A stretch of 57,958 nucleotides of DNA from Pseudomonadota bacterium (GTDB lineage Bacteria; Pseudomonadota; Alphaproteobacteria; Rhizobiales; Rhizobiaceae): NCBI GenBank assembly GCA_023387775.1, contig JAEWHN010000384.1, positions 1 through 57,958 on the forward strand. The letters run 5' to 3'. The translations under genes and the position numbers were made by a program. This document shows, piece by piece, positions 1-57,958 of the stretch. The number at the start of each line of letters is the position of its first letter. The stretch's first letter is position 1. The notes below the pieces were generated by a model that worked only from the letters and a program-made list of their open reading frames with translations, was not told the DNA's origin and ran no database searches.

Positions 1-1627
1 TTGTGGCGCCGCTGGAAATCAGTTTTTCGGCGGCGCGCTCGATGTCGATTTCGCCCAGCTTGCGCAGACGCGGAGCAGCACGCCTGGCGACGGGAGATGC
101 CTCCGGCACCGTTGCCGCAACAGGCTCCGGCATTGCAGCGGCGACTGCGTCTGCCTCGGCCGGTGGCGTCTGTTCCGGCTCGTGCAGCGCCGGCATGGCA
201 ACCTGCTCCACCGGTTCCAGGCGCGCACCAGGCGCAGGCCGCATGGCCCGTCCGGAAAAGAGCTCCTGCAGCAGGGTCGCCACCGCCATGATGAGAAGCG
301 AAGCCACGAAAGCAGCCCCCACAATGGGCACCACCTTCGGGAAATAAGGCTCCGACGGCACGACTGCGCGGGAGAAGATGCGCGCATCCGCCGGCAGATA
401 GTTGCGATCCTGCCGCGAGGCGGCCTCGCGGTAACGGGTCATGTAGGATTCGAGCAGCTGGCGCTGCGCGGCGGCTTCGCGTTCCAGCGCCCGCAACTCT
501 ACTTCTTCTTCGCCCGCGCGGGCAGACTCGGCCTTGAGCCTGTTCAGGTCGGCAGTGATCTGGGTTTCGCGCAACTGCGCGGCCTGCACCTCGGTACCGA
601 CGCCTTTGAGAACATTCTGTGCTTCGGCACGGATCTGCGCGTCGAGATCGGCAAGCTGCGACCGGAGGGCACGGATGCGCGGATGGTTTTCCAGCAGCGT
701 TGTGGACAGGTCCGCAATATCCGCCTTGAGCTGCGCCTGCCGTTCGCGCAGTCGCTGGACCAGCGGCGAGGAAAGCACCTGAGGCAGCGCATCGAGCGAG
801 CCGCCCTTCTCCAGCGCCTTTCGCACGCTTTCAGCAGTCGCTTCGGCCGCGGCGCGGCTGGCCCGCACGCGCGACAACTCGGAGGAAAGCTCCGCCAGCT
901 GCTGGGTGGCGAGGATAGAATTGTTCTGGCCGATCAACAGGTCCGATTTGGCGCGGAAATCGGCCACGCGAGCCTCGGCCTCCTTCACGCGCTTGTCGAG
1001 ATCCGCGATTTCGGGCGCAAGCCAGCCCGTAGCATCGGAATTCGAGGCGAGCTTAGCCTCGCGGCTGACCGCCAGATATGCATCGGCCAGCGCGTTCGGC
1101 ACCTTGGCCGCCAGCTTCGGGTCCTTGGAAGAAAACTCGATGACGATGACGCGCGACCGCTCCACGCGGTAGACGGTCAACTTTTCGCGGAACGCCTTCA
1201 GCACGCGCTCGTCGGAGGGAATTTCGTGCGGGTCGCTCTTCAGCCCGGCGAGAACGAGCAGCCGCGACACAACGGACATGTTGGCCGCCGGATCAAACTC
1301 CGGCAGCTTCGACAGCTCCAGCTTCTGGGCCACCTGCTTGAGGATGTCTGTGGAGGCGATGACCTCCACCTGGCTGGCCACCCCCTCCTCGTCGAGGATC
1401 GGCCGATCCGCCTCTCCGCTGGGGCGGGTGAATACGGATTCGCGCGTTTCGATGAGCAGACGCGTTTCGGCGCGGTAGTGCGGCGTGGCGAGCGAGGCAA
1501 ACAGGAAAGCCAAGGCCGCTGCACCAAGCGCGACAGCCAGAATCCGCCGCCAGCTCTTCAAAAGCGAAGCGAACAGCTTTCCAAGGTCGACGTCGATATC
1601 GCCGGCAGTCGAGTGAACGCCTGACAT
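1..1627 (-). CDS. Polysaccharide co-polymerase / chain-length determinant (GumC/ExoP/Wzc-like, UppB-like); runs off the window start
   Basis: Hand-translated from ATG at 1627: MSGVHSTAGDIDVDLGKLFASLLKSWRRILAVALGAAALAFLFASLATPHYRAETRLLIE..., a Wzz-type N-terminus. Not in the ORF track because its stop lies outside the window. Confidence 0.85.
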   Translation of the reverse strand, partial: MSGVHSTAGDIDVDLGKLFASLLKSWRRILAVALGAAALAFLFASLATPHYRAETRLLIETRESVFTRPSGEADRPILDEEGVASQVEVIASTDILKQVAQKLELSKLPEFDPAANMSVVSRLLVLAGLKSDPHEIPSDERVLKAFREKLTVYRVERSRVIVIEFSSKDPKLAAKVPNALADAYLAVSREAKLASNSDATGWLAPEIADLDKRVKEAEARVADFRAKSDLLIGQNNSILATQQLAELSSELSRVRASRAAAEATAESVRKALEKGGSLDALPQVLSSPLVQRLRERQAQLKADIADLSTTLLENHPRIRALRSQLADLDAQIRAEAQNVLKGVGTEVQAAQLRETQITADLNRLKAESARAGEEEVELRALEREAAAQRQLLESYMTRYREAASRQDRNYLPADARIFSRAVVPSEPYFPKVVPIVGAAFVASLLIMAVATLLQELFSGRAMRPAPGARLEPVEQVAMPALHEPEQTPPAEADAVAAAMPEPVAATVPEASPVARRAAPRLRKLGEIDIERAAEKLISSGAT

Positions 1628-1852
1628 GCATCCTGCTCCCAGTATCTGACAGCAGCATGGTAAACATCCATGGTAACCCGGCAGTTAAGATTGCCACGCC
1701 TTCTGCAGCCTTCGGCCTCATTAACTGCCCCACAGCAGCGTGCGAGCGCGCGCAAGCGCGCCTTTACCCGCCATTAACCCTAACACGCCGATAAAACGCC
1801 ATCGAATCCGCTCGGGGCCCTCCGACGCAACGCCAAAGGTATCGGCAAACCC

Positions 1853-2416
1853 ATGCAACGCTTTCGCCCGTTTGTTTGCGCAATGCTGGCTGCGGCACTG
1901 CTTGCCGGCTGCACGAGCTATCGCCCGGCACCAACGGCCTTCCATGAAGTTCTCGACCAGCCCTATCGGCTGGGCGCCGGCGACCGCATCCGCGTCACGG
2001 TTTTCGAGCAGGAAGGACTGACCAACACCTACAGCGTCGACCAGTCCGGCCACATTGCGTTCCCCCTGATCGGCCTGGTTCCTGTTCGCGGCTCCACCGC
2101 CCAGCAGGTGGAAGCGACGATCGCCGGCAGGCTGCGCAACGGCTATCTGCGCTCGCCCGACGTCTCCGTCGAGATCGACCGCTACCGGCCCATCTTCGTC
2201 ATGGGCGAAGTGGGCGCGGCCGGCCAGTATTCCTACGTGCCGGGCCTGACCGTTCAAAAGGCCATTGCCATCGCCGGCGGGTTTACGCCCCGAGCGAACC
2301 AGGCCGATGTCGACATCACGCGCGACATCAACGGCAAGGTCATGACCGGCCGGGTTAAGACGACCGATCCGCTGCTGCCCGGCGACACCATCTATGTGCG
2401 TGAGCGATTCTTTTGA
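1853..2416 (+). CDS. Polysaccharide export lipoprotein (Wza/Poly_export + SLBB; UppC-like)
   Basis: Lipobox LLAGC; PYRLGAGDRIRVTVF and GEV...GQY.Y.PGLTV..AIAIAGGFT motifs. Confidence 0.93.
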   Translation: MQRFRPFVCAMLAAALLAGCTSYRPAPTAFHEVLDQPYRLGAGDRIRVTVFEQEGLTNTYSVDQSGHIAFPLIGLVPVRGSTAQQVEATIAGRLRNGYLRSPDVSVEIDRYRPIFVMGEVGAAGQYSYVPGLTVQKAIAIAGGFTPRANQADVDITRDINGKVMTGRVKTTDPLLPGDTIYVRERFF

Positions 2417-3642
2417 GGCAGAGCCGGGAGCATGAGGCCGCGGAAGCGATTGCCCCGGCCGTGACCACCAAGCTGCGCATCGTCCACTGCTTTCGTTCGC
2501 CCATCGGCGGCATCTTTCGGCATGTGCGCGACCTGGTCGCCGCGCAGGTCGCCGCCGGGCACTCGGTCGGCATCGTCTGCGATTCGACCACGGGCGGCGA
2601 GTTCGAAGACCGCATCTTCCAGGAGATCGAAAGCACGCTGGAACTCGGCATCCGGCGCACGCCGATGCAGCGCCATGTCGGACCGGGCGACGTCGCCGCA
2701 GCCCTGCGCGCTTACAGAATCATCAAGGAATTGCGGCCGGACATCTTGCACGGGCACGGCGCCAAAGGTGGCGTCTATGCGCGCTTGTTCGGCTCATTGT
2801 TGCGGGTTTCAAGGTCTCGCGTAGCCCGCCTCTACTCGCCGCATGGCGGCAGCCTGCACTATGACGAAACGACAGCAAGCGGGCGCGTAATCTTTGGGCT
2901 CGAGCGCCTGATGGGGCGCCTGACCGACCACCTGCTTTTCGTTTCCGACTACGAGCGATGCACGTTCGAACGCAAGATTGGCAAGCCGCAGGCACCCAGC
3001 AGCCTGGTCTACAACGGGCTGCGCTCGGGCGAATTCGAGCCCGTCAGACCGACAGAAAACGCCGCAGACTTCCTGTACATCGGCATGATGCGGGACCTGA
3101 AGGGTCCGGACCTCTTCATCGCGGCGCTGGCCGAGACCGAAACCCGCCTTTCGCGCCGGGTGACCGCCGTGTTGGTGGGCGATGGAGACGACCTGCCACG
3201 CTATAGGGATCAGGTGCAGGAACTGGGTCTCGCCGAGCGGGTGCTTTTCCTGCCGCCCATGACAGCCCGGAAAGCCTTTTCCCTGGCCAAGTTTGTCGTC
3301 GTTCCCTCACGTGCCGAGGCCATGCCGTATATCGTGCTGGAGGCGCTTGGCGCCGGCATGCCCATGATAGCAACGGCAGTGGGCGGCATACCGGAAATCT
3401 TTGGCCAGGATTCGCCGGCCCTCGTATTGCCGCTGGCCTCGCAACTTGCCGAGAAGATGAGCGGCGCATTGGCTTCGCCCGCCGCCTACCGGGCAACAAT
3501 GCCCACGAGCGCCGAACTGAAGGCGCGCTTCGGCGCCGACGTGATGGCGGCCGAGATCGAACGCATCTATTTCGGTGCGCTCGGCCGCGCCGCTCCAAAC
3601 AGGAGCGTCTCAAACGACGCGATCGTTTCAAGGGTTTCTTAG
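2413..3642 (+). CDS. Glycosyltransferase family 4 (UppD-like)
   Basis: HGHGAKGG and PSRAEAMPYIVLEALGAGMPMIATAVGGIPE GT-B motifs; start codon uncertain. Confidence 0.92.
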   Translation: MRQSREHEAAEAIAPAVTTKLRIVHCFRSPIGGIFRHVRDLVAAQVAAGHSVGIVCDSTTGGEFEDRIFQEIESTLELGIRRTPMQRHVGPGDVAAALRAYRIIKELRPDILHGHGAKGGVYARLFGSLLRVSRSRVARLYSPHGGSLHYDETTASGRVIFGLERLMGRLTDHLLFVSDYERCTFERKIGKPQAPSSLVYNGLRSGEFEPVRPTENAADFLYIGMMRDLKGPDLFIAALAETETRLSRRVTAVLVGDGDDLPRYRDQVQELGLAERVLFLPPMTARKAFSLAKFVVVPSRAEAMPYIVLEALGAGMPMIATAVGGIPEIFGQDSPALVLPLASQLAEKMSGALASPAAYRATMPTSAELKARFGADVMAAEIERIYFGALGRAAPNRSVSNDAIVSRVS

Positions 3643-3655
3643 CGCCTGACCGATA

Positions 3656-5227
3656 ATGATCCCGCGCAAGCTACGGATCATCATAATGCAAGAGATTGAC
3701 CCTTCGCGCCGCTATTCGACAGAAGCGGTCCGTCGATTTGACGGCACAAACACCGGCGGCAACAAGCCGGCTGGCAAGCTCAACAAGGTGGCGCTTCAGG
3801 TTGCATCGCAATACCGCCGCGATACCACATCGCCGGTGATGGTAAGCGGCGTGATGCGGCTCGTCGAATTCGCTCTGTTCTTCGTCTCCGGCGCCGTGCT
3901 GTTTGCCTTCCATGTCGGACTGACCACGCATCTGCTGTGGCAATATGCGGGGGTCATCGGCGGGGTCTCGCTGCTGACGGTCCTGCTCTTTGAGATTTGC
4001 GACCTTTACCAGATACCCGAACTGCTCAGGCCGTTCCGCCGCGCCGCCCGCTTGTTGCTTCTGTGGGCGTGCGGCTTTGCGCTGGTGGCGATCACTGGCT
4101 TTTTCCTCAAGATCTCGAGCGAGTTTTCGCGGCTGATGTTCGGCACCTGGTTCGTGACCGGCTTTTCACTGATACTCGGATTTCGCCTGGTGATGGCGCA
4201 GCTCATTCGGCGCTGGGCCCGCAACGGTACCATGGAACGCCGGGCCGTGATCGTGGGCGGCGGAAAGGCCGCGGAAACGCTTATCCGCGCCATCGAACAG
4301 CAGCCTTACAACGACATACGCGTCTGCGGCATTTTCGACGATCGCGATAACCGCCGCTCGCCGCCCATCATCGCCGGCTATCCGAAGCTCGGCGACGTCA
4401 GGGAGTTGATCGAGTTTGCACGCATTGCCCGTATCGACATGCTGATCGTCTCCTTGCCCATCACGGCGGAAACTCGGGTCCTTTCGTTGTTGAAGCAGCT
4501 TTGGGTGCTGCCGGTGGATATTCGCCTTTCGGCGCATTCCAGCCAACTCCAATTCAGGCCACGCGCCTATTCCTTCATCGGCTCGGTGCCGATGTTCGAC
4601 ATCTTCGACAAGCCGATCAATGACTGGGATTCGGTGGCGAAGCGCGCCTTCGACATCGCGTTCAGCCTGCTGGGCATCATCGTGTTCTCTCCGGTAATGC
4701 TCGCGACGGCGATCGCCATCAAGCTCGACAGCAAGGGGCCGGTGCTGTTCAAGCAGAAGAGGCATGGCTTCAACAACGAGGTCATCGAAGTTTTCAAATT
4801 CCGCTCCATGTATGCCGACCAGTCGGACCCGACGGCGCGCAAAGCGGTGACCAAAAACGACCCCCGAGTAACGCGGGTGGGCCGCTTCATCCGCAAGACC
4901 TCGATCGACGAGCTGCCGCAATTCTTCAATGTGCTGTTTGGCAGCCTGTCGCTGGTAGGGCCCCGCCCGCATGCCGTGGCCGCCCAGTCGCACAACCTCT
5001 TGTACAATGAAGTGGTGGACAGCTATTTCGCCCGCCATCGCGTGAAGCCCGGCGTTACCGGCTGGGCGCAGATCAATGGCTGGCGCGGCGAGATGGACAC
5101 GGACGAGAAGATCCGCATGCGCACGGAGTATGACCTCGACTACATCGAGAACTGGTCGCTCTGGTTCGACCTGAAGATACTTTTGCTCACCCCGGTGCGC
5201 CTGCTCGACACGGAAAACGCCTATTGA
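3656..5227 (+). CDS. Undecaprenyl-phosphate glucose phosphotransferase (WcaJ/UppE-like)
   Basis: N-terminal TM helices; KRAFDI, KFRSM, DPRVTRVGRFIRKTSIDELPQ and KPGVTGWAQING motifs; start may be 3686. Confidence 0.95.
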   Translation: MIPRKLRIIIMQEIDPSRRYSTEAVRRFDGTNTGGNKPAGKLNKVALQVASQYRRDTTSPVMVSGVMRLVEFALFFVSGAVLFAFHVGLTTHLLWQYAGVIGGVSLLTVLLFEICDLYQIPELLRPFRRAARLLLLWACGFALVAITGFFLKISSEFSRLMFGTWFVTGFSLILGFRLVMAQLIRRWARNGTMERRAVIVGGGKAAETLIRAIEQQPYNDIRVCGIFDDRDNRRSPPIIAGYPKLGDVRELIEFARIARIDMLIVSLPITAETRVLSLLKQLWVLPVDIRLSAHSSQLQFRPRAYSFIGSVPMFDIFDKPINDWDSVAKRAFDIAFSLLGIIVFSPVMLATAIAIKLDSKGPVLFKQKRHGFNNEVIEVFKFRSMYADQSDPTARKAVTKNDPRVTRVGRFIRKTSIDELPQFFNVLFGSLSLVGPRPHAVAAQSHNLLYNEVVDSYFARHRVKPGVTGWAQINGWRGEMDTDEKIRMRTEYDLDYIENWSLWFDLKILLLTPVRLLDTENAY

Positions 5228-6465
5228 GCGCGATTGTCCATGAGCTGCCTCGGGCAGCGGTCAACGCCAAGCTCGTAGCGCTGATCTCTTCGGGCGCAAT
5301 CGGGCTTGGCGTTCTCTTGTCCGGGTTCGTCATCAACGAGCCGGCGCCCTATGAACTCTACATGGCCGGGCTGATTGCCGTCTGGTCGCTCTTCGGCCTG
5401 CGAATCTCGCGCGCGGTGGCCCCGCTGCTGGTGCTGCTGGTGATCTTCAACATTGGCGGCATGATCTCCATGAGCCAGATGTCGAACCTGATGAGCACGC
5501 CGCTTTATCTGGCAGTCTCGCTGTTCCTTGCCTTCACGGCCGTGTTCTTCGCCGCCGTCACCGAAATGCGGCCTGAGCTTTACCGGGTCATCTTCGCTGC
5601 CTGGGTAACGGCGGCGGTGTGCACCGCCACGCTTGGCATGCTCGGCTATTTCAACGCCTTCCCCGGCGCGGCAACGTTCACCAAATATGGCCGGGCGGCC
5701 GGCGCCTTCCAGGACCCCAACGTGTTCGGCCCCTTCCTTGCCCTGCCCGGCATCTACCTGCTGCACCGGCTGATGACTGGTCGACCGCTGATGATGGCGG
5801 TCTATGCGGTGCCGCTGCTGGTGGTTGTCGGCGGCATATTTCTCTCGTTTTCGCGCGGGGCCTGGGGCCTGTTTGCAGCCTCGTCCATCCTGCTGATTGC
5901 CGCGCTTTTCCTGCAAAGTCCAAGCGGCGCCTTCCGGCTGCGCATCGTTGCAATGAGCATCGCCGCCTTCCTGCTGCTTGCCTTCGCGCTGCTCATCGCC
6001 CTGCAGCTACCGAGCATCTCGGACCTGTTCACCACGCGTGCGCAACTGGTGCAGGATTATGACGGCGCCCGCCTCGGCCGCTTCGCCCGCTACGGCATCG
6101 GCTTCCTGCTGGCGCTGGAAAAGCCGTTCGGCATCGGGCCGCTGGTGTTCGGCCAGATCTATGGCGAGGACACGCACAACATCTGGCTGAAATCGCTGAT
6201 GGATTACGGCTGGCTCGGCTTCGTCGCCTATCTCACCATGATCTGCTGGACCCTGGCAGCCGGCTTCCGCATCCTGTTTCGAGACCGGCCGTGGCAGCCA
6301 TATCTCTTGTGCGCATATGTCGTGCTCATCGGGCATATCGCGCTCGGCACAGTCATCGACACCGACCACTGGCGGCATTTCTACCTGCTGCTCGGGCTGA
6401 TCTGGGGCGCAATTGGGCTTGAATACCGGTACCAGCGGGAAAGCAAGCTATCCGCACTCGGCTAG
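5224..6465 (+). CDS. O-antigen ligase/Wzy-like membrane protein (UppF-like)
   Basis: Many TM helices; FQDPN, SFSRGAW and HNIWL motifs; last gene of the upp-like cluster. Confidence 0.88.
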   Translation: MSAIVHELPRAAVNAKLVALISSGAIGLGVLLSGFVINEPAPYELYMAGLIAVWSLFGLRISRAVAPLLVLLVIFNIGGMISMSQMSNLMSTPLYLAVSLFLAFTAVFFAAVTEMRPELYRVIFAAWVTAAVCTATLGMLGYFNAFPGAATFTKYGRAAGAFQDPNVFGPFLALPGIYLLHRLMTGRPLMMAVYAVPLLVVVGGIFLSFSRGAWGLFAASSILLIAALFLQSPSGAFRLRIVAMSIAAFLLLAFALLIALQLPSISDLFTTRAQLVQDYDGARLGRFARYGIGFLLALEKPFGIGPLVFGQIYGEDTHNIWLKSLMDYGWLGFVAYLTMICWTLAAGFRILFRDRPWQPYLLCAYVVLIGHIALGTVIDTDHWRHFYLLLGLIWGAIGLEYRYQRESKLSALG

Positions 6466-6529
6466 CCCAAGGACGGCGAGAGCAACCGCTGGGGCGGCTG
6501 CCTGATCTCAAACCTTTGCAGAAGGAAAA

Positions 6530-6611
<82 letters not shown>

Positions 6612-6679
6612 TGGAAACCCTTATAATTTCAATGTTTGCGGTGCAAGCCCTATTTCGGGTCTAAAGCGAAGAAGCCGAT
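6612..6679 (-). promoter_or_regulatory. Phage-supplied promoter region for the reconstituted tRNA-Pro
   Basis: Minus strand TTGCAC followed by an AT-rich TTATAAG just upstream of the tRNA 5' end; ungapped 49/68 match to the displaced host region 50141..50208. Confidence 0.7.
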
Positions 6680-6713
6680 AAAAACCGACAAAATTGGGTG
6701 TGGTCAGACAAAA

Positions 6714-6736
6714 AGTCCCACGGAAAGTCCCACGGA
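6714..6736 (+). repeat. Putative integrase arm-type sites (tandem AGTCCCACGGA)
   Basis: AGTCCCACGGAAAGTCCCACGGA, identical to 50012..50034; both copies lie inside the prophage, flanking the att core. Confidence 0.8.
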
Positions 6737-6846
6737 TTTTCGGCCGTTCCCCGCATGTTCTCCAAACGGCCAAAAGCCTGAGGCGAGCTTCCGCAACGAC
6801 ACCCCACTTCGAATCGCGCCCGCGCGGCACGCCGCTCGCCGCTTGC

Positions 6847-6861
6847 GAACGAATTGAGAAC
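6847..6861 (+). promoter_or_regulatory. Alphaproteobacterial LexA (SOS) box
   Basis: GAAC-GAATTGA-GAAC = GAAC-N7-GAAC, ~46 bp upstream of ATG 6908. Confidence 0.72.
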
Positions 6862-6907
6862 ATGCTTTGACGCTCCGGTGCGGCTCAACAGCCAACAGGA
6901 GCCCGCT

Positions 6908-7147
6908 ATGGACGCTTTCGACTATCGCTGCCAGATCTATGTCGTTGACGAGAACAACGACATCCTCGAGACGCTCGCCGCCGTGAACGGCTTCATGCCG
7001 GCCAAGGCAGCGTTCGAGGCGTTCCTGCAAACCCGCACCTACTGCCGCATTCAGTTCCGGGAGAAATCGCGCATCGTAGCGACAGCCGAGACAGGCGCCT
7101 ATGACGCGGCCACCAAAAGCATTGCGGTGGTCCGGCGGTGGGCATAA
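6908..7147 (+). CDS. Hypothetical protein (79 aa), probably SOS-regulated
   Basis: AGGAG RBS before ATG 6908; MDAFDYRCQIYVVDENNDILETLAAVNG... Confidence 0.75.
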   Translation: MDAFDYRCQIYVVDENNDILETLAAVNGFMPAKAAFEAFLQTRTYCRIQFREKSRIVATAETGAYDAATKSIAVVRRWA

Positions 7148-7150
7148 CGC

Positions 7151-7175
7151 GGAACGATTGACGCCGGCGACCGTT
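7151..7175 (+). promoter_or_regulatory. EcfG/RpoE2 (general stress response sigma) promoter
   Basis: GGAAC-N16-CGTT, 26 bp upstream of the ku ATG. Confidence 0.7.
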
Positions 7176-7201
7176 CTCCAGCCCTGTATTGGAGTAGCGC
7201 C

Positions 7202-8071
7202 ATGAGTGCCCCGCGTGCCGTGTGGAAAGGCTTTCTTCGCCTGGGCAACGTCACCTGCAGCGTAAAGCTGACGGGCGCAGTCACAGAGGCCGAGACGATC
7301 CATTTCAAGATCCTCAACCGCCAGACCCGGCAACCGGTCAAGGCGGCCTATGTCGACGAGGTGACCGAGAAGACCGTCGAGCCCGACGACCAGGTCAAGG
7401 GCTACGAGGTCGACAGGAACGAATACCTTCTGCTCGAGCCCGACGAGATCGCCGCCCTGAAGCCGCTTTCCGAGCACATCATGACTGTTGACGGGTTTGT
7501 CGAGGTAGCAGAGGTCGACCCGATCTATTTCGACAAGCCCTATTATGTCTCCCCGGCCGACAAGGCGTCGCTCGAGCCGTTCAGCCTGGTTCGCGAGGCC
7601 ATGCTGAAGACGAAGAAGGTGGCGCTAGCCTCCGTCGTGCTCTGGCAGCGCGAGCGCCATGTCCTGCTCGAGCCACTGGGTAAGGGCATCCTGCTGACGA
7701 TCCTACGCAACGCCAAGGAGGTCGTGCCGGCGTCGAATGTGTTCGGGCAGATGGAAGACGTGAAGATCGACCCGGAGATGACCGAGATCGCCAGCATGCT
7801 CATTGACAAGAAGGCGACCCACTTCGATCCGAGCAAGTTCGAGGATGCCTACGAGGACGCGCTGCGGCAGCTGATCGAATCGAAGCGCACCGGCAAACCG
7901 GCCCCCAAGCCTGCGCCGCGGCCGAAGGAGAACGTGAAGGATCTCGCCAGCATCCTGCGCAAGAGCCTCGAAGCCGAAGGTGTGGAGCCGCCGAAGGGCA
8001 AGAAGCCACGGGAAAAGCCACGGTCTCGAAACGAAAAAAAGCCCGCCGCCTCGGACGAGACGACGGACTGA
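7202..8071 (+). CDS. ku: Ku DNA end-binding protein (NHEJ)
   Basis: PRAVWKGFLRLGNVTCSVKL, VKGYEV, DPIYFDKPYYVSP, FDPSKFEDAYEDALRQLIESK; basic C-terminal tail. Confidence 0.95.
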   Translation: MSAPRAVWKGFLRLGNVTCSVKLTGAVTEAETIHFKILNRQTRQPVKAAYVDEVTEKTVEPDDQVKGYEVDRNEYLLLEPDEIAALKPLSEHIMTVDGFVEVAEVDPIYFDKPYYVSPADKASLEPFSLVREAMLKTKKVALASVVLWQRERHVLLEPLGKGILLTILRNAKEVVPASNVFGQMEDVKIDPEMTEIASMLIDKKATHFDPSKFEDAYEDALRQLIESKRTGKPAPKPAPRPKENVKDLASILRKSLEAEGVEPPKGKKPREKPRSRNEKKPAASDETTD

Positions 8072-8097
8072 ACAGCCCCCCCCGAGCAGCACCGACC

Positions 8098-8460
8098 CTA
8101 TGGCGGCGGCCGGCCGGTCATTGAGTACCAGGCGGCCGCGAAGCCCGCGGTTGCCGAGATGATGACTTTGCCGATACCCCAGACGGCCCCACCCAGCTTG
8201 CCGGCGAACAGCACCCGGTCCCGCACCTGCGCATATTCGGCTGTCGTGGGCTTGATCCCGTCGACCGCCTTCTCGAGCCCGTCTAGCCGGTGCTTGATGT
8301 GGTGGATCTCCATGCGCATCGCCTCGGCTGCCTCATAGCCGCGTTTGCGGCTCTCGGCGGCTTCCCTGCCCTGATCGGTCAAGGTTGCGAGCGCGGCATT
8401 CACCGCCTTCAACTGCTCCTCGAGCCGCACCTGGCGCTCACCCATCGATTCCCGCGTCAT
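8098..8460 (-). CDS. Coiled-coil protein with C-terminal TM helix, putative holin-like lysis protein
   Basis: Last gene of the lysis cassette; ATG 8460 overlaps the preceding stop; hydrophobic C-terminus. Confidence 0.55.
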   Translation of the reverse strand: MTRESMGERQVRLEEQLKAVNAALATLTDQGREAAESRKRGYEAAEAMRMEIHHIKHRLDGLEKAVDGIKPTTAEYAQVRDRVLFAGKLGGAVWGIGKVIISATAGFAAAWYSMTGRPPP

Positions 8461-8711
8461 TGGCCGCTCTCCACGCCGTGCCGGGTGCATTCGGTCTTTG
8501 TCCACACGCCGGCGCCGCATAGGCCGGCCGCCGTCTCGTTTATCTTGAGTTGGTCGGCCCGTGTCGCGCCGCGGGTGCCGATCAGCGACGTGCCGACCAC
8601 CTTGCGCAGCCCGTCAACGGTCACAGGCGCCGGCTGCGAAGTCGAACAGGCCGCCAGCATCGTTGCACCGGCGAAGATCAGCGCGCCATTTCTCAGCCGC
8701 GTTGCCCGCAT
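8457..8711 (-). CDS. Putative o-spanin (Rz1-like lipoprotein)
   Basis: MRATRLRNGALIFAGATMLAAC lipobox; overlaps the upstream i-spanin candidate in another frame. Confidence 0.7.
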   Translation of the reverse strand: MRATRLRNGALIFAGATMLAACSTSQPAPVTVDGLRKVVGTSLIGTRGATRADQLKINETAAGLCGAGVWTKTECTRHGVESGQ

Positions 8712-8841
8712 TGGTGTTCTCCTGGTTGATCTGCCGGATGAAACCGGCCTGCTCGATCGAGCGGCCGACGCGATAGGCATGCCAGTGGGTGACGCCGAGC
8801 AGCGCGGCGGCCGCGCCGGCAGCGAGGAGATAACCCCGCAT
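8614..8841 (-). CDS. Putative i-spanin (Rz-like)
   Basis: MRGYLLAAGAAAALLGVTHW N-terminal TM, helical body with Cys residues; directly follows the endolysin. Confidence 0.65.
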   Translation of the reverse strand: MRGYLLAAGAAAALLGVTHWHAYRVGRSIEQAGFIRQINQENTNAGNAAEKWRADLRRCNDAGGLFDFAAGACDR

Positions 8842-9602
8842 CACGACAGCCCCAGTGCCTTGCGCACCTGCGGCATGGCCGAGATGGCATAGACCGCAAA
8901 ACCGACGATGACGGCGACGAGGGCGAGTTGCACGCGCCAATCGAGCGCGCCGAACGCCGCCAGCGGCGTGCCGATCGCAGTCATGGACCAGGTCCAGAAC
9001 CGCTTCGACTTGCCCAGCGGCTCTTCCTTGGGGCGGGCCGGCGCCGGCGCGTCGCGCTCAGGCGCGGCCGCCCTCGCCTGCTTGACCTTGTCCAGCATCG
9101 CCTCGACACACTCCGGCGCCACCAGCACCTTGTTGAGGCCGTCGCCGCCATAGAAGGTCTGCCCGCGCTTCAGCTCGCGCTTCTGGCCCCTGGTTGCCGC
9201 GAGCACTGGCAGCGATGCCCACTCCTGCGCCAGCCGTTTCCCGAACTCCGTTCGATCGATCTTGCCGGCCATGAAGGCCTCGTAGCTACGGCGTTTGAGC
9301 AGGTGAAAGCCGAGCCGGTCCTGAAGATCCGCATCGAAGCGCTGGCTGTCGCGCAACCCGAGTTCCTTCGACAGGTCGATCAGCGTGGCCCGCAGGAACT
9401 GGTAACGGCCGGCCGCGCTCGAGCCGTGGCTTTTCGACCAGGCTTTCTGCGCATCGATCACCTCGCCCAGCGTCATGCTGGTGAGCGGCTTCGAAAGCTT
9501 GCCCTGCTTATTGGCATAAATCGTGCCGTAGCCCTGCGGCGCCTCGATATCGCCGATGAAGTCGAGCAGCATCGCCGCTCCGGCTGGAACGGTTTTATCC
9601 AT
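8841..9602 (-). CDS. Endolysin (lysozyme-like muramidase) with C-terminal TM helices
   Basis: LLDFIGDIEA, SSAAGRYQF, FDADLQDRL and LAQEWASLP motifs of lambda-type/GH104 lysozymes. Confidence 0.88.
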   Translation of the reverse strand: MDKTVPAGAAMLLDFIGDIEAPQGYGTIYANKQGKLSKPLTSMTLGEVIDAQKAWSKSHGSSAAGRYQFLRATLIDLSKELGLRDSQRFDADLQDRLGFHLLKRRSYEAFMAGKIDRTEFGKRLAQEWASLPVLAATRGQKRELKRGQTFYGGDGLNKVLVAPECVEAMLDKVKQARAAAPERDAPAPARPKEEPLGKSKRFWTWSMTAIGTPLAAFGALDWRVQLALVAVIVGFAVYAISAMPQVRKALGLS

Positions 9603-9678
9603 GGCTGGTCCTTTCCCGCCCCAAGGCGTGGTTGAATTTTCAGGTGATTGCCCGTGAGATCGGCGCTACGACTGGCGC

Positions 9679-9777
9679 ATGAACGCCCGCCGGATAGCGC
9701 TGCTCATATGCACGGCCTTGATGATGGTCTTGGCGATCTTCGGCATCCCGCCGGCGGTCATGCCGTCGCGGCGATGA
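9679..9777 (+). CDS. Possible small hydrophobic peptide (32 aa)
   Basis: MNARRIALLICTALMMVLAIFGIPPAVMPSRR; below the ORF-track cutoff, no clear RBS. Confidence 0.3.
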   Translation: MNARRIALLICTALMMVLAIFGIPPAVMPSRR

Positions 9778-10007
9778 CCTGTCCCAGCCCCACGCGTGGT
9801 TGTTCAAAGATCGCAAAGACGACGTGAAGAACGCCAAAGCACCGGAAGTAAGCCTTGGCGGCTATACTTGCGCGGTCATAATCCAAAATGCGTATGCCGC
9901 CGGTGGTGAAACTTACGAAATAGTTAACTTGCTGAATTATGCCTATTTATCAAAGCACTAGAAGCTGCGCCAATGCACTCGATCAGCCGCCGCCAAGTAC
10001 ATCAGCC

Positions 10008-10022
10008 TTAACGAACCGTTAA
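10008..10022. promoter_or_regulatory. CtrA binding site upstream of the pilin gene
   Basis: TTAA-CGAACCG-TTAA = TTAA-N7-TTAA in an AT-rich intergenic region; extra TTAAC half-site at 9924. Confidence 0.75.
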
Positions 10023-10137
10023 ATTGGCGTTGACTCGAATTCTCGCGCATCACAGGATCAAGTCAGGACGCAGGGGGACAATCCTTTTCCGAAGCAACGT
10101 CTTCGCCGTCCAGTGTGTGTAACTCTTGGGGTGTATT

Positions 10138-10371
10138 ATGAAGAATTTTGCAAACATTGCTCGGCAGTTCCGCGACGAAGAGACCGGCGCAGCCATGGTT
10201 GAATACAGCATTCTGCTCGGGCTGATTGCCGCTGCCACCATCACTGCGGTCATTGCTATTGGCGGATGGGTTACCGGTCAGTTCGCCGGTCTCTGCGACA
10301 CGCTGGCCGCAAACACCAGCGTTGCATGCGATGCAACGGGCGGTGCCGGCGGCGGCGGTGCCGGCGGCTGA
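10138..10371 (+). CDS. flp: Flp/Fap family type IVb (Tad) pilin
   Basis: Leader ...QFRDEETG^AAMVEY (Flp motif GxxxxEY) followed by a hydrophobic helix; C-terminal Cys pair and Gly-rich tail. Confidence 0.93.
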   Translation: MKNFANIARQFRDEETGAAMVEYSILLGLIAAATITAVIAIGGWVTGQFAGLCDTLAANTSVACDATGGAGGGGAGG

Positions 10372-10489
10372 GACGGACACTCAGCCAACGGTCATCGCAA
10401 CTTTATTGACCGGTTAGGAAGCTCGTTTTCACCCCCGTGTTTCCGATCCTTCCTGCCGGTCATGTCTCCTGCCAAAACACCAGGAGACT

Positions 10490-10540
10490 GTCGGCGCGCT
10501 CGGATTGGTTCCCCCAGGTTCCAGTCCGTAGCGCGCCGAC
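10490..10540. terminator. Long hairpin between the convergent pilin and tail genes
   Basis: GTCGGCGCGCT (10490-10500) pairs with AGCGCGCCGAC (10530-10540); inner CGGA/TCCG pairing. Confidence 0.6.
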
Positions 10541-10551
10541 GCCTTTCAAAG

Positions 10552-10878
10552 CTACGGCGTCACGGTGATCGGGATCACCTTTACGAAGCTCTTGCCGCTG
10601 GCATCCGTCGCTTTCGCGGTCACATTATGCGTACCCACCGTCAGCCCTCCGGACACGCGCAGTTCATCGCCGACTATTGCGAAAGACGCCGCCTGGTAGC
10701 GATAGACTGCGGTAACGTGAATCTTGTCGAACAGGAGCTGGTCGACATAGCCGGCCTTGGTGTCGCGGTAGATCGCCGTGACATGCAGCTTTTCTAACCA
10801 TTGCTTGTCGAGGAAATCGCCCGCGTTCTGATCGCGATAGGCCGCTGAACTAAGGAGCTTGTCGAGACTGACGCCCAT
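10552..10878 (-). CDS. Putative virion protein: three short repeats plus C-terminal half of a cadherin-like domain
   Basis: LDKLLSSAAYR / LEKLHVTAIYR / FDKIHVTAVYR, then FAIVGDELRV...VTAKATDASGKSFVKVIPITVT. Confidence 0.7.
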   Translation of the reverse strand: MGVSLDKLLSSAAYRDQNAGDFLDKQWLEKLHVTAIYRDTKAGYVDQLLFDKIHVTAVYRYQAASFAIVGDELRVSGGLTVGTHNVTAKATDASGKSFVKVIPITVTP

Positions 10879-10881
10879 GGC

Positions 10882-11889
10882 TCACGCCCTCGACCGAACG
10901 CCGGGCTCTGACGCGTTCAGTTCAGTCGGCGTCCAGTAGGTTCCTGTCGCAGGGGACGCGTCCCACGCCTCGGTGTAGTCCGCTGCGGAAACAGTCAGCG
11001 CGCGGTCGGCCCTGTCGTCATCTGTGCCGGCCACCCTGTAGAAAATATTCGACTTCTGCGGGCCGGACGCGTCTCGGAGCTTGTTGGCGGCCACCTTAAC
11101 TCGCTCGATCCGTTCACCGGCTGCGAGTGCCGGGAAGGCGGCCATCGCGACGGAAATCCGCTGATTCGCCGCGCCGCTCGTCATGTAGGTCGCGGCCGGA
11201 GTGATCTCGCTAAGTGCCGTGTGCCCCAACCCCGCCCATTCCGAATAATACCCGTTCGCGGCCGGAGCGCGCGACACCAGTTTGGACCCTAGCGTGTTCC
11301 AGTTTGCGACAATCACTTCTGAGTAGCGGGCAGACGCGGCTGCTTGGACAGTGCTCGTGCTGAGTCTGAACTTGTCCAGCGCTATAACACTCGGAAATGT
11401 CAAATTTGCATCGTCCACGGCGATGATGGGGACTCTATCCATATACACGCGGATGGAACCGGGGTTGCCGAGCTTGATATACACGTCGAAAGTGTAGGTC
11501 GTGGACAAGAGCAACCCGAGAGGGCCAGAAATACCGATCGACTCCCATGCGGCGCCGTTCCATTTTCGCGCCTCAAGCCGATCGGAGTTCGCCGCAGACT
11601 GCCACAGGGCAATTCTGTTCACGCCTCCCGCATACCACTTCGCAAAGTTTCGTTGCATGTTCTGAAAGGCGTTCGAAGCCCAGCTAGCAACGAAATGGGA
11701 CCAGAAATCATCCGCGGAGAATGACGTAGTGTCTATGAAGTTCGCGTCCTCCGCTCCGCTAGCGCACTGGATGGCGCACCGCGCATTGGCCGCCTTGTAG
11801 AAGCCAGCCGTAGAATTGTGTACGGCACCCGAGTACGCCGCGAAATCCTGAAGTTCCGCACCCTGAAAATAGGTAATGTCCGCCATCAC
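10882..11889 (-). CDS. Putative receptor-binding/tail-associated protein (beta-rich)
   Basis: Directly downstream of the tail-tip gene; aromatic, beta-strand-rich; DNA visibly more AT-rich than neighbours. Confidence 0.55.
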   Translation of the reverse strand: MMADITYFQGAELQDFAAYSGAVHNSTAGFYKAANARCAIQCASGAEDANFIDTTSFSADDFWSHFVASWASNAFQNMQRNFAKWYAGGVNRIALWQSAANSDRLEARKWNGAAWESIGISGPLGLLLSTTYTFDVYIKLGNPGSIRVYMDRVPIIAVDDANLTFPSVIALDKFRLSTSTVQAAASARYSEVIVANWNTLGSKLVSRAPAANGYYSEWAGLGHTALSEITPAATYMTSGAANQRISVAMAAFPALAAGERIERVKVAANKLRDASGPQKSNIFYRVAGTDDDRADRALTVSAADYTEAWDASPATGTYWTPTELNASEPGVRSRA

Positions 11890-11899
11890 GCGATGTCCT

Positions 11900-14800
11900 T
11901 CAATCTATGATCTCGAATGTGATCGGGGCCATGCCGCCGACCGTGGAAAGCTTGCCGACGACTGTTCCCGTCGTGGCGCTGACCGAAACCGTGTCGTTGT
12001 CGATCAGGATGTCCGAAGGGCCGGGCGTCGCGAGGATGACCGGGATGGAATAGGACCGCCATGCAACACGCCCATCGCGCTCGGAAGAGACGACGATGTA
12101 GCCCTGTCCCAACTCGCCGAAATCGGCCTTGGACACCGCATGCGACGTCCCTGCAATCCCGGTGTAAGCATGGACGACCACGCCGGCCGGATCGGTCAGG
12201 GTGAGCGTAGTCGTCTGGCCTGCCTCTGGCGTCTGATCGGGGTCAGTCCATGCGAGTGGCGCGGCCTCTGTGAGCCGGTTGCGGCGCGCCCATGTGACCG
12301 GAATGATGCTGAGCCCGGTTGCATCGACGGGACCAGCCGGTTCAATCTTGGCGTTTCGATATGGCCTGATCGCCCGGCTGGCGAACATCACCGTATCGGT
12401 CGGCGCTTCTGCTTCATCCAGTTCGCCCCGCCCGGTCTCCGTCTTCAGCTTGACGCTGATCAGATCCCCGGCGCTGCGCTCGACCACATCGCTGTCGGAG
12501 AAGTCGTCGAAGAAGACCACGGGCGCCCCATCGGCATGCGCCTGCGGCACGGTATCAAGGCAGCCGCGGCCGATGGTCAGCGTGTTGCCGGCAATGGCAT
12601 CAACGCGCACGATCTCGTCACCAATCGAGGCGAGCGAGCCCACAGCCACCAGATCAAGGTCGGTCGCGCCGCGCACCGTCAGCGACGTTTCCAGCGCCTC
12701 GAGCGCGCCATTGACCAGAGCGGACGGTGCGAACCGCAGCCGCTCGCCCAGGTCTTCGTAGCCGGTGCCGTCATCGATCGCGACCACGGCCTGGATGGAA
12801 TCGTCGGTCGGCCTGCCGCCCGCAAACTGGACCAGCCCCGCATCCGGGTTTGCGGCCAGCTGCGTGCCGGCACTGGCCTCACCCACGGCCTGCACCATCT
12901 CGCGATAGGGCATTTCATGCACAAGGCGGCGCTCGACAGGGGCCGGTTCGCTCGACGGGTTCTCCCACTCCGAGCCTTCGTCGATGATCAGCGGATCGGC
13001 ATCGATGCCGAACACGTCCTGCACGAACTTCAGGCGAACGGCGTTGCTGCGGCCGTCGCCAAGCTTGATCTCGGTAACGCGCATGACTTCGCCAGAGAAG
13101 CCGAGGCGCTCGGAAAACAGCCTGAACGGATCGCCGGGGTTGAGGCCCGACAGCGTGCGCTTGACCGTGATGTTGCCATCGGCAAAGCCGGAGCCAAGGG
13201 CATGCAAATCGCGCTCGGCCAAACGGCTGGCAAGTTCCATCGTCTGCACGCCGGGATAGTGCCGCGTGATCGGAACGGTGCCTTCGCTCAACTGGACCTG
13301 CGCCGGGTTGTGGGCGACGTAGATGCCGTCCTTGCCCTGCTTGCGGTCGAAATACTTCACCGCAACGGAGGTGACCGCCTCGGCCGGCTGGCGGCGCCGG
13401 ACTTCCTCAACCGAGATGATGTCTTCGTCGGTGACCACCGGAATGGCATCGAGATCGTAGTCGTTCCGGATCAGCTTGATTTCGAACTTGCCGGTCCGGC
13501 GATCGACGTAGACATAGGCGTCGATGTGCGACTGGACCATTTGAGCGAATTCGGAGATCTCCTCTTCGCGTTGCCACAGCAGCGTCAGGCCGAAGCCTTC
13601 GTTGTAGAGCGTGTCGGCCGCAGCCACCCAGGAGGGGCCCATATCGCTCTCCTTGTAGCCCATGCCCTTCACCGGATCGGTCACGCATTCCCGGATGATG
13701 TGGGCCGGGTTCATGTCGACATTGGCCGAGAAGGCGAAGGACAGTGCGTCCCGAAGCGGCTTAGGATCGCCACCAGAGACAACCGGCACGCCATCATCCG
13801 GCGTGTTGTCGAGTTTCCTGGTCTCGCTGATGTCAGGGAGATCGATGTTGAAGGCGTAGGCCTCAACATTCGAAATCGCCATCAACGTCGCGGCTGCGGT
13901 GTCCGCGCTGCCGACAGTCGGGAGTCCGTCCGTGACGAAGATGAAGATGCGGCGCTTTGTGCCGGAACCTGCAAAGAACGATGAGGCTTGGCTTACTGCA
14001 GCCTCGAAGCTGGTGTCGCCAGCGGCGCTCAGACCGTTCACCCATGCGATCAGGTCGTTGTAGCCGGTATTCGTGACGTTGCGGCGCTCAATGCTAGTGG
14101 CGACCGTCGTCGACCAGGCCACCATCCGGACATCGAGCTTCACCGCGCCGCTGTCGCGCAGCATCTGCAGTGTGCCAATGACGGCTGCCTTCATGTTGGC
14201 CAGGCGCGCACCAGCCATCGAGCCGGACACGTCGAGCGCGATGTAGACCGCCGCGTTCTCGACCTTGACCTCACCGATGCCTGCCTTGGCCGAATACCAT
14301 ACCGGCGAGCCGTCCCACTTCTTGAAAACGCGCTGCGTGGTGAAGGACCATGGCGCCAGATAGGGCGTCTCGCCCATGTTCGGGCGGCGCAGAACCGCAC
14401 CGACCACGCCACGGAAAGCGGGAACGTCCGCTCCAAGCCTATCCTTCAGGTAACTGTTCTGGCCCTGGTTCGGCGCCCCCATCTCGATATCGACGTCGCC
14501 ATAGATGGTTCCAGCATTGCCGCCCGCCTTGCCTTTGACCGCAATGCGACCGCCCTTGCAGATGCCCTTCCACAGGTCATTGTCACCCGCCTTGATGCGG
14601 TAGACGGCATCGGCAACGCCATGACACAGGATCATGTGCATGCCGAGGAAGTAGTTGTGGCCGATGGTCTGGCGCGGGCCGAACAGGCCGTAGCGCCGCC
14701 CGCCATAGATATCGTCGGCCTTGAGATGCCCCCACCAGTGGACGTTCGGGCCAGTCAGTTCCTTGGTGCCGAACAGCCACGGGAGTTCCCGGCTCTCATC

Positions 14801-14926
14801 GGCGGTCGGAACGGTGAAGTCATCGACGGAGGCCGGCTTGGCGTTTTGCGGCTTGGGCCCCAAAATTAGGTTGATGGCAAAGCTACCAACCGCGCTAACC
14901 AGCCCGATGACAAGGTTCCAGAACAT
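11900..14926 (-). CDS. Tail tip / host-specificity protein with inserted vWA domain
   Basis: ELPWLFGT, NPAHIIRECVTD..GMG, GRGCLDTVPQAH and VTWARRNRL tail-tip motifs; vWA LDVSGSM...FVTDG at about 13742..14257. Confidence 0.85.
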   Translation of the reverse strand: MFWNLVIGLVSAVGSFAINLILGPKPQNAKPASVDDFTVPTADESRELPWLFGTKELTGPNVHWWGHLKADDIYGGRRYGLFGPRQTIGHNYFLGMHMILCHGVADAVYRIKAGDNDLWKGICKGGRIAVKGKAGGNAGTIYGDVDIEMGAPNQGQNSYLKDRLGADVPAFRGVVGAVLRRPNMGETPYLAPWSFTTQRVFKKWDGSPVWYSAKAGIGEVKVENAAVYIALDVSGSMAGARLANMKAAVIGTLQMLRDSGAVKLDVRMVAWSTTVATSIERRNVTNTGYNDLIAWVNGLSAAGDTSFEAAVSQASSFFAGSGTKRRIFIFVTDGLPTVGSADTAAATLMAISNVEAYAFNIDLPDISETRKLDNTPDDGVPVVSGGDPKPLRDALSFAFSANVDMNPAHIIRECVTDPVKGMGYKESDMGPSWVAAADTLYNEGFGLTLLWQREEEISEFAQMVQSHIDAYVYVDRRTGKFEIKLIRNDYDLDAIPVVTDEDIISVEEVRRRQPAEAVTSVAVKYFDRKQGKDGIYVAHNPAQVQLSEGTVPITRHYPGVQTMELASRLAERDLHALGSGFADGNITVKRTLSGLNPGDPFRLFSERLGFSGEVMRVTEIKLGDGRSNAVRLKFVQDVFGIDADPLIIDEGSEWENPSSEPAPVERRLVHEMPYREMVQAVGEASAGTQLAANPDAGLVQFAGGRPTDDSIQAVVAIDDGTGYEDLGERLRFAPSALVNGALEALETSLTVRGATDLDLVAVGSLASIGDEIVRVDAIAGNTLTIGRGCLDTVPQAHADGAPVVFFDDFSDSDVVERSAGDLISVKLKTETGRGELDEAEAPTDTVMFASRAIRPYRNAKIEPAGPVDATGLSIIPVTWARRNRLTEAAPLAWTDPDQTPEAGQTTTLTLTDPAGVVVHAYTGIAGTSHAVSKADFGELGQGYIVVSSERDGRVAWRSYSIPVILATPGPSDILIDNDTVSVSATTGTVVGKLSTVGGMAPITFEIID

Positions 14927-14938
14927 TCGGCTGTGCCC

Positions 14939-16312
14939 CTAAATGATCGAAGAGCCGAACGGGTTCTTGGAGCTCATCCAGGAAAACCCACCGTGGTTTA
15001 GGCCGTTGTTGAAGCGCTTGTTGCAGCGCTTGCGGGTCTGGTCGCAGCCGGGGAACAGAAGCACGTTCACCGAGCCCTTCAGGGCCAGTTCCTGCGCCAT
15101 GCCGGGGATCTGGGCGCTGATCGTGATCTCGTTGCCCTTGTGCCGGCGGATGTGGGCCAGCAGCCCGTTCCACTCGATGATGCCGGCTTTGAAGTCGTTG
15201 GCCGGTGCCGTGGCCGCCTCTGGTGCCGTGAGCTTCAGCCCGTTGATCGCAGTGACGGTTGTCGGCACCTTGAAGTCATTGCGGTTGAGGTTGCAGCCGA
15301 GATGATAGAGCGCATGCCGGCATGGCCTTTGCTGACGCTGGGAGCAGCCCGCGCGGCGAAGGGACGTGAACACACTCTCGGCCGTCACCTCGATCTGTTC
15401 CTTCTTGATCGAGGCGCCGACGACGCGGCCCTTCCACGTCACCTCGAACTGGCCCGACAGGTCGGTTCTGTGACCGCGCCAGATCGTAATCGTGGTCACC
15501 ACCGAGGCGGGTTGCAGGAAGGTGCGGGCGAAGGGGTTGGACAGGCCGAAAATGAACCGCAGGTCGTTGCGCTCAACGCTGCCGGTCACCTCGATGTTGC
15601 CGTGGCTGATTTCGGACGGTTCCCATGTCTCACCCATGGCGGTGACGGGCTTGGCCTCCGAGGTCAGCCGGACCTGGCCGTCACTGATGCCGAAAGCTAC
15701 TGCCAGCGCAGCTGTGAGAGGCCCGGCGTAACCGCTGGTGATGACCGGCACGCCATCGCCATGCGTGTTGTCGAGCATCTTCGTGTATGTCGTGTCCCCC
15801 TCATCGATGTTGAAGCAATAGACTTCAACGTCCGGGATGCCGGCGAGCGTTGCCGCAGCAGTCGAGGCGGTCGATGCAGGTTCCGGAAGTCCGTCCGTGA
15901 TGAAGATCAGAACCCGCCGCTTCGTCCCAGAACCGGCGAAGAACGCTCCCGCCTGGCTGACGGCGGCGCTGAAGTTAGTTCCGCCCGACGCGGTCAACGT
16001 CGCCAGCCAACCGGCGACGTCGGCGAAGCCCTGCGCATCAATAGCCCTGCGCTCGATCGAGCCCGCCACCGATGCTGACCAGGCCACCATCCGAACATCG
16101 ATCGGCCCGGTGCTATTCGCCTGAATATTCGCGAGCGTCGATTGGACTGCCGCGGCCATGTTTTCAAGGCGCTGGCCGTCCATCGAACCGGAAACGTCCA
16201 GCGCGAAATAGATGGCCGCATTGCCAATCTCCACCCTACCGCCGCTATCGAACAGGTAGAGGAAATATGGAGACCCGGCCGCTACCGAGGCTTCCTGTGC
16301 GTCATAGCTCAT
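14939..16312 (-). CDS. Tail hub protein (DUF2163/BR0599-like) with inserted vWA domain
   Basis: CRHALYHLGC and PGCDQTRKRCNKRFNNGLNHGGF Cys motifs; vWA LDVSGSM...FITDG at about 15700..16223. Confidence 0.85.
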   Translation of the reverse strand: MSYDAQEASVAAGSPYFLYLFDSGGRVEIGNAAIYFALDVSGSMDGQRLENMAAAVQSTLANIQANSTGPIDVRMVAWSASVAGSIERRAIDAQGFADVAGWLATLTASGGTNFSAAVSQAGAFFAGSGTKRRVLIFITDGLPEPASTASTAAATLAGIPDVEVYCFNIDEGDTTYTKMLDNTHGDGVPVITSGYAGPLTAALAVAFGISDGQVRLTSEAKPVTAMGETWEPSEISHGNIEVTGSVERNDLRFIFGLSNPFARTFLQPASVVTTITIWRGHRTDLSGQFEVTWKGRVVGASIKKEQIEVTAESVFTSLRRAGCSQRQQRPCRHALYHLGCNLNRNDFKVPTTVTAINGLKLTAPEAATAPANDFKAGIIEWNGLLAHIRRHKGNEITISAQIPGMAQELALKGSVNVLLFPGCDQTRKRCNKRFNNGLNHGGFSWMSSKNPFGSSII

Positions 16313-17598
16313 GCCGGAACCTCGATGACGGGAACATTGACCACCGATGCGTCGACGAGCCTGTGATCGATCGGCACCTGATCGGCGTTCAGTCGGACCT
16401 TGGAGATGAAGCAGAACATGGCGATATCGGCTGGCGTGACGGTTTGGCCGAGGCTTGCGGAAATGACGATGCTGTCATTGCCGCCGCCGGAACTGGCCGC
16501 GCCGGTGATCTGCCGCATGAGGCTGGTGCCGTTGTTCAGCAGCATCATGACATGGCGGCCGAGATATGAACTCGGATGCCCGACGCTCTTCACCAGAACT
16601 GTGGTTGCAGCGGCGCCGATAGTGGCCTGCAGCGCCAGATCCTGATTGGAGCTCGGCAGCCAGAAGGCCTTTTGCTTGCCGCGCAGCAAATGCAGCCAGA
16701 GCCGCCGCTTCCAAACGCCCCCGGGCCGCTTCTCCAGGAATGAGACGGTTTGCCCGAAGTCGGCATAATTGCGCAGCGCCTCCACTCGGATCGGCCCGAA
16801 GCCATTGTCGACATAATCCGCTGACCGGATGATGTTCTCGGCCACGCTGGCGACCAGCACGGGCTTCTCGGTCACCACATCGAGCCCTTGATATTGCGGG
16901 TAGTCAGACGCCCACAGCCCGGCGAGATCGCGATTGTCGATGACGAGGAACTTGGCGCCGACATCGCTGTAGGTGGCCTGCCGGTCGACGGAGAAGCCTT
17001 CGGGCACCAGCGCAGGCCGGAGCGGCATGATCGTCGGCTTGTGGAAGTCCTGCCCGATCGGTCCCAAGAGCCCGAGAGAACCCGGCGAGACGGACGCAAC
17101 ACGGGCAACGGCGAACTTGTCCGACCTCTCCCAGATCACGACCCCGCCATCCAGGCGCCAGTCACCGGCTGTGGTGTCGAGCGCGATGCTGTCCTCCGCG
17201 GCGGTAAGGTCGACTGTCAGGTTGACGCCTTCCATCCAAACCGGAACGCCGATGACGGTTCCGGCCCGACGCTTGGCGAAAGACACCGCCCTTGCATGTT
17301 CGGCACTCGACAGGCGCACGCTGTAGGAGAACGACTGCCGCGGTGCGTTGCGCAGGGCTAGCCGCTGTTCGCCAGTCCGGCCGCCAAGCACTTCGGTCAG
17401 CCATTCCAGTGTTTCGCTAACCGGCTTGGCGTGGAAGGGCCATGTCTCCGGCAGGACAACCACGTCAGGCTGCCCAAGCACTGGGGCACCAGCCACGAGC
17501 GATTGCGGCTCAACCGCAATACTCAGGCCGATAGTCGGTGAGCCGAGGTCAGGTGCTCCGGTTGTGATCCCGAGCGGTTCGACGTGGACCGTCGCCAT
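16309..17598 (-). CDS. Minor tail (distal-tail-like) protein
   Basis: ETLEWLTEVL...EQRLALRNAPRQ and LRGKQKAFWLPS motifs; position between tape measure and hub. Confidence 0.7.
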   Translation of the reverse strand: MATVHVEPLGITTGAPDLGSPTIGLSIAVEPQSLVAGAPVLGQPDVVVLPETWPFHAKPVSETLEWLTEVLGGRTGEQRLALRNAPRQSFSYSVRLSSAEHARAVSFAKRRAGTVIGVPVWMEGVNLTVDLTAAEDSIALDTTAGDWRLDGGVVIWERSDKFAVARVASVSPGSLGLLGPIGQDFHKPTIMPLRPALVPEGFSVDRQATYSDVGAKFLVIDNRDLAGLWASDYPQYQGLDVVTEKPVLVASVAENIIRSADYVDNGFGPIRVEALRNYADFGQTVSFLEKRPGGVWKRRLWLHLLRGKQKAFWLPSSNQDLALQATIGAAATTVLVKSVGHPSSYLGRHVMMLLNNGTSLMRQITGAASSGGGNDSIVISASLGQTVTPADIAMFCFISKVRLNADQVPIDHRLVDASVVNVPVIEVPA

Positions 17599-17972
17599 CA
17601 GGCACCACCAGCACCCGGAATGCCGACGTCAAACGCAGGCGATGTGATCGTGTCGCCGGTCGCCACCGTCCTGCCGTCCTTCATCTCCCTTGTGGCCAGC
17701 AGGCGCGAGTTGGTGCCATCGACCAGTGCGTAATGCGTCACCGAGCCGTTGGCGGTTGCCGCGCCGTCGCTGACGGCAGCAACAGTGACCTTGCGGCCCG
17801 ATGGCGTGCGATCGGCCGGAGCACCGACCGAAGGACTGGCCTTGCTGCCCAATGACAGGGACACGGCCTGGGCATAGTTGGTCGGCTCGGCCGAACAGAA
17901 GTGCAGCCGTGTCGTCTCCGTCGTCAGGACGTTGAGGCCAAGGTCGAGCACGCGGGGGTTGAGGTAGGCCAT
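17598..17972 (-). CDS. Putative virion structural protein
   Basis: Translationally coupled within the tail operon; beta-rich 124 aa. Confidence 0.6.
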   Translation of the reverse strand: MAYLNPRVLDLGLNVLTTETTRLHFCSAEPTNYAQAVSLSLGSKASPSVGAPADRTPSGRKVTVAAVSDGAATANGSVTHYALVDGTNSRLLATREMKDGRTVATGDTITSPAFDVGIPGAGGA

Positions 17973-17976
17973 GGGG

Positions 17977-18177
17977 TCACCCGTTCCTGTGAAGCATATT
18001 CAGGACTAGCCGCTCGCCTTCCTCGCTGGCGATGAAGGCGGCGAACTCTTGGTAGTATTCGAGGGTAGGAACATGGACCACACAGGAGGTCTTGCGCTTG
18101 GCGGATGCCTTGCCCGCCACAGGCGCTTTCATGGCGCGCATGGCTCGCATGGCGCCGAGCAGAGGCTTGCGGTTCAT
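17977..18177 (-). CDS. Hypothetical protein resembling the tape-measure C-terminus
   Basis: AAGGAG RBS; ends FIASEEGERLVLNMLHRNG versus TMP YLRTDEGERLIMNVQRRNR. Confidence 0.6.
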   Translation of the reverse strand: MNRKPLLGAMRAMRAMKAPVAGKASAKRKTSCVVHVPTLEYYQEFAAFIASEEGERLVLNMLHRNG

Positions 18178-18190
18178 GGGTGATTGCTCC

Positions 18191-21100
18191 TTAGCGGTTC
18201 CTGCGCTGGACGTTCATGATCAGCCGCTCGCCCTCGTCGGTACGCAGGTAATCCCCGACGATCGATGGGTCGAAGACGTTGACGATCTTCGCGTTCATCT
18301 GCAGTTTCTTGAGGGCGTTGAGGATGGCGTCCACCTGCCCCTGTGACATGCCCCGGTTCTGCTGGCCTTGCGATGTCCCCGCAGAGACCCCGAGCTTGCC
18401 GTCTGGACCACGGCGCAGCGGCATGATCGCCTCCGGCCCGGCCTCGCCCAGAAGCCCGGTCTTGCCGCCACCCATCTGGAAGTAGGTCGGCGAGGAGAAC
18501 ACGTCGCCATTGGCGAACGGGATCACGTTGCCGCCTGAGAACGCCGCGCCATTGGCGAACAGCCCGACGCCACCCTTCAGGATATGCGCCGTCGCCATGG
18601 GCGAGATCGCGTTCATGTGGTTGAGCGCCCCGCCCGCCCCGCCGAACATGCCGGCGAGATTGGCGAACCAGTTGCCACCAAAGCCGCCGCCGGTCGCCAT
18701 CAGGTTCTGCAGCATCGAGCCGAGATTGCCAGCGCCAATGCCGAACTGCTCCAGCGCCTGCATGGTCGATTGGGTGACGCCGGTCAGGCCACCGAGCCCG
18801 CCAGCAAGACTTTCGGCCGTGCTGATCGAACCGGTCGCGAGCTTGTCGAGGGCCTCGGAGGCCTTTGTGGATGCCCCTTGTAAGCCGTCGAAATTGCCGA
18901 CGCCCGCAGCCTTGGCCCCATACCACGCGCCCCAGCCGTTCTTGCTGGCATGGTTGAGCGCGAAGTCGACTTGTGGCTTGACCGTGCTCGGGTCGGCCGG
19001 ATCAAGGCCGGTCTGCTTCATGAAGGCATTGCCGAGGCCGCTCGGGAAGCCGGTGCCTTGGCCGCCCTTCAGCAGCTGGAACGGGCCATAGCTCGGCTCG
19101 CGGATGCCGTTCTTGAAGACGTTGCTCTGCCAGACGCCTTCGGCCAGTCCTTCCGAGCGAGCGACGCGCAAGGCAATGTTCGGATCGATGCCGCGCGCCA
19201 GTGCCGCTTGACGGATATAGCCCGAGATGTCCGACACTGAACTGGACGCGCCGGCCATGTTCAGCGAGCCTGGCGAACCGATGCCGGAGAGCGCCATCGG
19301 CATGGCTTTATTGTCGTTTGCCGCCGTGCCGCCAAGTATATTCGGGAGGCCGGCGCCAATTCCGCCAGCCCCGCCCAGCACGGAGCCGTTGACGATGACG
19401 CTGGCCGCCTGCACCTGCATCGAGCCGACGGCCTTCTGAGCGCCAAGGAGGCCACCGAGAACACCGCCCAAGCCCCCACCTTTGCCGCTAGACGCCCCCG
19501 AGCCGAAGATCCCGAGATCGGCAATGGTGTTTAAGTTGGCACCGGTCAGCCAGTTCTTGATCGGGTTCGTCACCGACATGTCGAACATCTGCTTGGCAAA
19601 GTCCTTGCCGATGTTCTTCAGCGCGTCTTCAATGCTGGTCGTTCCATCGAAGAGCGCATCCACCAGCGTGTCGACGCCGCTGTTGGCCGTGTCGAACACT
19701 GACTGCCATGCGTCCTTCACCCGAGCGATCTCGTCTCGCATCCGGATGACTTTGGCGATATCGGAGTCGAGGTCTTCAGGGAGGCCGGCGGCACGCAGCT
19801 GCGATGCTACCGATTGATCCGCCTGCGAGCGGCCCATCTGCCGAATGTCGAATAGAAGATCCTGCTGAAGCCGCGCGCTCGCCATGGCGTCGGCGTATTG
19901 CTTCATCGCCTCGCCAGCTGCCTTGATGGCGGCGACTTCCTTCTCGTCGATCGGATCGCCGGTGCGCGCCGCCTGTTCGCGCAGCTCCTGCATGCGCTCG
20001 AACTCGAAACGGAGCTTGGCCTGTTCGCCAGCAGTCTTGCCGATGAGGTCGAGCTCGAGACGCTGCTGCTGAAGCGTGCGCTCGATTGCCTGGCTGCGCT
20101 GGATCGTGGCGTCACGGGCTTCGACTTCCTGCCGAGTGCGTTCCTCGGCAAGCGCGCGGGATAGACGCCCCTGAAGGCCGCCGCCGCTATCGCCATCTTC
20201 CCGGGCGCGTGCGCGCACCTGTGCTTCGACGGCAGCGAGGCGCTCCGCATTCGTCCGGGCACGGGCAAGCTGCTGATCGGCGGCAAACTGCCGGTCGAGC
20301 TCATTGGCCTCGAACGACCGTTGGCCGACATAGCTCCTCAATGACCGCTGATCACGAAGTCCAGGACGCGTATTCTCACGGTCGATGCGGTTGAAGATTG
20401 CTTCGACCTCGCGCAGCTTCTCCGCCAGGGCGACAACTTCCTTTGCGGTCAGGATCGCGTCATCCGCCTGCTTGCCGAGACCGTTGAGTTCGCCGATATG
20501 TCGAACGTTGGTGGCGAACGTCGAGAGATCGCTGTTGCCCTCCTTCAGGCCGAGCAAAAGCCGATCGATCTCGCCCTGGAATGGCGACATCTTGCCGGTG
20601 ATGGCGAAGGCGTCGATCGCAGCATCCGACAGCCGCTGCATCTCCTCCGCGAGCCTGGCCGAATCGTCCGCGCCCTTCCGCAGATCGTCGAAAATCTTGT
20701 TCAGGTTGGCGTCGAACTTTTCCAGGCCGCCGCTGCCGTCCCTCACCGACTTCAGCAGGGTGTCGACAGCCCCTTGGAACGGAGAGTTGCGCGTCGACAG
20801 CAGCGTGTCGAGACCGCCGGTGTTCGAACCGAAGAGGCCACCACGCAGGAAGCCGCCACCGATAAACTCCTTGGACAGGTCACCGGACTGCGAGCGAATC
20901 GCCGCGCGGAGCGTGTCGATTTCGCTGCGCGCCTGCGCCTCGGTGTAGGCGGCTCCGCCGATCGGCATCAGGTTCTTGGCGGCCTCGCCAAGCTCGCCAT
21001 ACTGCCGCTTCAGCCGGCTGAGAAGCTCGGAGTGGCCCTTGAGCTTTTCGTCGAGGTCTTTCGCGCCCTCCCGCCCCTTCATGAACCACTGGACGGTTGC

Positions 21101-22252
21101 CGCGGTGGCGGCCGTAAAGCCGACGGTCAGCAGCGTCGTGGTGCTGAACACGGCGGCAAGGCCGGCGCCAAGTGCGGCAAGGCCACCGCCCTGCTGGATG
21201 GCTGTCGCCAACTGCGGGCCCTGCTGCAGGGCGAGCGTCATCGGCGCCTGGCCGAGCATGGACATCATGGCGATGTCCTGGATCTGCTGGCCAGCGTTGA
21301 ACCCTGCCGCTCGCGCGGCCCCGCCGCCCTGGCCGCCGCGCGTGCGTGCCATGGCTTGCGCCTTCGCAAATTCCTCGGCGCTGATCATGCCGCGCTGCGC
21401 CAGAGTCGAGTATTCGGCGATCTCCGCATTGACACGATCCTGCGCGGCCGCCAGCGGGTCGAGCTGCGCGCGCAACGCCGCAACCTTCGCGGCCATTTGG
21501 TCAGCTTCGCGGCCAGCCTCCTCGAACACCGCCGCGGAGGATTTCGCAGACAGCGGCGAGGCATCGATGCCGAAGGACTGATTCAGTTCATTCTGGAACA
21601 GCGCCCCGATTTGCTGGGCCCTCAGAAGCGCGATCTGTTCCAGGCGGTCGAATTCGGCCGTGAATACGCCAGCGGACGCCGCCGCATTGGATGACGCCGA
21701 ACCCACGCCCAGCACAGCATTGAACTTGCCCTGGTTGGCCGCCGCGATCTGACGCTGGTTGTCGGCCTGCTGCGCTGCCCGAGCCTGCGCAATGGCCGCC
21801 TCGTTGAGGAGCGTGGTTTGCTGGCGGATGTTGTTGTTGGCGAGCTCGACGGCTGCCGCCAGTTTAGTCTGGCCGGCGGCGGCAAGCGTAGAGGCATCCG
21901 CCGCAAGGCCGAGCTTCTGCTGCATGCCGACAATCACATTGGCAACGTCGGCTATTCCGGCCTTTCCGGTCTCCAATGCACGGTTCAGCGCGTTGAGGTC
22001 GCGCCCGAAAGTCTGCGTCTGCCGCGCGCCTTCCACATAGGTGCGCGACAGACGAGCCAGAACGTCCCCGGCCACGGTCAGCTTGGCCGAGGTGTCCGTC
22101 AAAACGACCGACACGCCACGCTGTGCGGCACCAGCCTCCTTGGCGGATTCGGCCATCGCCCGGTCGGCAGCAACCTTGTCGCTGGCGCCAGCCGTGTATT
22201 TCGACGCGTCCACGGCTGGCTGGACGATGAGGGCGGAAATCTGCTGAACCAA
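18191..22252 (-). CDS. Tail tape measure protein with lysozyme/transglycosylase-like domain
   Basis: 1353 aa Ala/Gly-rich helical protein; QIQDIAMMSMLGQAPMTLALQQGPQL and GEAGPEAIMPL motifs; GIDPNIALRVARSEG...GPFQL segment. Confidence 0.92.
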   Translation of the reverse strand: MVQQISALIVQPAVDASKYTAGASDKVAADRAMAESAKEAGAAQRGVSVVLTDTSAKLTVAGDVLARLSRTYVEGARQTQTFGRDLNALNRALETGKAGIADVANVIVGMQQKLGLAADASTLAAAGQTKLAAAVELANNNIRQQTTLLNEAAIAQARAAQQADNQRQIAAANQGKFNAVLGVGSASSNAAASAGVFTAEFDRLEQIALLRAQQIGALFQNELNQSFGIDASPLSAKSSAAVFEEAGREADQMAAKVAALRAQLDPLAAAQDRVNAEIAEYSTLAQRGMISAEEFAKAQAMARTRGGQGGGAARAAGFNAGQQIQDIAMMSMLGQAPMTLALQQGPQLATAIQQGGGLAALGAGLAAVFSTTTLLTVGFTAATAATVQWFMKGREGAKDLDEKLKGHSELLSRLKRQYGELGEAAKNLMPIGGAAYTEAQARSEIDTLRAAIRSQSGDLSKEFIGGGFLRGGLFGSNTGGLDTLLSTRNSPFQGAVDTLLKSVRDGSGGLEKFDANLNKIFDDLRKGADDSARLAEEMQRLSDAAIDAFAITGKMSPFQGEIDRLLLGLKEGNSDLSTFATNVRHIGELNGLGKQADDAILTAKEVVALAEKLREVEAIFNRIDRENTRPGLRDQRSLRSYVGQRSFEANELDRQFAADQQLARARTNAERLAAVEAQVRARAREDGDSGGGLQGRLSRALAEERTRQEVEARDATIQRSQAIERTLQQQRLELDLIGKTAGEQAKLRFEFERMQELREQAARTGDPIDEKEVAAIKAAGEAMKQYADAMASARLQQDLLFDIRQMGRSQADQSVASQLRAAGLPEDLDSDIAKVIRMRDEIARVKDAWQSVFDTANSGVDTLVDALFDGTTSIEDALKNIGKDFAKQMFDMSVTNPIKNWLTGANLNTIADLGIFGSGASSGKGGGLGGVLGGLLGAQKAVGSMQVQAASVIVNGSVLGGAGGIGAGLPNILGGTAANDNKAMPMALSGIGSPGSLNMAGASSSVSDISGYIRQAALARGIDPNIALRVARSEGLAEGVWQSNVFKNGIREPSYGPFQLLKGGQGTGFPSGLGNAFMKQTGLDPADPSTVKPQVDFALNHASKNGWGAWYGAKAAGVGNFDGLQGASTKASEALDKLATGSISTAESLAGGLGGLTGVTQSTMQALEQFGIGAGNLGSMLQNLMATGGGFGGNWFANLAGMFGGAGGALNHMNAISPMATAHILKGGVGLFANGAAFSGGNVIPFANGDVFSSPTYFQMGGGKTGLLGEAGPEAIMPLRRGPDGKLGVSAGTSQGQQNRGMSQGQVDAILNALKKLQMNAKIVNVFDPSIVGDYLRTDEGERLIMNVQRRNR

Positions 22253-22270
22253 GGGGTTTCTCCAGACCGG

Positions 22271-22639
22271 TTAGTCAGGTTTCGGCTTTGTTGAGTGACG
22301 ATGGTCCAGCCACTCTTCGTCCAGGGCTGTCATGAAGGAGAGGAAGCGGTCGAAGGCCTCGCCCTCAATGCCGTAGCGCCGGGCATAAGCGTCCAGCGCC
22401 ATGAAGCTGATCGGCGTCTCGCCGCCGAATGCACCGTACTGCCTGTCGAAGCGGAGAACTTCCCAGGCATGCAGATAGAAGGAGTGCCACATCTCCGGCT
22501 CGGCGCCGGCCGGTGGCTTCTCAACGGCGCGCTCCAGCCACTTTTCGCTGGGGTTCGCCTTGATGAGTTCCTTGATCCACTCTTCCTGTTCAGGCGCCTT
22601 CCGGCTTATTTTCCAGCGGAAGGCGCCTCGGAGTTTTTT
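22271..22639 (-). CDS. Tail assembly chaperone, -1 frameshift extension (gpGT-like)
   Basis: ORF in the -1 frame of the chaperone, entered at A AAA AAC; PISFMALDAYARRYG...ALDEEWL. Confidence 0.75.
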   Translation of the reverse strand, partial: KKLRGAFRWKISRKAPEQEEWIKELIKANPSEKWLERAVEKPPAGAEPEMWHSFYLHAWEVLRFDRQYGAFGGETPISFMALDAYARRYGIEGEAFDRFLSFMTALDEEWLDHRHSTKPKPD

Positions 22640-23067
22640 ACCGCGTCCTTGACGAACTCGACGCGGCGCTTGCCGACGCGGCCCGCGCACCAGTAAATCA
22701 TCGAGCGTAGGACGCGATGCTCCTCGGCCGCCAGGATGGTCTTCACCGCATCGGCCGAATAGGCGATGTCGAAACCGCGCCAGTCGATCAGCAGATATTC
22801 GACAGCAAGCTGGCCCTCGATCCGCGCCGCGGTCTCCGGCGGAACCTTGTCGTCGGGGTAATCCTTCTTCAGGTCTTCCAGCGCGGCCTGGCGCGCGGTG
22901 ACATAGGCCGGGAAGTTCGTCGAGCGGACGTGGAAGGCAACGCCCGGCAGCTGGGTCATTTCCAGCGGCTTTTCAGGGTTCAGGCCGGGCCATTCCTTGG
23001 GCTCGATCCATTCGCCGTCACGCTCTTTCGACAGGTCAACTGCAAGGCTGGCGATTTTGAGGGTCAT
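22606..23067 (-). CDS. Tail assembly chaperone (gpG-like)
   Basis: Between tail tube and tape measure genes; slippery heptamer near its 3' end. Confidence 0.8.
   Translation of the reverse strand: MTLKIASLAVDLSKERDGEWIEPKEWPGLNPEKPLEMTQLPGVAFHVRSTNFPAYVTARQAALEDLKKDYPDDKVPPETAARIEGQLAVEYLLIDWRGFDIAYSADAVKTILAAEEHRVLRSMIYWCAGRVGKRRVEFVKDAVKNSEAPSAGK
22633..22639 (-). other. Programmed -1 frameshift slippery site A AAA AAC
   Basis: Minus strand GTA AAA AAC TCC in frame 0; GGT AAA AAA CTC in the -1 frame. Confidence 0.75.
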
Positions 23068-23133
23068 GTCGGTATCCTTCGTCGGGATTGGTGGCCGGAG
23101 CGCCCGACACGCTCCGGCCGTTCTGCGCAGAAA

Positions 23134-23427
23134 TCAGCCTTGGACGGGCTGATCGGTTGCCGTGTCGGCGGCAATGGTGGTGGCGGCTTGTCTCGCCTTG
23201 ATCTCGGCCAGGTCGGACGTAGCCTGCCCGATACGCTCGGCTTTACCCTCTGAGCTGACTTTCGTGGCGAACGCGGCCGGCACCGGCGATGACAGCACGC
23301 CGGCGCGGAAGGCAACCGCATCGGGATTGCCGGTGCCCCAGGGATCGCCGCGGAAGTCGGTCAGCGGCAGGATCGCCTCGGGCCCTGACTTGGCCGAAGC
23401 GATCTTCTTCTTGCGCCGGCTCATCAC
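23134..23427 (-). CDS. Hypothetical phage protein
   Basis: Coupled to the tail tube stop codon; 97 aa. Confidence 0.6.
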   Translation of the reverse strand: MMSRRKKKIASAKSGPEAILPLTDFRGDPWGTGNPDAVAFRAGVLSSPVPAAFATKVSSEGKAERIGQATSDLAEIKARQAATTIAADTATDQPVQG

Positions 23428-24365
23428 TCTGCGTCGGTCTTGGTGATGGTGATCGATGCCGACGAGGTCGCGTCGAAGAACGCCTGGAACGGCACCTCGA
23501 GCACCACCGGCTGTCCGTTGCCGGGCGCGCTCGGCCCGCCATCGGTGAATTTCACCATCGGAATGGAGAAGCTGTACTTGTTGCCGGCGGCATCGGCGAG
23601 ATCGAAGCCGATCGCTACGTCATCGTGGTTGAGGATCGCCGTGTAGGCCGAGAGATCCTCGAACAGCACCGTCATGTTGCCGGCGACCTCGAATCGCCCG
23701 AAGCCGTGGCCATAGGCGTCGTACTCCCCGACGACGTCGACCTGGTAGATGTTGTTCGTGATGCGCAGCGACAACGCCTGCACCTTCGGCGACGACACCA
23801 TTGCCGTCGAGAGGATCGACAGGTTCGCCACGTTGAGGCCGGCGTTGAAATCCTCGGTCGTCGTCGCCGGGGCATAGGTAGCGCCAGCGATGATCGCGGT
23901 GGTCGGCGTCGGGCTGCCAATGCCCATGATGCCCCAGGTGGCCTGCACGGCCTGGCGGGAGCGAAGGTTGAGGTCCAGCGTGTTCCAGCGGCAGCCGCGA
24001 TAGCGGACGTAGCTGTCCGTGGCACCCTGCTCATAGGTGAGCTCGAGCGTGCCACCCTTGGGCGTGGTTCCGTTCTTCAGGACGCCTGCCGCGAACGTCG
24101 AGCACAGCAGGCGCTCCAGCCAAGTGTCATAGGTGCCATAGCTGAACCGCGTCTCGATCGAGCCGCTGACGTTGCGGCCGATATCAGTGATCGCCGGCAC
24201 GTTGCGGTCAGCGCGGACCTCGTCGGAGACGTCCGTCTGCTTGGCCAGGCGCACGCTCGCCGAGCGATAGCGCATGACCTGGAACGCGGGAGTGGCGGGA
24301 ATGGTGCCGATCGTCGCTTCCGACACATCGGCCAAACGGACTTGACTGCCGTCAGCAAACGACAT
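23424..24365 (-). CDS. Major tail tube protein
   Basis: EATIGTIPATPAFQVMR...SDEVRADRN; size and position in the tail module. Confidence 0.85.
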   Translation of the reverse strand: MSFADGSQVRLADVSEATIGTIPATPAFQVMRYRSASVRLAKQTDVSDEVRADRNVPAITDIGRNVSGSIETRFSYGTYDTWLERLLCSTFAAGVLKNGTTPKGGTLELTYEQGATDSYVRYRGCRWNTLDLNLRSRQAVQATWGIMGIGSPTPTTAIIAGATYAPATTTEDFNAGLNVANLSILSTAMVSSPKVQALSLRITNNIYQVDVVGEYDAYGHGFGRFEVAGNMTVLFEDLSAYTAILNHDDVAIGFDLADAAGNKYSFSIPMVKFTDGGPSAPGNGQPVVLEVPFQAFFDATSSASITITKTDAE

Positions 24366-24407
24366 GGTGCGTCTCCTATTGCTTTTGAGGAACCGGCTCT
24401 GCCGGGG

Positions 24408-24836
24408 TTAAGGTGTCGGGATCGACGTGATGTCGCGACGGGTCCAGAAGATCGTCGCCGCGATGGAGAAATAGTTTGGGAAGTCTTGGCCCGGCTCGCC
24501 GGCGCCGATGGACATTTCAGTCATGGACAGGCCGCCGATCTGCTGTTCGCGGAACAGGTAAAGCAGGTCGTTCGCATGGGCACGCGCCTGACGGCTGCCC
24601 GTGCCGCTCGGCACCATCACATGCAGGTAGGTGATGCCGCGCTCTTCCCAGACGTTCGCGCCGGGCGCGCCCATCGTGTCCTGCTCGTAGGTGTCGCCAA
24701 AGACCTCGACATAGACCCATGCCGGTGTGCCTGCGTCGATCAGGTCTTGGCAGAACTGGTTTTCATACCGCACCGGCAGGGCGGTGAAATCATCGAGACG
24801 CGCCTTGAAGGCGTCGAACGCTGTCGGGCTGGACAT
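24408..24836 (-). CDS. Tail terminator protein
   Basis: WEERGITYLHVMVPSGTG motif; position before the tail tube gene. Confidence 0.7.
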   Translation of the reverse strand: MSSPTAFDAFKARLDDFTALPVRYENQFCQDLIDAGTPAWVYVEVFGDTYEQDTMGAPGANVWEERGITYLHVMVPSGTGSRQARAHANDLLYLFREQQIGGLSMTEMSIGAGEPGQDFPNYFSIAATIFWTRRDITSIPTP

Positions 24837-25534
24837 CAGGACGCCCCGTTGATGACGATGGCGGGATAGGTGATCGGATCGCCGGCCTGGCTACCCTTGC
24901 GGTTGGCCAGTGTCGCGCGGCCGGCGCGGAACGCGCTGGAGCGCATGTCCTGCGCGGCAAGGCGAACCGCCCCGTTGGTCTTGAGGATATAAGGGATCAG
25001 CGGATGGATGCCGCTGGCGATATCGAGGTAGCGGGTTTCGAAGCGGAAGGCGCCGGAGAAACGCCGCGCCAATGCACTTTTCGAGCTGTCGAAGATGCGC
25101 TTCTGTCCCAGCTTCTTGCCCGCCTCGAGCCGACGCACATAGGGCTGCGCATTGGTGATGATCACCTCGGCACCCGCAGGAATGCCGCGATAGTCGGTGA
25201 CGAGCTTGCCGCCTGTGATGACGATGAACGACGACGCGAAGCGGCCGGACTTGTGCGGCGAACGCTTCTGCAGTTCGTCGAGCGCTGTCCGGATGACCAG
25301 CGGCCAGTTCGTGAACTCGTAGATGATCGCGCCGGGCGCCTTGTAGGCTTCCTCGGGCGCGCCGTAGACGCCGTTGACATAGCGCTCGAACTCCGGCGAC
25401 GCGACGCCCTCGGCGATGACGCGCTGGAGTTCCTGCTTGGCGAACTCGGCCACAGCCTGGTTGATCGCGTCCGGCTCCAGCCCGGCCGTCGCGAGGCGCA
25501 GATCGCGCTCGAAGAATTCGAACCCGGTCGCCAT
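24836..25534 (-). CDS. Neck/tail completion protein (HK97 gp10-like)
   Basis: SPHKSGRFASS and TNAQPYVRRLE motifs; synteny. Confidence 0.65.
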   Translation of the reverse strand: MATGFEFFERDLRLATAGLEPDAINQAVAEFAKQELQRVIAEGVASPEFERYVNGVYGAPEEAYKAPGAIIYEFTNWPLVIRTALDELQKRSPHKSGRFASSFIVITGGKLVTDYRGIPAGAEVIITNAQPYVRRLEAGKKLGQKRIFDSSKSALARRFSGAFRFETRYLDIASGIHPLIPYILKTNGAVRLAAQDMRSSAFRAGRATLANRKGSQAGDPITYPAIVINGAS

Positions 25535-25911
25535 CAGCCCGCCACCGTCATGTTCACGCGCACCACAGTCCCACCAACGGAAACCGGATCGGCAAACATG
25601 ATCTGCCGCTGCTTGCCTTTCACGACAAAGAAGTCGTTCGCCCGCGGCAGGCGCGGATCGACGCCGCCAGGCGTGACGGCGTGGCCCGCCGGCCAGCCGA
25701 CTGCGAGGATCTGCGTCATGGTGATCACCGCCTTCGACCAGGCTTGCGTCGCCGTACCAACGAGTTCATCGCCGCGCAGGCCGCGCACGGAAGCGCGAAC
25801 CGTCACGTCCTCGTCGGTCAACGGATTGCCGTCTCGACGCCGCAAGACGCAGTCCTCGCCGTTCTCGGCGAGCTGGCGGTCCAGCATGTCGATGGCATCG
25901 GCCGGCGTCAT
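25534..25911 (-). CDS. Head closure / head-tail joining protein
   Basis: 125 aa directly after the adaptor; synteny. Confidence 0.6.
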   Translation of the reverse strand: MTPADAIDMLDRQLAENGEDCVLRRRDGNPLTDEDVTVRASVRGLRGDELVGTATQAWSKAVITMTQILAVGWPAGHAVTPGGVDPRLPRANDFFVVKGKQRQIMFADPVSVGGTVVRVNMTVAG

Positions 25912-26510
25912 AGAACGTAGACCCTGAGATTGGAGAGGAGGCGGTCGCAGGTCCGCTCGACAACGGCGGTGAGCTTGTCCGCATCCAGAAACGTCTTGCT
26001 GCCGACGCCTTCGACAGTTTCGGCGCGCAGAAGCGGCGAGATGGACCTGGCCCGCATTATGTCTTGCACCGACAGGATGATCGCCTGTCGGGCCCGCTCC
26101 GGCACCGGCCCGGTCTTCTTTTCACCGGTGCCGTTGTAGCCGGCCAAATACCGAATGCGCTGCTTGGGCGAGTTCACCCACGACGCACCCGGAGAAACGA
26201 TCACCTCGCCGTCCTCCAGCCGATAGGTGGCGGGATCGGCTTCAGTCTCGCTGCCGTCCTGGCTCACGGTCACGATGCTGACCAGTTCGACGATCGGCAG
26301 ATAGGGCAGACGAATCCGCCTGTAGGTGAAATGGCCAGTCAGTTCCAACGTCTGCGGCCCGAGCGCGCGCCCGAGCCAGCCACCAGGCCCGTCGATCGTT
26401 TCCGTGACCGCCTGGATCATGGCGCGAACCGCCGCGTCATCGGGCGCGTGAGCGCCGGGGATGTCCGCCGGCGTCACGATGGGTTCTGGCGGAACGATGA
26501 CGCGCAGCAT
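25908..26510 (-). CDS. Head-tail adaptor (gp6-like)
   Basis: DGPGGWLGRALGPQTLEL, IRYLAGY and VPERARQAII motifs. Confidence 0.8.
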   Translation of the reverse strand: MLRVIVPPEPIVTPADIPGAHAPDDAAVRAMIQAVTETIDGPGGWLGRALGPQTLELTGHFTYRRIRLPYLPIVELVSIVTVSQDGSETEADPATYRLEDGEVIVSPGASWVNSPKQRIRYLAGYNGTGEKKTGPVPERARQAIILSVQDIMRARSISPLLRAETVEGVGSKTFLDADKLTAVVERTCDRLLSNLRVYVL

Positions 26511-26513
26511 GTC

Positions 26514-26882
26514 CTACTTGCCGCCCTTCTTCGCCGCTTCGGCCGCCTTCTTCTCGGCGTCGGCCTTTGCCTTGGCAGCAGCCTCATCCTCGGCCCGCTT
26601 CGCCGCTTCGGCTGCCTTCTTCTCGGCGTCGGCCTTTGCCTTGGCAGCAGCCTCATCCTCGGCGCGCTTCGCCGCTTCCTCGGCAGCCTTTTCGGCCTCC
26701 ATCTGGGCGGCAACAGCGGCGTCGAGCGCCTCGGGCGGCAGACATTCTGCCTTGATAAGACGACGTGCCTGTTCGGGATTAGGCGCCGGGTCGAACACAT
26801 CGCCACGCTGGAAGCGCTTGCCGCTGCGAATATCGACGCAAGCGGCAAGCACGGTGTATGCCTTGCTCATAATGCTCTCCAT
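26514..26882 (-). CDS. Hypothetical protein with Ala/Lys/Glu tandem repeat
   Basis: AAKRAEDEAAAKAKADAEKKAAE twice; start may be 26870. Confidence 0.7.
   Translation of the reverse strand: MESIMSKAYTVLAACVDIRSGKRFQRGDVFDPAPNPEQARRLIKAECLPPEALDAAVAAQMEAEKAAEEAAKRAEDEAAAKAKADAEKKAAEAAKRAEDEAAAKAKADAEKKAAEAAKKGGK
26529..26678. repeat. 69-bp in-frame tandem repeat (~2.2 copies)
   Basis: CTTCGCCGCTTC recurs at 26529, 26598 and 26667; the two units differ at two positions. Confidence 0.9.
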
Positions 26883-26934
26883 GGAGATGCCCGACCGGAC
26901 GCACCGGCTGGGTCAGTTTCGGGAAGAACGTGCC

Positions 26935-27366
26935 TCAGGCGGCAGGCCAGTAGCGGGCGTGACCCTTGATCACCTCGGCCGCAATCGGAGTGCCGGTGCC
27001 ATGGGTTCCGCTGAAATCGGCCAGCAGCTTGAGATAGCGTTTCCCGCCGACATAGCCGACCTTCGTGATGCCCGCCGCCGCATGAGCAGCAGTCAAGGCC
27101 TTGACGATGCCGCCAGCGCCGACACTGTCGACGCCCTGCACGTCAGCAGCCGTGACGGCGGTATAGGTGCTGTCATTATCGGAATGCGTTAGCTTGAATT
27201 CGACCTTGTTGGTGCTATCGAAAGTGATGCCACCGACACCAACGTGGATGGTTATCACGGCGCTTTCGAAGCCGAAAAGGTCGACCTTTGCAGGCGTATT
27301 GTCGGCAGCGTAGGTGGCGGCAGGAATCAAGACCGAAGCCGCGAGAGAATTTATCAGGTCGCGCAT
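26935..27366 (-). CDS. Putative head decoration protein
   Basis: AAGGAG RBS; KVGYVGGKRYLKL motif; directly after the capsid gene. Confidence 0.65.
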   Translation of the reverse strand: MRDLINSLAASVLIPAATYAADNTPAKVDLFGFESAVITIHVGVGGITFDSTNKVEFKLTHSDNDSTYTAVTAADVQGVDSVGAGGIVKALTAAHAAAGITKVGYVGGKRYLKLLADFSGTHGTGTPIAAEVIKGHARYWPAA

Positions 27367-27436
27367 AGCGATCTCCTTTATGACAGAGTTGACGAAGGGA
27401 AACGGGCCGACAGAAGCCGGCCCGAAGGCGCGACGA

Positions 27437-28729
27437 TCAGGCCGGAACGTCGAGAGCGACGAAAGGCGAGACCTCGTAGCCATTCTCTTCCGTGAACGGT
27501 GCGTTCATCCAAGGTGCGCCGTCGACGTTCCAGAAGATCTTGATGACCGTCTTGTTGGAGGTGAACTTGACGTGCTCGGAAGCGGCGACGAACGGGCCGG
27601 AGCCATCCTTGATCAGATAATAGCTCCAGTCGGCGAGCAGGATATCACCCTTGGTGCCCAGCGCCGGAGCGCGGTTGTTCCAGCGCACCGGGTAGCCGAG
27701 CAACGTGCCTGCGAAGCCGTCGCGGGCATTGGCGATCCAGATATAGTTGCCGTTCTCATCCTTCAGCTTAGCGATCTGCGGCAGAGCACCTTGTGGGATC
27801 GACCACACCGGCGAGCCGCCGCGCATCAGCAGCACCGCCACCATGTTCACCAGATCAGTGTAACTGACCTGGTTGGCGACGGCGCGATGGACGCGCTTGA
27901 GCACCGGGGAATTGAGTGCGCCGAGCGGCTGACCATTGCCGGTGCCGCGCAGATATGCGTAATCTTCCGCCGCCGAGACGCCGCCACGCATCAGGTTCTC
28001 CAGGAAGGAGGCAGATGCCTGCCAGTTGCGGAGCAACTTGTCTGTGACTGTCACGAAACCGGCGATTTCGTGCGGGACCAGAGTAACGCCCCTGAGCTCG
28101 GCATCGGTCTCCGGCTTTTCGCCGCCTTCCTCGATCCACGAGAAGGTCATGCCGCCGAAGACATTGCCCGGATTTGATCCGCTCTGATCCAGTGCCGGCA
28201 TGGTGATTCCGGCATCCGGCGGCGATCCGGCTGGAATCACGTTAGCGCGCGGGCGAACCAGCGCATCCTGCGGCGACACGCTCACGATGGTGGGACGAAA
28301 TTGCGTCGGCACCATGAACCCGCCCTGGCGGTCGTTGTCCACGCGCATTTCGGCGCGAAGGCCACCTTCACCCGTCTCGGCGCCGACACCTTCGACGAAT
28401 TCCAGACGCTGGTCGCTCGGCCGGAAGCGCACCGCGCTCAGGAACTCGCCGATGCTCTCGAACTCTCGTGCAGCCGGATCGCCGCCAGGGCGCTGGATGC
28501 CGGCGCGGCGAGATGCCGCCGGAACCACTTCGTCCAGAACCGCCTCAGAGGCTTCGACGCCTTCCAGGCGCTCGATACGCTTGTCGAGGTCATCCTTCGA
28601 TGCTTTGGCCGTGTCGAACGCCGTTTGTTCTTCTGCGGTGAGATCACGATCCTCACCCTCGGCGGCTTCGATGATACCGCGCATCTCGGCGACGAGCTTT
28701 GCGCGCTTCTCTCGGAGTTGCTTCAGCAT
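27437..28729 (-). CDS. Major capsid protein (HK97 fold)
   Basis: N-terminal coiled-coil delta domain; GGFMVP, WIEEGGEKPET, GTGNGQPLG and TLLGYPV motifs. Confidence 0.95.
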   Translation of the reverse strand: MLKQLREKRAKLVAEMRGIIEAAEGEDRDLTAEEQTAFDTAKASKDDLDKRIERLEGVEASEAVLDEVVPAASRRAGIQRPGGDPAAREFESIGEFLSAVRFRPSDQRLEFVEGVGAETGEGGLRAEMRVDNDRQGGFMVPTQFRPTIVSVSPQDALVRPRANVIPAGSPPDAGITMPALDQSGSNPGNVFGGMTFSWIEEGGEKPETDAELRGVTLVPHEIAGFVTVTDKLLRNWQASASFLENLMRGGVSAAEDYAYLRGTGNGQPLGALNSPVLKRVHRAVANQVSYTDLVNMVAVLLMRGGSPVWSIPQGALPQIAKLKDENGNYIWIANARDGFAGTLLGYPVRWNNRAPALGTKGDILLADWSYYLIKDGSGPFVAASEHVKFTSNKTVIKIFWNVDGAPWMNAPFTEENGYEVSPFVALDVPA

Positions 28730-28823
28730 GGGTTTCTCCTATTTGCTGAACGCCGGATACGATTTCGCATCGCCCGAGCCGGCCCCCGGAGCGCGATTTT
28801 GTCCGCCAAATGACGGGATGGTG

Positions 28824-29714
28824 TTAGAGTGCGAGCGCCCGCTTCTCGCGCTGGGCTGCAAGTTTGCGCCGAGGCGCGGGCTGTCCGCTGAACCGCGCAA
28901 TGGTTTCGTCGAGCGTGGCGATCCTGTCCGCCATGCCCTCGGCGACTGCTGCTTCGGCCCGCAGCATGCGGCCCTGTCCGAAGCCGTCTCGCACGGCTGA
29001 TAGAGACGCACCACGATTGCGCGCCACGGCGCGCACGAAGTCGTCATAGTAGGAATTTATGACCAGTTGGCGATGCTCGATCGCTTCTTCGCTGAGTGGA
29101 CCGAAGGAATTGCCTTCCGCCTTGAATTTTCCGGCCTTGATGATGGTTTTCTTGACCCCCATTTTTTCAAGTGCCGCGCTCACGTCGTCATGAACACCGA
29201 TGATACCGATCGAGCCGACCTCAGCCGAACTGGTCATCACCACTTCGTCGGCCGCCGAGGCAATCCAGTAGGCCGCGCTGGCAGCATAGCCGTTCACATG
29301 CGCGATAATCGGCTTCGTACCTCGCGCCGCGAATACCCGGGATGACAATTCGTCGGTGCCGGCGACCACACCGCCAGGGCTTTCGACGTCTATGATGATG
29401 GCCTTCACGCCACTGTCGGCAATAGACATGTCCAGCATCTTGCCGAACTTTTCGGAGCTGGTGCCGCCAGATATTTCCGACATCATGTTCATGCGGTTGG
29501 CGATGACGCCGCGCAGCGGAAGAACCGCGACGGCACCCTCTTGGCGCTGCACGTCCCGCTCTGCCTGGCGCGTGATGCGAGCCTCGACTTCTTCGGCAGA
29601 AAGCTTCTCGCCGGCGGCCTGCAAGGCGAGGAAGGCGACAATCTGGTCGAGTTTGTCGGGATCGATCGCCCAAATCTCGGATGCTACCGCCAGCAGGATA
29701 TGTGCGTATCTCAT
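28824..29714 (-). CDS. Prohead protease, S49 family
   Basis: DVESPGG, AASAAYWIASAAD and GSIG motifs. Confidence 0.92.
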   Translation of the reverse strand: MRYAHILLAVASEIWAIDPDKLDQIVAFLALQAAGEKLSAEEVEARITRQAERDVQRQEGAVAVLPLRGVIANRMNMMSEISGGTSSEKFGKMLDMSIADSGVKAIIIDVESPGGVVAGTDELSSRVFAARGTKPIIAHVNGYAASAAYWIASAADEVVMTSSAEVGSIGIIGVHDDVSAALEKMGVKKTIIKAGKFKAEGNSFGPLSEEAIEHRQLVINSYYDDFVRAVARNRGASLSAVRDGFGQGRMLRAEAAVAEGMADRIATLDETIARFSGQPAPRRKLAAQREKRALAL

Positions 29715-31084
29715 TCGCCGTCCCTTTCCGCGCGCTGGTCCGCCTCATCCTCTTCAGGATCAGGCTCACGGTTTGCCGCCGGAGCAGCGGAACCATTCGG
29801 TTGATAGTTCGGATCGGTGGCGCGCTTCAGCGTCACCATGTTTGCCGGCACGAAATGCTCATCTCCCTCCGGCCCGATCGGATCTTCGTCCTCGAGCTGC
29901 AGAATCCTGTTTGGCGAAAAGCCACCGACACTGAAAATCTTGTTGTAAAACTCCGCTCGCGTCTTCATATCCCCGCGCAAAAGCGCGTTCATGTTGAACT
30001 TGACGTAGTAGCCCTGCTCCTTCTCTTCGTCGGTGAAGAGCTTCCAGTTGAGTTCCTGCTCCCAGGCATCGACCCACGGACCGACCGTTTGGCGAATGAA
30101 GCCGATCATCAACTGTTCGATGCCCGATCCCCACGACGTCGTCTTCTCATGGCTCTGGAGCAGAACGAGTGGGACATCGAAGATCCGGGCAATCTCGGCG
30201 ATCTGGAATTCGCGACTGCCAAGGAACTGCGCATCCTCAGGCGGAATGGTCGTCTGAACAAACTTCATGCCTTCTTCGAGGACCTTCACGCGATGGGCGT
30301 TATCGAGGCCGCTCTGTTGATCGAGTTTGGAAGCAGGATTCTCTGGATTGCGCCCGATCTCGCCGTTTGGTCCTTTGATGTTCTGTCTGGCGCCAGCACT
30401 GAGCTTTCCCGGATGAAGCAGGAAGCCGCCAGACTTGGCGTCGTTCGCGAAGAATTTACCTCCGAACGCCTCCATCGCGAGCCCCATACTTACCGCTTCG
30501 CGCGCCATCGCCACCTGCGATATGCCAAGATAGCCATCCTGCGACTGGTCCATGATGTGGATGACGTCGTTCGGATCGAGCGTGACGTTGCGCCCGTCGA
30601 TCGTAGACCTGAAGAAGAACTCGCCGTTTTCTTTGACTGGCCGAGTGCGGTCCGGAAGCAGAGGATAGAGTCCCACGGCTTGGCCGCGACGATTGCGTTC
30701 GATCTCCTGATAACCGTTGCCCCAAAGAAGCGCATGCGCCTGCGTTGTCTTGCGCACGGTACGCGAACTCATCAGCTCATTTGGTCGGACACCAATTCTT
30801 CCCGCAAATGGATGCTGACCGGGACCGTTTCCCTGCGCAACGAGAGCTTTTCCCCCAGCCGCCCGGCTCCGATACATCTTCAAAGGAAACCATGCCACCG
30901 GATTGCTGATCCGGTTCACGCAGGCATAGACCACGGGAAGTTTCAGTGCCGAAAACTCTGTCACCGGCACGCCGGCGTTAGTCTTGCCGCCGCCGATCAT
31001 GCGGACGAACCAGCCCCCCGGGCTGCTGACCGGCTCTGAAGGCAAATACCGGTCTATCGCAAAGAGACGCGAAAGGAAGCTCAT
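29711..31084 (-). CDS. Portal protein (HK97 family)
   Basis: VYACVNRIS, LLWGNGY, DAQFLGSREFQIAEIARIFDVP and LLRGD motifs. Confidence 0.95.
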   Translation of the reverse strand: MSFLSRLFAIDRYLPSEPVSSPGGWFVRMIGGGKTNAGVPVTEFSALKLPVVYACVNRISNPVAWFPLKMYRSRAAGGKALVAQGNGPGQHPFAGRIGVRPNELMSSRTVRKTTQAHALLWGNGYQEIERNRRGQAVGLYPLLPDRTRPVKENGEFFFRSTIDGRNVTLDPNDVIHIMDQSQDGYLGISQVAMAREAVSMGLAMEAFGGKFFANDAKSGGFLLHPGKLSAGARQNIKGPNGEIGRNPENPASKLDQQSGLDNAHRVKVLEEGMKFVQTTIPPEDAQFLGSREFQIAEIARIFDVPLVLLQSHEKTTSWGSGIEQLMIGFIRQTVGPWVDAWEQELNWKLFTDEEKEQGYYVKFNMNALLRGDMKTRAEFYNKIFSVGGFSPNRILQLEDEDPIGPEGDEHFVPANMVTLKRATDPNYQPNGSAAPAANREPDPEEDEADQRAERDGE

Positions 31085-32880
31085 CAGATGTCGATCTCCA
31101 TAAGCCCTCTGCTCTCGTAGACCGATGGGCCGTCGTCGGGCTGGATCGCAAGTGCAGTCGCCATGACCGCGGCGACGATCCCGTCGATCTTTTCTGCCGA
31201 CCGCTTCTTCGCCGGCACGAAGTTCAGGTTCTCATCGAACCGGACAGCAGCATTGCCAGCCATCCAGCGCAGAACAGGATTGCCGCCATGATCCAGAGAT
31301 CCGCTATAGACCAGGCGTTCGAAGAACTTGGTTGGCTCGCCCAGCGTCTGGTGTCCCTGCCGGATCTTCAGCAACAGGTCTTCCGACACGCCTTCCTTGA
31401 TCAGGTCGGTGTAAAGCTTCGTGGCGTTCCACGGATCGTACCCGAGCAGTGCTACGTCGAACACTTCCAACCCTTCGAGGATCGCCCGCAGCACATAGTC
31501 CTGATCGACATAATCGCCGGGGGTCGGCTCGATCGCACAAAGCTTCTGCCACTTGTCGTAGGACACCCTGTCCTGCTTCGACCGCCTCTCGATACTTTCC
31601 TCAGGCACCCAGAAACGGCATACCACCCGCCATTTCGGATCGTCGTCGGTCGGCGGAAACAACCAGATCAGCGCCGTGATGTCGTCGGTCGACGACACGT
31701 CGAAGGCGCCGTAGCACCTGCGACCGGCCAGCCCTGCCGCTTCCATCTTTTCGGTGAAGCTCTCGCCCTGCTTGACGACTAGCGTTTCCCAGCTCGTACG
31801 GTCTTCGGCGCAGGCGTCCCATTTCTTCAGGTTCAGCCAGCGGGTGACAGCGTCGATCCACTGGTTGAGGTGGTAGCATCGAAAGTGCGCTTCTGCCCTT
31901 GGATTGTCCGCTGCGATCGCCGCTTCACGCCTCAGGAAGGCCAACGTCGGCGAAATGCCGAGCGACGGATTTGCCAGCGACCAGTTGCTTTCGTCCTGCC
32001 AGTCCGCATCCTCGTCGATTGCGAAGATCACGACGAGGCTGGTCGGATCGTCAATTCGGCCGTCGAGGATCGAGACCGATTCCTCCCATAGCGCCCAACC
32101 GGTTGGGTTGGTCTTCAGGCCCGCCGTCGAGGCGTAGAGCTCAATCGGCTCGAGCCGGGCGCCAGTACCTTGCCGCAACGTTCCTGCAAGCTCGGCGCTT
32201 TGCCATTCATGCATCTCGTCGCCAGTTATCACCGTTGGCGAGCGGCCGTGCTTTCCTTCCGGCTTCCCCGTGAGCACCTCGAATACCGATCTGATCTTAG
32301 GGATCCAGATCGACTTCTTGAACGCCTGCGCCTTGTCCGCCAGCCCCGGCGACATGGCAATCATGGCCTTCATCTTGTCGAAGACGACGCGAGCCTGCTT
32401 TTCGTCACGCGCGAACGCAAAGCCCTGCCCGCCAACCACACCGTCCAGCACGAAGAAGAGCAGCGACAACGCCGCCAGAAACTCCGATTTGCCGTTCTTG
32501 CGCGGCACCCACAGGAGCAGGCGCCGGAAGAGCCTGACCTGCTCTGTTCGAACCGGCGAATGTTCATCGTCCTGAATGTCGATCGGGACTTTCCACCCGA
32601 CCAGCATGCGAACAATGATTTCCTGCCACAGACCAAGGCGGAACGGCCTGCCGGCGAACCGATCCTCGGTAAGCCGGAAAATCTTGGGGAACAGCGTGAC
32701 CGCCGCATCCGCTTTACGTTCATCGAACCAGGCACCCGGCTGCGACGCAGCCCGTCGCCATTGCACTCGCGCCCAATCCCAGCCTCGAGCAACCGCATCA
32801 GCTATCCATTGCGGCTCGGGCCAGAGAAGGTGGCCGGCGGACGCTGCTATGGCGACGGCCGACACATCAGCCGCGGTCAT
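31084..32880 (-). CDS. terL: Terminase large subunit
   Basis: PRKNGKS Walker A, DEMHE Walker B, STAG, ANPSLG and KIDGIVA motifs. Confidence 0.96.
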   Translation of the reverse strand: MTAADVSAVAIAASAGHLLWPEPQWIADAVARGWDWARVQWRRAASQPGAWFDERKADAAVTLFPKIFRLTEDRFAGRPFRLGLWQEIIVRMLVGWKVPIDIQDDEHSPVRTEQVRLFRRLLLWVPRKNGKSEFLAALSLLFFVLDGVVGGQGFAFARDEKQARVVFDKMKAMIAMSPGLADKAQAFKKSIWIPKIRSVFEVLTGKPEGKHGRSPTVITGDEMHEWQSAELAGTLRQGTGARLEPIELYASTAGLKTNPTGWALWEESVSILDGRIDDPTSLVVIFAIDEDADWQDESNWSLANPSLGISPTLAFLRREAAIAADNPRAEAHFRCYHLNQWIDAVTRWLNLKKWDACAEDRTSWETLVVKQGESFTEKMEAAGLAGRRCYGAFDVSSTDDITALIWLFPPTDDDPKWRVVCRFWVPEESIERRSKQDRVSYDKWQKLCAIEPTPGDYVDQDYVLRAILEGLEVFDVALLGYDPWNATKLYTDLIKEGVSEDLLLKIRQGHQTLGEPTKFFERLVYSGSLDHGGNPVLRWMAGNAAVRFDENLNFVPAKKRSAEKIDGIVAAVMATALAIQPDDGPSVYESRGLMEIDI

Positions 32881-32881
32881 G

Positions 32882-33508
32882 TCAGTTCACGCTATGCGGT
32901 GGTGCCGAGCTGAACTTCGACAATACGCCAATGGCATCGTCCTCAGGTGCAGCCTGGGCAGGTTCGGAAGCGCTGCCGTCGCCGACAGCTGCGGAATCGT
33001 CAGGATCATCGAACAACGGCAACAGACCCCGAGAGGCCGCCTGGTCGCGCATGATCTTGTATCTGGCGTCTGGTCGCATGCCGAAGGATGCTTCGGTGTC
33101 GCGCAGCATCTTCTCGATGTCCTGGCAAGCCTGCCAGGCGGGATGGCGCTTCTTCGTCGGTTCGCCGTTCGTGCCGGTCGCTTCGAACCAGGTGCCTTCC
33201 TTCTGCACCGTGAGATCGGCTGCGATCCATTCGGCGACATACCGGCAGTATCGGCCAAGCGCCATCGCGTCGAGCTGGGTGGCAAGGTTCAGCTGCAGCA
33301 GCTGCGGCAGCACGTCGTTCCAGATCTCGGTGGCCTTGCGGCTTCTCTTGAGCCAGCGCGGCGGCCGCACGTTGCCGATCTGGATTGGCGCAACCTTCGC
33401 CGACGCCCGACGCGCAACAACTTCCTTGCTGGACATACGCTTGCCCGGCGCACCCTTGAGCGCCTGCTGCTCCGGCGTATCTGGCTTGCGACCTCGCGCC
33501 ACCGTCAA
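32882..33508 (-). CDS. terS: Terminase small subunit (P27 family)
   Basis: RGRKP...LKGAPGKR, PPRWL, HPAW and FGMRPDAR motifs. Confidence 0.9.
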   Translation of the reverse strand: MTVARGRKPDTPEQQALKGAPGKRMSSKEVVARRASAKVAPIQIGNVRPPRWLKRSRKATEIWNDVLPQLLQLNLATQLDAMALGRYCRYVAEWIAADLTVQKEGTWFEATGTNGEPTKKRHPAWQACQDIEKMLRDTEASFGMRPDARYKIMRDQAASRGLLPLFDDPDDSAAVGDGSASEPAQAAPEDDAIGVLSKFSSAPPHSVN

Positions 33509-33539
33509 CCCTCACTGATTGCCGGGCGCGCCTGCCCGA

Positions 33540-33640
33540 AAAAAAAGATTTCGCCAATTTCGCGGCGATACACGCGAGCACACCCACCGGTCCGGGCCCT
33601 CGGGCCCTGAACTTTCGACCACCCCCCCTTCAGGAGGGGG
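33540..33640 (-). other. Candidate cos/packaging region
   Basis: Non-coding gap between HNH and terS with a G-run, GGGCCC..GGGCCC, GACCG and a T-run; position typical of HK97-like cos sites; exact cut unknown. Confidence 0.4.
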
Positions 33641-34028
33641 TCGGCGCCAGCAGGCGGGTGATCCGCCGCGCCTCGGCACTGGTCAGGCGCAGGGCTGTGC
33701 GCCCGATCGATCCGCTGGCGAACTGCCGCTCCAACGCCTGCTTGACCACATCGTGGTGCCATTTGCAGCAGGGCTGCCAATTGTCCCGGTCCCAGAAGAG
33801 ATCCGCGTCGCCCTTGTGAGGCACCACGTGATCAACAACTGTTGCTGGCTCGACCAATCCGACCGCCTCACAGCCGCAGCAGAGCGGGTGCTCAACCTTG
33901 AACTGGTAGGCCGCCCGGTCCCATGATGCGCTGTAGCCTCGGTCACGAGCCGAGAGGCGTGCCGGTCTTTCAGCGACTTGGCCCCGATCAGCGCCGTGGC
34001 CGGTGCGTAGCGTCCGTGGTTTGCGCAT
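33630..34028 (-). CDS. HNH endonuclease (HK97 gp74-like packaging cofactor)
   Basis: RGYSASW, HPLCCGC, VDHVVPHKGD..LFWD..NWQPCCKWHH motifs; adjacent to terS. Confidence 0.9.
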   Translation of the reverse strand: MRKPRTLRTGHGADRGQVAERPARLSARDRGYSASWDRAAYQFKVEHPLCCGCEAVGLVEPATVVDHVVPHKGDADLFWDRDNWQPCCKWHHDVVKQALERQFASGSIGRTALRLTSAEARRITRLLAPTPS

Positions 34029-34150
34029 GATTTTCGAGAATGCTTCGCCATCGCGGCGAACCTGACAGGCTCTTGCCTGCGGTTGACCTGGGCCCGATGG
34101 CGCTGCCTCACCTGGAGTGCGACTCTTTCGGGTCTCCTGAGCCGACTCAG

Positions 34151-34819
34151 CTAGTACGATTTCTCCAGCCACGCAAGATCGAGCTCGATCGGCACCGCGC
34201 GCCCGAAGATCATCACCTCGACGAGCGCGCGCCCCTCGTGCTTGCCCTCGCCTAGTTCCTTAATGACAGCTGGAAACGAAGCGAACGCCCCCTCGTTGAC
34301 GAGCACCTGCTGGCCCTGCCCAAACAACACATCAGCATTCGGGCGTACGTCCTTCAGCGTTGCCAGTTCGGCCTTTAGTTTCAGCATCTTGTCATCGGAA
34401 ATGTAGAAAGGCCGTTCACCAGCGCCCAGCACCGCGATAACGTGTTTCACGGCCCTGAGGCCGGACCACGCCTCGGCCGTGTCACTGATCCTTACGAACA
34501 TATAACCAGGCCAGGCAAGCACCCAAAACGCATCTTTCTTGCTGCCCGAGCGGCCGCCGTGATGTGGCTGCTCCGCCTTTCGAAGCGGCAGCCAGTGCTC
34601 TACGAGTGCTGACGAAAGTGACTTATCCACATCATTTTCGCGGTTGCTGGCCACCTTGATGATCGCCCACTGCTTCCCGACACCGGCCTCCCCGGCCGCT
34701 GCAAGCAGCGCCTGCTGCCGTCTAGTGACGCGCATCTGCCGGTCTGATTCGGCATAGCACCTGTCGAGATTGATCGACTCCGCCTCACTCAGCTGCTTGC
34801 CGTTGATCGCCATGTCCAT
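34151..34819 (-). CDS. NusG-family transcription antiterminator (late regulator)
   Basis: WPGYMFV NGN motif and KOW-like VLVNEGAFASFPAVI...VEVMIFGRAVPIELD. Confidence 0.88.
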   Translation of the reverse strand: MDMAINGKQLSEAESINLDRCYAESDRQMRVTRRQQALLAAAGEAGVGKQWAIIKVASNRENDVDKSLSSALVEHWLPLRKAEQPHHGGRSGSKKDAFWVLAWPGYMFVRISDTAEAWSGLRAVKHVIAVLGAGERPFYISDDKMLKLKAELATLKDVRPNADVLFGQGQQVLVNEGAFASFPAVIKELGEGKHEGRALVEVMIFGRAVPIELDLAWLEKSY

Positions 34820-35894
34820 CTTGCCCTCGTACCGCCGCCTCGAATCCTGCCAACCCATCCGGCCCACCAGCCGGGAAGAACACCACCGGCTGGCTGCCGG
34901 GATCTGGTATCCATGGCCAGCCACGGCGCTCGAACTCGGCTCGCCAATCCTCGAACGTCTCTGAGCCGACAGGCACGGCCACCATGCTGGCTTTCAGGCG
35001 CTGCCATCGCTCGCCAAAGCGGAATCCACTGCCGCCGCGGGCCAGGCGATAGATCGCGCCGACGCGGCCGTCATCTTCGCCGAGCAGCACCGTGCCCACC
35101 ACGAAAGCGCTCCACACCGGCCCGAACGGCGGCGCATAGTCTGTCGACGCTGGTTGCTCCGCCCTGGGCGGCGGGAGCTTTTCCCACATCCTCTTCCGCC
35201 AGTAGCTCGAATAGGCCTTGAACGTGGTCCGTCCGGCCTTTTTCACGCTGGCGATGTAATCGGCCTGCCGATCGAGCCCAGCCTGTCGCTCCTCAGGGCT
35301 GCAGGACAGGAAGGCGCTCCATGCCAGCGCATCATCATCCGCCACGAATGTCGGCCACTGGGCATAGGCCCGCTTGAACGCGCGCTTCAGGGCTTTCTGG
35401 CTTTCATCCGTTCCATCTTCGCCCGCGCTTTCTTTCTCGTTCTGATGGGCCGTTCTGAGAGGGTCGTTCTTAGGTGCCGGTCCAGGACCGGCAGGGGGTG
35501 CCGCCTCTGGACCGGCAGGGGGTGCCGATATATCGGCAGGGGTGCCGGCCTGCCGGCAGGGGTCCGCGACCTCGGAATCCGCATCTTTCACGGCCGCAGG
35601 ATCGGGGTGGCGAAGGTCGAGAATGACACGGTAGACGTGCGGACTGTCGCGGCCGCTTTCTTCCTCCTGCACGTGGCGCTCGATGTAACCAGCCTTCACC
35701 AGCCGCTCGATCGCATCGAACACGGTGGAGCGCGCGCAACCCATTTCGTCGGCCATCTTGACCTGGCTCTTGCGGCACCAGCCTAGATCATCGGTATGGC
35801 GGCCGAGGACGCACAGCACCTGCAGGTCGCGCGGCTTCAGCGCCGGGTCTGTGGCCGCACGGGCCGGAATGATTGAAAGTCGTGGACCGCTCAT
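34785..35894 (-). CDS. Replication initiator (N-terminal HTH)
   Basis: GWCRKSQVKMADEMGCARSTVFDAIERLVKAGYI HTH; internal iterons. Confidence 0.8.
   Translation of the reverse strand: MSGPRLSIIPARAATDPALKPRDLQVLCVLGRHTDDLGWCRKSQVKMADEMGCARSTVFDAIERLVKAGYIERHVQEEESGRDSPHVYRVILDLRHPDPAAVKDADSEVADPCRQAGTPADISAPPAGPEAAPPAGPGPAPKNDPLRTAHQNEKESAGEDGTDESQKALKRAFKRAYAQWPTFVADDDALAWSAFLSCSPEERQAGLDRQADYIASVKKAGRTTFKAYSSYWRKRMWEKLPPPRAEQPASTDYAPPFGPVWSAFVVGTVLLGEDDGRVGAIYRLARGGSGFRFGERWQRLKASMVAVPVGSETFEDWRAEFERRGWPWIPDPGSQPVVFFPAGGPDGLAGFEAAVRGQDGHGDQRQAAE
35473..35566. repeat. Iterons, putative phage replication origin
   Basis: CGGCAGGGG(G)T(G)CCG at 35489, 35513, 35534 and 35554, plus a partial copy at 35473. 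Confidence 0.75.
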
Positions 35895-36448
35895 CTCCCT
35901 GCCCTCTTCCATGCGTCGAAGGCGGCGCGCAGGTCCTTCCAGCGCGCGGTTGCCTTGCCGCCGTCGTTGAATTCCCGGCGCGATGTCACGCCGCACAGCG
36001 AGCGCACCTTTTGCGCCACGCGCTCATCGGTCAGCGGGCGTTCCAGCCCGTGACACTGTTCCAGGAACACGCGAAACGCGGCCTCCTGGCATTTCATGGC
36101 GGCCTCGGCCGCGAAGTCCTTGCCGCCTTCGCCGCCCGGCTGTGCGGCCGCCTGCGCCTGCCGTGCAGCCTCCGCCCTGGCACGGCGCGCCGCGGCAATG
36201 GCGCGGTCGACGAGGCCGAGCAGAAACCGCACATGCTCAGGCGCTGCGGTGGTGAACTCGATTTCATCCAGCGTGGCGCCAGCATGGAAGCGCGCCACCG
36301 GCAGCAGCTCGCCCTGCGGCCCGCGCGCCTCGACGAAAGCTCCGTCGCCGTCCTCGGCCCGCAGCCACTCGCCGGGCGCGATCGCCGCGAGCTGCCGCCG
36401 AATCCGGCCGAGCCGGAGCGCTTCCTCTTGCCTGGCAGCGCTCGTCAT
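35891..36448 (-). CDS. Hypothetical phage protein
   Basis: Coupled ATGA overlaps at both ends; VRSLCGVTSRREFN motif. Confidence 0.7.
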   Translation of the reverse strand: MTSAARQEEALRLGRIRRQLAAIAPGEWLRAEDGDGAFVEARGPQGELLPVARFHAGATLDEIEFTTAAPEHVRFLLGLVDRAIAAARRARAEAARQAQAAAQPGGEGGKDFAAEAAMKCQEAAFRVFLEQCHGLERPLTDERVAQKVRSLCGVTSRREFNDGGKATARWKDLRAAFDAWKRAGR

Positions 36449-38466
36449 TCCGCTGCCTCCCGATAGGCGGTCAGGTGCCCGCAGTTCGCCGCCGCCAGCG
36501 CGGCCGCCAGCGGCGGCGACACGCTGTTGCCGCAGCAGGCGATCTGATCCGACTTCGGCAGCGGCTTGCCGTTGAAGTCGAGGTCGATGATGTAATCCGG
36601 AGGGAAGCCCTGCGCCGAAAACAACTCGCGCGGCGTCAGCATGCGCATGCCGATGTCGACGACGGTGAAGGTCTCGCCGTCGATCTCGACGGTGACGAAC
36701 TCGCGCTCGTCCCAGAAGCCATGTTCGCGCATGAGGCCGGCGACCTGGCGCGCACGCGCGATCTGCGCGGCGGTCAGTTCTTCCGGCTGCAACTCGCCCT
36801 CGACATAGCCAAAGCGAGCCTTGGCGGTCGCCGTGTGCAGCGGCTCATCAAGGCCACTTTCCTGCTCGACGCCGTAGTATTTGCTGATGAACGGCGCCAC
36901 GACCGAGAGCCCGGCGCCGCCGGCGGTGATGGTGTGGGTGGGCTCGTCGGCCCCGTTGAACGGCTTGCCAGCGTTGCGCATCGTCATCAGGTGCGGCGCG
37001 ACCAGCATGGACTTGTTGACCCCGGCCGTCGCCGTATGCGTCGGCTCATCCATGCCGTGGCCGGTCGAGGTGCCGAACTGGCGCGAGACGAAGGCCGAAA
37101 CGACAGCCTGCTGCGGCTGGGCCGTGATCGTCGAGATCGGCTCTTCCAGCGATCTCCCCGGATTGACCCCGCCGTCGCGCCGGCTGTCATTGTTGTGCTG
37201 CGCAAGGAAGGCCGTCGCCACGCACACGTCGGCCTTGGCGGTGATGGTCGCGGCGGGTTCATCGCCAGCGCGCGGCCGGCTCTGCCCTGCCCTTCCGCCG
37301 CAGCCCACCAGCGTCGGCACCGCAAGCGCGTGCTTCACGCCACCAGCCACGACGGTGCCGAGCGGCGCCGCGATGTCCAGCGCACGCGGCGCCTGCCCAT
37401 CCCGCTCGCCATAGCCGGTCTGGATCAGCGTCGGCGCGATGAGCGCGTTCTGATCCTTCGCGCTGGCGGTGATGGTGTGCGCCGGATCTTCGACGCTGCG
37501 CACACTGCCGCCCTGCTGGGCATAGGTCAGCACCGGCGCGACGACCGCGTGGGAGATGCCCCCCGCCGTGACGGTGGCGAAAGGTTCGTCAATCGGGTCT
37601 TCGCGCCTGCCGCCGCTGTAGCCATGGGCAACACTGACCGTGAACGGCTTCTTCGCATCGAGCACATAGCGCTTCATGCCGCGCGCCACGCGGCTCATGG
37701 TGGCGCTGGCCAGCGGCCGCACGGCGCGCAGGCCGTGCTTTTCCATGATCTGCTCGGAGCTGTCGAAGATCGACGGGCACGGCAGCGACCAGTCGATGAT
37801 CTCGGCCGCGGTGCGCCAGGGCTTCTTCCTGCCGGCGATCACGTCCGGATCGTCGGGCCTGCCATGCGTCGGCTCCGGCCAGACGATCTTCTGGCCGTCG
37901 CAGCGCGCGATCAGGAACAGCCGCTTGCGGATGGTCGGCGCGCCATAGTCGCAGGCGCGCAGCTCGCGCCAGTCGACCTTGTAGCCGCATCTGCGCAGCT
38001 CGCGCCGCCACTTGTCGAAGGTCTTGCCGCGGCTGTCCGGACACGGCATCAGCCCGCGCTCTGTCTCGACCAGCGGGCCCCAGTCGCGGAACTCCTCGAC
38101 GTTCTCGAGCAGGATGACGTCTGGCCGCACGCGCTGCGCCCACAGCACCACCACCCAGGCGAGATCGCGGATGTTGCGCTCGACCGGCTTGCCGCCCTTG
38201 GCCTTGGAAAAGTGCTTGCAGTCCGGCGAGAACCAGGCAAGCCCGACGTGCCGGCCCTTCACGTAGTCGAGCGGGTCGACCTGCCAGACGTTTTCCGACA
38301 GGTGCAGCGTGTCGGGGTGGTTGGCCTGGTGCAGCGCCAGCGCTGCCGGGTTGTGGTTGATGGCGATGTCGGGCGAACGCCCGAGCGCCATTTCGATGCC
38401 GGTCGAGGCGCCGCCGCCGCCGGCAAAGCTGTCGCAGATCAAGGGTGGATGATCGGCAGAAAACAT
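36445..38466 (-). CDS. DNA cytosine-C5 methyltransferase with internal repeats
   Basis: FAGGGG, SPDC, ENV, RKRLF and GNSV motifs; about eight EPxxTxTA-type repeats. Confidence 0.93.
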   Translation of the reverse strand: MFSADHPPLICDSFAGGGGASTGIEMALGRSPDIAINHNPAALALHQANHPDTLHLSENVWQVDPLDYVKGRHVGLAWFSPDCKHFSKAKGGKPVERNIRDLAWVVVLWAQRVRPDVILLENVEEFRDWGPLVETERGLMPCPDSRGKTFDKWRRELRRCGYKVDWRELRACDYGAPTIRKRLFLIARCDGQKIVWPEPTHGRPDDPDVIAGRKKPWRTAAEIIDWSLPCPSIFDSSEQIMEKHGLRAVRPLASATMSRVARGMKRYVLDAKKPFTVSVAHGYSGGRREDPIDEPFATVTAGGISHAVVAPVLTYAQQGGSVRSVEDPAHTITASAKDQNALIAPTLIQTGYGERDGQAPRALDIAAPLGTVVAGGVKHALAVPTLVGCGGRAGQSRPRAGDEPAATITAKADVCVATAFLAQHNNDSRRDGGVNPGRSLEEPISTITAQPQQAVVSAFVSRQFGTSTGHGMDEPTHTATAGVNKSMLVAPHLMTMRNAGKPFNGADEPTHTITAGGAGLSVVAPFISKYYGVEQESGLDEPLHTATAKARFGYVEGELQPEELTAAQIARARQVAGLMREHGFWDEREFVTVEIDGETFTVVDIGMRMLTPRELFSAQGFPPDYIIDLDFNGKPLPKSDQIACCGNSVSPPLAAALAAANCGHLTAYREAAE

Positions 38467-38981
38467 TAGCTATTCCCCCTCGCCTTTTTCAGCGCCCGCA
38501 GGATGATGGTGTGGTCGCGCTGGAAGAGCCGGCCGAGCGCCACGGTCGAGAGCTCCGGCCAGGTCGCATGAGCCAGTGCGATTGCCTCGTATCGTGCGAC
38601 GACGAGCAGCCGCGAGCGCCTTTCGCCCAGCAGCTCCTGCAACGTCACCCGGTGACGCCGCGCCGTCTGTTTCTGGATGTCGAGCACGCTCTGCCTGGCG
38701 GTGCTGTTGACGACAGCAATGCGCGCGCCCACCTCCGCCTCGGCGATGATCGTGCGGGCCTGCGCCCTCGCATCGGCCAGGAGCGCCGCAGCGGCCTCGC
38801 GGTCCTTACGCGCCTCGCGCAGCATGGCGCGCAGCTGCTGCGCCAGGTCGCCGCTGCGTGCCACGCGCGGTGCCTTCTCGCCGACAGGCTTTGCCGCCTC
38901 CCGCACACTGCCCCTGTCGCGGCGGTACATTTCGAGGCGCGGCAGCCCCTTGTCGAGCAGGCGGAGGGCCGGTTCGCTCAT
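38466..38981 (-). CDS. DnaA C-terminal (domain IV) HTH protein
   Basis: ELLGERRSRLLVVAR...LSTVALGRLFQRDHTIILRALKK matches the DnaA RDH(T/S)T signature region. Confidence 0.78.
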   Translation of the reverse strand: MSEPALRLLDKGLPRLEMYRRDRGSVREAAKPVGEKAPRVARSGDLAQQLRAMLREARKDREAAAALLADARAQARTIIAEAEVGARIAVVNSTARQSVLDIQKQTARRHRVTLQELLGERRSRLLVVARYEAIALAHATWPELSTVALGRLFQRDHTIILRALKKARGNS

Positions 38982-39226
38982 GGCTCTACCCCGAGCCCCC
39001 GAAGCTCGGCTTCCAGCTCGCCAAGCTTGTTCGACAGGCTGCGTCGCACATCATCGCGAATCTGGCCGGCATAGGCCTGCGACAGCACGATCTCGCTCTT
39101 CTGGCTGACCTCGCCGAGTATCAGGTGAAGTTCCTCGCCCGCGTCGAGCCGCGCCGCCAGCCGGCGCCGGCAGGCAATCTGTTCGGCAAGCGCCTGCGCC
39201 CGCCCGAGTTCCGCCGCCCTGATCAT
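38978..39226 (-). CDS. Hypothetical phage protein
   Basis: MIRAAELGRAQ...; ATGA-coupled to both neighbours. Confidence 0.6.
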   Translation of the reverse strand: MIRAAELGRAQALAEQIACRRRLAARLDAGEELHLILGEVSQKSEIVLSQAYAGQIRDDVRRSLSNKLGELEAELRGLGVEP

Positions 39227-39711
39227 GGCTGGCCCTCGCCGCAGCCGCGGCCGATCTCGCCGGGGTTGTCGGGCTTGGTGAATTCGCGCCAGTGCACCCA
39301 GCCGCGCGGGCAGTGAAAGCCCCATGAGCGGATGATCGGCCCGGTCAGGAACAGCGTCCAGCAGGGCCCGTCGACCAGTTCGATACGGTGGGCGGCCTTC
39401 GCCCCGCGGAACTTCATTTCCCCGGCGCGGCGCTCGGTGCGCAAATTCACCCCGCCGGCGCTGATGGTGTGCTCGACATAGCGGCCGGAAAGCAGCACCG
39501 AGAGGTTCCACCAGGGATGATCGTGCAGCGCCCTGTCGTCGTCCGAGCGGCAGAAGTGGTGAAGATAGACGTTGAAGACGCGGTTGCGCGGAATGAGCCA
39601 CCAGCGCCGCAGATAGGGCTCCTCAGGCGAACCGATGATCACGTCCGGCGGACGCCGGTCGGCCTGGGCAATAAGAAGCGGCGCAAGCACCCTGACAAGC
39701 CTTCGCATCAT
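39223..39711 (-). CDS. Hypothetical cupin-like phage protein
   Basis: YLHHFCRSDDDRALHDHPW...Y.E...HRIEL...WGF. Confidence 0.7.
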   Translation of the reverse strand: MMRRLVRVLAPLLIAQADRRPPDVIIGSPEEPYLRRWWLIPRNRVFNVYLHHFCRSDDDRALHDHPWWNLSVLLSGRYVEHTISAGGVNLRTERRAGEMKFRGAKAAHRIELVDGPCWTLFLTGPIIRSWGFHCPRGWVHWREFTKPDNPGEIGRGCGEGQP

Positions 39712-40004
39712 GATAACGACCCCGTTTCACATTTGTCGGCTGCTGTAACAGCCTGTTCCAAAATGCTTTTCATGGTCACGCGGCGGCGGCGGCCCTCGCC
39801 CAGAAAGTCGAACGGATCGAGCCCGGCGAAGCGGCAGATGGTCAGCACACTGTCGACGGAGAGCGTGCCGCCGTTGATGGCGCGCGAGAGCATGGCCTTG
39901 TTGGTCTCGGGCCATTTGTCGGCCGCCTTGCCCAGCGAATAGCCGAGATCCCGCAGGCGCTCGGCCAGCGCGGAACCGAAGGCGGGAAAGTCAAACCGCG
40001 CCAT
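39708..40004 (-). CDS. Small HTH-like protein
   Basis: SLGKAADKWPETNKAMLSRAING. Confidence 0.6.
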   Translation of the reverse strand: MARFDFPAFGSALAERLRDLGYSLGKAADKWPETNKAMLSRAINGGTLSVDSVLTICRFAGLDPFDFLGEGRRRRVTMKSILEQAVTAADKCETGSLS

Positions 40005-40287
40005 GCTGCCCCCCGTCGTCTGTCAGAACCACGCCGAAATCGGACGGAAAGTGACCCAGCACCGCCCACAGCGCGGCGCGTGGCGCGGCGCGGTTCAGTC
40101 GTCCCATCCAGGCGAGGTCGATTTCGGAGTTGGTCAGCTTTGCGAGGCGCCGCCATTCCCTCTTGAGCCGCTTTACGGTCGCCTGCATGCCGCTGCGCGC
40201 CGGCCGCTCTGCATGGGCGTGTGCGGCCCGCGCCCGCAGGAAGAAGGCTAGCATGGCCGGCGAATATTCGGTGCGCAGCCTGGTCAT
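39991..40287 (-). CDS. Hypothetical phage protein
   Basis: Coupled within the early/middle operon. Confidence 0.6.
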   Translation of the reverse strand: MTRLRTEYSPAMLAFFLRARAAHAHAERPARSGMQATVKRLKREWRRLAKLTNSEIDLAWMGRLNRAAPRAALWAVLGHFPSDFGVVLTDDGGQHGAV

Positions 40288-41138
40288 GCCGGCACCTCAA
40301 ACAAGGGTGTTCCATGTCCGCCAGCAACGGCCTTTCGCTCGGTGTCGAGCGCTGCAGCACAGGCAGGATTTATCCAAAGCACCTCTGTGCGTTCGCGCGC
40401 ACCATCGGCAAAAGCTTTGACGCTCACACGGCGCCAATCGCCAAGCGCGTCGTCGTAGAGGCGCGACGGATACCCGGCTAAGACCACCATTCCCTTTAGC
40501 TCGCGCAGGAGCGTCAGAAGGGCGGCGTGGCCATCCCGGGTTAGTTCATGATTGTAGTGGGCAGCGTGCCTTGTCTGCGGCAGGTAAGGCGGGTCGACGA
40601 AGAAAAGAGCATCCACTCTATCATGGCGGCGCATCAGAACTGATGCGTCCGTGTGCTCAATGAGCACCCTGGAAAAGCGATCGGCAATAAGACTGATTTG
40701 TTCTGGAAGCCCGCGCAGGCTTCCGAGACGGCCGACGTAGCCATCTGGATTGACGCGAGAGTCGAAACCAGACCGACGAAGCGCGCCCTTGCTCGATTGC
40801 CCCATGAAGGAGCGCCCAATCAGACGCCGCGCAGCCTCCACTGGATCTGACGTTGGCTCGTAAAGCGTTCGATATTCTGCGCGTGCAAACGGGGTGAGCG
40901 CGAGAGCTTCGGCCAAATCCCGGGGCCGCTCCCTTAAGACTCGAAACAAGCCCACAACCGCGTCATCCAAATCGTTCCAGATCTCCGATATTGCCGGTTG
41001 CTTGCGCAGCAGAACGGACGCCGCACCGCCGAACGGTTCGACGTAGACCGTGTGCGGTGGAAAGTGAGCGATCACCCATGGGGCGAGCCGCCATTTGCCG
41101 CCATGCCAGCGGAGGATTGGGCGAGATGGCGCCGTCAT
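40284..41138 (-). CDS. DNA adenine methyltransferase (Dam/D12 class)
   Basis: WHGGK, YVEPFGGAASV, ND and DPPY motifs. Confidence 0.92.
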   Translation of the reverse strand: MTAPSRPILRWHGGKWRLAPWVIAHFPPHTVYVEPFGGAASVLLRKQPAISEIWNDLDDAVVGLFRVLRERPRDLAEALALTPFARAEYRTLYEPTSDPVEAARRLIGRSFMGQSSKGALRRSGFDSRVNPDGYVGRLGSLRGLPEQISLIADRFSRVLIEHTDASVLMRRHDRVDALFFVDPPYLPQTRHAAHYNHELTRDGHAALLTLLRELKGMVVLAGYPSRLYDDALGDWRRVSVKAFADGARERTEVLWINPACAAALDTERKAVAGGHGTPLFEVPA

Positions 41139-41491
41139 GCCGGCACCGCCTTCCTTGCGCGGCTGCGCTTCGGCGTCCGGCCGGCGGCGATGTCACGCCG
41201 CTTCTGATTTTCGCGATGGCTGACCATCTCGAGATGATCGGGATTGACGCAGCGCCTGTTACGGCATTTGTGGTCAATCTGCTTGTTGCCCGGCACAAAG
41301 CCGTACTCGTTCACAAACGCGACCTTATGCACGGCACAGGTGTGATCGTTCAGCTTCATGCGCGGATAGCCGCCACCGCGGCCGCTTCCGCTGTCGGCCA
41401 TGGTCCAAAGCCAGCATGGCGTTTCGTAGCCCGCCATCACAACGTCGACACTGGCCAAGATCCTCGCCCGGATGTCGTCGCGCCTGCTCAT
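41135..41491 (-). CDS. HNH endonuclease
   Basis: CWLWT and IDHKCRNRRCVNPDHLEMVSHREN motifs. Confidence 0.88.
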   Translation of the reverse strand: MSRRDDIRARILASVDVVMAGYETPCWLWTMADSGSGRGGGYPRMKLNDHTCAVHKVAFVNEYGFVPGNKQIDHKCRNRRCVNPDHLEMVSHRENQKRRDIAAGRTPKRSRARKAVPA

Positions 41492-42636
41492 GCCGGCACC
41501 TCGCCGGCCTCATACCCCCATGCGTCCCAGCCCGGCCGCGGCGTGCGGCAGAACATTTCGAGTTTGGGAACACCCGGCCACAGCTGCTCGATGCGCTCGG
41601 CATAAAAGTCTGGCTTGCGACTGTGTTCGCGCACCGGATGCTTGGTGAGCTTGCGCGGCTGGGTGCCAGGCAGAGGTGCTGGGAACTTTCCGCGCGTGCC
41701 GATCAGCAGCAGTTCGAGATTGTCGAACGACCAATAGCCGGTGCCGAGCTGCTCGCCGGGATATTCCTTCTCCCAGCCCCAGAAGCTCTTGAAGGCAAAT
41801 CCCCACGCCTCCATGCAGGCCAGCCCGTTGGCCAGGTCCGTCACCCACAGGAAAAGCGCAGCGTCCTGGGAGGCCGGACAGCCGAGATCGAGGATCGCCG
41901 GCAGGTCCATCGTCGGATAATGGTTTTCGGCGCTTTTCTCGCGGCCGGTCACTTCCGAATGGACGACGAATTTCCACGGCGGATCGGCATAGATGATTGG
42001 ATAAGACGGCCCATCCTCACCGTTCTTCCACCAGATCGGCGCCGTGGCCTCGCCCTTCGAGGCGACCATTTCCATGTGTGCTAGGCGGACCGAATGGCGC
42101 ACCTTCTGGTCCTCAGCGCGCAGATCCTTGGCCACCTTCATCAACTCGCGCCGGTTCTCGCTCTCCGGCACGAAGGCCGTTTTGATCGTCCGGCGCGTCG
42201 GCTGCTTCACGCCATCCCGGCCCTCAACCTCTTCATGGTGGCTAATTTCGCCACCATCGACGAGGCGCTTGCGGACACCCTCGACCGTGGAGTGATGCAC
42301 GCCAATCATCGCGGCAATCGCCCGCGACGAGATCGACGGCGTGTCGCGCAGCTGGTCGGCAATCACGGCCTGTTTCTGCGCGGTGGAAAGGTGCCGCCGC
42401 GAAACATTGAGCTCGCGCGCCAGCTTTCGCTTGTCCTGCTCGGACAGCCCCTTGCGCACAAAGCGCGGCCAGTCGACGAGGCCGAGACTCTGGCAGATCT
42501 CGACGCGGTGGTGGCCGTCGATGATCTCGCCAGCCTCGTCATATTCCACCGGCACCAGCACGCCGTGCTGCACGATGGAAGCTTCGAGCGCGGCATATTC
42601 TTCGGCCGAGAGGCGCGGGAGCAGCTGGTACTTCAT
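41488..42636 (-). CDS. ParB-N domain fused to MT-A70 family methyltransferase
   Basis: IIDGHHR and LNVSRRHL at the N-terminus; YADPPW, HYPTM, LFLW and HSRKP at the C-terminus. Confidence 0.9.
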   Translation of the reverse strand: MKYQLLPRLSAEEYAALEASIVQHGVLVPVEYDEAGEIIDGHHRVEICQSLGLVDWPRFVRKGLSEQDKRKLARELNVSRRHLSTAQKQAVIADQLRDTPSISSRAIAAMIGVHHSTVEGVRKRLVDGGEISHHEEVEGRDGVKQPTRRTIKTAFVPESENRRELMKVAKDLRAEDQKVRHSVRLAHMEMVASKGEATAPIWWKNGEDGPSYPIIYADPPWKFVVHSEVTGREKSAENHYPTMDLPAILDLGCPASQDAALFLWVTDLANGLACMEAWGFAFKSFWGWEKEYPGEQLGTGYWSFDNLELLLIGTRGKFPAPLPGTQPRKLTKHPVREHSRKPDFYAERIEQLWPGVPKLEMFCRTPRPGWDAWGYEAGEVPA

Positions 42637-42875
42637 GCAGATTCCCCCACCTTGGAGAGATCAACTAGCCGGCCAGCCTCCGTCACGCGCAGTCGACGAC
42701 GATCGAGGTAAAATTCAACGAGACCGCAGGCCTCTAGCTTGTTCCACGTCGCGCGCATGATCGGTGCCCGCTCGCCTGCAGCCGTCAGCACCTGATTGCG
42801 GTCGAAGACACCGTCGCCGTTGCGGTTGCGCAGCCATTTGAGCGCGGACAGCTGGCTTGCAGAGGCGGTCGTCAT
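42633..42875 (-). CDS. Hypothetical phage protein (winged-helix-like)
   Basis: ATGA-coupled; ends LRVTEAGR. Confidence 0.6.
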
Positions 42876-43201
42876 TCCATCCCCAGTGCGGCCTTGTAGA
42901 GATCAAGGATCGCCTCGGCCTCCTGGCGCTCGGCCTGGTCCATCTTGCGCAGCTTCACCAGCGTGCGGACCGCCTTCGTGTCAAAGCCCATGGCCTTGCA
43001 CTCGGCGTAGATTTCCTTGCGGTCGTCGGAGAGCGCGTCGATATCTTCCTGCACACGCTCGATCCGTTCGATGAAGGCGCGCAGCTGGCCGGCCGCGACC
43101 GTCTGCGGCCCGCTGGCCTCTTCGGTCTCGGTCTTCATCTTGGCGCCCGGGCGCTCGCGCGCCGGGCCGCGCGCCGAATAGGGATCGTAATCGTCAGCCA
43201 T
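42872..43201 (-). CDS. gapR: GapR-like (DUF2312) nucleoid-associated protein
   Basis: [54 protein letters not shown]...[13 protein letters not shown] at 43201. Confidence 0.9.
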
Positions 43202-44004
43202 CAGCGCGCCTCGCCGAAATAGATGACGTTGCTGCGCTTGCCCTTGTTGTAGAGTTCGACGATTGCCTTGCTCAGCGCCGTCTCCGCCGACCCGCCCGAC
43301 AGCTTTCGGAAGGCCTCGGCATGAGCCGTCAGCTTGGAGATGCTCTGCGGGCGAATTGCCTCGACGAGATCCGGCTCGGAGATGGTCTTTTCGTTGGCGC
43401 GAATGATGCGCGCCAGCGCGGTGATCATGGTGCCGCGCAGCGACTTTGCATCGTTCGGCCATGCCGCACGGATGACCAGCAACGCCCTGCGCGTGGCGCC
43501 ATGCCCGTAACGCTTCAGGCACCGATCAACGGCACCGATGGAATTGGTCAGGTGCGGCCGGTAGTGCCCTTGCGCCGGAACAACATCGCACCCGGCGGAT
43601 TGCAGCACCTTGGAGATTGCGATCGCCGTGTCGTCGCCCGCCGTCAGGCCGGCCCAATATTGCTCGACCGACGTCACCGCCATGCGGTCGCGGTTTATCG
43701 CCAGAAAGCTTTCAGCTTCTCCGGCAAGGTCCTTGTGGCTGACGATGACCGCCGGCACCGCGTCCACATCCGGGTGCAGCGTTGCGGCCTTCCAGCGATG
43801 CTGGCCCTCGACGATGGTGAAACGCCCGTCTTCCTGCCGCGACAGCACTACCGCGCCGAACTTCGCCCAGGAAAACCGCCGCAGTATCTTGTCGACCAGA
43901 TGGGCCTTGATCTCCCGCTGGTAGTTGTTGTCGACGTCGATCAGCTCGACATCGACCCATTGGAGTTCCGGCCTGTCGCCGATTTCCCGATTGCATTCAC
44001 TCAT
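43201..44004 (-). CDS. ParB/Srx-like domain protein
   Basis: [18 protein letters not shown] and EAESFLAIN motifs. Confidence 0.75.
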
Positions 44005-44396
44005 CTCACCCCCTCTGGAGCGGCGGGCAGATAGCGGTAGCCGCGTCCCCGAACAGTGTCGATTTCAATGCCAAGCGGTCTCAGCTTCTTGCGAAGCTTG
44101 CACACGAACACGTCGACGACCCCGATTCCCGGTTCGTCGATCTGCAGGTGATAGAGGTCGGAGAGCAGCTGCTCCCTGGACCGGACGCGGGGCGATACCC
44201 TCCGCAGCGCGGCGAAAACCGCATGCTCCTGTTGCGTCAGGAGGGCATAGCTGTCGCCCCGGACAACTATGCCGGCCTCGTCGACGCGCAGCTCGCCGTC
44301 CCCAGGCAAGGATTGCCCGCATGTTGGACAGGAGCAGGTTGCCGCGCCGCCGGCCGCCTGGCGGTTGCCACGCGAGTGGGAAGCGCCCCGGCTCAT
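44001..44396 (-). CDS. OmpR/PhoB-type winged-helix protein, CtrA C-terminal-like, no receiver domain
   Basis: LY...DEPGIGVVDVFVCKLRKKL...IDTVRGRGY; N-terminal CPTCG. Confidence 0.85.
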   Translation of the reverse strand: MSRGASHSRGNRQAAGGAATCSCPTCGQSLPGDGELRVDEAGIVVRGDSYALLTQQEHAVFAALRRVSPRVRSREQLLSDLYHLQIDEPGIGVVDVFVCKLRKKLRPLGIEIDTVRGRGYRYLPAAPEGVR

Positions 44397-44983
44397 CTGT
44401 CACCTGCTTTAAAACGGGAATTGTTGGGCCTGGCGAATTCCGGCACATCGGTCAGATCGTCGGCGCCGTTATGAGAGCGATTGATGCCCAAGCGCTTACG
44501 CTCCCGCTCGTCGAGGACGGCGCGCGCCAGCGGCCCGAGACCAATATGGTCGGCGCGAAACGCGCAGGCGCCGACGATTGCCTGGGCAAGCGACACCCCG
44601 TCATGCGCGGCAACGGCCTTGATGAGCACAAGCATCTGCGGGGTAATCCGCAGCCCGATGGCCACCTTGCCGTCATCGTCCCCCGGTCTGTCCGCAGAAA
44701 AATTCCCCGCGCCGGCGAGGGGAACAATCGCCGGCGCGGGGTCCACCTGTCCCAAACGGGCGGGTTCGACACAGGTGGAAGTTTCGGCCCGGCCGGCGGG
44801 AGTAGGGACCGGCCGGGCCGAAGCGGTTTTCCGCTGGGGAAGCGTGGCCACCACGGGCGGCCCCATGCCCGTGGTGGCCTCTTTCGCGCCAGCCGCGTGC
44901 GGCGTCGCGATCTCTTCGTTGGAGCAGTCGAACGGCAGTTCGCCGCACCCACCCAAAAAGGACTTGAGTAGGTGCGCCCTCAT
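44393..44983 (-). CDS. Hypothetical protein at the cII position
   Basis: ATGA-coupled to cro; Pro-rich N-terminus; start uncertain. Confidence 0.5.
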   Translation of the reverse strand: MRAHLLKSFLGGCGELPFDCSNEEIATPHAAGAKEATTGMGPPVVATLPQRKTASARPVPTPAGRAETSTCVEPARLGQVDPAPAIVPLAGAGNFSADRPGDDDGKVAIGLRITPQMLVLIKAVAAHDGVSLAQAIVGACAFRADHIGLGPLARAVLDERERKRLGINRSHNGADDLTDVPEFARPNNSRFKAGDR

Positions 44984-45210
44984 TGCGACACCTCCGCCCC
45001 TTCCGGCGTCTTGCCGAAAACGTCAGGGCGAAGAGCCTCGGGTGGAATGCCAGTAATGCGGGAGAAGTCCAGGACACGCTCTGCGGGAATGCGTCGTGTG
45101 CCCCCTTCGTACCGCGAAAGCTGTACCGCTGATACGCCCAGCAGGCGACCAGCGGCCTCTAAGGTCCTATGTTCTGAAAGGCTCAACCGCCATTTGCGTA
45201 GCTGTTCCAT
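44980..45210 (-). CDS. Cro-like XRE HTH regulator
   Basis: TLEAAGRLLGVSAVQLSRYEGG...TGIPPEALRPDVF; divergent from the repressor. Confidence 0.88.
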   Translation of the reverse strand: MEQLRKWRLSLSEHRTLEAAGRLLGVSAVQLSRYEGGTRRIPAERVLDFSRITGIPPEALRPDVFGKTPEGAEVSQ

Positions 45211-45218
45211 ACGGCCCA

Positions 45219-45295
45219 ATTACCATCATGGTAATCGTGACGCAACAGGATAATTACCAACATGGCCGATTACGCGGTCGTGCCATGTTGGTAAA
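45219..45295. promoter_or_regulatory. Three operator sites between cro and cI
   Basis: ATTACCATCATGGTAAT (45219-35, perfect palindrome), ATTACCAACATGGCCGA (45253-69), CGTGCCATGTTGGTAAA (45279-95). Confidence 0.8.
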
Positions 45296-45304
45296 ATGCT
45301 AACC

Positions 45305-45700
45305 ATGGTTGCTAGAATTGGATTAAATCAGGCCCCAAAGGCCAAGATCTACCTCGCCGAGTGGCGGGAGACAAAGTTCGCGACTCAACAAGAGCTGGCG
45401 GACGCAATGAACACGACCGCCGCTACCGTTTCCAGGATTGAGACGGGAGAACGGGATTGGAGTCGAGGGTATCTCGAGGCTCTGGCATATCTTGTTGACT
45501 GCAAGGTCGCTGATCTGTTTCAGCACCCCGATAAGACTCGCAACAAACCGAGTTTCGAAGAACTAATGAGCGTGGCTTCTTCTCTATCAGAAGATCGCAT
45601 CGCGGGCCTAGTTGCCTTTCTTCGAGAGCACGAAGCCGACGTGCCTCAGCAAGAACCCTCCGCTGCAAATCTTCAGGCGCAGCCAGCCAGAGCGAAATAA
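45305..45700 (+). CDS. CI-like XRE repressor without S24 peptidase domain
   Basis: TQQELADAMNTTAATVSRIETGER HTH; only 131 aa. Confidence 0.85.
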   Translation: MVARIGLNQAPKAKIYLAEWRETKFATQQELADAMNTTAATVSRIETGERDWSRGYLEALAYLVDCKVADLFQHPDKTRNKPSFEELMSVASSLSEDRIAGLVAFLREHEADVPQQEPSAANLQAQPARAK

Positions 45701-46113
45701 GCGTAATAAAGTTACTCAAGTCAGTTACTCCCCAGCCCGTTTCTTCCGGCACCCGATTTGCGGGCGCCGGTATTACGGAGGGAAGTGTGCAAGGCAGCTT
45801 CCAGGCGCGCAAACAGAAGTATCGCCGCTCGTCTCGATACTTAGCGCCATAGCAGCACCAAGCCGGGGGTTAGTAATCGGTTGGAAGACCGACCGGTGGC
45901 TTTTAGCCGAAGCCTGGACATGACGCACCGCCCCCGGCCGAAGCCAAGGTTGTGCGCCACCGCCAAGCGACGCGACATTTCGGGCCGACATTCCTGCCGG
46001 GCACCTATTCCAATCCGGGTTACTAAGCCCGCCCTCACCATCTTGCGATTTGCCATCAATGGCAAGTGCCCTCCCGCACTTTCGAATCGGCATCTCGGCC
46101 GCAGCGGCCATTC

Positions 46114-46164
46114 TATTCCATCATGGTAAAAATCAAGATTGCATTTTCTTACCAACACGGTAAT
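46114..46164. promoter_or_regulatory. Two operator sites in front of the early operon leading to xis/int
   Basis: TATTCCATCATGGTAAA (46114-30) and CTTACCAACACGGTAAT (46148-64), same consensus as 45219-95. Confidence 0.8.
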
Positions 46165-46213
46165 CTTCGGACCTGAGAACAGCCTTTCGGCACCCAGGAG
46201 GGAGAAGACCAAC

Positions 46214-46306
46214 ATGCTTCGGGCATTGCTGTTTGAATTGCCGGCCTTCCTTGCGATGGCCACGTTTCTGGTCGCGGCCGCGGCTTACCTAGGAGGCCCG
46301 CTATGA
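46214..46306 (+). CDS. Small hydrophobic protein (30 aa)
   Basis: Strong AGGAGGGAG RBS; MLRALLFELPAFLAMATFLVAAAAYLGGPL; ATGA overlap with the next gene. Confidence 0.6.
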   Translation: MLRALLFELPAFLAMATFLVAAAAYLGGPL

Positions 46307-46548
46307 ACAGCCGCTTCCGCTCCGCTCACCCCGTGGAACGCCGCAAAAATCCCGGCTTCGAGGCCTGCGGCAGCTGGCCGGAGTGCAATTGCCGCAGCGA
46401 ATGCGAGGTTCTGCGCATCGTGCGCCGGCGCACCCGCCGCACCTGGTCTTGGAAAAGCCTGCTCATGCCTCTCGGGGTCGTCGCGCTCAATCTGAGCGCG
46501 GTAGCAGCCGTCGCTGCCGTGGCCACCCTCTATCTCGGGGGCATGTGA
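46303..46548 (+). CDS. Hypothetical protein with Cys cluster and C-terminal TM
   Basis: AGGAGG RBS; CGSWPECNCRSEC. Confidence 0.6.
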   Translation: MNSRFRSAHPVERRKNPGFEACGSWPECNCRSECEVLRIVRRRTRRTWSWKSLLMPLGVVALNLSAVAAVAAVATLYLGGM

Positions 46549-46982
46549 TGTCAGATCGCATCGGCGAACTCCTCGACGCAAACAACCGCTACCTCGACGA
46601 GGCAAGGGCGGCACGGCGCAAGCTTGCAATCCTCGCATCCATCATGCCCGACGCCGAATATGTCCTCTCGCCGGCATGGGTGGACCATTTCCGCCAGTGG
46701 AACATTGCCACATTCGGCCCCGGCACGCGCACGCGCGGCACGCTCGACCATTTGCGCAAGGAGATGCGCGAGATCGAGGCCAAGCCGGACGATCCGGACG
46801 AGTGGTGCGACATCATCCTGCTGGGCCTGAACGGGCTCATACGGCTCGGTCTCGACGGCCGACAGGCGCTTGAGCGGCTTAAGGCCAAGCAGGCCAGGAA
46901 CGAGGAGCGCCGCTGGCCAGACTGGCGCAGCGCCGATCCGGACAAGGCAATCGAACACGTCAAGCGCGAGGATGCGAAATGA
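46548..46982 (+). CDS. DUF550-like (dATP/dGTP pyrophosphohydrolase-type) protein
   Basis: TFGPG, LDHLRKEMREI, EWCDIILL and RRWPDWR...AIEHVK motifs. Confidence 0.8.
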   Translation: MSDRIGELLDANNRYLDEARAARRKLAILASIMPDAEYVLSPAWVDHFRQWNIATFGPGTRTRGTLDHLRKEMREIEAKPDDPDEWCDIILLGLNGLIRLGLDGRQALERLKAKQARNEERRWPDWRSADPDKAIEHVKREDAK

Positions 46983-47128
46983 CCACGTTCCGCATCCACT
47001 TCGCCCAAGGCGAGCCGCTCGAAATCCAGGCCGAGACCGCAGGCAAGGCTCGCGAGACGGCGAAAGCGGCCAGGCCAGGCGCCCACATCCGCAAGATCAA
47101 GGTTTTGAAGGAGGCTGGCCGTGGCTGA
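46979..47128 (+). CDS. Small hypothetical protein (49 aa)
   Basis: MTTFRIHFAQGEPLEIQAETAGKARE...; fills the gap with overlaps at both ends. Confidence 0.6.
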   Translation: MTTFRIHFAQGEPLEIQAETAGKARETAKAARPGAHIRKIKVLKEAGRG

Positions 47129-48047
47129 GCACTCCAGCATCGAATGGACAGACGCCACCTGGAACCCGATCACCGGCTGTTCCGTCGTCTCGCCCGGCTG
47201 CACCAGCTGCTACGCCATGAAGCTGGCCGGCACACGCCTGAAGCACATTCCGAGCCGCGCCGGCCTCACGACCGACAGCAAGGCCGGCCCCGTCTGGAAT
47301 GGCGAGGTACGCCTGAACAGCGAATGGCTAGCCCAGCCGCTGCGCTGGAAGCGCCCGCGCAGGATCTTCGTCTGCGCCCATGGCGACCTGTTCCATAAAT
47401 CGGTCCCCGATGAATGGATCGACCGCGTCTTCGCCGTCATGGCGCTGGCACCGCAGCACACCTTTCAGGTGCTGACCAAGCGCGCCGCTCGGATGCGGGC
47501 CTATTGTTCCGATCCGCAGCGTCGAAACACGATCGAGCTCGCCGCCGAGGCGCTTCAGCCGAGCGTCTGCAAACCGTGGTCTCCGAAGCACTGCTTCCGC
47601 TGGCCCCTCCCCAACACCTGGCTTGGCGTCTCGGCCGAAGATCAGCAACGCGCCGAAGAGCGCATCCCCGAGCTGCTCGCCATCCCGGCCGCTGTCCGCT
47701 TCGTATCCGCAGAGCCCCTGCTCGGGCCAATTGATTTCTATAAAGCCAGCGCAGTCATGCCTGTAGAACGACACCCATGGAGAAATGGGCCAATCCTTCA
47801 GGGGATCGACTGGGTCATCGTCGGCGGCGAGAGCGGTCGAGGCGCGCGCCCCATGCGGCCGGAATGGGCCGAGAGCCTTCGCGACCAATGCGCCGCCGCC
47901 GGTGTGGCATTCTTCTTCAAGCAGTGGGGCTCGCACAGGCTGACTTCGGATTGCAACGGCCGCTACATGATCCCGGCCTCAAAGAAGGAAGCCGGCCGCC
48001 TTCTCGGCGGCATCGAGCACAACGGCATGCCCGAGGTGCGGCCATGA
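47121..48047 (+). CDS. DUF5131 / phage Gp37-Gp68 family protein
   Basis: IEWTDATWNPITGCSVVSPGCTSCYA, QVLTKR, SAEPLLG, GGESG and FFFKQWG motifs. Confidence 0.92.
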   Translation: MAEHSSIEWTDATWNPITGCSVVSPGCTSCYAMKLAGTRLKHIPSRAGLTTDSKAGPVWNGEVRLNSEWLAQPLRWKRPRRIFVCAHGDLFHKSVPDEWIDRVFAVMALAPQHTFQVLTKRAARMRAYCSDPQRRNTIELAAEALQPSVCKPWSPKHCFRWPLPNTWLGVSAEDQQRAEERIPELLAIPAAVRFVSAEPLLGPIDFYKASAVMPVERHPWRNGPILQGIDWVIVGGESGRGARPMRPEWAESLRDQCAAAGVAFFFKQWGSHRLTSDCNGRYMIPASKKEAGRLLGGIEHNGMPEVRP

Positions 48048-48472
48048 TCGCTACACCGCAGCTCCCAACCTTGGCTCTTTCAATCATGCAGCCGTGGGCT
48101 TGGCTGATCGTCAACGGCCACAAGGACATTGAGAACCGCGACTGGCCAACTCGTTATCGCGGGCTGGTCGCCATCCATGCCGGCAAGAAGTTGGACGAGT
48201 CGCCGGCTATTGCACTTGATCGGGCGTATCACCCTGTTTCAGGGCGGCGCGTCCGCTTCGCAGAAGACGGGCAGCAATACGAGCGCGGCGGCATCGTCGG
48301 TGTGGCCGAGATCGTTGATTGCGTAGATCGCAGCGACAGCGAATGGTTCGTCGGCCGCTACGGCTTCGTGATCCGCAATGCGCGGCCAGTGCCGTTCATC
48401 CCGGTGAAAGGCGCGCTCGGCTTTTTCGATTGGCGCAAGAACCTGGATGCAAGGCCGGAGCAGCCCCAGTGA
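48044..48472 (+). CDS. ASCH domain protein
   Basis: ALSIMQPWAWLIVNGHKDIENRDW...IHAGK. Confidence 0.9.
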   Translation: MIATPQLPTLALSIMQPWAWLIVNGHKDIENRDWPTRYRGLVAIHAGKKLDESPAIALDRAYHPVSGRRVRFAEDGQQYERGGIVGVAEIVDCVDRSDSEWFVGRYGFVIRNARPVPFIPVKGALGFFDWRKNLDARPEQPQ

Positions 48473-48765
48473 TCGAGCGCCACGACGGACGCCAGCAGAT
48501 CGTCTGCGACAGCTGCCCGGCCTCCTACCCCAACACCTATGCCGACGAGGATTTCGCCGTCATGGTCGCCGATGCCAGGACGGCAGGCTGGTCAATCCGC
48601 CCTGCCCCGCTCGCCGCCGGAAAGGCCGCCACGGCCGACCTGTTCGCCGCGCCCGCGGCGCCGCGCATCGCCGGCAAACCCAAGCCCCAGCGCTTCACCC
48701 ACACCTGCCCGAGCTGCCGCAACCAGGCCCCGCACAGACGGGAGGACGCGCCGTGGCTTTGCTGA
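48469..48765 (+). CDS. Hypothetical protein with two CxxC motifs
   Basis: GTGA overlap; CDSC...HTCPSC. Confidence 0.6.
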   Translation: MIERHDGRQQIVCDSCPASYPNTYADEDFAVMVADARTAGWSIRPAPLAAGKAATADLFAAPAAPRIAGKPKPQRFTHTCPSCRNQAPHRREDAPWLC

Positions 48766-49058
48766 CGCCTGCCGAGGCTGCGGCCGAACTTGGCATCGGC
48801 GAAGACACGCTGCGCGCCCTGCGCAAGGCCCGGCAGATCCCGTACATCAATGTGGGGCTTGGTGCGAAGCGCGAGACGCCGCGCTATGATCTTGCGGATC
48901 TACTGGAGTGGAAAGAACGAAGAAAGAGGTTCGCCCCATGTCCGTCTTCATCAGAAAAGAAGCCCCGAACGCCGTCTACTCCTACGACTTCCAGCTACAG
49001 GGTCGTCGATTTTCAGGCTCGACGGAAAGAACGACTCGGCGCGAAGCGGAGCAAGTAG
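48753..49058 (+). CDS. xis: Excisionase-like HTH protein
   Basis: GGGAGG RBS; LLTPAEAAAELGIGEDTLRALRK...RYDLADLLEW; overlaps the integrase start. Confidence 0.8.
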   Translation: MALLTPAEAAAELGIGEDTLRALRKARQIPYINVGLGAKRETPRYDLADLLEWKERRKRFAPCPSSSEKKPRTPSTPTTSSYRVVDFQARRKERLGAKRSK

Positions 49059-50086
49059 AAAAGACCAAGCGCGCCGAAGCCCTCGCACAGCTCGAGGAGG
49101 AACGGGCCTTTTCCGACCCCAACATGACCATCGAGGTGGCAGCCAGCCGCTACTGGGCAGAGGTCGGTCAGCATCACACGAACTGGGAAACCACCGAATG
49201 GTCGATGGCGTGGCTGGTCAGCCACTTTGGCAGGTCGACGCGCCTGCGCGACATCGACGACGACAAGATCGCCATGATGGTGGCGAAGCGCCGTGGCGAG
49301 TTCATCCCCCGGCGCAAGAAGCCGCAGCGCGTCGGGCCCGTCGCCGTCAACCGCTCGGTGACCCAGCCGCTGCGCGAGGTCATGATCCGCGCCCGCGACA
49401 TGTGGGGCGTGGCCGTGCCGAAAATCCGGTGGCGGGACCACCTGCTGCCCGAGCCGCAGGAGCGCGTGCGCGAGGCCAGCGTCGGCGAGGAAGGCGCGAT
49501 CATGGAGCAGCTGGAGCGTGGCTACGAGGAGGCGATCAAATTCGCGTTCCTGTCCGGCTGCCGGCGCATGGAGATCGTCGGCCTGGTCTGGTCGCGGGTC
49601 GACTTCTTCGGCCGGCAGTTCACCGTCATCGGCAAGCGCGGAAAGTCCCGCGTGATCCCGATGTCGCCAGCGCTGTTCGATCTGCTTTGGCGCCAGCAGA
49701 ACCACCATCCCGAGCAGGTGTTCACCTACGTCGCCAAGCGCACCGTGCGCCGGGGCCAGGAGGTGATCTGCCGCGGTGCGCGCTACCCGATCACCGAGAG
49801 CGGCCTGAAGACCGCCATGCGGCGGGCCGTGCCGAAGGCCGGCGTCACCAACTTCCGCTTCCACGACACCCGCCACACCACGGCCACGCGCGTGCTGCGC
49901 AAGAGCAATCTGCGCGTGGTGCAGGAGCTGCTCGGCCACAGCGACGTCGCCACCACCACGCGCTACGCGCACGCGCTAAAGGAGGACGTGCGTGCAGCGC
50001 TCGCTGCAGCGAGTCCCACGGAAAGTCCCACGGAAGACACCGCAGGTACGGATAACCAATTGAAAGATTTGGGAAAGTCCGGCTGA
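48938..50086 (+). CDS. int: Tyrosine recombinase / integrase
   Basis: SGCRRMEI, GKRGK, FHDTRHT and LLGHSDVATTTRYAH catalytic motifs; ends 10 bp before attR. Confidence 0.96.
   Translation: MSVFIRKEAPNAVYSYDFQLQGRRFSGSTERTTRREAEQVEKTKRAEALAQLEEERAFSDPNMTIEVAASRYWAEVGQHHTNWETTEWSMAWLVSHFGRSTRLRDIDDDKIAMMVAKRRGEFIPRRKKPQRVGPVAVNRSVTQPLREVMIRARDMWGVAVPKIRWRDHLLPEPQERVREASVGEEGAIMEQLERGYEEAIKFAFLSGCRRMEIVGLVWSRVDFFGRQFTVIGKRGKSRVIPMSPALFDLLWRQQNHHPEQVFTYVAKRTVRRGQEVICRGARYPITESGLKTAMRRAVPKAGVTNFRFHDTRHTTATRVLRKSNLRVVQELLGHSDVATTTRYAHALKEDVRAALAAASPTESPTEDTAGTDNQLKDLGKSG
50012..50034 (+). repeat. Putative integrase arm-type sites, inside the int 3' end
   Basis: Identical to 6714..6736. Confidence 0.8.
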
Positions 50087-50096
50087 GGCACCTTTT

Positions 50097-50140
50097 CCCC
50101 CAGTCAAGTGCGCTACCGGGCTGCGCTACACTCCGAACCG
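50097..50140. repeat. attR core; displaced 5' half of tRNA-Pro
   Basis: Identical to 6568..6611; contains tRNA 5' end to anticodon loop only. Confidence 0.96.
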
Positions 50141-50444
50141 GGGGAAGCCATATATATTCAAAGGTGGGGGCGCAAGCGCTATTTCGAGGCTGCCGGGCAG
50201 AAGCCGATCATTTCCGGTGAAATGCCGCAAATCCCGACAAACTGCGCCGTGAAAAGACCTTCTGTTTTGATGGAGTGAGCTGTGGACAAGTCCGATCCGC
50301 ATCCGAATCCAAGCGAAAGGTCATGCGGCGCTCGAATCTCCAGTCCCGGCAAGTTGAATCACTCGCGCGCGAATTGGCGGTGGGGAGGCCTGTAAAATGC
50401 CTGGCGAGATTCCGACAATCCGTCCGCGCACAACCGCATGCTGC

Positions 50445-50479
50445 AAATAAAAGGCCCGCATCGGCGAACCGACGCGGGC
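50445..50479 (-). terminator. Rho-independent terminator
   Basis: Minus strand GCCCGCGTCGG-TTCG-CCGATGCGGGC followed by CTTTTATTT. Confidence 0.75.
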
Positions 50480-50814
50480 AATTTCCCCTTGGTGAAGATA
50501 GGAATGAGACTTACTACCACCCGGACAGGCTAGAACCTTTCGATATTCTTGTCAGGTCAGGAAAAACCGCAATGTTTCTGCTCAACATCCGCAATGAGCC
50601 TCTTGCGGGTAACGCATCAACATAACTCGAAAGAGACACTACACTGCCGACATCGCATCGACGGGGGACCTCCGGCTCGACGACTTCGGTTGCCCCCCTT
50701 TCACCCACGCTGGGAGGGCGGCGTGAGGTGACTTCGTTTGCAAAGATCGGAAGGAGTTGTGTTTCATAGCCTGTTGTGAAAATCTTTGCTGGCGTGCAAA
50801 CAGGAGACTTCAAC

Positions 50815-51072
50815 ATGTCGATTATCGGTTGGATCATCCTCGGCCTGATCGCCGGCTTCCTGGCTAGCAAAATCGTCAACAATACTGGTCAGGGCATGCT
50901 GATGGACATCGTCCTCGGCGTCATCGGCGCAGTTGTCGGCGGCCTTATCTTCAACTTCTTCGGCGCAAGCGGTGTCACAGGGGTGAACGTTTACAGCCTC
51001 ATCGTCGCCGTTATTGGCGCCATTGTCGTGCTTTGGCTCTATCATGCACTGGCAGGGCGCAGCGGCGCATAG
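50815..51072 (+). CDS. GlsB/YeaQ/YmgE family membrane protein
   Basis: IIGWIILGLIAGFLASKIV...DIVLGVIGAVVGG...AVIGAIVVL; AGGAG RBS. Confidence 0.92.
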   Translation: MSIIGWIILGLIAGFLASKIVNNTGQGMLMDIVLGVIGAVVGGLIFNFFGASGVTGVNVYSLIVAVIGAIVVLWLYHALAGRSGA

Positions 51073-51165
51073 CAGACGGCGGCAAGGCACGATTTTCGCG
51101 CCTGCAAATCTCAAAACTGCGGGCCGCCTCGCGTTGAAGGCGAAACGGCCCGGACCTCTGCGGTC

Positions 51166-51657
51166 TCAGGCGGCGTTGGAGCCCGCCTCCTTGTCCAGAA
51201 CAAGATAGTCGAGCGGTAATTGCGTCGTGTACTTGATCTGCTCCATGGCAAATGCCGACGACACGTCACGGATCTCGATCCTGGCGATAAGCCTTTTGTA
51301 GAAGGCGTCGTAGGCGGCAATGTCGGGCACCACGACCCGCAACAGGTAGTCCACATCGCCGCTCATGCGATAGAACTCGATCACCTCCGGAAACTCCTGG
51401 ATGACTTCCGAGAAGCGGCGCAGCCATTCGTGGCTGTGCGAGTTGGTGCGGATCGACACGAAGACATTGACCCGCGTGTTGACCTTTTCAGGGTCAAGTA
51501 TGGCCACCCGGCGCTTGATGACGCCCTCTTCCTCCAGCTTCTGGATGCGGCGCCAGCACGGGGTTGTGGAGAGCCCCACCTTCTTGGCGATGTCGGCCAC
51601 GGCCAGGGTCGCGTCTTCCTGGAGAAGACGAAGAATTTTGCGGTCAAGGCGATCCAT
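51166..51657 (-). CDS. Lrp/AsnC family transcriptional regulator
   Basis: MDRLDRKILRLLQED...VGLSTTPCWRRIQKLEEEGVI; MSGDVDYLLRV. Confidence 0.95.
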   Translation of the reverse strand: MDRLDRKILRLLQEDATLAVADIAKKVGLSTTPCWRRIQKLEEEGVIKRRVAILDPEKVNTRVNVFVSIRTNSHSHEWLRRFSEVIQEFPEVIEFYRMSGDVDYLLRVVVPDIAAYDAFYKRLIARIEIRDVSSAFAMEQIKYTTQLPLDYLVLDKEAGSNAA

Positions 51658-51742
51658 GATGGCTCCAAAGGAAAAAATATTCTCGCATCATCGCGACAGA
51701 AGCCCCGTTTCGCAAGAAAGGAATTCTCCGGCTCGGGCAATT

Positions 51743-52387
51743 CTAGGCAACGCCATTGCCCGCTTTACCGAGCAGGCGATGGCGGATTTCCGATTTCAAG
51801 AACGGCAGCAAATCGGTTTCAAACCAGGGATTCCTCTTCAGCCACGCCGAATTACGCCAGGAGGGATGCGGCAAAGGTATGACGCGGGGCGCCGCAGAAG
51901 CATCATAGACCGCGCGCCAGTTCATGACGGTCTGGCCAAGGGTTGCGGCCCGCGCGGTGCCGATGTGCCAGGCTTGCGCGTGTAGACCGACCGCGAGCAC
52001 AAGCTCTATCTGCGGCATCTGTTCGATCAGCGGTTTGCGCCACTGCGGCGCGCATTCGCGGCGCGGCGGCAGGTCGCCACCCTTGGCATCATTGCCGGGA
52101 AAGCAGAAACCCATGGGCACGATGGCGAAATTTCCGGGTTCGTAGAACTCGGCTCGATCGACGCCTAGCCAGTCGCGCAGGCGATCACCGGAGGGATCGT
52201 CGAATGGAATGCCGCTGGCATGCACCCGGACGCCCGGCGCCTGGCCGGCGATGAGAATACGCGCTGTCGTGGACGGCACCACCACCGGTCGAGGTTCATG
52301 CGGCAGAGGCCGGCCGCGCGGCGTTTCCACACAGATGCGGCAGGAGCGGATTTGCGCGGTCAATCGATCCAGTTCGAACTCGGGCAT
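51743..52387 (-). CDS. Uracil-DNA glycosylase family protein
   Basis: CRIC, GQAPG, PFDDPSGDRLRDWLG and LPHPSWRN motifs. Confidence 0.9.
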   Translation of the reverse strand: MPEFELDRLTAQIRSCRICVETPRGRPLPHEPRPVVVPSTTARILIAGQAPGVRVHASGIPFDDPSGDRLRDWLGVDRAEFYEPGNFAIVPMGFCFPGNDAKGGDLPPRRECAPQWRKPLIEQMPQIELVLAVGLHAQAWHIGTARAATLGQTVMNWRAVYDASAAPRVIPLPHPSWRNSAWLKRNPWFETDLLPFLKSEIRHRLLGKAGNGVA

Positions 52388-52391
52388 GGGC

Positions 52392-53003
52392 TTATGCGCC
52401 GGCACTCGGGCGGCTGGAAAGGGCCCGGTGCCAGCGAATGACATTGCCCATTTCCTCGGGCACCTGAATGCTCGCGGGCTTCATGAAGTCGATCGCGATC
52501 AGGCCGGTGATGTCGGCGATGGAAAACTCGTCCCCGGCGGCGAATTCACGGCTGGAAAGCTCGTCGTCGAGGATGGCCAGAAACTCGACGGCCTTCGCCT
52601 TGTTGGCCTCGCCCCATGCAGGAACCTGCGGCACCTCCCACGCCTTCATCGCCGGGTGCAGATGGCGGAATGCAGCCGCCACCGGCGCAAACAGGTTGAA
52701 CTCCATGCGCCGCTGCCACATCTCCACCAGAGCCTTGCCGAGCGCGCCGCGCCCGAACAGCGCCGGCTCTGGATGAAGCTCTTCGAAATAGCGGCAGATC
52801 GCGACAGACTCGGTCAGGATCGTGCCGTCGTCTAGTTCAAGAACCGGCAGGCGCTGCAAAGGATTGCGCGACGTGATCGGCGCGCCCTTGTGCTCCAAGC
52901 CGGCCATGTCGACCGACACAAGCGGCACCTCGATGCCCTTTTCAGCCAGGAATACGCGAACCCGGCGCGGATTGGGCGCGCGCCCGCCATCGAACAGCCT
53001 CAC
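52392..53003 (-). CDS. Glutathione S-transferase
   Basis: GTG start; APNPRRVRVFLAEKG, NPLQRLPVLELDDG..LTESVAICRY and FSIADIT motifs. Confidence 0.92.
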   Translation of the reverse strand: MRLFDGGRAPNPRRVRVFLAEKGIEVPLVSVDMAGLEHKGAPITSRNPLQRLPVLELDDGTILTESVAICRYFEELHPEPALFGRGALGKALVEMWQRRMEFNLFAPVAAAFRHLHPAMKAWEVPQVPAWGEANKAKAVEFLAILDDELSSREFAAGDEFSIADITGLIAIDFMKPASIQVPEEMGNVIRWHRALSSRPSAGA

Positions 53004-53047
53004 ATCGTTCTCCCCTTGAAATGGATGGACCGCACTGTAGCACTGCG

Positions 53048-53668
53048 TCACGGAATTCGCAGAAATTCTCGCAGCCAGCGGAAGCCGGCGATTTCGCCGC
53101 CATGGTGGTCTTCGGACACTCCGCTGTGCTTGTCGCGCCAATCCCGCGGGCGTTCGAAAGTGCCGGACCACATGCCGCGACGGGCTTCCCGCGCCACCCG
53201 TTCGGCGTCGTCATAGCGGCCATAGGCGACGGCCCAGCCTGCCTCGACAAGCGCGCGGTTGAGCTCGACGCCGCCCGCCCTGCATACCGCCAGGAGCCGG
53301 CCGTAGCGGTCGTGCTCGCCTCCCTCGCAAACCACTCGCTGTTCGTCGACGAGTTCGACAAGTACATCCCGCGCCTGGTGGCCACAGGCATAGTCATCGC
53401 CGTCGAGCTGGCACAGCTGTGCATATTCCGGAGCATCGATGCCGGCCAGGCGAATTCGCTCGCCGGCCAGCGTGACGGTATCGCCGTCATGAACGACGAC
53501 TTTGCCCTCGGCCTGATGCAGGGTCAGTTGTTCGACGCGAGCCACCACCAATGCAAGCATTCCGAGAATGGCGAACGTCAAGCCGATGTCGAACACAAAC
53601 CGCAAGGGGCGACGGCGCGGCGAAGAAAAACCTCTGGAACGCGGCCGATACCGCGACAATCCAATCAT
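53048..53668 (-). CDS. Thermonuclease (SNase) family protein
   Basis: DGDT, IRLAGIDAPE and DRYGRLLA motifs. Confidence 0.92.
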   Translation of the reverse strand: MIGLSRYRPRSRGFSSPRRRPLRFVFDIGLTFAILGMLALVVARVEQLTLHQAEGKVVVHDGDTVTLAGERIRLAGIDAPEYAQLCQLDGDDYACGHQARDVLVELVDEQRVVCEGGEHDRYGRLLAVCRAGGVELNRALVEAGWAVAYGRYDDAERVAREARRGMWSGTFERPRDWRDKHSGVSEDHHGGEIAGFRWLREFLRIP

Positions 53669-53744
53669 ATGGCAAACAGTCTCTTAATCATTCCGGCGTA
53701 GCTTGGTTCCTGAACCGGTTGCTCGCATAAGTTGAACACTTTCA

Positions 53745-55271
53745 ATGGCGTTGCTGCGCTCTGACATCGCCGACAAATTCATTGTGGACCGCACCAAGCG
53801 GCGCCGCAACAGCGACGTCGCGCGGGCAGTGCGCAGGACGAGAGATCGCCTGGCGCAACGTCCGGGCGCCCTCGCCTTCGATCGCGAAATGCTGAAGCTG
53901 CACGCCCACGCAATGACCAGCAGCGCCACAGCAATTCCCCTGCTGGTTCTGGTGATAGCGGTTGCCGGGCTTTTTGCCGGCATGCGCGGCGACATTCTGG
54001 TCTGGGCGCTGCTGACCGTGACCAGCTATGCCGGCCTCGCCTACATAGCGCATCGGGTCGGCACGGCCGATATTTCAAAGCTCGACGCCAACAGCACCAA
54101 GCAAAGGCTGCTGTTCTGGCATTTCGTCAGCGGCCTGGGTTGGGTCTATTTCGCCTCCATGGGCTGCGGCGAATGCCGTGTCGACCAGTTCCCGATCATC
54201 AAGGCGGTGGTTCTGCTGCTGGCGATGGCCGCCACTGCACTGATCGCCTCCTCGCTGCGCGGCGCATTGCTGGTCACCTTCACCTTGCCGGTGGCCGCCT
54301 ATGCCATGGCCAGCATGCAGGGCTGGACGCCGGTCGAGCTCATCATGATCGGCCTTCTGGCGCTGTCGCTGCCCTTCTTCGACTATGTGGCGACCCGCCT
54401 CAACCGTTCTTCGGTGATGCTGCTTTCCTTCCGGTCCGAGAAGGATGGGCTGATCGCCGAGCTTGAAACCGCCAAGTCGATGTCCGACGAGGCGCGCCGG
54501 CGCGCAGAGGAGGCCAATCTGGCCAAGTCGCGCTTCCTCGCTTCAATGAGCCACGAGCTGCGTACGCCTCTCAATGCCATCCTTGGCTTTTCGGAGGTGA
54601 TGTCGAGCGAGGTTCTGGGGCCGATGGAGAACCCGACCTACCGCGACTACGCGCGTGACGTGCACGATTCCGGCCAGCACCTGCTCGACCTGATCAACGA
54701 GATCCTCGACCTGTCCCGCATAGAGGCCGGCCGTTATCAGCTTCACGAGGAGCCGGTGCAGCTTCTGCATGTGGTGGAGGAGTGCTGCCACCTGATGGAA
54801 CTGAAGGCGCACAACAAGGACCTGCGCATCGTGCAGCAGTTCGAGCCGGATCTGCCGCGTCTCCATGCCGACGAGCGTGCCGTGCGCCAAATCACGCTGA
54901 ACCTGCTGTCGAATGCGGTGAAATTCGCCCCGCCCGGAAGCGATATCCTGGTGCGCCTGGGCTGGACGGCCGGCGGCGGGCAATATGTTTCGATCAAGGA
55001 CAACGGACCGGGCATCCCGCCCGAAGAGATCCCGGTGGTTCTTTCGGCTTTCGGCCAAGGCTCCATCGCCATCAAGAGCGCAGAACAGGGCACTGGGCTC
55101 GGGCTGCCCATCGTGCAGGGGCTGATCGAAATGCACGGAGGCGAATTCCAGCTGCACTCCAAGCTTCGCGAGGGCACGGAGGCTATCGCCATCTTCCCGC
55201 TCTCGCGGGTCATGGAAGTGCTGCCCGCCCTGCCTACCAAGAGCGTCGCAATGGGCGGACGCCGGCGCTAG
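53745..55271 (+). CDS. Membrane sensor histidine kinase with PleC/DivJ-like HisKA box
   Basis: TM region; FLASMSHELRTPLNAILGFSE, NLLSNAVKF, DNGPGI and GTGLGL motifs. Confidence 0.92.
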   Translation: MALLRSDIADKFIVDRTKRRRNSDVARAVRRTRDRLAQRPGALAFDREMLKLHAHAMTSSATAIPLLVLVIAVAGLFAGMRGDILVWALLTVTSYAGLAYIAHRVGTADISKLDANSTKQRLLFWHFVSGLGWVYFASMGCGECRVDQFPIIKAVVLLLAMAATALIASSLRGALLVTFTLPVAAYAMASMQGWTPVELIMIGLLALSLPFFDYVATRLNRSSVMLLSFRSEKDGLIAELETAKSMSDEARRRAEEANLAKSRFLASMSHELRTPLNAILGFSEVMSSEVLGPMENPTYRDYARDVHDSGQHLLDLINEILDLSRIEAGRYQLHEEPVQLLHVVEECCHLMELKAHNKDLRIVQQFEPDLPRLHADERAVRQITLNLLSNAVKFAPPGSDILVRLGWTAGGGQYVSIKDNGPGIPPEEIPVVLSAFGQGSIAIKSAEQGTGLGLPIVQGLIEMHGGEFQLHSKLREGTEAIAIFPLSRVMEVLPALPTKSVAMGGRRR

Positions 55272-55316
55272 GCGCGCTTTTGCACGCTCGGCCGCTCGGG
55301 CCGCCCGCGGGCGGCG

Positions 55317-56306
55317 TCAGCGTAGCGCGGCAGCCATGCCCGTGCTGCACAGCGCTGCAGCCTTCACGATGCCGGCGGCAAGAGCCGCTCCCACGCCCTC
55401 GGCGTGCGCGAGGCCGAGATCGAGCACAGGCCGCATGCCGAGCTTTTCCACTGCCTTGCCGAAAGCCGGCTCCGGCGAAAGCTGCGCTACCACGCAGTGC
55501 TCCAGCGCGCGCGGGTTCAGCGCCTGCAGGACAGAGGCCGAAGCGACCGCCGCCAGGCCATCCAGGATGACCGGTATCTTCTCCATGCGCGCAGCAATGA
55601 TGGCGCCCGCGATAGCGGCAAATTCACGCCCGCCGACGCGGCGCAGCACCTCCAGCGGGTCTTTCAGATGATTGCCGTGGAAGGCAAGCGCGGCGTCGAC
55701 CACCTGGGCCTTGCGCGCCACCATGGCCGCATCCGCGCCGGAGCCCTGCCCCACCCAGCCCGCGCCCGAGCCGCCATGGAGCGCCGCCAGCATGGCGGCG
55801 GCAACCGTGGAGTTGCCGACGCCCAGATCGCCTATGCACAGAAGGTCGGTTCCCGCGATCGCTTCCATGCCGAAGGCCATGGTTGCCGCGCAGCCCCGTT
55901 CATCGAGCGCGGCATCCTGTGTGATGTCCTCGGTCGGCAGGTGCAGCGCGAGGTCGAAAACCTTCAGCCCGATATCATGCGCCAGGCAGACCTGGTTGAT
56001 TGCCGCGCCGCCTGCGGCGGTGAGTTCCACCGCGCGCGCCGTCGCTTCCATCGGCCGTGGCGAGACGCCGTGTCGCGCCACGCCATGATTGCCGGCAAAG
56101 ATGGCAACCAGCGGACGATTGACGGCCGGCGGGCGACCGCTCCACGTAGCGAGCCAGGAAGCCAGCTCTTCCAGCCGGCCAAGCGAGCCCGCCGCCTTCT
56201 CGGCCCTCGCGAACTGGCCGCGCACGAGCGCGCCGGCTGCCTCGTCGCCGGCGGGCAGCTGGGCCATCAGGGTGCGGATGTCATCGAAGGGAAGCGCGCT
56301 GGTCAT
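55317..56306 (-). CDS. cobT: Nicotinate-nucleotide:dimethylbenzimidazole phosphoribosyltransferase
   Basis: GSLGRLEELA, FAGNHGV, GGAAINQ and GGREFAAIAGA motifs. Confidence 0.9.
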   Translation of the reverse strand: MTSALPFDDIRTLMAQLPAGDEAAGALVRGQFARAEKAAGSLGRLEELASWLATWSGRPPAVNRPLVAIFAGNHGVARHGVSPRPMEATARAVELTAAGGAAINQVCLAHDIGLKVFDLALHLPTEDITQDAALDERGCAATMAFGMEAIAGTDLLCIGDLGVGNSTVAAAMLAALHGGSGAGWVGQGSGADAAMVARKAQVVDAALAFHGNHLKDPLEVLRRVGGREFAAIAGAIIAARMEKIPVILDGLAAVASASVLQALNPRALEHCVVAQLSPEPAFGKAVEKLGMRPVLDLGLAHAEGVGAALAAGIVKAAALCSTGMAAALR

Positions 56307-56440
56307 GTCGTATTAGCCTGGGCAAATCGTCGTTGCCTGCGGCATAGCCGCCTTGGCTTCGTGGCACAATGCCGAAAGGGCGTGGGGCTTGCATTGGTCG
56401 CACGCCTGTCCCATGTGGTGAATACCAACCGGAACGCTCC

Positions 56441-56674
56441 ATGACGGCAATCGAATCGCCCTGCATACTCGTCTGCTCGGTCGACATGAAGACCGGCTAC
56501 TGCTTTGGCTGCGGGCGCACCCGCGAAGAGATTTCCGGCTGGATCGGCATGACGCCCCAGCGCCGGCGCGAGGTGATGGCGGAGCTTCCGGCAAGGCTGG
56601 ATACGGTGGAGCGGCGCCCTCGCCGCGAAACCCGCCGCGCCCGCATGGCGCGCGAACGCGACGCAGCGAGCTGA
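56441..56674 (+). CDS. DUF1289 family protein
   Basis: IESPCILVC...GYCFGCGRTREEI..W. Confidence 0.9.
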   Translation: MTAIESPCILVCSVDMKTGYCFGCGRTREEISGWIGMTPQRRREVMAELPARLDTVERRPRRETRRARMARERDAAS

Positions 56675-56678
56675 CGAC

Positions 56679-57386
56679 ATGGCGGGCCGTTGGATCTGGA
56701 TCGTTCTGGCGGTTATGGCTGCGGGACTGCTGTTCCTCGTGCTGAACGACATGAGCGGAGGCGCTTCGGGCATTTCCAGCGACACGTTCGGGAGCGTTCT
56801 TTATCTCGGCATATTCGGTGCCGTGATCGGCGCCGGCATCCTCAATGCCCGGCACCGCTTCGGCGACGTGGCGCGAATACTTGGACTTTGGCTGCTGCTG
56901 GCGCTGGTGTTGGTGGCCGGCTACCAATACCGCTACGAATTGCAGGACATTGCCAGCCGCGTCACCGCCGGCCTGGTTCCGGGTAGCCCGATGTCGTTTA
57001 CCGATGCCGATGGACGATCGACCGTGACGCTGGACAAATTGCCGAACGGCCATTTCGAGGCACGGGTCACAATCGACGGCGCGCCGATCCGCGCGCTGAT
57101 CGACACGGGCGCGACCAGCATCGTGCTGACGGCTGCAGATGCCGAGCGCGCCGGCTTCGATCCATCCGCGCTGAACTACACGATCCCCGTCTCGACCGCC
57201 AACGGCAACGCCACCGCGGCCCGCGTGGTGGCCGGCAACATAACGCTTGGTGCGATCACCCGGCGCAACATGCCGGTGCTGGTGGCCGCACCGGGAATGC
57301 TGGGCCAAAGCCTGCTTGGCATGGACTTCATCAGCTCGCTGTCGGGTTTCGACATTCGCGGCGACCGCATGATCATGCGCGACTGA
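56679..57386 (+). CDS. Clan AA aspartic protease (TIGR02281-like)
   Basis: N-terminal TMs; NGHF, LIDTGAT, TANG and SLLGMDF motifs. Confidence 0.92.
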   Translation: MAGRWIWIVLAVMAAGLLFLVLNDMSGGASGISSDTFGSVLYLGIFGAVIGAGILNARHRFGDVARILGLWLLLALVLVAGYQYRYELQDIASRVTAGLVPGSPMSFTDADGRSTVTLDKLPNGHFEARVTIDGAPIRALIDTGATSIVLTAADAERAGFDPSALNYTIPVSTANGNATAARVVAGNITLGAITRRNMPVLVAAPGMLGQSLLGMDFISSLSGFDIRGDRMIMRD

Positions 57387-57390
57387 GAAA

Positions 57391-57958
57391 TCAGGCTGCC
57401 TGGCCGGCGCGCTCCAGTTCGACAGCCGCGAAGGCCTGGTGCAAAACCTCCGGCCCCGCTCCCGGGCGTGTGGCGTCGGTGGAAAGGATTTGACGGAACC
57501 GCCGCGCGCCCGGCTGGCCGTGGAACAGCCCCACCATGTGGCGGGTGACGTGGGCGAGCCGGCCACCACGCTCGATATGACGTGCGGCATACTCTGCCAT
57601 GGCGTCGATCAGCCCCCCAAAATCGAACTCCCGTTCAGGCTCACCAAACAGGACCGCATCGACCTGCGCAAGTATGCCAGGCGTGTGATAGGCAGCGCGG
57701 CCGAGCATGACCCCATCGACGTGATCGAGGTGCCCGCGCGCTTCATCCAGTGACTGAACACCGCCATTGATGCCAATGAACTGCTTGTTGTTTTTTGCCT
57801 TGAGGCGATAGACCCGGCCATAGTCGAGCGGCGGAATATCCCGGTTCTCCTTCGGGCTCAGGCCCTCCAGCCAGGCCTTGCGCGCATGCACCCAGAGCGC
57901 GTCGACACCTGCGGCGAAGACGCGATCAGAAAGTGCGTCGAGCGCCACTTCGGGGTCC
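57391..57958 (-). CDS. dusA: tRNA-dihydrouridine synthase A, 3' part
   Basis: VHARKAWLEGLSPKENRDIPPLDY, INGG and DGVMLGRAAY motifs; 5' end outside the window. Confidence 0.93.
   Translation of the reverse strand, partial: DPEVALDALSDRVFAAGVDALWVHARKAWLEGLSPKENRDIPPLDYGRVYRLKAKNNKQFIGINGGVQSLDEARGHLDHVDGVMLGRAAYHTPGILAQVDAVLFGEPEREFDFGGLIDAMAEYAARHIERGGRLAHVTRHMVGLFHGQPGARRFRQILSTDATRPGAGPEVLHQAFAAVELERAGQAA

Follow-up and report, generated by a model that had tools for sequence, protein, structure and literature searches.

The window analysed here (the whole 57,958-nucleotide stretch of DNA) very probably carries a moron, in the form of a self-contained Tad/Flp major-pilin cassette of host origin seated in a prophage that is integrated at a tRNA-Pro gene. 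What is newly seen is that the flp block, promoter included, is by alignment homologous to the flp locus of the host itself, and that just the C-terminal loop, bounded by a predicted disulfide, differs between the two. The initial annotation had taken the gene for a foreign pilin, and in this respect it needs correcting: the whole cassette and the Tad pilin gene of the host are paralogues, 73-76% identical.

The cassette and its place in the prophage

The prophage that encloses the cassette is about 43.5 kb long, has 44-bp repeats at both limits together with a tRNA-Pro gene and an integrase, and also contains TerL and capsid genes (Table 1). As originally described, flp lies antisense between the tail and lysis genes, with the minus-strand endolysin on its left and minus-strand tail genes starting from 10552 on its right. 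The small overlapping ORFs downstream of the endolysin are the presumed holin/spanin part of the lysis cassette; their best PHROG matches are families of unknown function, and a Pfam search with them returned no family matches. On the other side, the distal tail genes encode a 108-aa protein, a 335-aa protein (phrog_6368) and a 1008-aa VWA-domain tail protein (phrog_1101), and these same genes adjoin flp in five IMG/VR loci. Searches for the 335-aa protein in 400 further genomes of the order and in phage records gave no match; it has one locus among genome contigs, and the same element is present in IMG/VR. Elsewhere, the prophage also codes for a receiver-less CtrA-like DNA-binding protein. 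A chimeric assembly or a mis-called host flank was considered as the origin of this arrangement and ruled out, because the cassette is merely 73-76% identical to the host copy and lies 3.5 kb inside the att repeats, and because the same arrangement occurs in an isolate genome and in a viral genome with terminal repeats.

Table 1. Features of the flp cassette and of the surrounding prophage (positions in the window)
Feature	Position	Strand	Evidence
tRNA-Pro	6530..6606	-	ARAGORN
Left att repeat, 44 bp, overlaps tRNA-Pro	6568..6611	.	exact direct repeat of 50097..50140
Small overlapping ORFs downstream of endolysin	8098..8520, 8457..8780, 8614..8940	-	phrog_5211, phrog_19660, phrog_23603
Endolysin, left neighbour of flp cassette	8841..9602	-	phrog_90, E 2.3e-36
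Complete flp cassette, homologous to host chromosomal flp locus on contig C311	9881..10546	+	blastn
CtrA-type full box TTAACGAACCGTTAA	10008..10022	+	sequence; aligned in 27/27 first-in-array flp promoters
Putative promoter: TTGACT (10030..10035), 17-nt spacer, CAGGAT (10053..10058)	10030..10058	+	sequence reading
flp, 77-aa Flp/Tad prepilin	10138..10371	+	ORF, Pfam, subfamily alignment
Three tandem stem-loops after flp	10407..10462, 10464..10488, 10490..10540	+	folding
Distal tail genes, right neighbours of flp	10552..14926	-	PHROG and Pfam searches
Tyrosine integrase, right prophage end	48908..50086	+	Pfam Phage_integrase, E 1.3e-28
Right att repeat, 44 bp	50097..50140	.	exact direct repeat of 6568..6611

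The complete Flp pilin ORF is present as claimed, running from an ATG at 10138 to a stop codon at 10369-10371. Its translation reads ...EETG/AAMVEYSILLGLI... across the processing region, where the slash marks the predicted cleavage site (G17/A18), and the protein follows the Flp layout of a short leader (residues 1-17), a G/XXXXEY processing motif and then a hydrophobic helix (...EETG/AAMVEYSILLGLIAAATITAVIAIG) that extends from residue 18 to about residue 52. Beyond the helix, Cys53 and Cys64 bound a 10-residue loop, which is followed by a 13-residue Gly-rich tail. Against Pfam Flp_Fap (PF04964) the protein scored 25.2 bits (E 1.4e-5), short of the gathering score of 32.2, and it had no matches in NCBIfam; among aligned members of its subfamily, 12 of 14 matched PF04964 at E <= 1e-3 (best 3.6e-8). 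The top two PDB matches of the subfamily profile, though weak (E 0.12-0.16), are the Tad pilins 8u1k and 8u2b, and profile position 18 aligns with mature residue 1 of both. By these sequence features the product is predicted to be a bona fide Tad pilin. A whole-genome search placed no other Flp_Fap match on the prophage contig.

The cassette spans the promoter, the 5'UTR, codons 1 to about 56 and the 3' hairpins. In blastn comparisons with reverse-complemented C311, 9881..10305 aligned at 73% identity over 431 columns (E 6e-62) and 10404..10546 at 76% identity over 147 columns (E 3e-21), whereas the roughly 98 nt between them (10306..10403), which encode the C-terminal loop, could not be aligned with the C311 flp locus. 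Identity between the prophage Flp and the host pilin is likewise high through residue 53 and 0.17 beyond. Non-coding identity between the two cassettes is about 75%, even though synonymous sites are near saturation (pS 0.68).

Tad machinery is present in the host: contig C311 carries CpaB, the CpaC secretin, two TadE, TadG and CpaF, together with a weak CpaE-like match. The initial statement that the window holds no Tad assembly genes and no prepilin peptidase agrees with our whole-genome searches, which placed T2SSE ATPases on contigs C311 and C317 alone. In all three chromosomal loci inspected, flp orthologues lie directly upstream of cpaB; the prophage flp has no tad neighbours at all. A prepilin peptidase (CpaA/TadV, Peptidase_A24) was not found in the 88%-complete, 416-contig assembly by Pfam, nor by tblastn with the prepilin peptidases of six relatives, and an HMM built from the same six gave a best E of 0.04 there. 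Three of three relatives have two prepilin peptidase copies each.

Promoter region and 3' stem-loops

The region upstream of flp is AT-rich as reported, with a GC content of 0.46-0.47 over 9825..10049 compared with about 0.63 for the window, and TTAA-N7-TTAA was found where the initial annotation had placed it. This is the only such motif in the window (0.07 expected), and 19 occur in the whole 4.49 Mb assembly, 15 of them intergenic. Taken alone, the flp box is only weakly beyond chance, since 7 of 100 shuffled windows contain at least one. What makes it significant is that a box is retained at this alignment position in every related flp promoter (27 of 27), followed in each case after about 7 nt by TTGAC; the 5'UTR aligns too. 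Sixteen of these boxes are perfect, including those of all eight chromosomal flp copies, and 11 read TTAA-N7-CTAA (7/8 positions); the 19 phage-borne copies comprise 8 perfect boxes and all 11 of the variant form. In the prophage the box ends 7 nt upstream of TTGACT, and TTAA(10019)-N7-TTGA forms a third in-phase half-site across the -35. The TTGAC and CAGGAT-like columns are conserved across the promoter alignment. An E. coli-type consensus promoter scan did not call the proposed flp promoter, and our assignment therefore derives solely from this conservation.

The CtrA-type box is thus a conserved promoter element, and the host encodes CtrA (NF045991 CtrA equivalog on contig C122, 423.7 bits against a cut-off of 350). 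According to the initial annotation, CtrA activates pilA/flp in rhizobia; searching the literature for such control in Sinorhizobium gave no relevant paper. The activation of pilA by CtrA in Caulobacter, which the initial annotation had invoked, agrees with passages of PMC11264516. In the 27 flp 5'UTRs, RNAalifold gave a consensus of 4 pairs (-1.36). By eye, we also noticed a GGAC...GUCC stem in flp 5'UTRs.

Downstream of the gene, the strong hairpin noted at the outset (10490..10540) is confirmed, as the last in a row of three stem-loops. The flp 3' region has a minimum free energy of -86.2 kcal/mol (z = -7.2), and none of 200 shuffles folds as well. The stem-loops (10407..10540) sit between the convergent flp and tail genes, and this region is conserved also 3' of the host flp on C311. 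A plus-strand scan for terminators of the E. coli type made no T-run terminator call and missed the hairpins, and an Rfam search of 9600..10600 gave no credible match (a lone SNORD48 at E 0.57).

Alleles, selection and carriage by other phages

Across 32 Flp sequences of the subfamily, host copies included, mean pairwise identity is 0.65 for residues 18-53 versus 0.18 after Cys53. The region after Cys53 is thus hypervariable; it is presumably also the exposed part. Over codons 1-53, dN/dS is about 0.10-0.27 where dS could be estimated, a pattern indicating that this part is under purifying selection and that the gene is selected and not decaying. In three pairs, the prophage allele is only 0.11-0.20 identical to the resident chromosomal allele after Cys53; two phage alleles are 0.68-0.76 identical over the same region to chromosomal alleles of other genomes. 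The C-terminal Cys pair and Gly tail had been proposed to give the prophage pilin a surface of its own. Part of this stands, in that the inter-Cys loop and the tail that follows do differ, but the Cys pair itself is a property of the subfamily, being present in 28 of the 32 sequences.

An alignment-based scan of IMG/VR recovered 21 viral contigs with a related pilin, about 18 of them distinct, where a scan with the single prophage Flp protein had recovered none; tblastn with that protein against 50,697 deposited phage records also gave no matches. The flp ORF is intact in all 21 loci. In 9 of 10 loci tested an endolysin lies 0.3-1.6 kb to one side of flp, and in 4 of 10 there are tail-category PHROG matches on the other side. 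These endolysins have four different top PHROG families, with that of the window a fifth. One of the records, a genome that is 100% complete and has direct terminal repeats, holds flp internally, and 5 of 5 ORFs to the right of flp match tail PHROGs. Among 80 relatives found by tail protein, flp is present in two (and in 1 of the 36 with at least 3 kb downstream), which marks it as an accessory moron, dispensable for this phage type. The description of the locus as a prophage moron therefore fits: it lies within the att repeats and on the opposite strand, has its own putative promoter and terminators, and occurs in a minority of related phages. Only 4 of 18 viral records have the CtrA-like gene together with flp.

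Proposed role and relation to known systems

Tad pili are widespread adhesins and phage receptors. In the reading that we put forward, CtrA of the lysogen's host would bind the conserved TTAA-N7-TTAA beside the -35 and turn on the prophage flp, whose cell-cycle stage of expression, promoter and 5'UTR would be those of the chromosomal pilin gene. Because the leader cleavage site is the same as in the host pilin and the assembly helix nearly so, we propose that the host prepilin peptidase would cut the prophage prepilin, and the host Tad machine could then polymerise it alongside the resident pilin or in its place. The pilus surface would be altered through the disulfide-bounded C-terminal loop and tail, as these are hypervariable, presumably exposed and different from those of the host. 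The main pay-off would be receptor replacement, with pilus-binding phages, including relatives of the prophage, ceasing to adsorb (superinfection exclusion), and altered adhesion would be a possible side effect of the re-coated pilus. We know of no pilus-dependent phage of this host. Taken as a whole, this chain from CtrA timing through co-assembly and a re-coated pilus to superinfection exclusion falls just short of what we would call probable.

A broader version, which is possible if rather doubtful, is that, among these alphaproteobacteria, temperate phages carry a shared pool of hypervariable Tad-pilin alleles, each moving with the CtrA-timed host pilin promoter and 5'UTR. Because the alleles would travel in this form, lysogeny is proposed to switch the 'serotype' of the Tad pilus, as a pilus counterpart of O-antigen seroconversion. 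The CtrA-type boxes may in some phages also be targets of a receiver-less CtrA-like DNA-binding protein. The likeness of phage alleles to chromosomal alleles elsewhere means that simple allele traffic fits as well as defence.

The same anatomy of cassette homology, promoter and alleles would also fit if the pilin were assembled and its benefit lay in altered attachment, aggregation, biofilm formation or colonisation of host surfaces, with no protection from phages. Passages of PMC4018554 describe attachment mediated by the Tad/Ctp pili of Agrobacterium and Caulobacter, and the authors of PMC12482185 class Vibrio harveyi prophage Flp pilins as adherence factors in the part of that paper concerned with them. 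Yet a hypervariable loop and a location beside tail-fibre genes look like the receptor arms races treated in passages of PMC12952977, and the prophage allele differs from the resident one in three of three genomes, which is expected for receptor switching and not predicted by adhesion. We consider a benefit through adhesion unlikely. The tail bears on another outcome, that the prophage pilin enters the Tad machine and poisons it: at 13 residues after Cys64 it is the longest among the 32 sequences compared, and a longer Gly-rich tail could stall assembly, leaving pili short or absent, so that pilus-dependent phages would lose their receptor altogether. Assembly inhibition is suggested as one option for a truncated phage PilA in the text of Sztanko et al. 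(PMC12952977). However, purifying selection acts on the leader, cleavage site and helix, which are nearly identical to those of the host pilin; in relatives, the chromosomal pilins show loops and tails of a similar kind, the tails reaching 8 residues; and phage alleles reach 0.76 identity after Cys53 with chromosomal, presumably functional, pilins. We regard poisoning as improbable.

We give equally little credence to a neutral passenger, acquired when the phage recombined, illegitimately or homologously, with the host flp locus, and persisting for a while with no benefit to either phage or host. Its accessory status (2 of 80 tail-protein relatives) and the host-homologous sequence that bounds the cassette would suit such an origin, but the ORF is intact in 21 of 21 IMG/VR loci and sits in one and the same slot of phages whose endolysins fall into five families or more, the dN/dS of about 0.1-0.27 speaks for selection, and the promoter and 5'UTR are conserved beyond synonymous sites. 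Finally, the prophage pilin might stay unassembled in the inner membrane and feed a pathway that monitors pilin to sense surface contact and set the cell cycle, biasing development of the lysogen. PilA monomers of Caulobacter are reported, in passages of PMC7196804, to couple attachment to cell-cycle initiation, and the prophage encodes the CtrA-like protein. This signalling role is very improbable, as it has no locus-specific support, the CtrA-like gene accompanies flp in just those 4 of 18 viral records, and the hypervariable exposed loop would go unexplained if the membrane-embedded N-terminus alone mattered.

If the preferred reading of pilus re-coating is true, it would account for the hypervariability of the disulfide loop in this pilin subfamily, and prophages would emerge as vectors of pilin alleles. 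A tractable system would then be at hand in a cultured strain, Pseudaminobacter soli JCM 19897, whose two prophages of this type differ in their flp alleles and whose chromosome has an flp-cpaB locus.

The definition of morons reportedly goes back to Juhala and Hendrix, and the classical lambdoid examples include lom and bor of lambda. Like these, the flp cassette appears to be an autonomous promoter-gene-terminator unit among late genes, near tail-fibre and lysis modules and patchy in relatives, which could be expressed from the prophage; unlike them, it brings in a copied host structural gene along with the regulatory region native to that gene, and not an unrelated outer-membrane protein. 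With chromosomal alphaproteobacterial Flp/PilA proteins it shares a leader with a G/A..EY motif followed by a hydrophobic helix, and it differs from chromosomal Tad pilin genes in lying, within a prophage, apart from any tad gene. The mature prophage pilin has 60 aa, compared with 45 aa in the solved pilins 8u1k and 8u2b, the extra part being the disulfide-bounded variable loop and the Gly-rich tail. A TTAA-N7-TTAA site is also present at the Caulobacter crescentus pilA promoter, which, in passages of PMC11264516, has four CtrA sites, whereas here there is one full box and a near-site overlapping the -35.

Flp family type IVb pilins have been annotated inside other tailed prophages, as cargo of Vibrio harveyi phi345-like prophages (virulence-factor table of PMC12482185) and in two Sinorhizobium meliloti phiLM21-like prophages (COG table of PMC12429752). 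In these parts of the two papers the mentions are at annotation level, and promoter, origin, position, alleles and function are not analysed. The Vibrio proteins belong to another subfamily, as tblastn with the prophage Flp found nothing in the 50,697 phage records.

The closest parallel is P-FimU, the FimU-like minor pilin that F10-like prophages of Pseudomonas aeruginosa encode (Sztanko et al., Cell Rep 2026, PMC12952977). According to passages of that paper, it becomes part of the type IV pilus and acts as a block to tip-binding phages; Xylella prophages with PilA-like genes are described there as well. Here as there, a host pilus subunit has a prophage-borne homologue that comes without assembly machinery and with a highly diverse exposed part, and the action, proposed or shown, is that the host subunit is replaced and adsorption of pilus-binding phages is blocked. 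The prophage Flp has the same division into a conserved assembly part and a divergent exposed part. Those systems belong to type IVa pili, with a minor (tip) pilin in the tested case, whereas the present one is a Tad (type IVc) major subunit, carried as a complete host cassette with the CtrA-type-box pilin promoter and 5'UTR and known from sequence alone. Replacement of a pilus component by the copy that a prophage encodes is so far known to have been demonstrated for a type IVa minor pilin only (PMC12952977). The flp locus and its approximately 18 distinct viral relatives suggest that the same strategy may exist for the Tad major subunit, with the added feature that the phage would import the host's own CtrA-type cell-cycle promoter and thereby match the timing of its allele to that of the resident pilin.

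The prophage and its pilin gene

Two exact 44-bp direct repeats enclose integrase, terminase, capsid, C5 methylase, tail and lysis genes, and their positions define a prophage of ~43.5 kb with flp ~3.5 kb inside its left end. The initial annotation had described a Flp pilin encoded between the tail and lysis genes on the opposite strand, in a window devoid of prepilin peptidase and cpa/tad genes. This description holds. The 77-residue ORF at 10138..10371 matches Pfam Flp_Fap (E 1.4e-5; 25.2 bits, under the curated 32.2), its neighbours lie on the other strand, and in whole-genome searches flp was the sole Flp_Fap match on the contig, where neither a T2SSE ATPase nor a peptidase A24 was found. 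The reported TTAA-N7-TTAA was likewise recovered, in an upstream region where GC drops to 0.46-0.47 (9825..10049), and the reported downstream hairpin proved to be the last of three stem-loops in a 3' region that folds much better than shuffled sequence (z = -7.2). The anatomy of the prophage pilin cassette is well supported.

Features of the prophage, its pilin cassette and the host pilin gene (positions in the window, except for the host gene)
Feature	Position	Strand	Remark
Left 44-bp repeat	6568..6611		overlaps tRNA-Pro 6530..6606
Ku gene	7202..8071	+	Pfam Ku, E 6e-39
Endolysin, left neighbour of flp	8841..9602	-	phrog_90
TTAA-N7-TTAA box, TTAACGAACCGTTAA	10008..10022		sequence reading
flp, 77 aa, MKNFANIARQFRDEETG then AAMVEYSILLGLIAAATITAVIAIGGWVTGQFAGLCDTLAANTSVACDATGGAGGGGAGG	ATG 10138 to stop 10369-10371	+	translation
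Stem-loops 3' of flp	10407..10462, 10464..10488, 10490..10540		fold prediction
Tail genes, right neighbours of flp	10552..14926	-	include a 1008-aa tail protein with VWA domain
1008-aa distal tail protein	11900..14926	-	Pfam VWA, E 1.4e-9
Next tail protein	14939..16312	-	DVSGSM-type motif by eye
Major capsid protein	27437..28729		between att repeats
TerL	31084..32880		between att repeats
673-aa protein, C5 cytosine methylase domain	36445..38466	-	prophage early region
131-aa winged-helix protein	44001..44396	-	receiver-less, OmpR-type; ParB-like gene adjacent
DUF5131 protein	47121..48047	+	E 4.9e-94; immediately upstream of integrase
Tyrosine integrase	48908..50086		
Right 44-bp repeat	50097..50140		11 bases past integrase gene
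Host Flp, 68 aa	C311, 2764..2970	-	

Usually, the duplicated 3' end of a tRNA gene lies beside the integrase. This prophage departs from that layout, as the part of the minus-strand tRNA-Pro gene that its repeat spans is the 5' one, and the integrase sits at the far end, by the partial copy. The Ku gene lies within the repeats at the lysis end, and an ATP-dependent DNA ligase (DNA_ligase_A_M) occupies the corresponding end of three other flp-bearing viral records, L046 (4-894), L048 (4025-4921) and L060 (4489-5367). End-joining functions seem to recur as cargo in flp-bearing phages; a table row in PMC12429752 lists LigD for an S. meliloti prophage.

Close homologues of the prophage Flp were found in 25/401 genomes of the order, this one counted, and in 6/7 genomes of one sister genus. 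Pseudaminobacter soli JCM 19897 supplied the only genome_contigs relative of the 335-aa protein adjacent to flp; its element, also present in IMG/VR as a provirus, carries flp in the equivalent position and orientation and has two perfect boxes. An alignment-based scan of IMG/VR returned 21 viral contigs with this pilin (~18 distinct). Of the 18 records searched, IMG/VR classes 7 as proviruses and 10 as linear fragments, the last being a genome with direct terminal repeats; five of the 18 are at least 90% complete. The window's tail genes stand beside flp in five loci, and the remaining viral loci present a different backbone with flp in the same slot. An endolysin lay 0.3-1.6 kb to one side in nine of ten viral loci tested (top PHROGs 7, 5867, 29753 and 1224, versus phrog_90 in the window); the far side held tail-category PHROGs in four and gave no PHROG match in six. 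The terminal-repeat genome has flp in its interior, flanked by an endolysin gene and by five ORFs that all match tail-related PHROGs. A viral record, L065 (100% complete by CheckV), has two tandem flp genes (7709..7945 and 8001..8237) with different loops. Carriage of this pilin is thus recurrent in phages, and the gene is accessory, being found in 2 of the best 80 IMG/VR relatives of the 1008-aa tail protein and in 1/36 among those with at least 3 kb downstream. With this accessory distribution and its own putative promoter and terminators, the cassette fits the usual definition of a moron, as had been proposed.

Kinship with the host pilin locus and a conserved promoter

By homology and gene neighbourhood, the flp product is very probably a genuine Tad pilin. 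PF04964 is matched by 12/14 aligned subfamily members, and the top two PDB matches of the subfamily profile, both weak (E 0.12-0.16), are the Tad pilins 8u1k (PilA) and 8u2b. In these weak matches profile position 18 aligns with mature residue 1 of either structure, which fits cleavage after Gly17. The predicted mature pilin would have 60 residues versus 45 in the solved pilins, the surplus being the Cys53-Cys64 loop and a Gly-rich tail. In one P. soli and two sister-genus chromosomal loci, the three inspected, the orthologue directly precedes cpaB, and in 3/3 relatives the flp array has a prepilin peptidase gene at a distance of 4.5-6 kb.

The pilin had been taken for a foreign one, which the host genome contradicts. 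In this assembly, contig C311 holds an flp gene together with CpaB, the CpaC secretin, TadG, two TadE, the start of CpaF and a weak CpaE-like match (Response_reg and AAA_31, both under Pfam cut-offs). The prophage cassette is 73% (9881..10305) and 76% (10404..10546) identical to this locus, across the AT-rich upstream region, the box (TTAATGAATCGTTAA in the host), TTGACTCGAA, the entire 5'UTR, codons 1 to ~56 and the three 3' hairpins; the intervening ~98 nt, encoding the C-terminal loop and tail, are unalignable. In codons 1-53, pS is 0.68, near saturation, and dN/dS is ~0.1. Since the non-coding flanks remain ~75% identical despite near-saturated synonymous sites, the regulatory sequence is conserved in its own right. 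Judged from these alignments, the cassette duplicates the pilin locus of the host together with its regulatory region. A prepilin peptidase was not found by three methods in this 88%-complete, 416-contig assembly. Two different T2SSE (CpaF-like) ATPase genes, on C311 and on contig C317, are both cut by contig ends, and a third Flp, of classical type (63 aa, 51 bits), lies on contig C350; the host is likely to possess at least two Tad-type systems.

A candidate CtrA box by itself, without conservation, would not convince. TTAA-N7-TTAA occurs once in the window (expected 0.07; at least one in 7/100 shuffles) and 19 times in the 4.49 Mb assembly, the prophage flp box included, with 15/19 intergenic. 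In an alignment of the 150-nt upstream regions from 27 flp genes standing first in their array (8 chromosomal, 19 phage-borne), the box fell in one and the same column in all 27. It was perfect in 16, including 8/8 chromosomal promoters, and read TTAA-N7-CTAA in 11, every one phage-borne. The box is followed by ~7 nt, TTGAC, 17 nt, a CAGGAT-like hexamer and a 5'UTR with GGGGGA; as the second TTAA is again 7 nt from TTGA, a third in-phase half-site would overlap the -35. According to PMC11264516, CtrA-activated promoters in Caulobacter mostly have their site at -35. A CtrA gene is present in the host, its product scoring 423.7 bits as NF045991 equivalog, where the cut-off is 350.

The ~75-nt 5'UTR (10059..10137) is kept between phage and host copies beyond the conservation of synonymous sites, with a pattern of GGAC..GGGGGA..GUCC and then GGGTAACAGGGG preceding the ATG in the 27 aligned loci. 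RNAalifold gave a weak consensus of 4 pairs, and a leader RNA element is possible. The 131-aa winged-helix protein of the prophage has the CtrA DNA-binding domain as its best NCBIfam match (E 5.9e-11, far under cut-off), is 35% identical to the C-terminus of host CtrA, including a ...DVF.CKLRKKL stretch, and has homologues in 4/18 flp-bearing viral records. It could act on CtrA boxes, including that of flp.

Variation after Cys53

Among 32 pilin sequences, mean pairwise identity was 0.55 in the leader, 0.65 over residues 18-53 and 0.18 after Cys53. Exactly two cysteines occur in 28/32, with loops of 5-17 and tails of 0-13 residues, so the Cys pair, which the initial annotation had considered distinctive along with the Gly tail, is a subfamily trait rather than a prophage novelty. 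The differing C-terminal sequence did stand up to comparison with the resident chromosomal alleles: after Cys53, prophage and resident pilins are 0.11-0.20 identical in three within-genome pairs (this genome, and P. soli twice). Over the same region, identity reaches 0.76 between one P. soli prophage allele and a chromosomal allele from a different genome, and 0.68 between one viral allele and another chromosomal allele, suggesting, from a small sample, that phage and host alleles form one pool. In this small sample, the allele that comes with a prophage tends to be dissimilar to the resident one. A single P. soli genome (loci L089, L090 and L091, on contigs C5, C22 and C13) holds two related prophages with different flp alleles, one flp next to cpaB on the chromosome, and a distant pair of flp genes in tandem, giving three different disulfide loops within one cell's genome.

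Possible functions and known counterparts

It is highly probable that this moron of the prophage encodes a functional Tad pilin and that its CtrA-type promoter is conserved. Counted against this reading, and against the mechanism proposed next, were the peptidase that was not found, the Pfam score under threshold and the 11 imperfect phage-borne boxes. We propose that the lysogen would use the native pilin promoter, controlled by CtrA, to transcribe the cassette, that a host peptidase would cut the prepilin, and that the host Tad machine would polymerise the prophage pilin together with, or in place of, the resident one. The altered loop would then change what pilus-binding phages or surfaces see.

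By analogy, the selected function may be superinfection exclusion through receptor replacement, a reading that we hold tentatively, at somewhat less than even likelihood. A change seen by surfaces could instead amount to adhesion conversion of the lysogen, which we consider unlikely. That the product poisons the pilus is improbable, and we think equally little of a neutral passenger. Signalling by pilin monomers seems very improbable indeed.

Flp pilins are already known as prophage cargo: they are listed for Vibrio harveyi prophages, without analysis in the parts of PMC12482185 covered, and for two S. meliloti phiLM21-like prophages, again without analysis in the table row (PMC12429752). PMC9437464, in which the word 'pilin' is absent, describes CtrA sites of phage genomes in connection with the timing of the lytic cycle. 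For a phage Tad major-pilin cassette with a CtrA promoter, we found no earlier description in literature outside subscription journals and supplements. PilA-like genes occur in Xylella prophages, according to PMC12952977. The same paper also offers a precedent for the proposed replacement of a pilus subunit: in P. aeruginosa, the FimU encoded by prophages becomes part of the type IV pilus and shuts out phages that bind the pilus tip.
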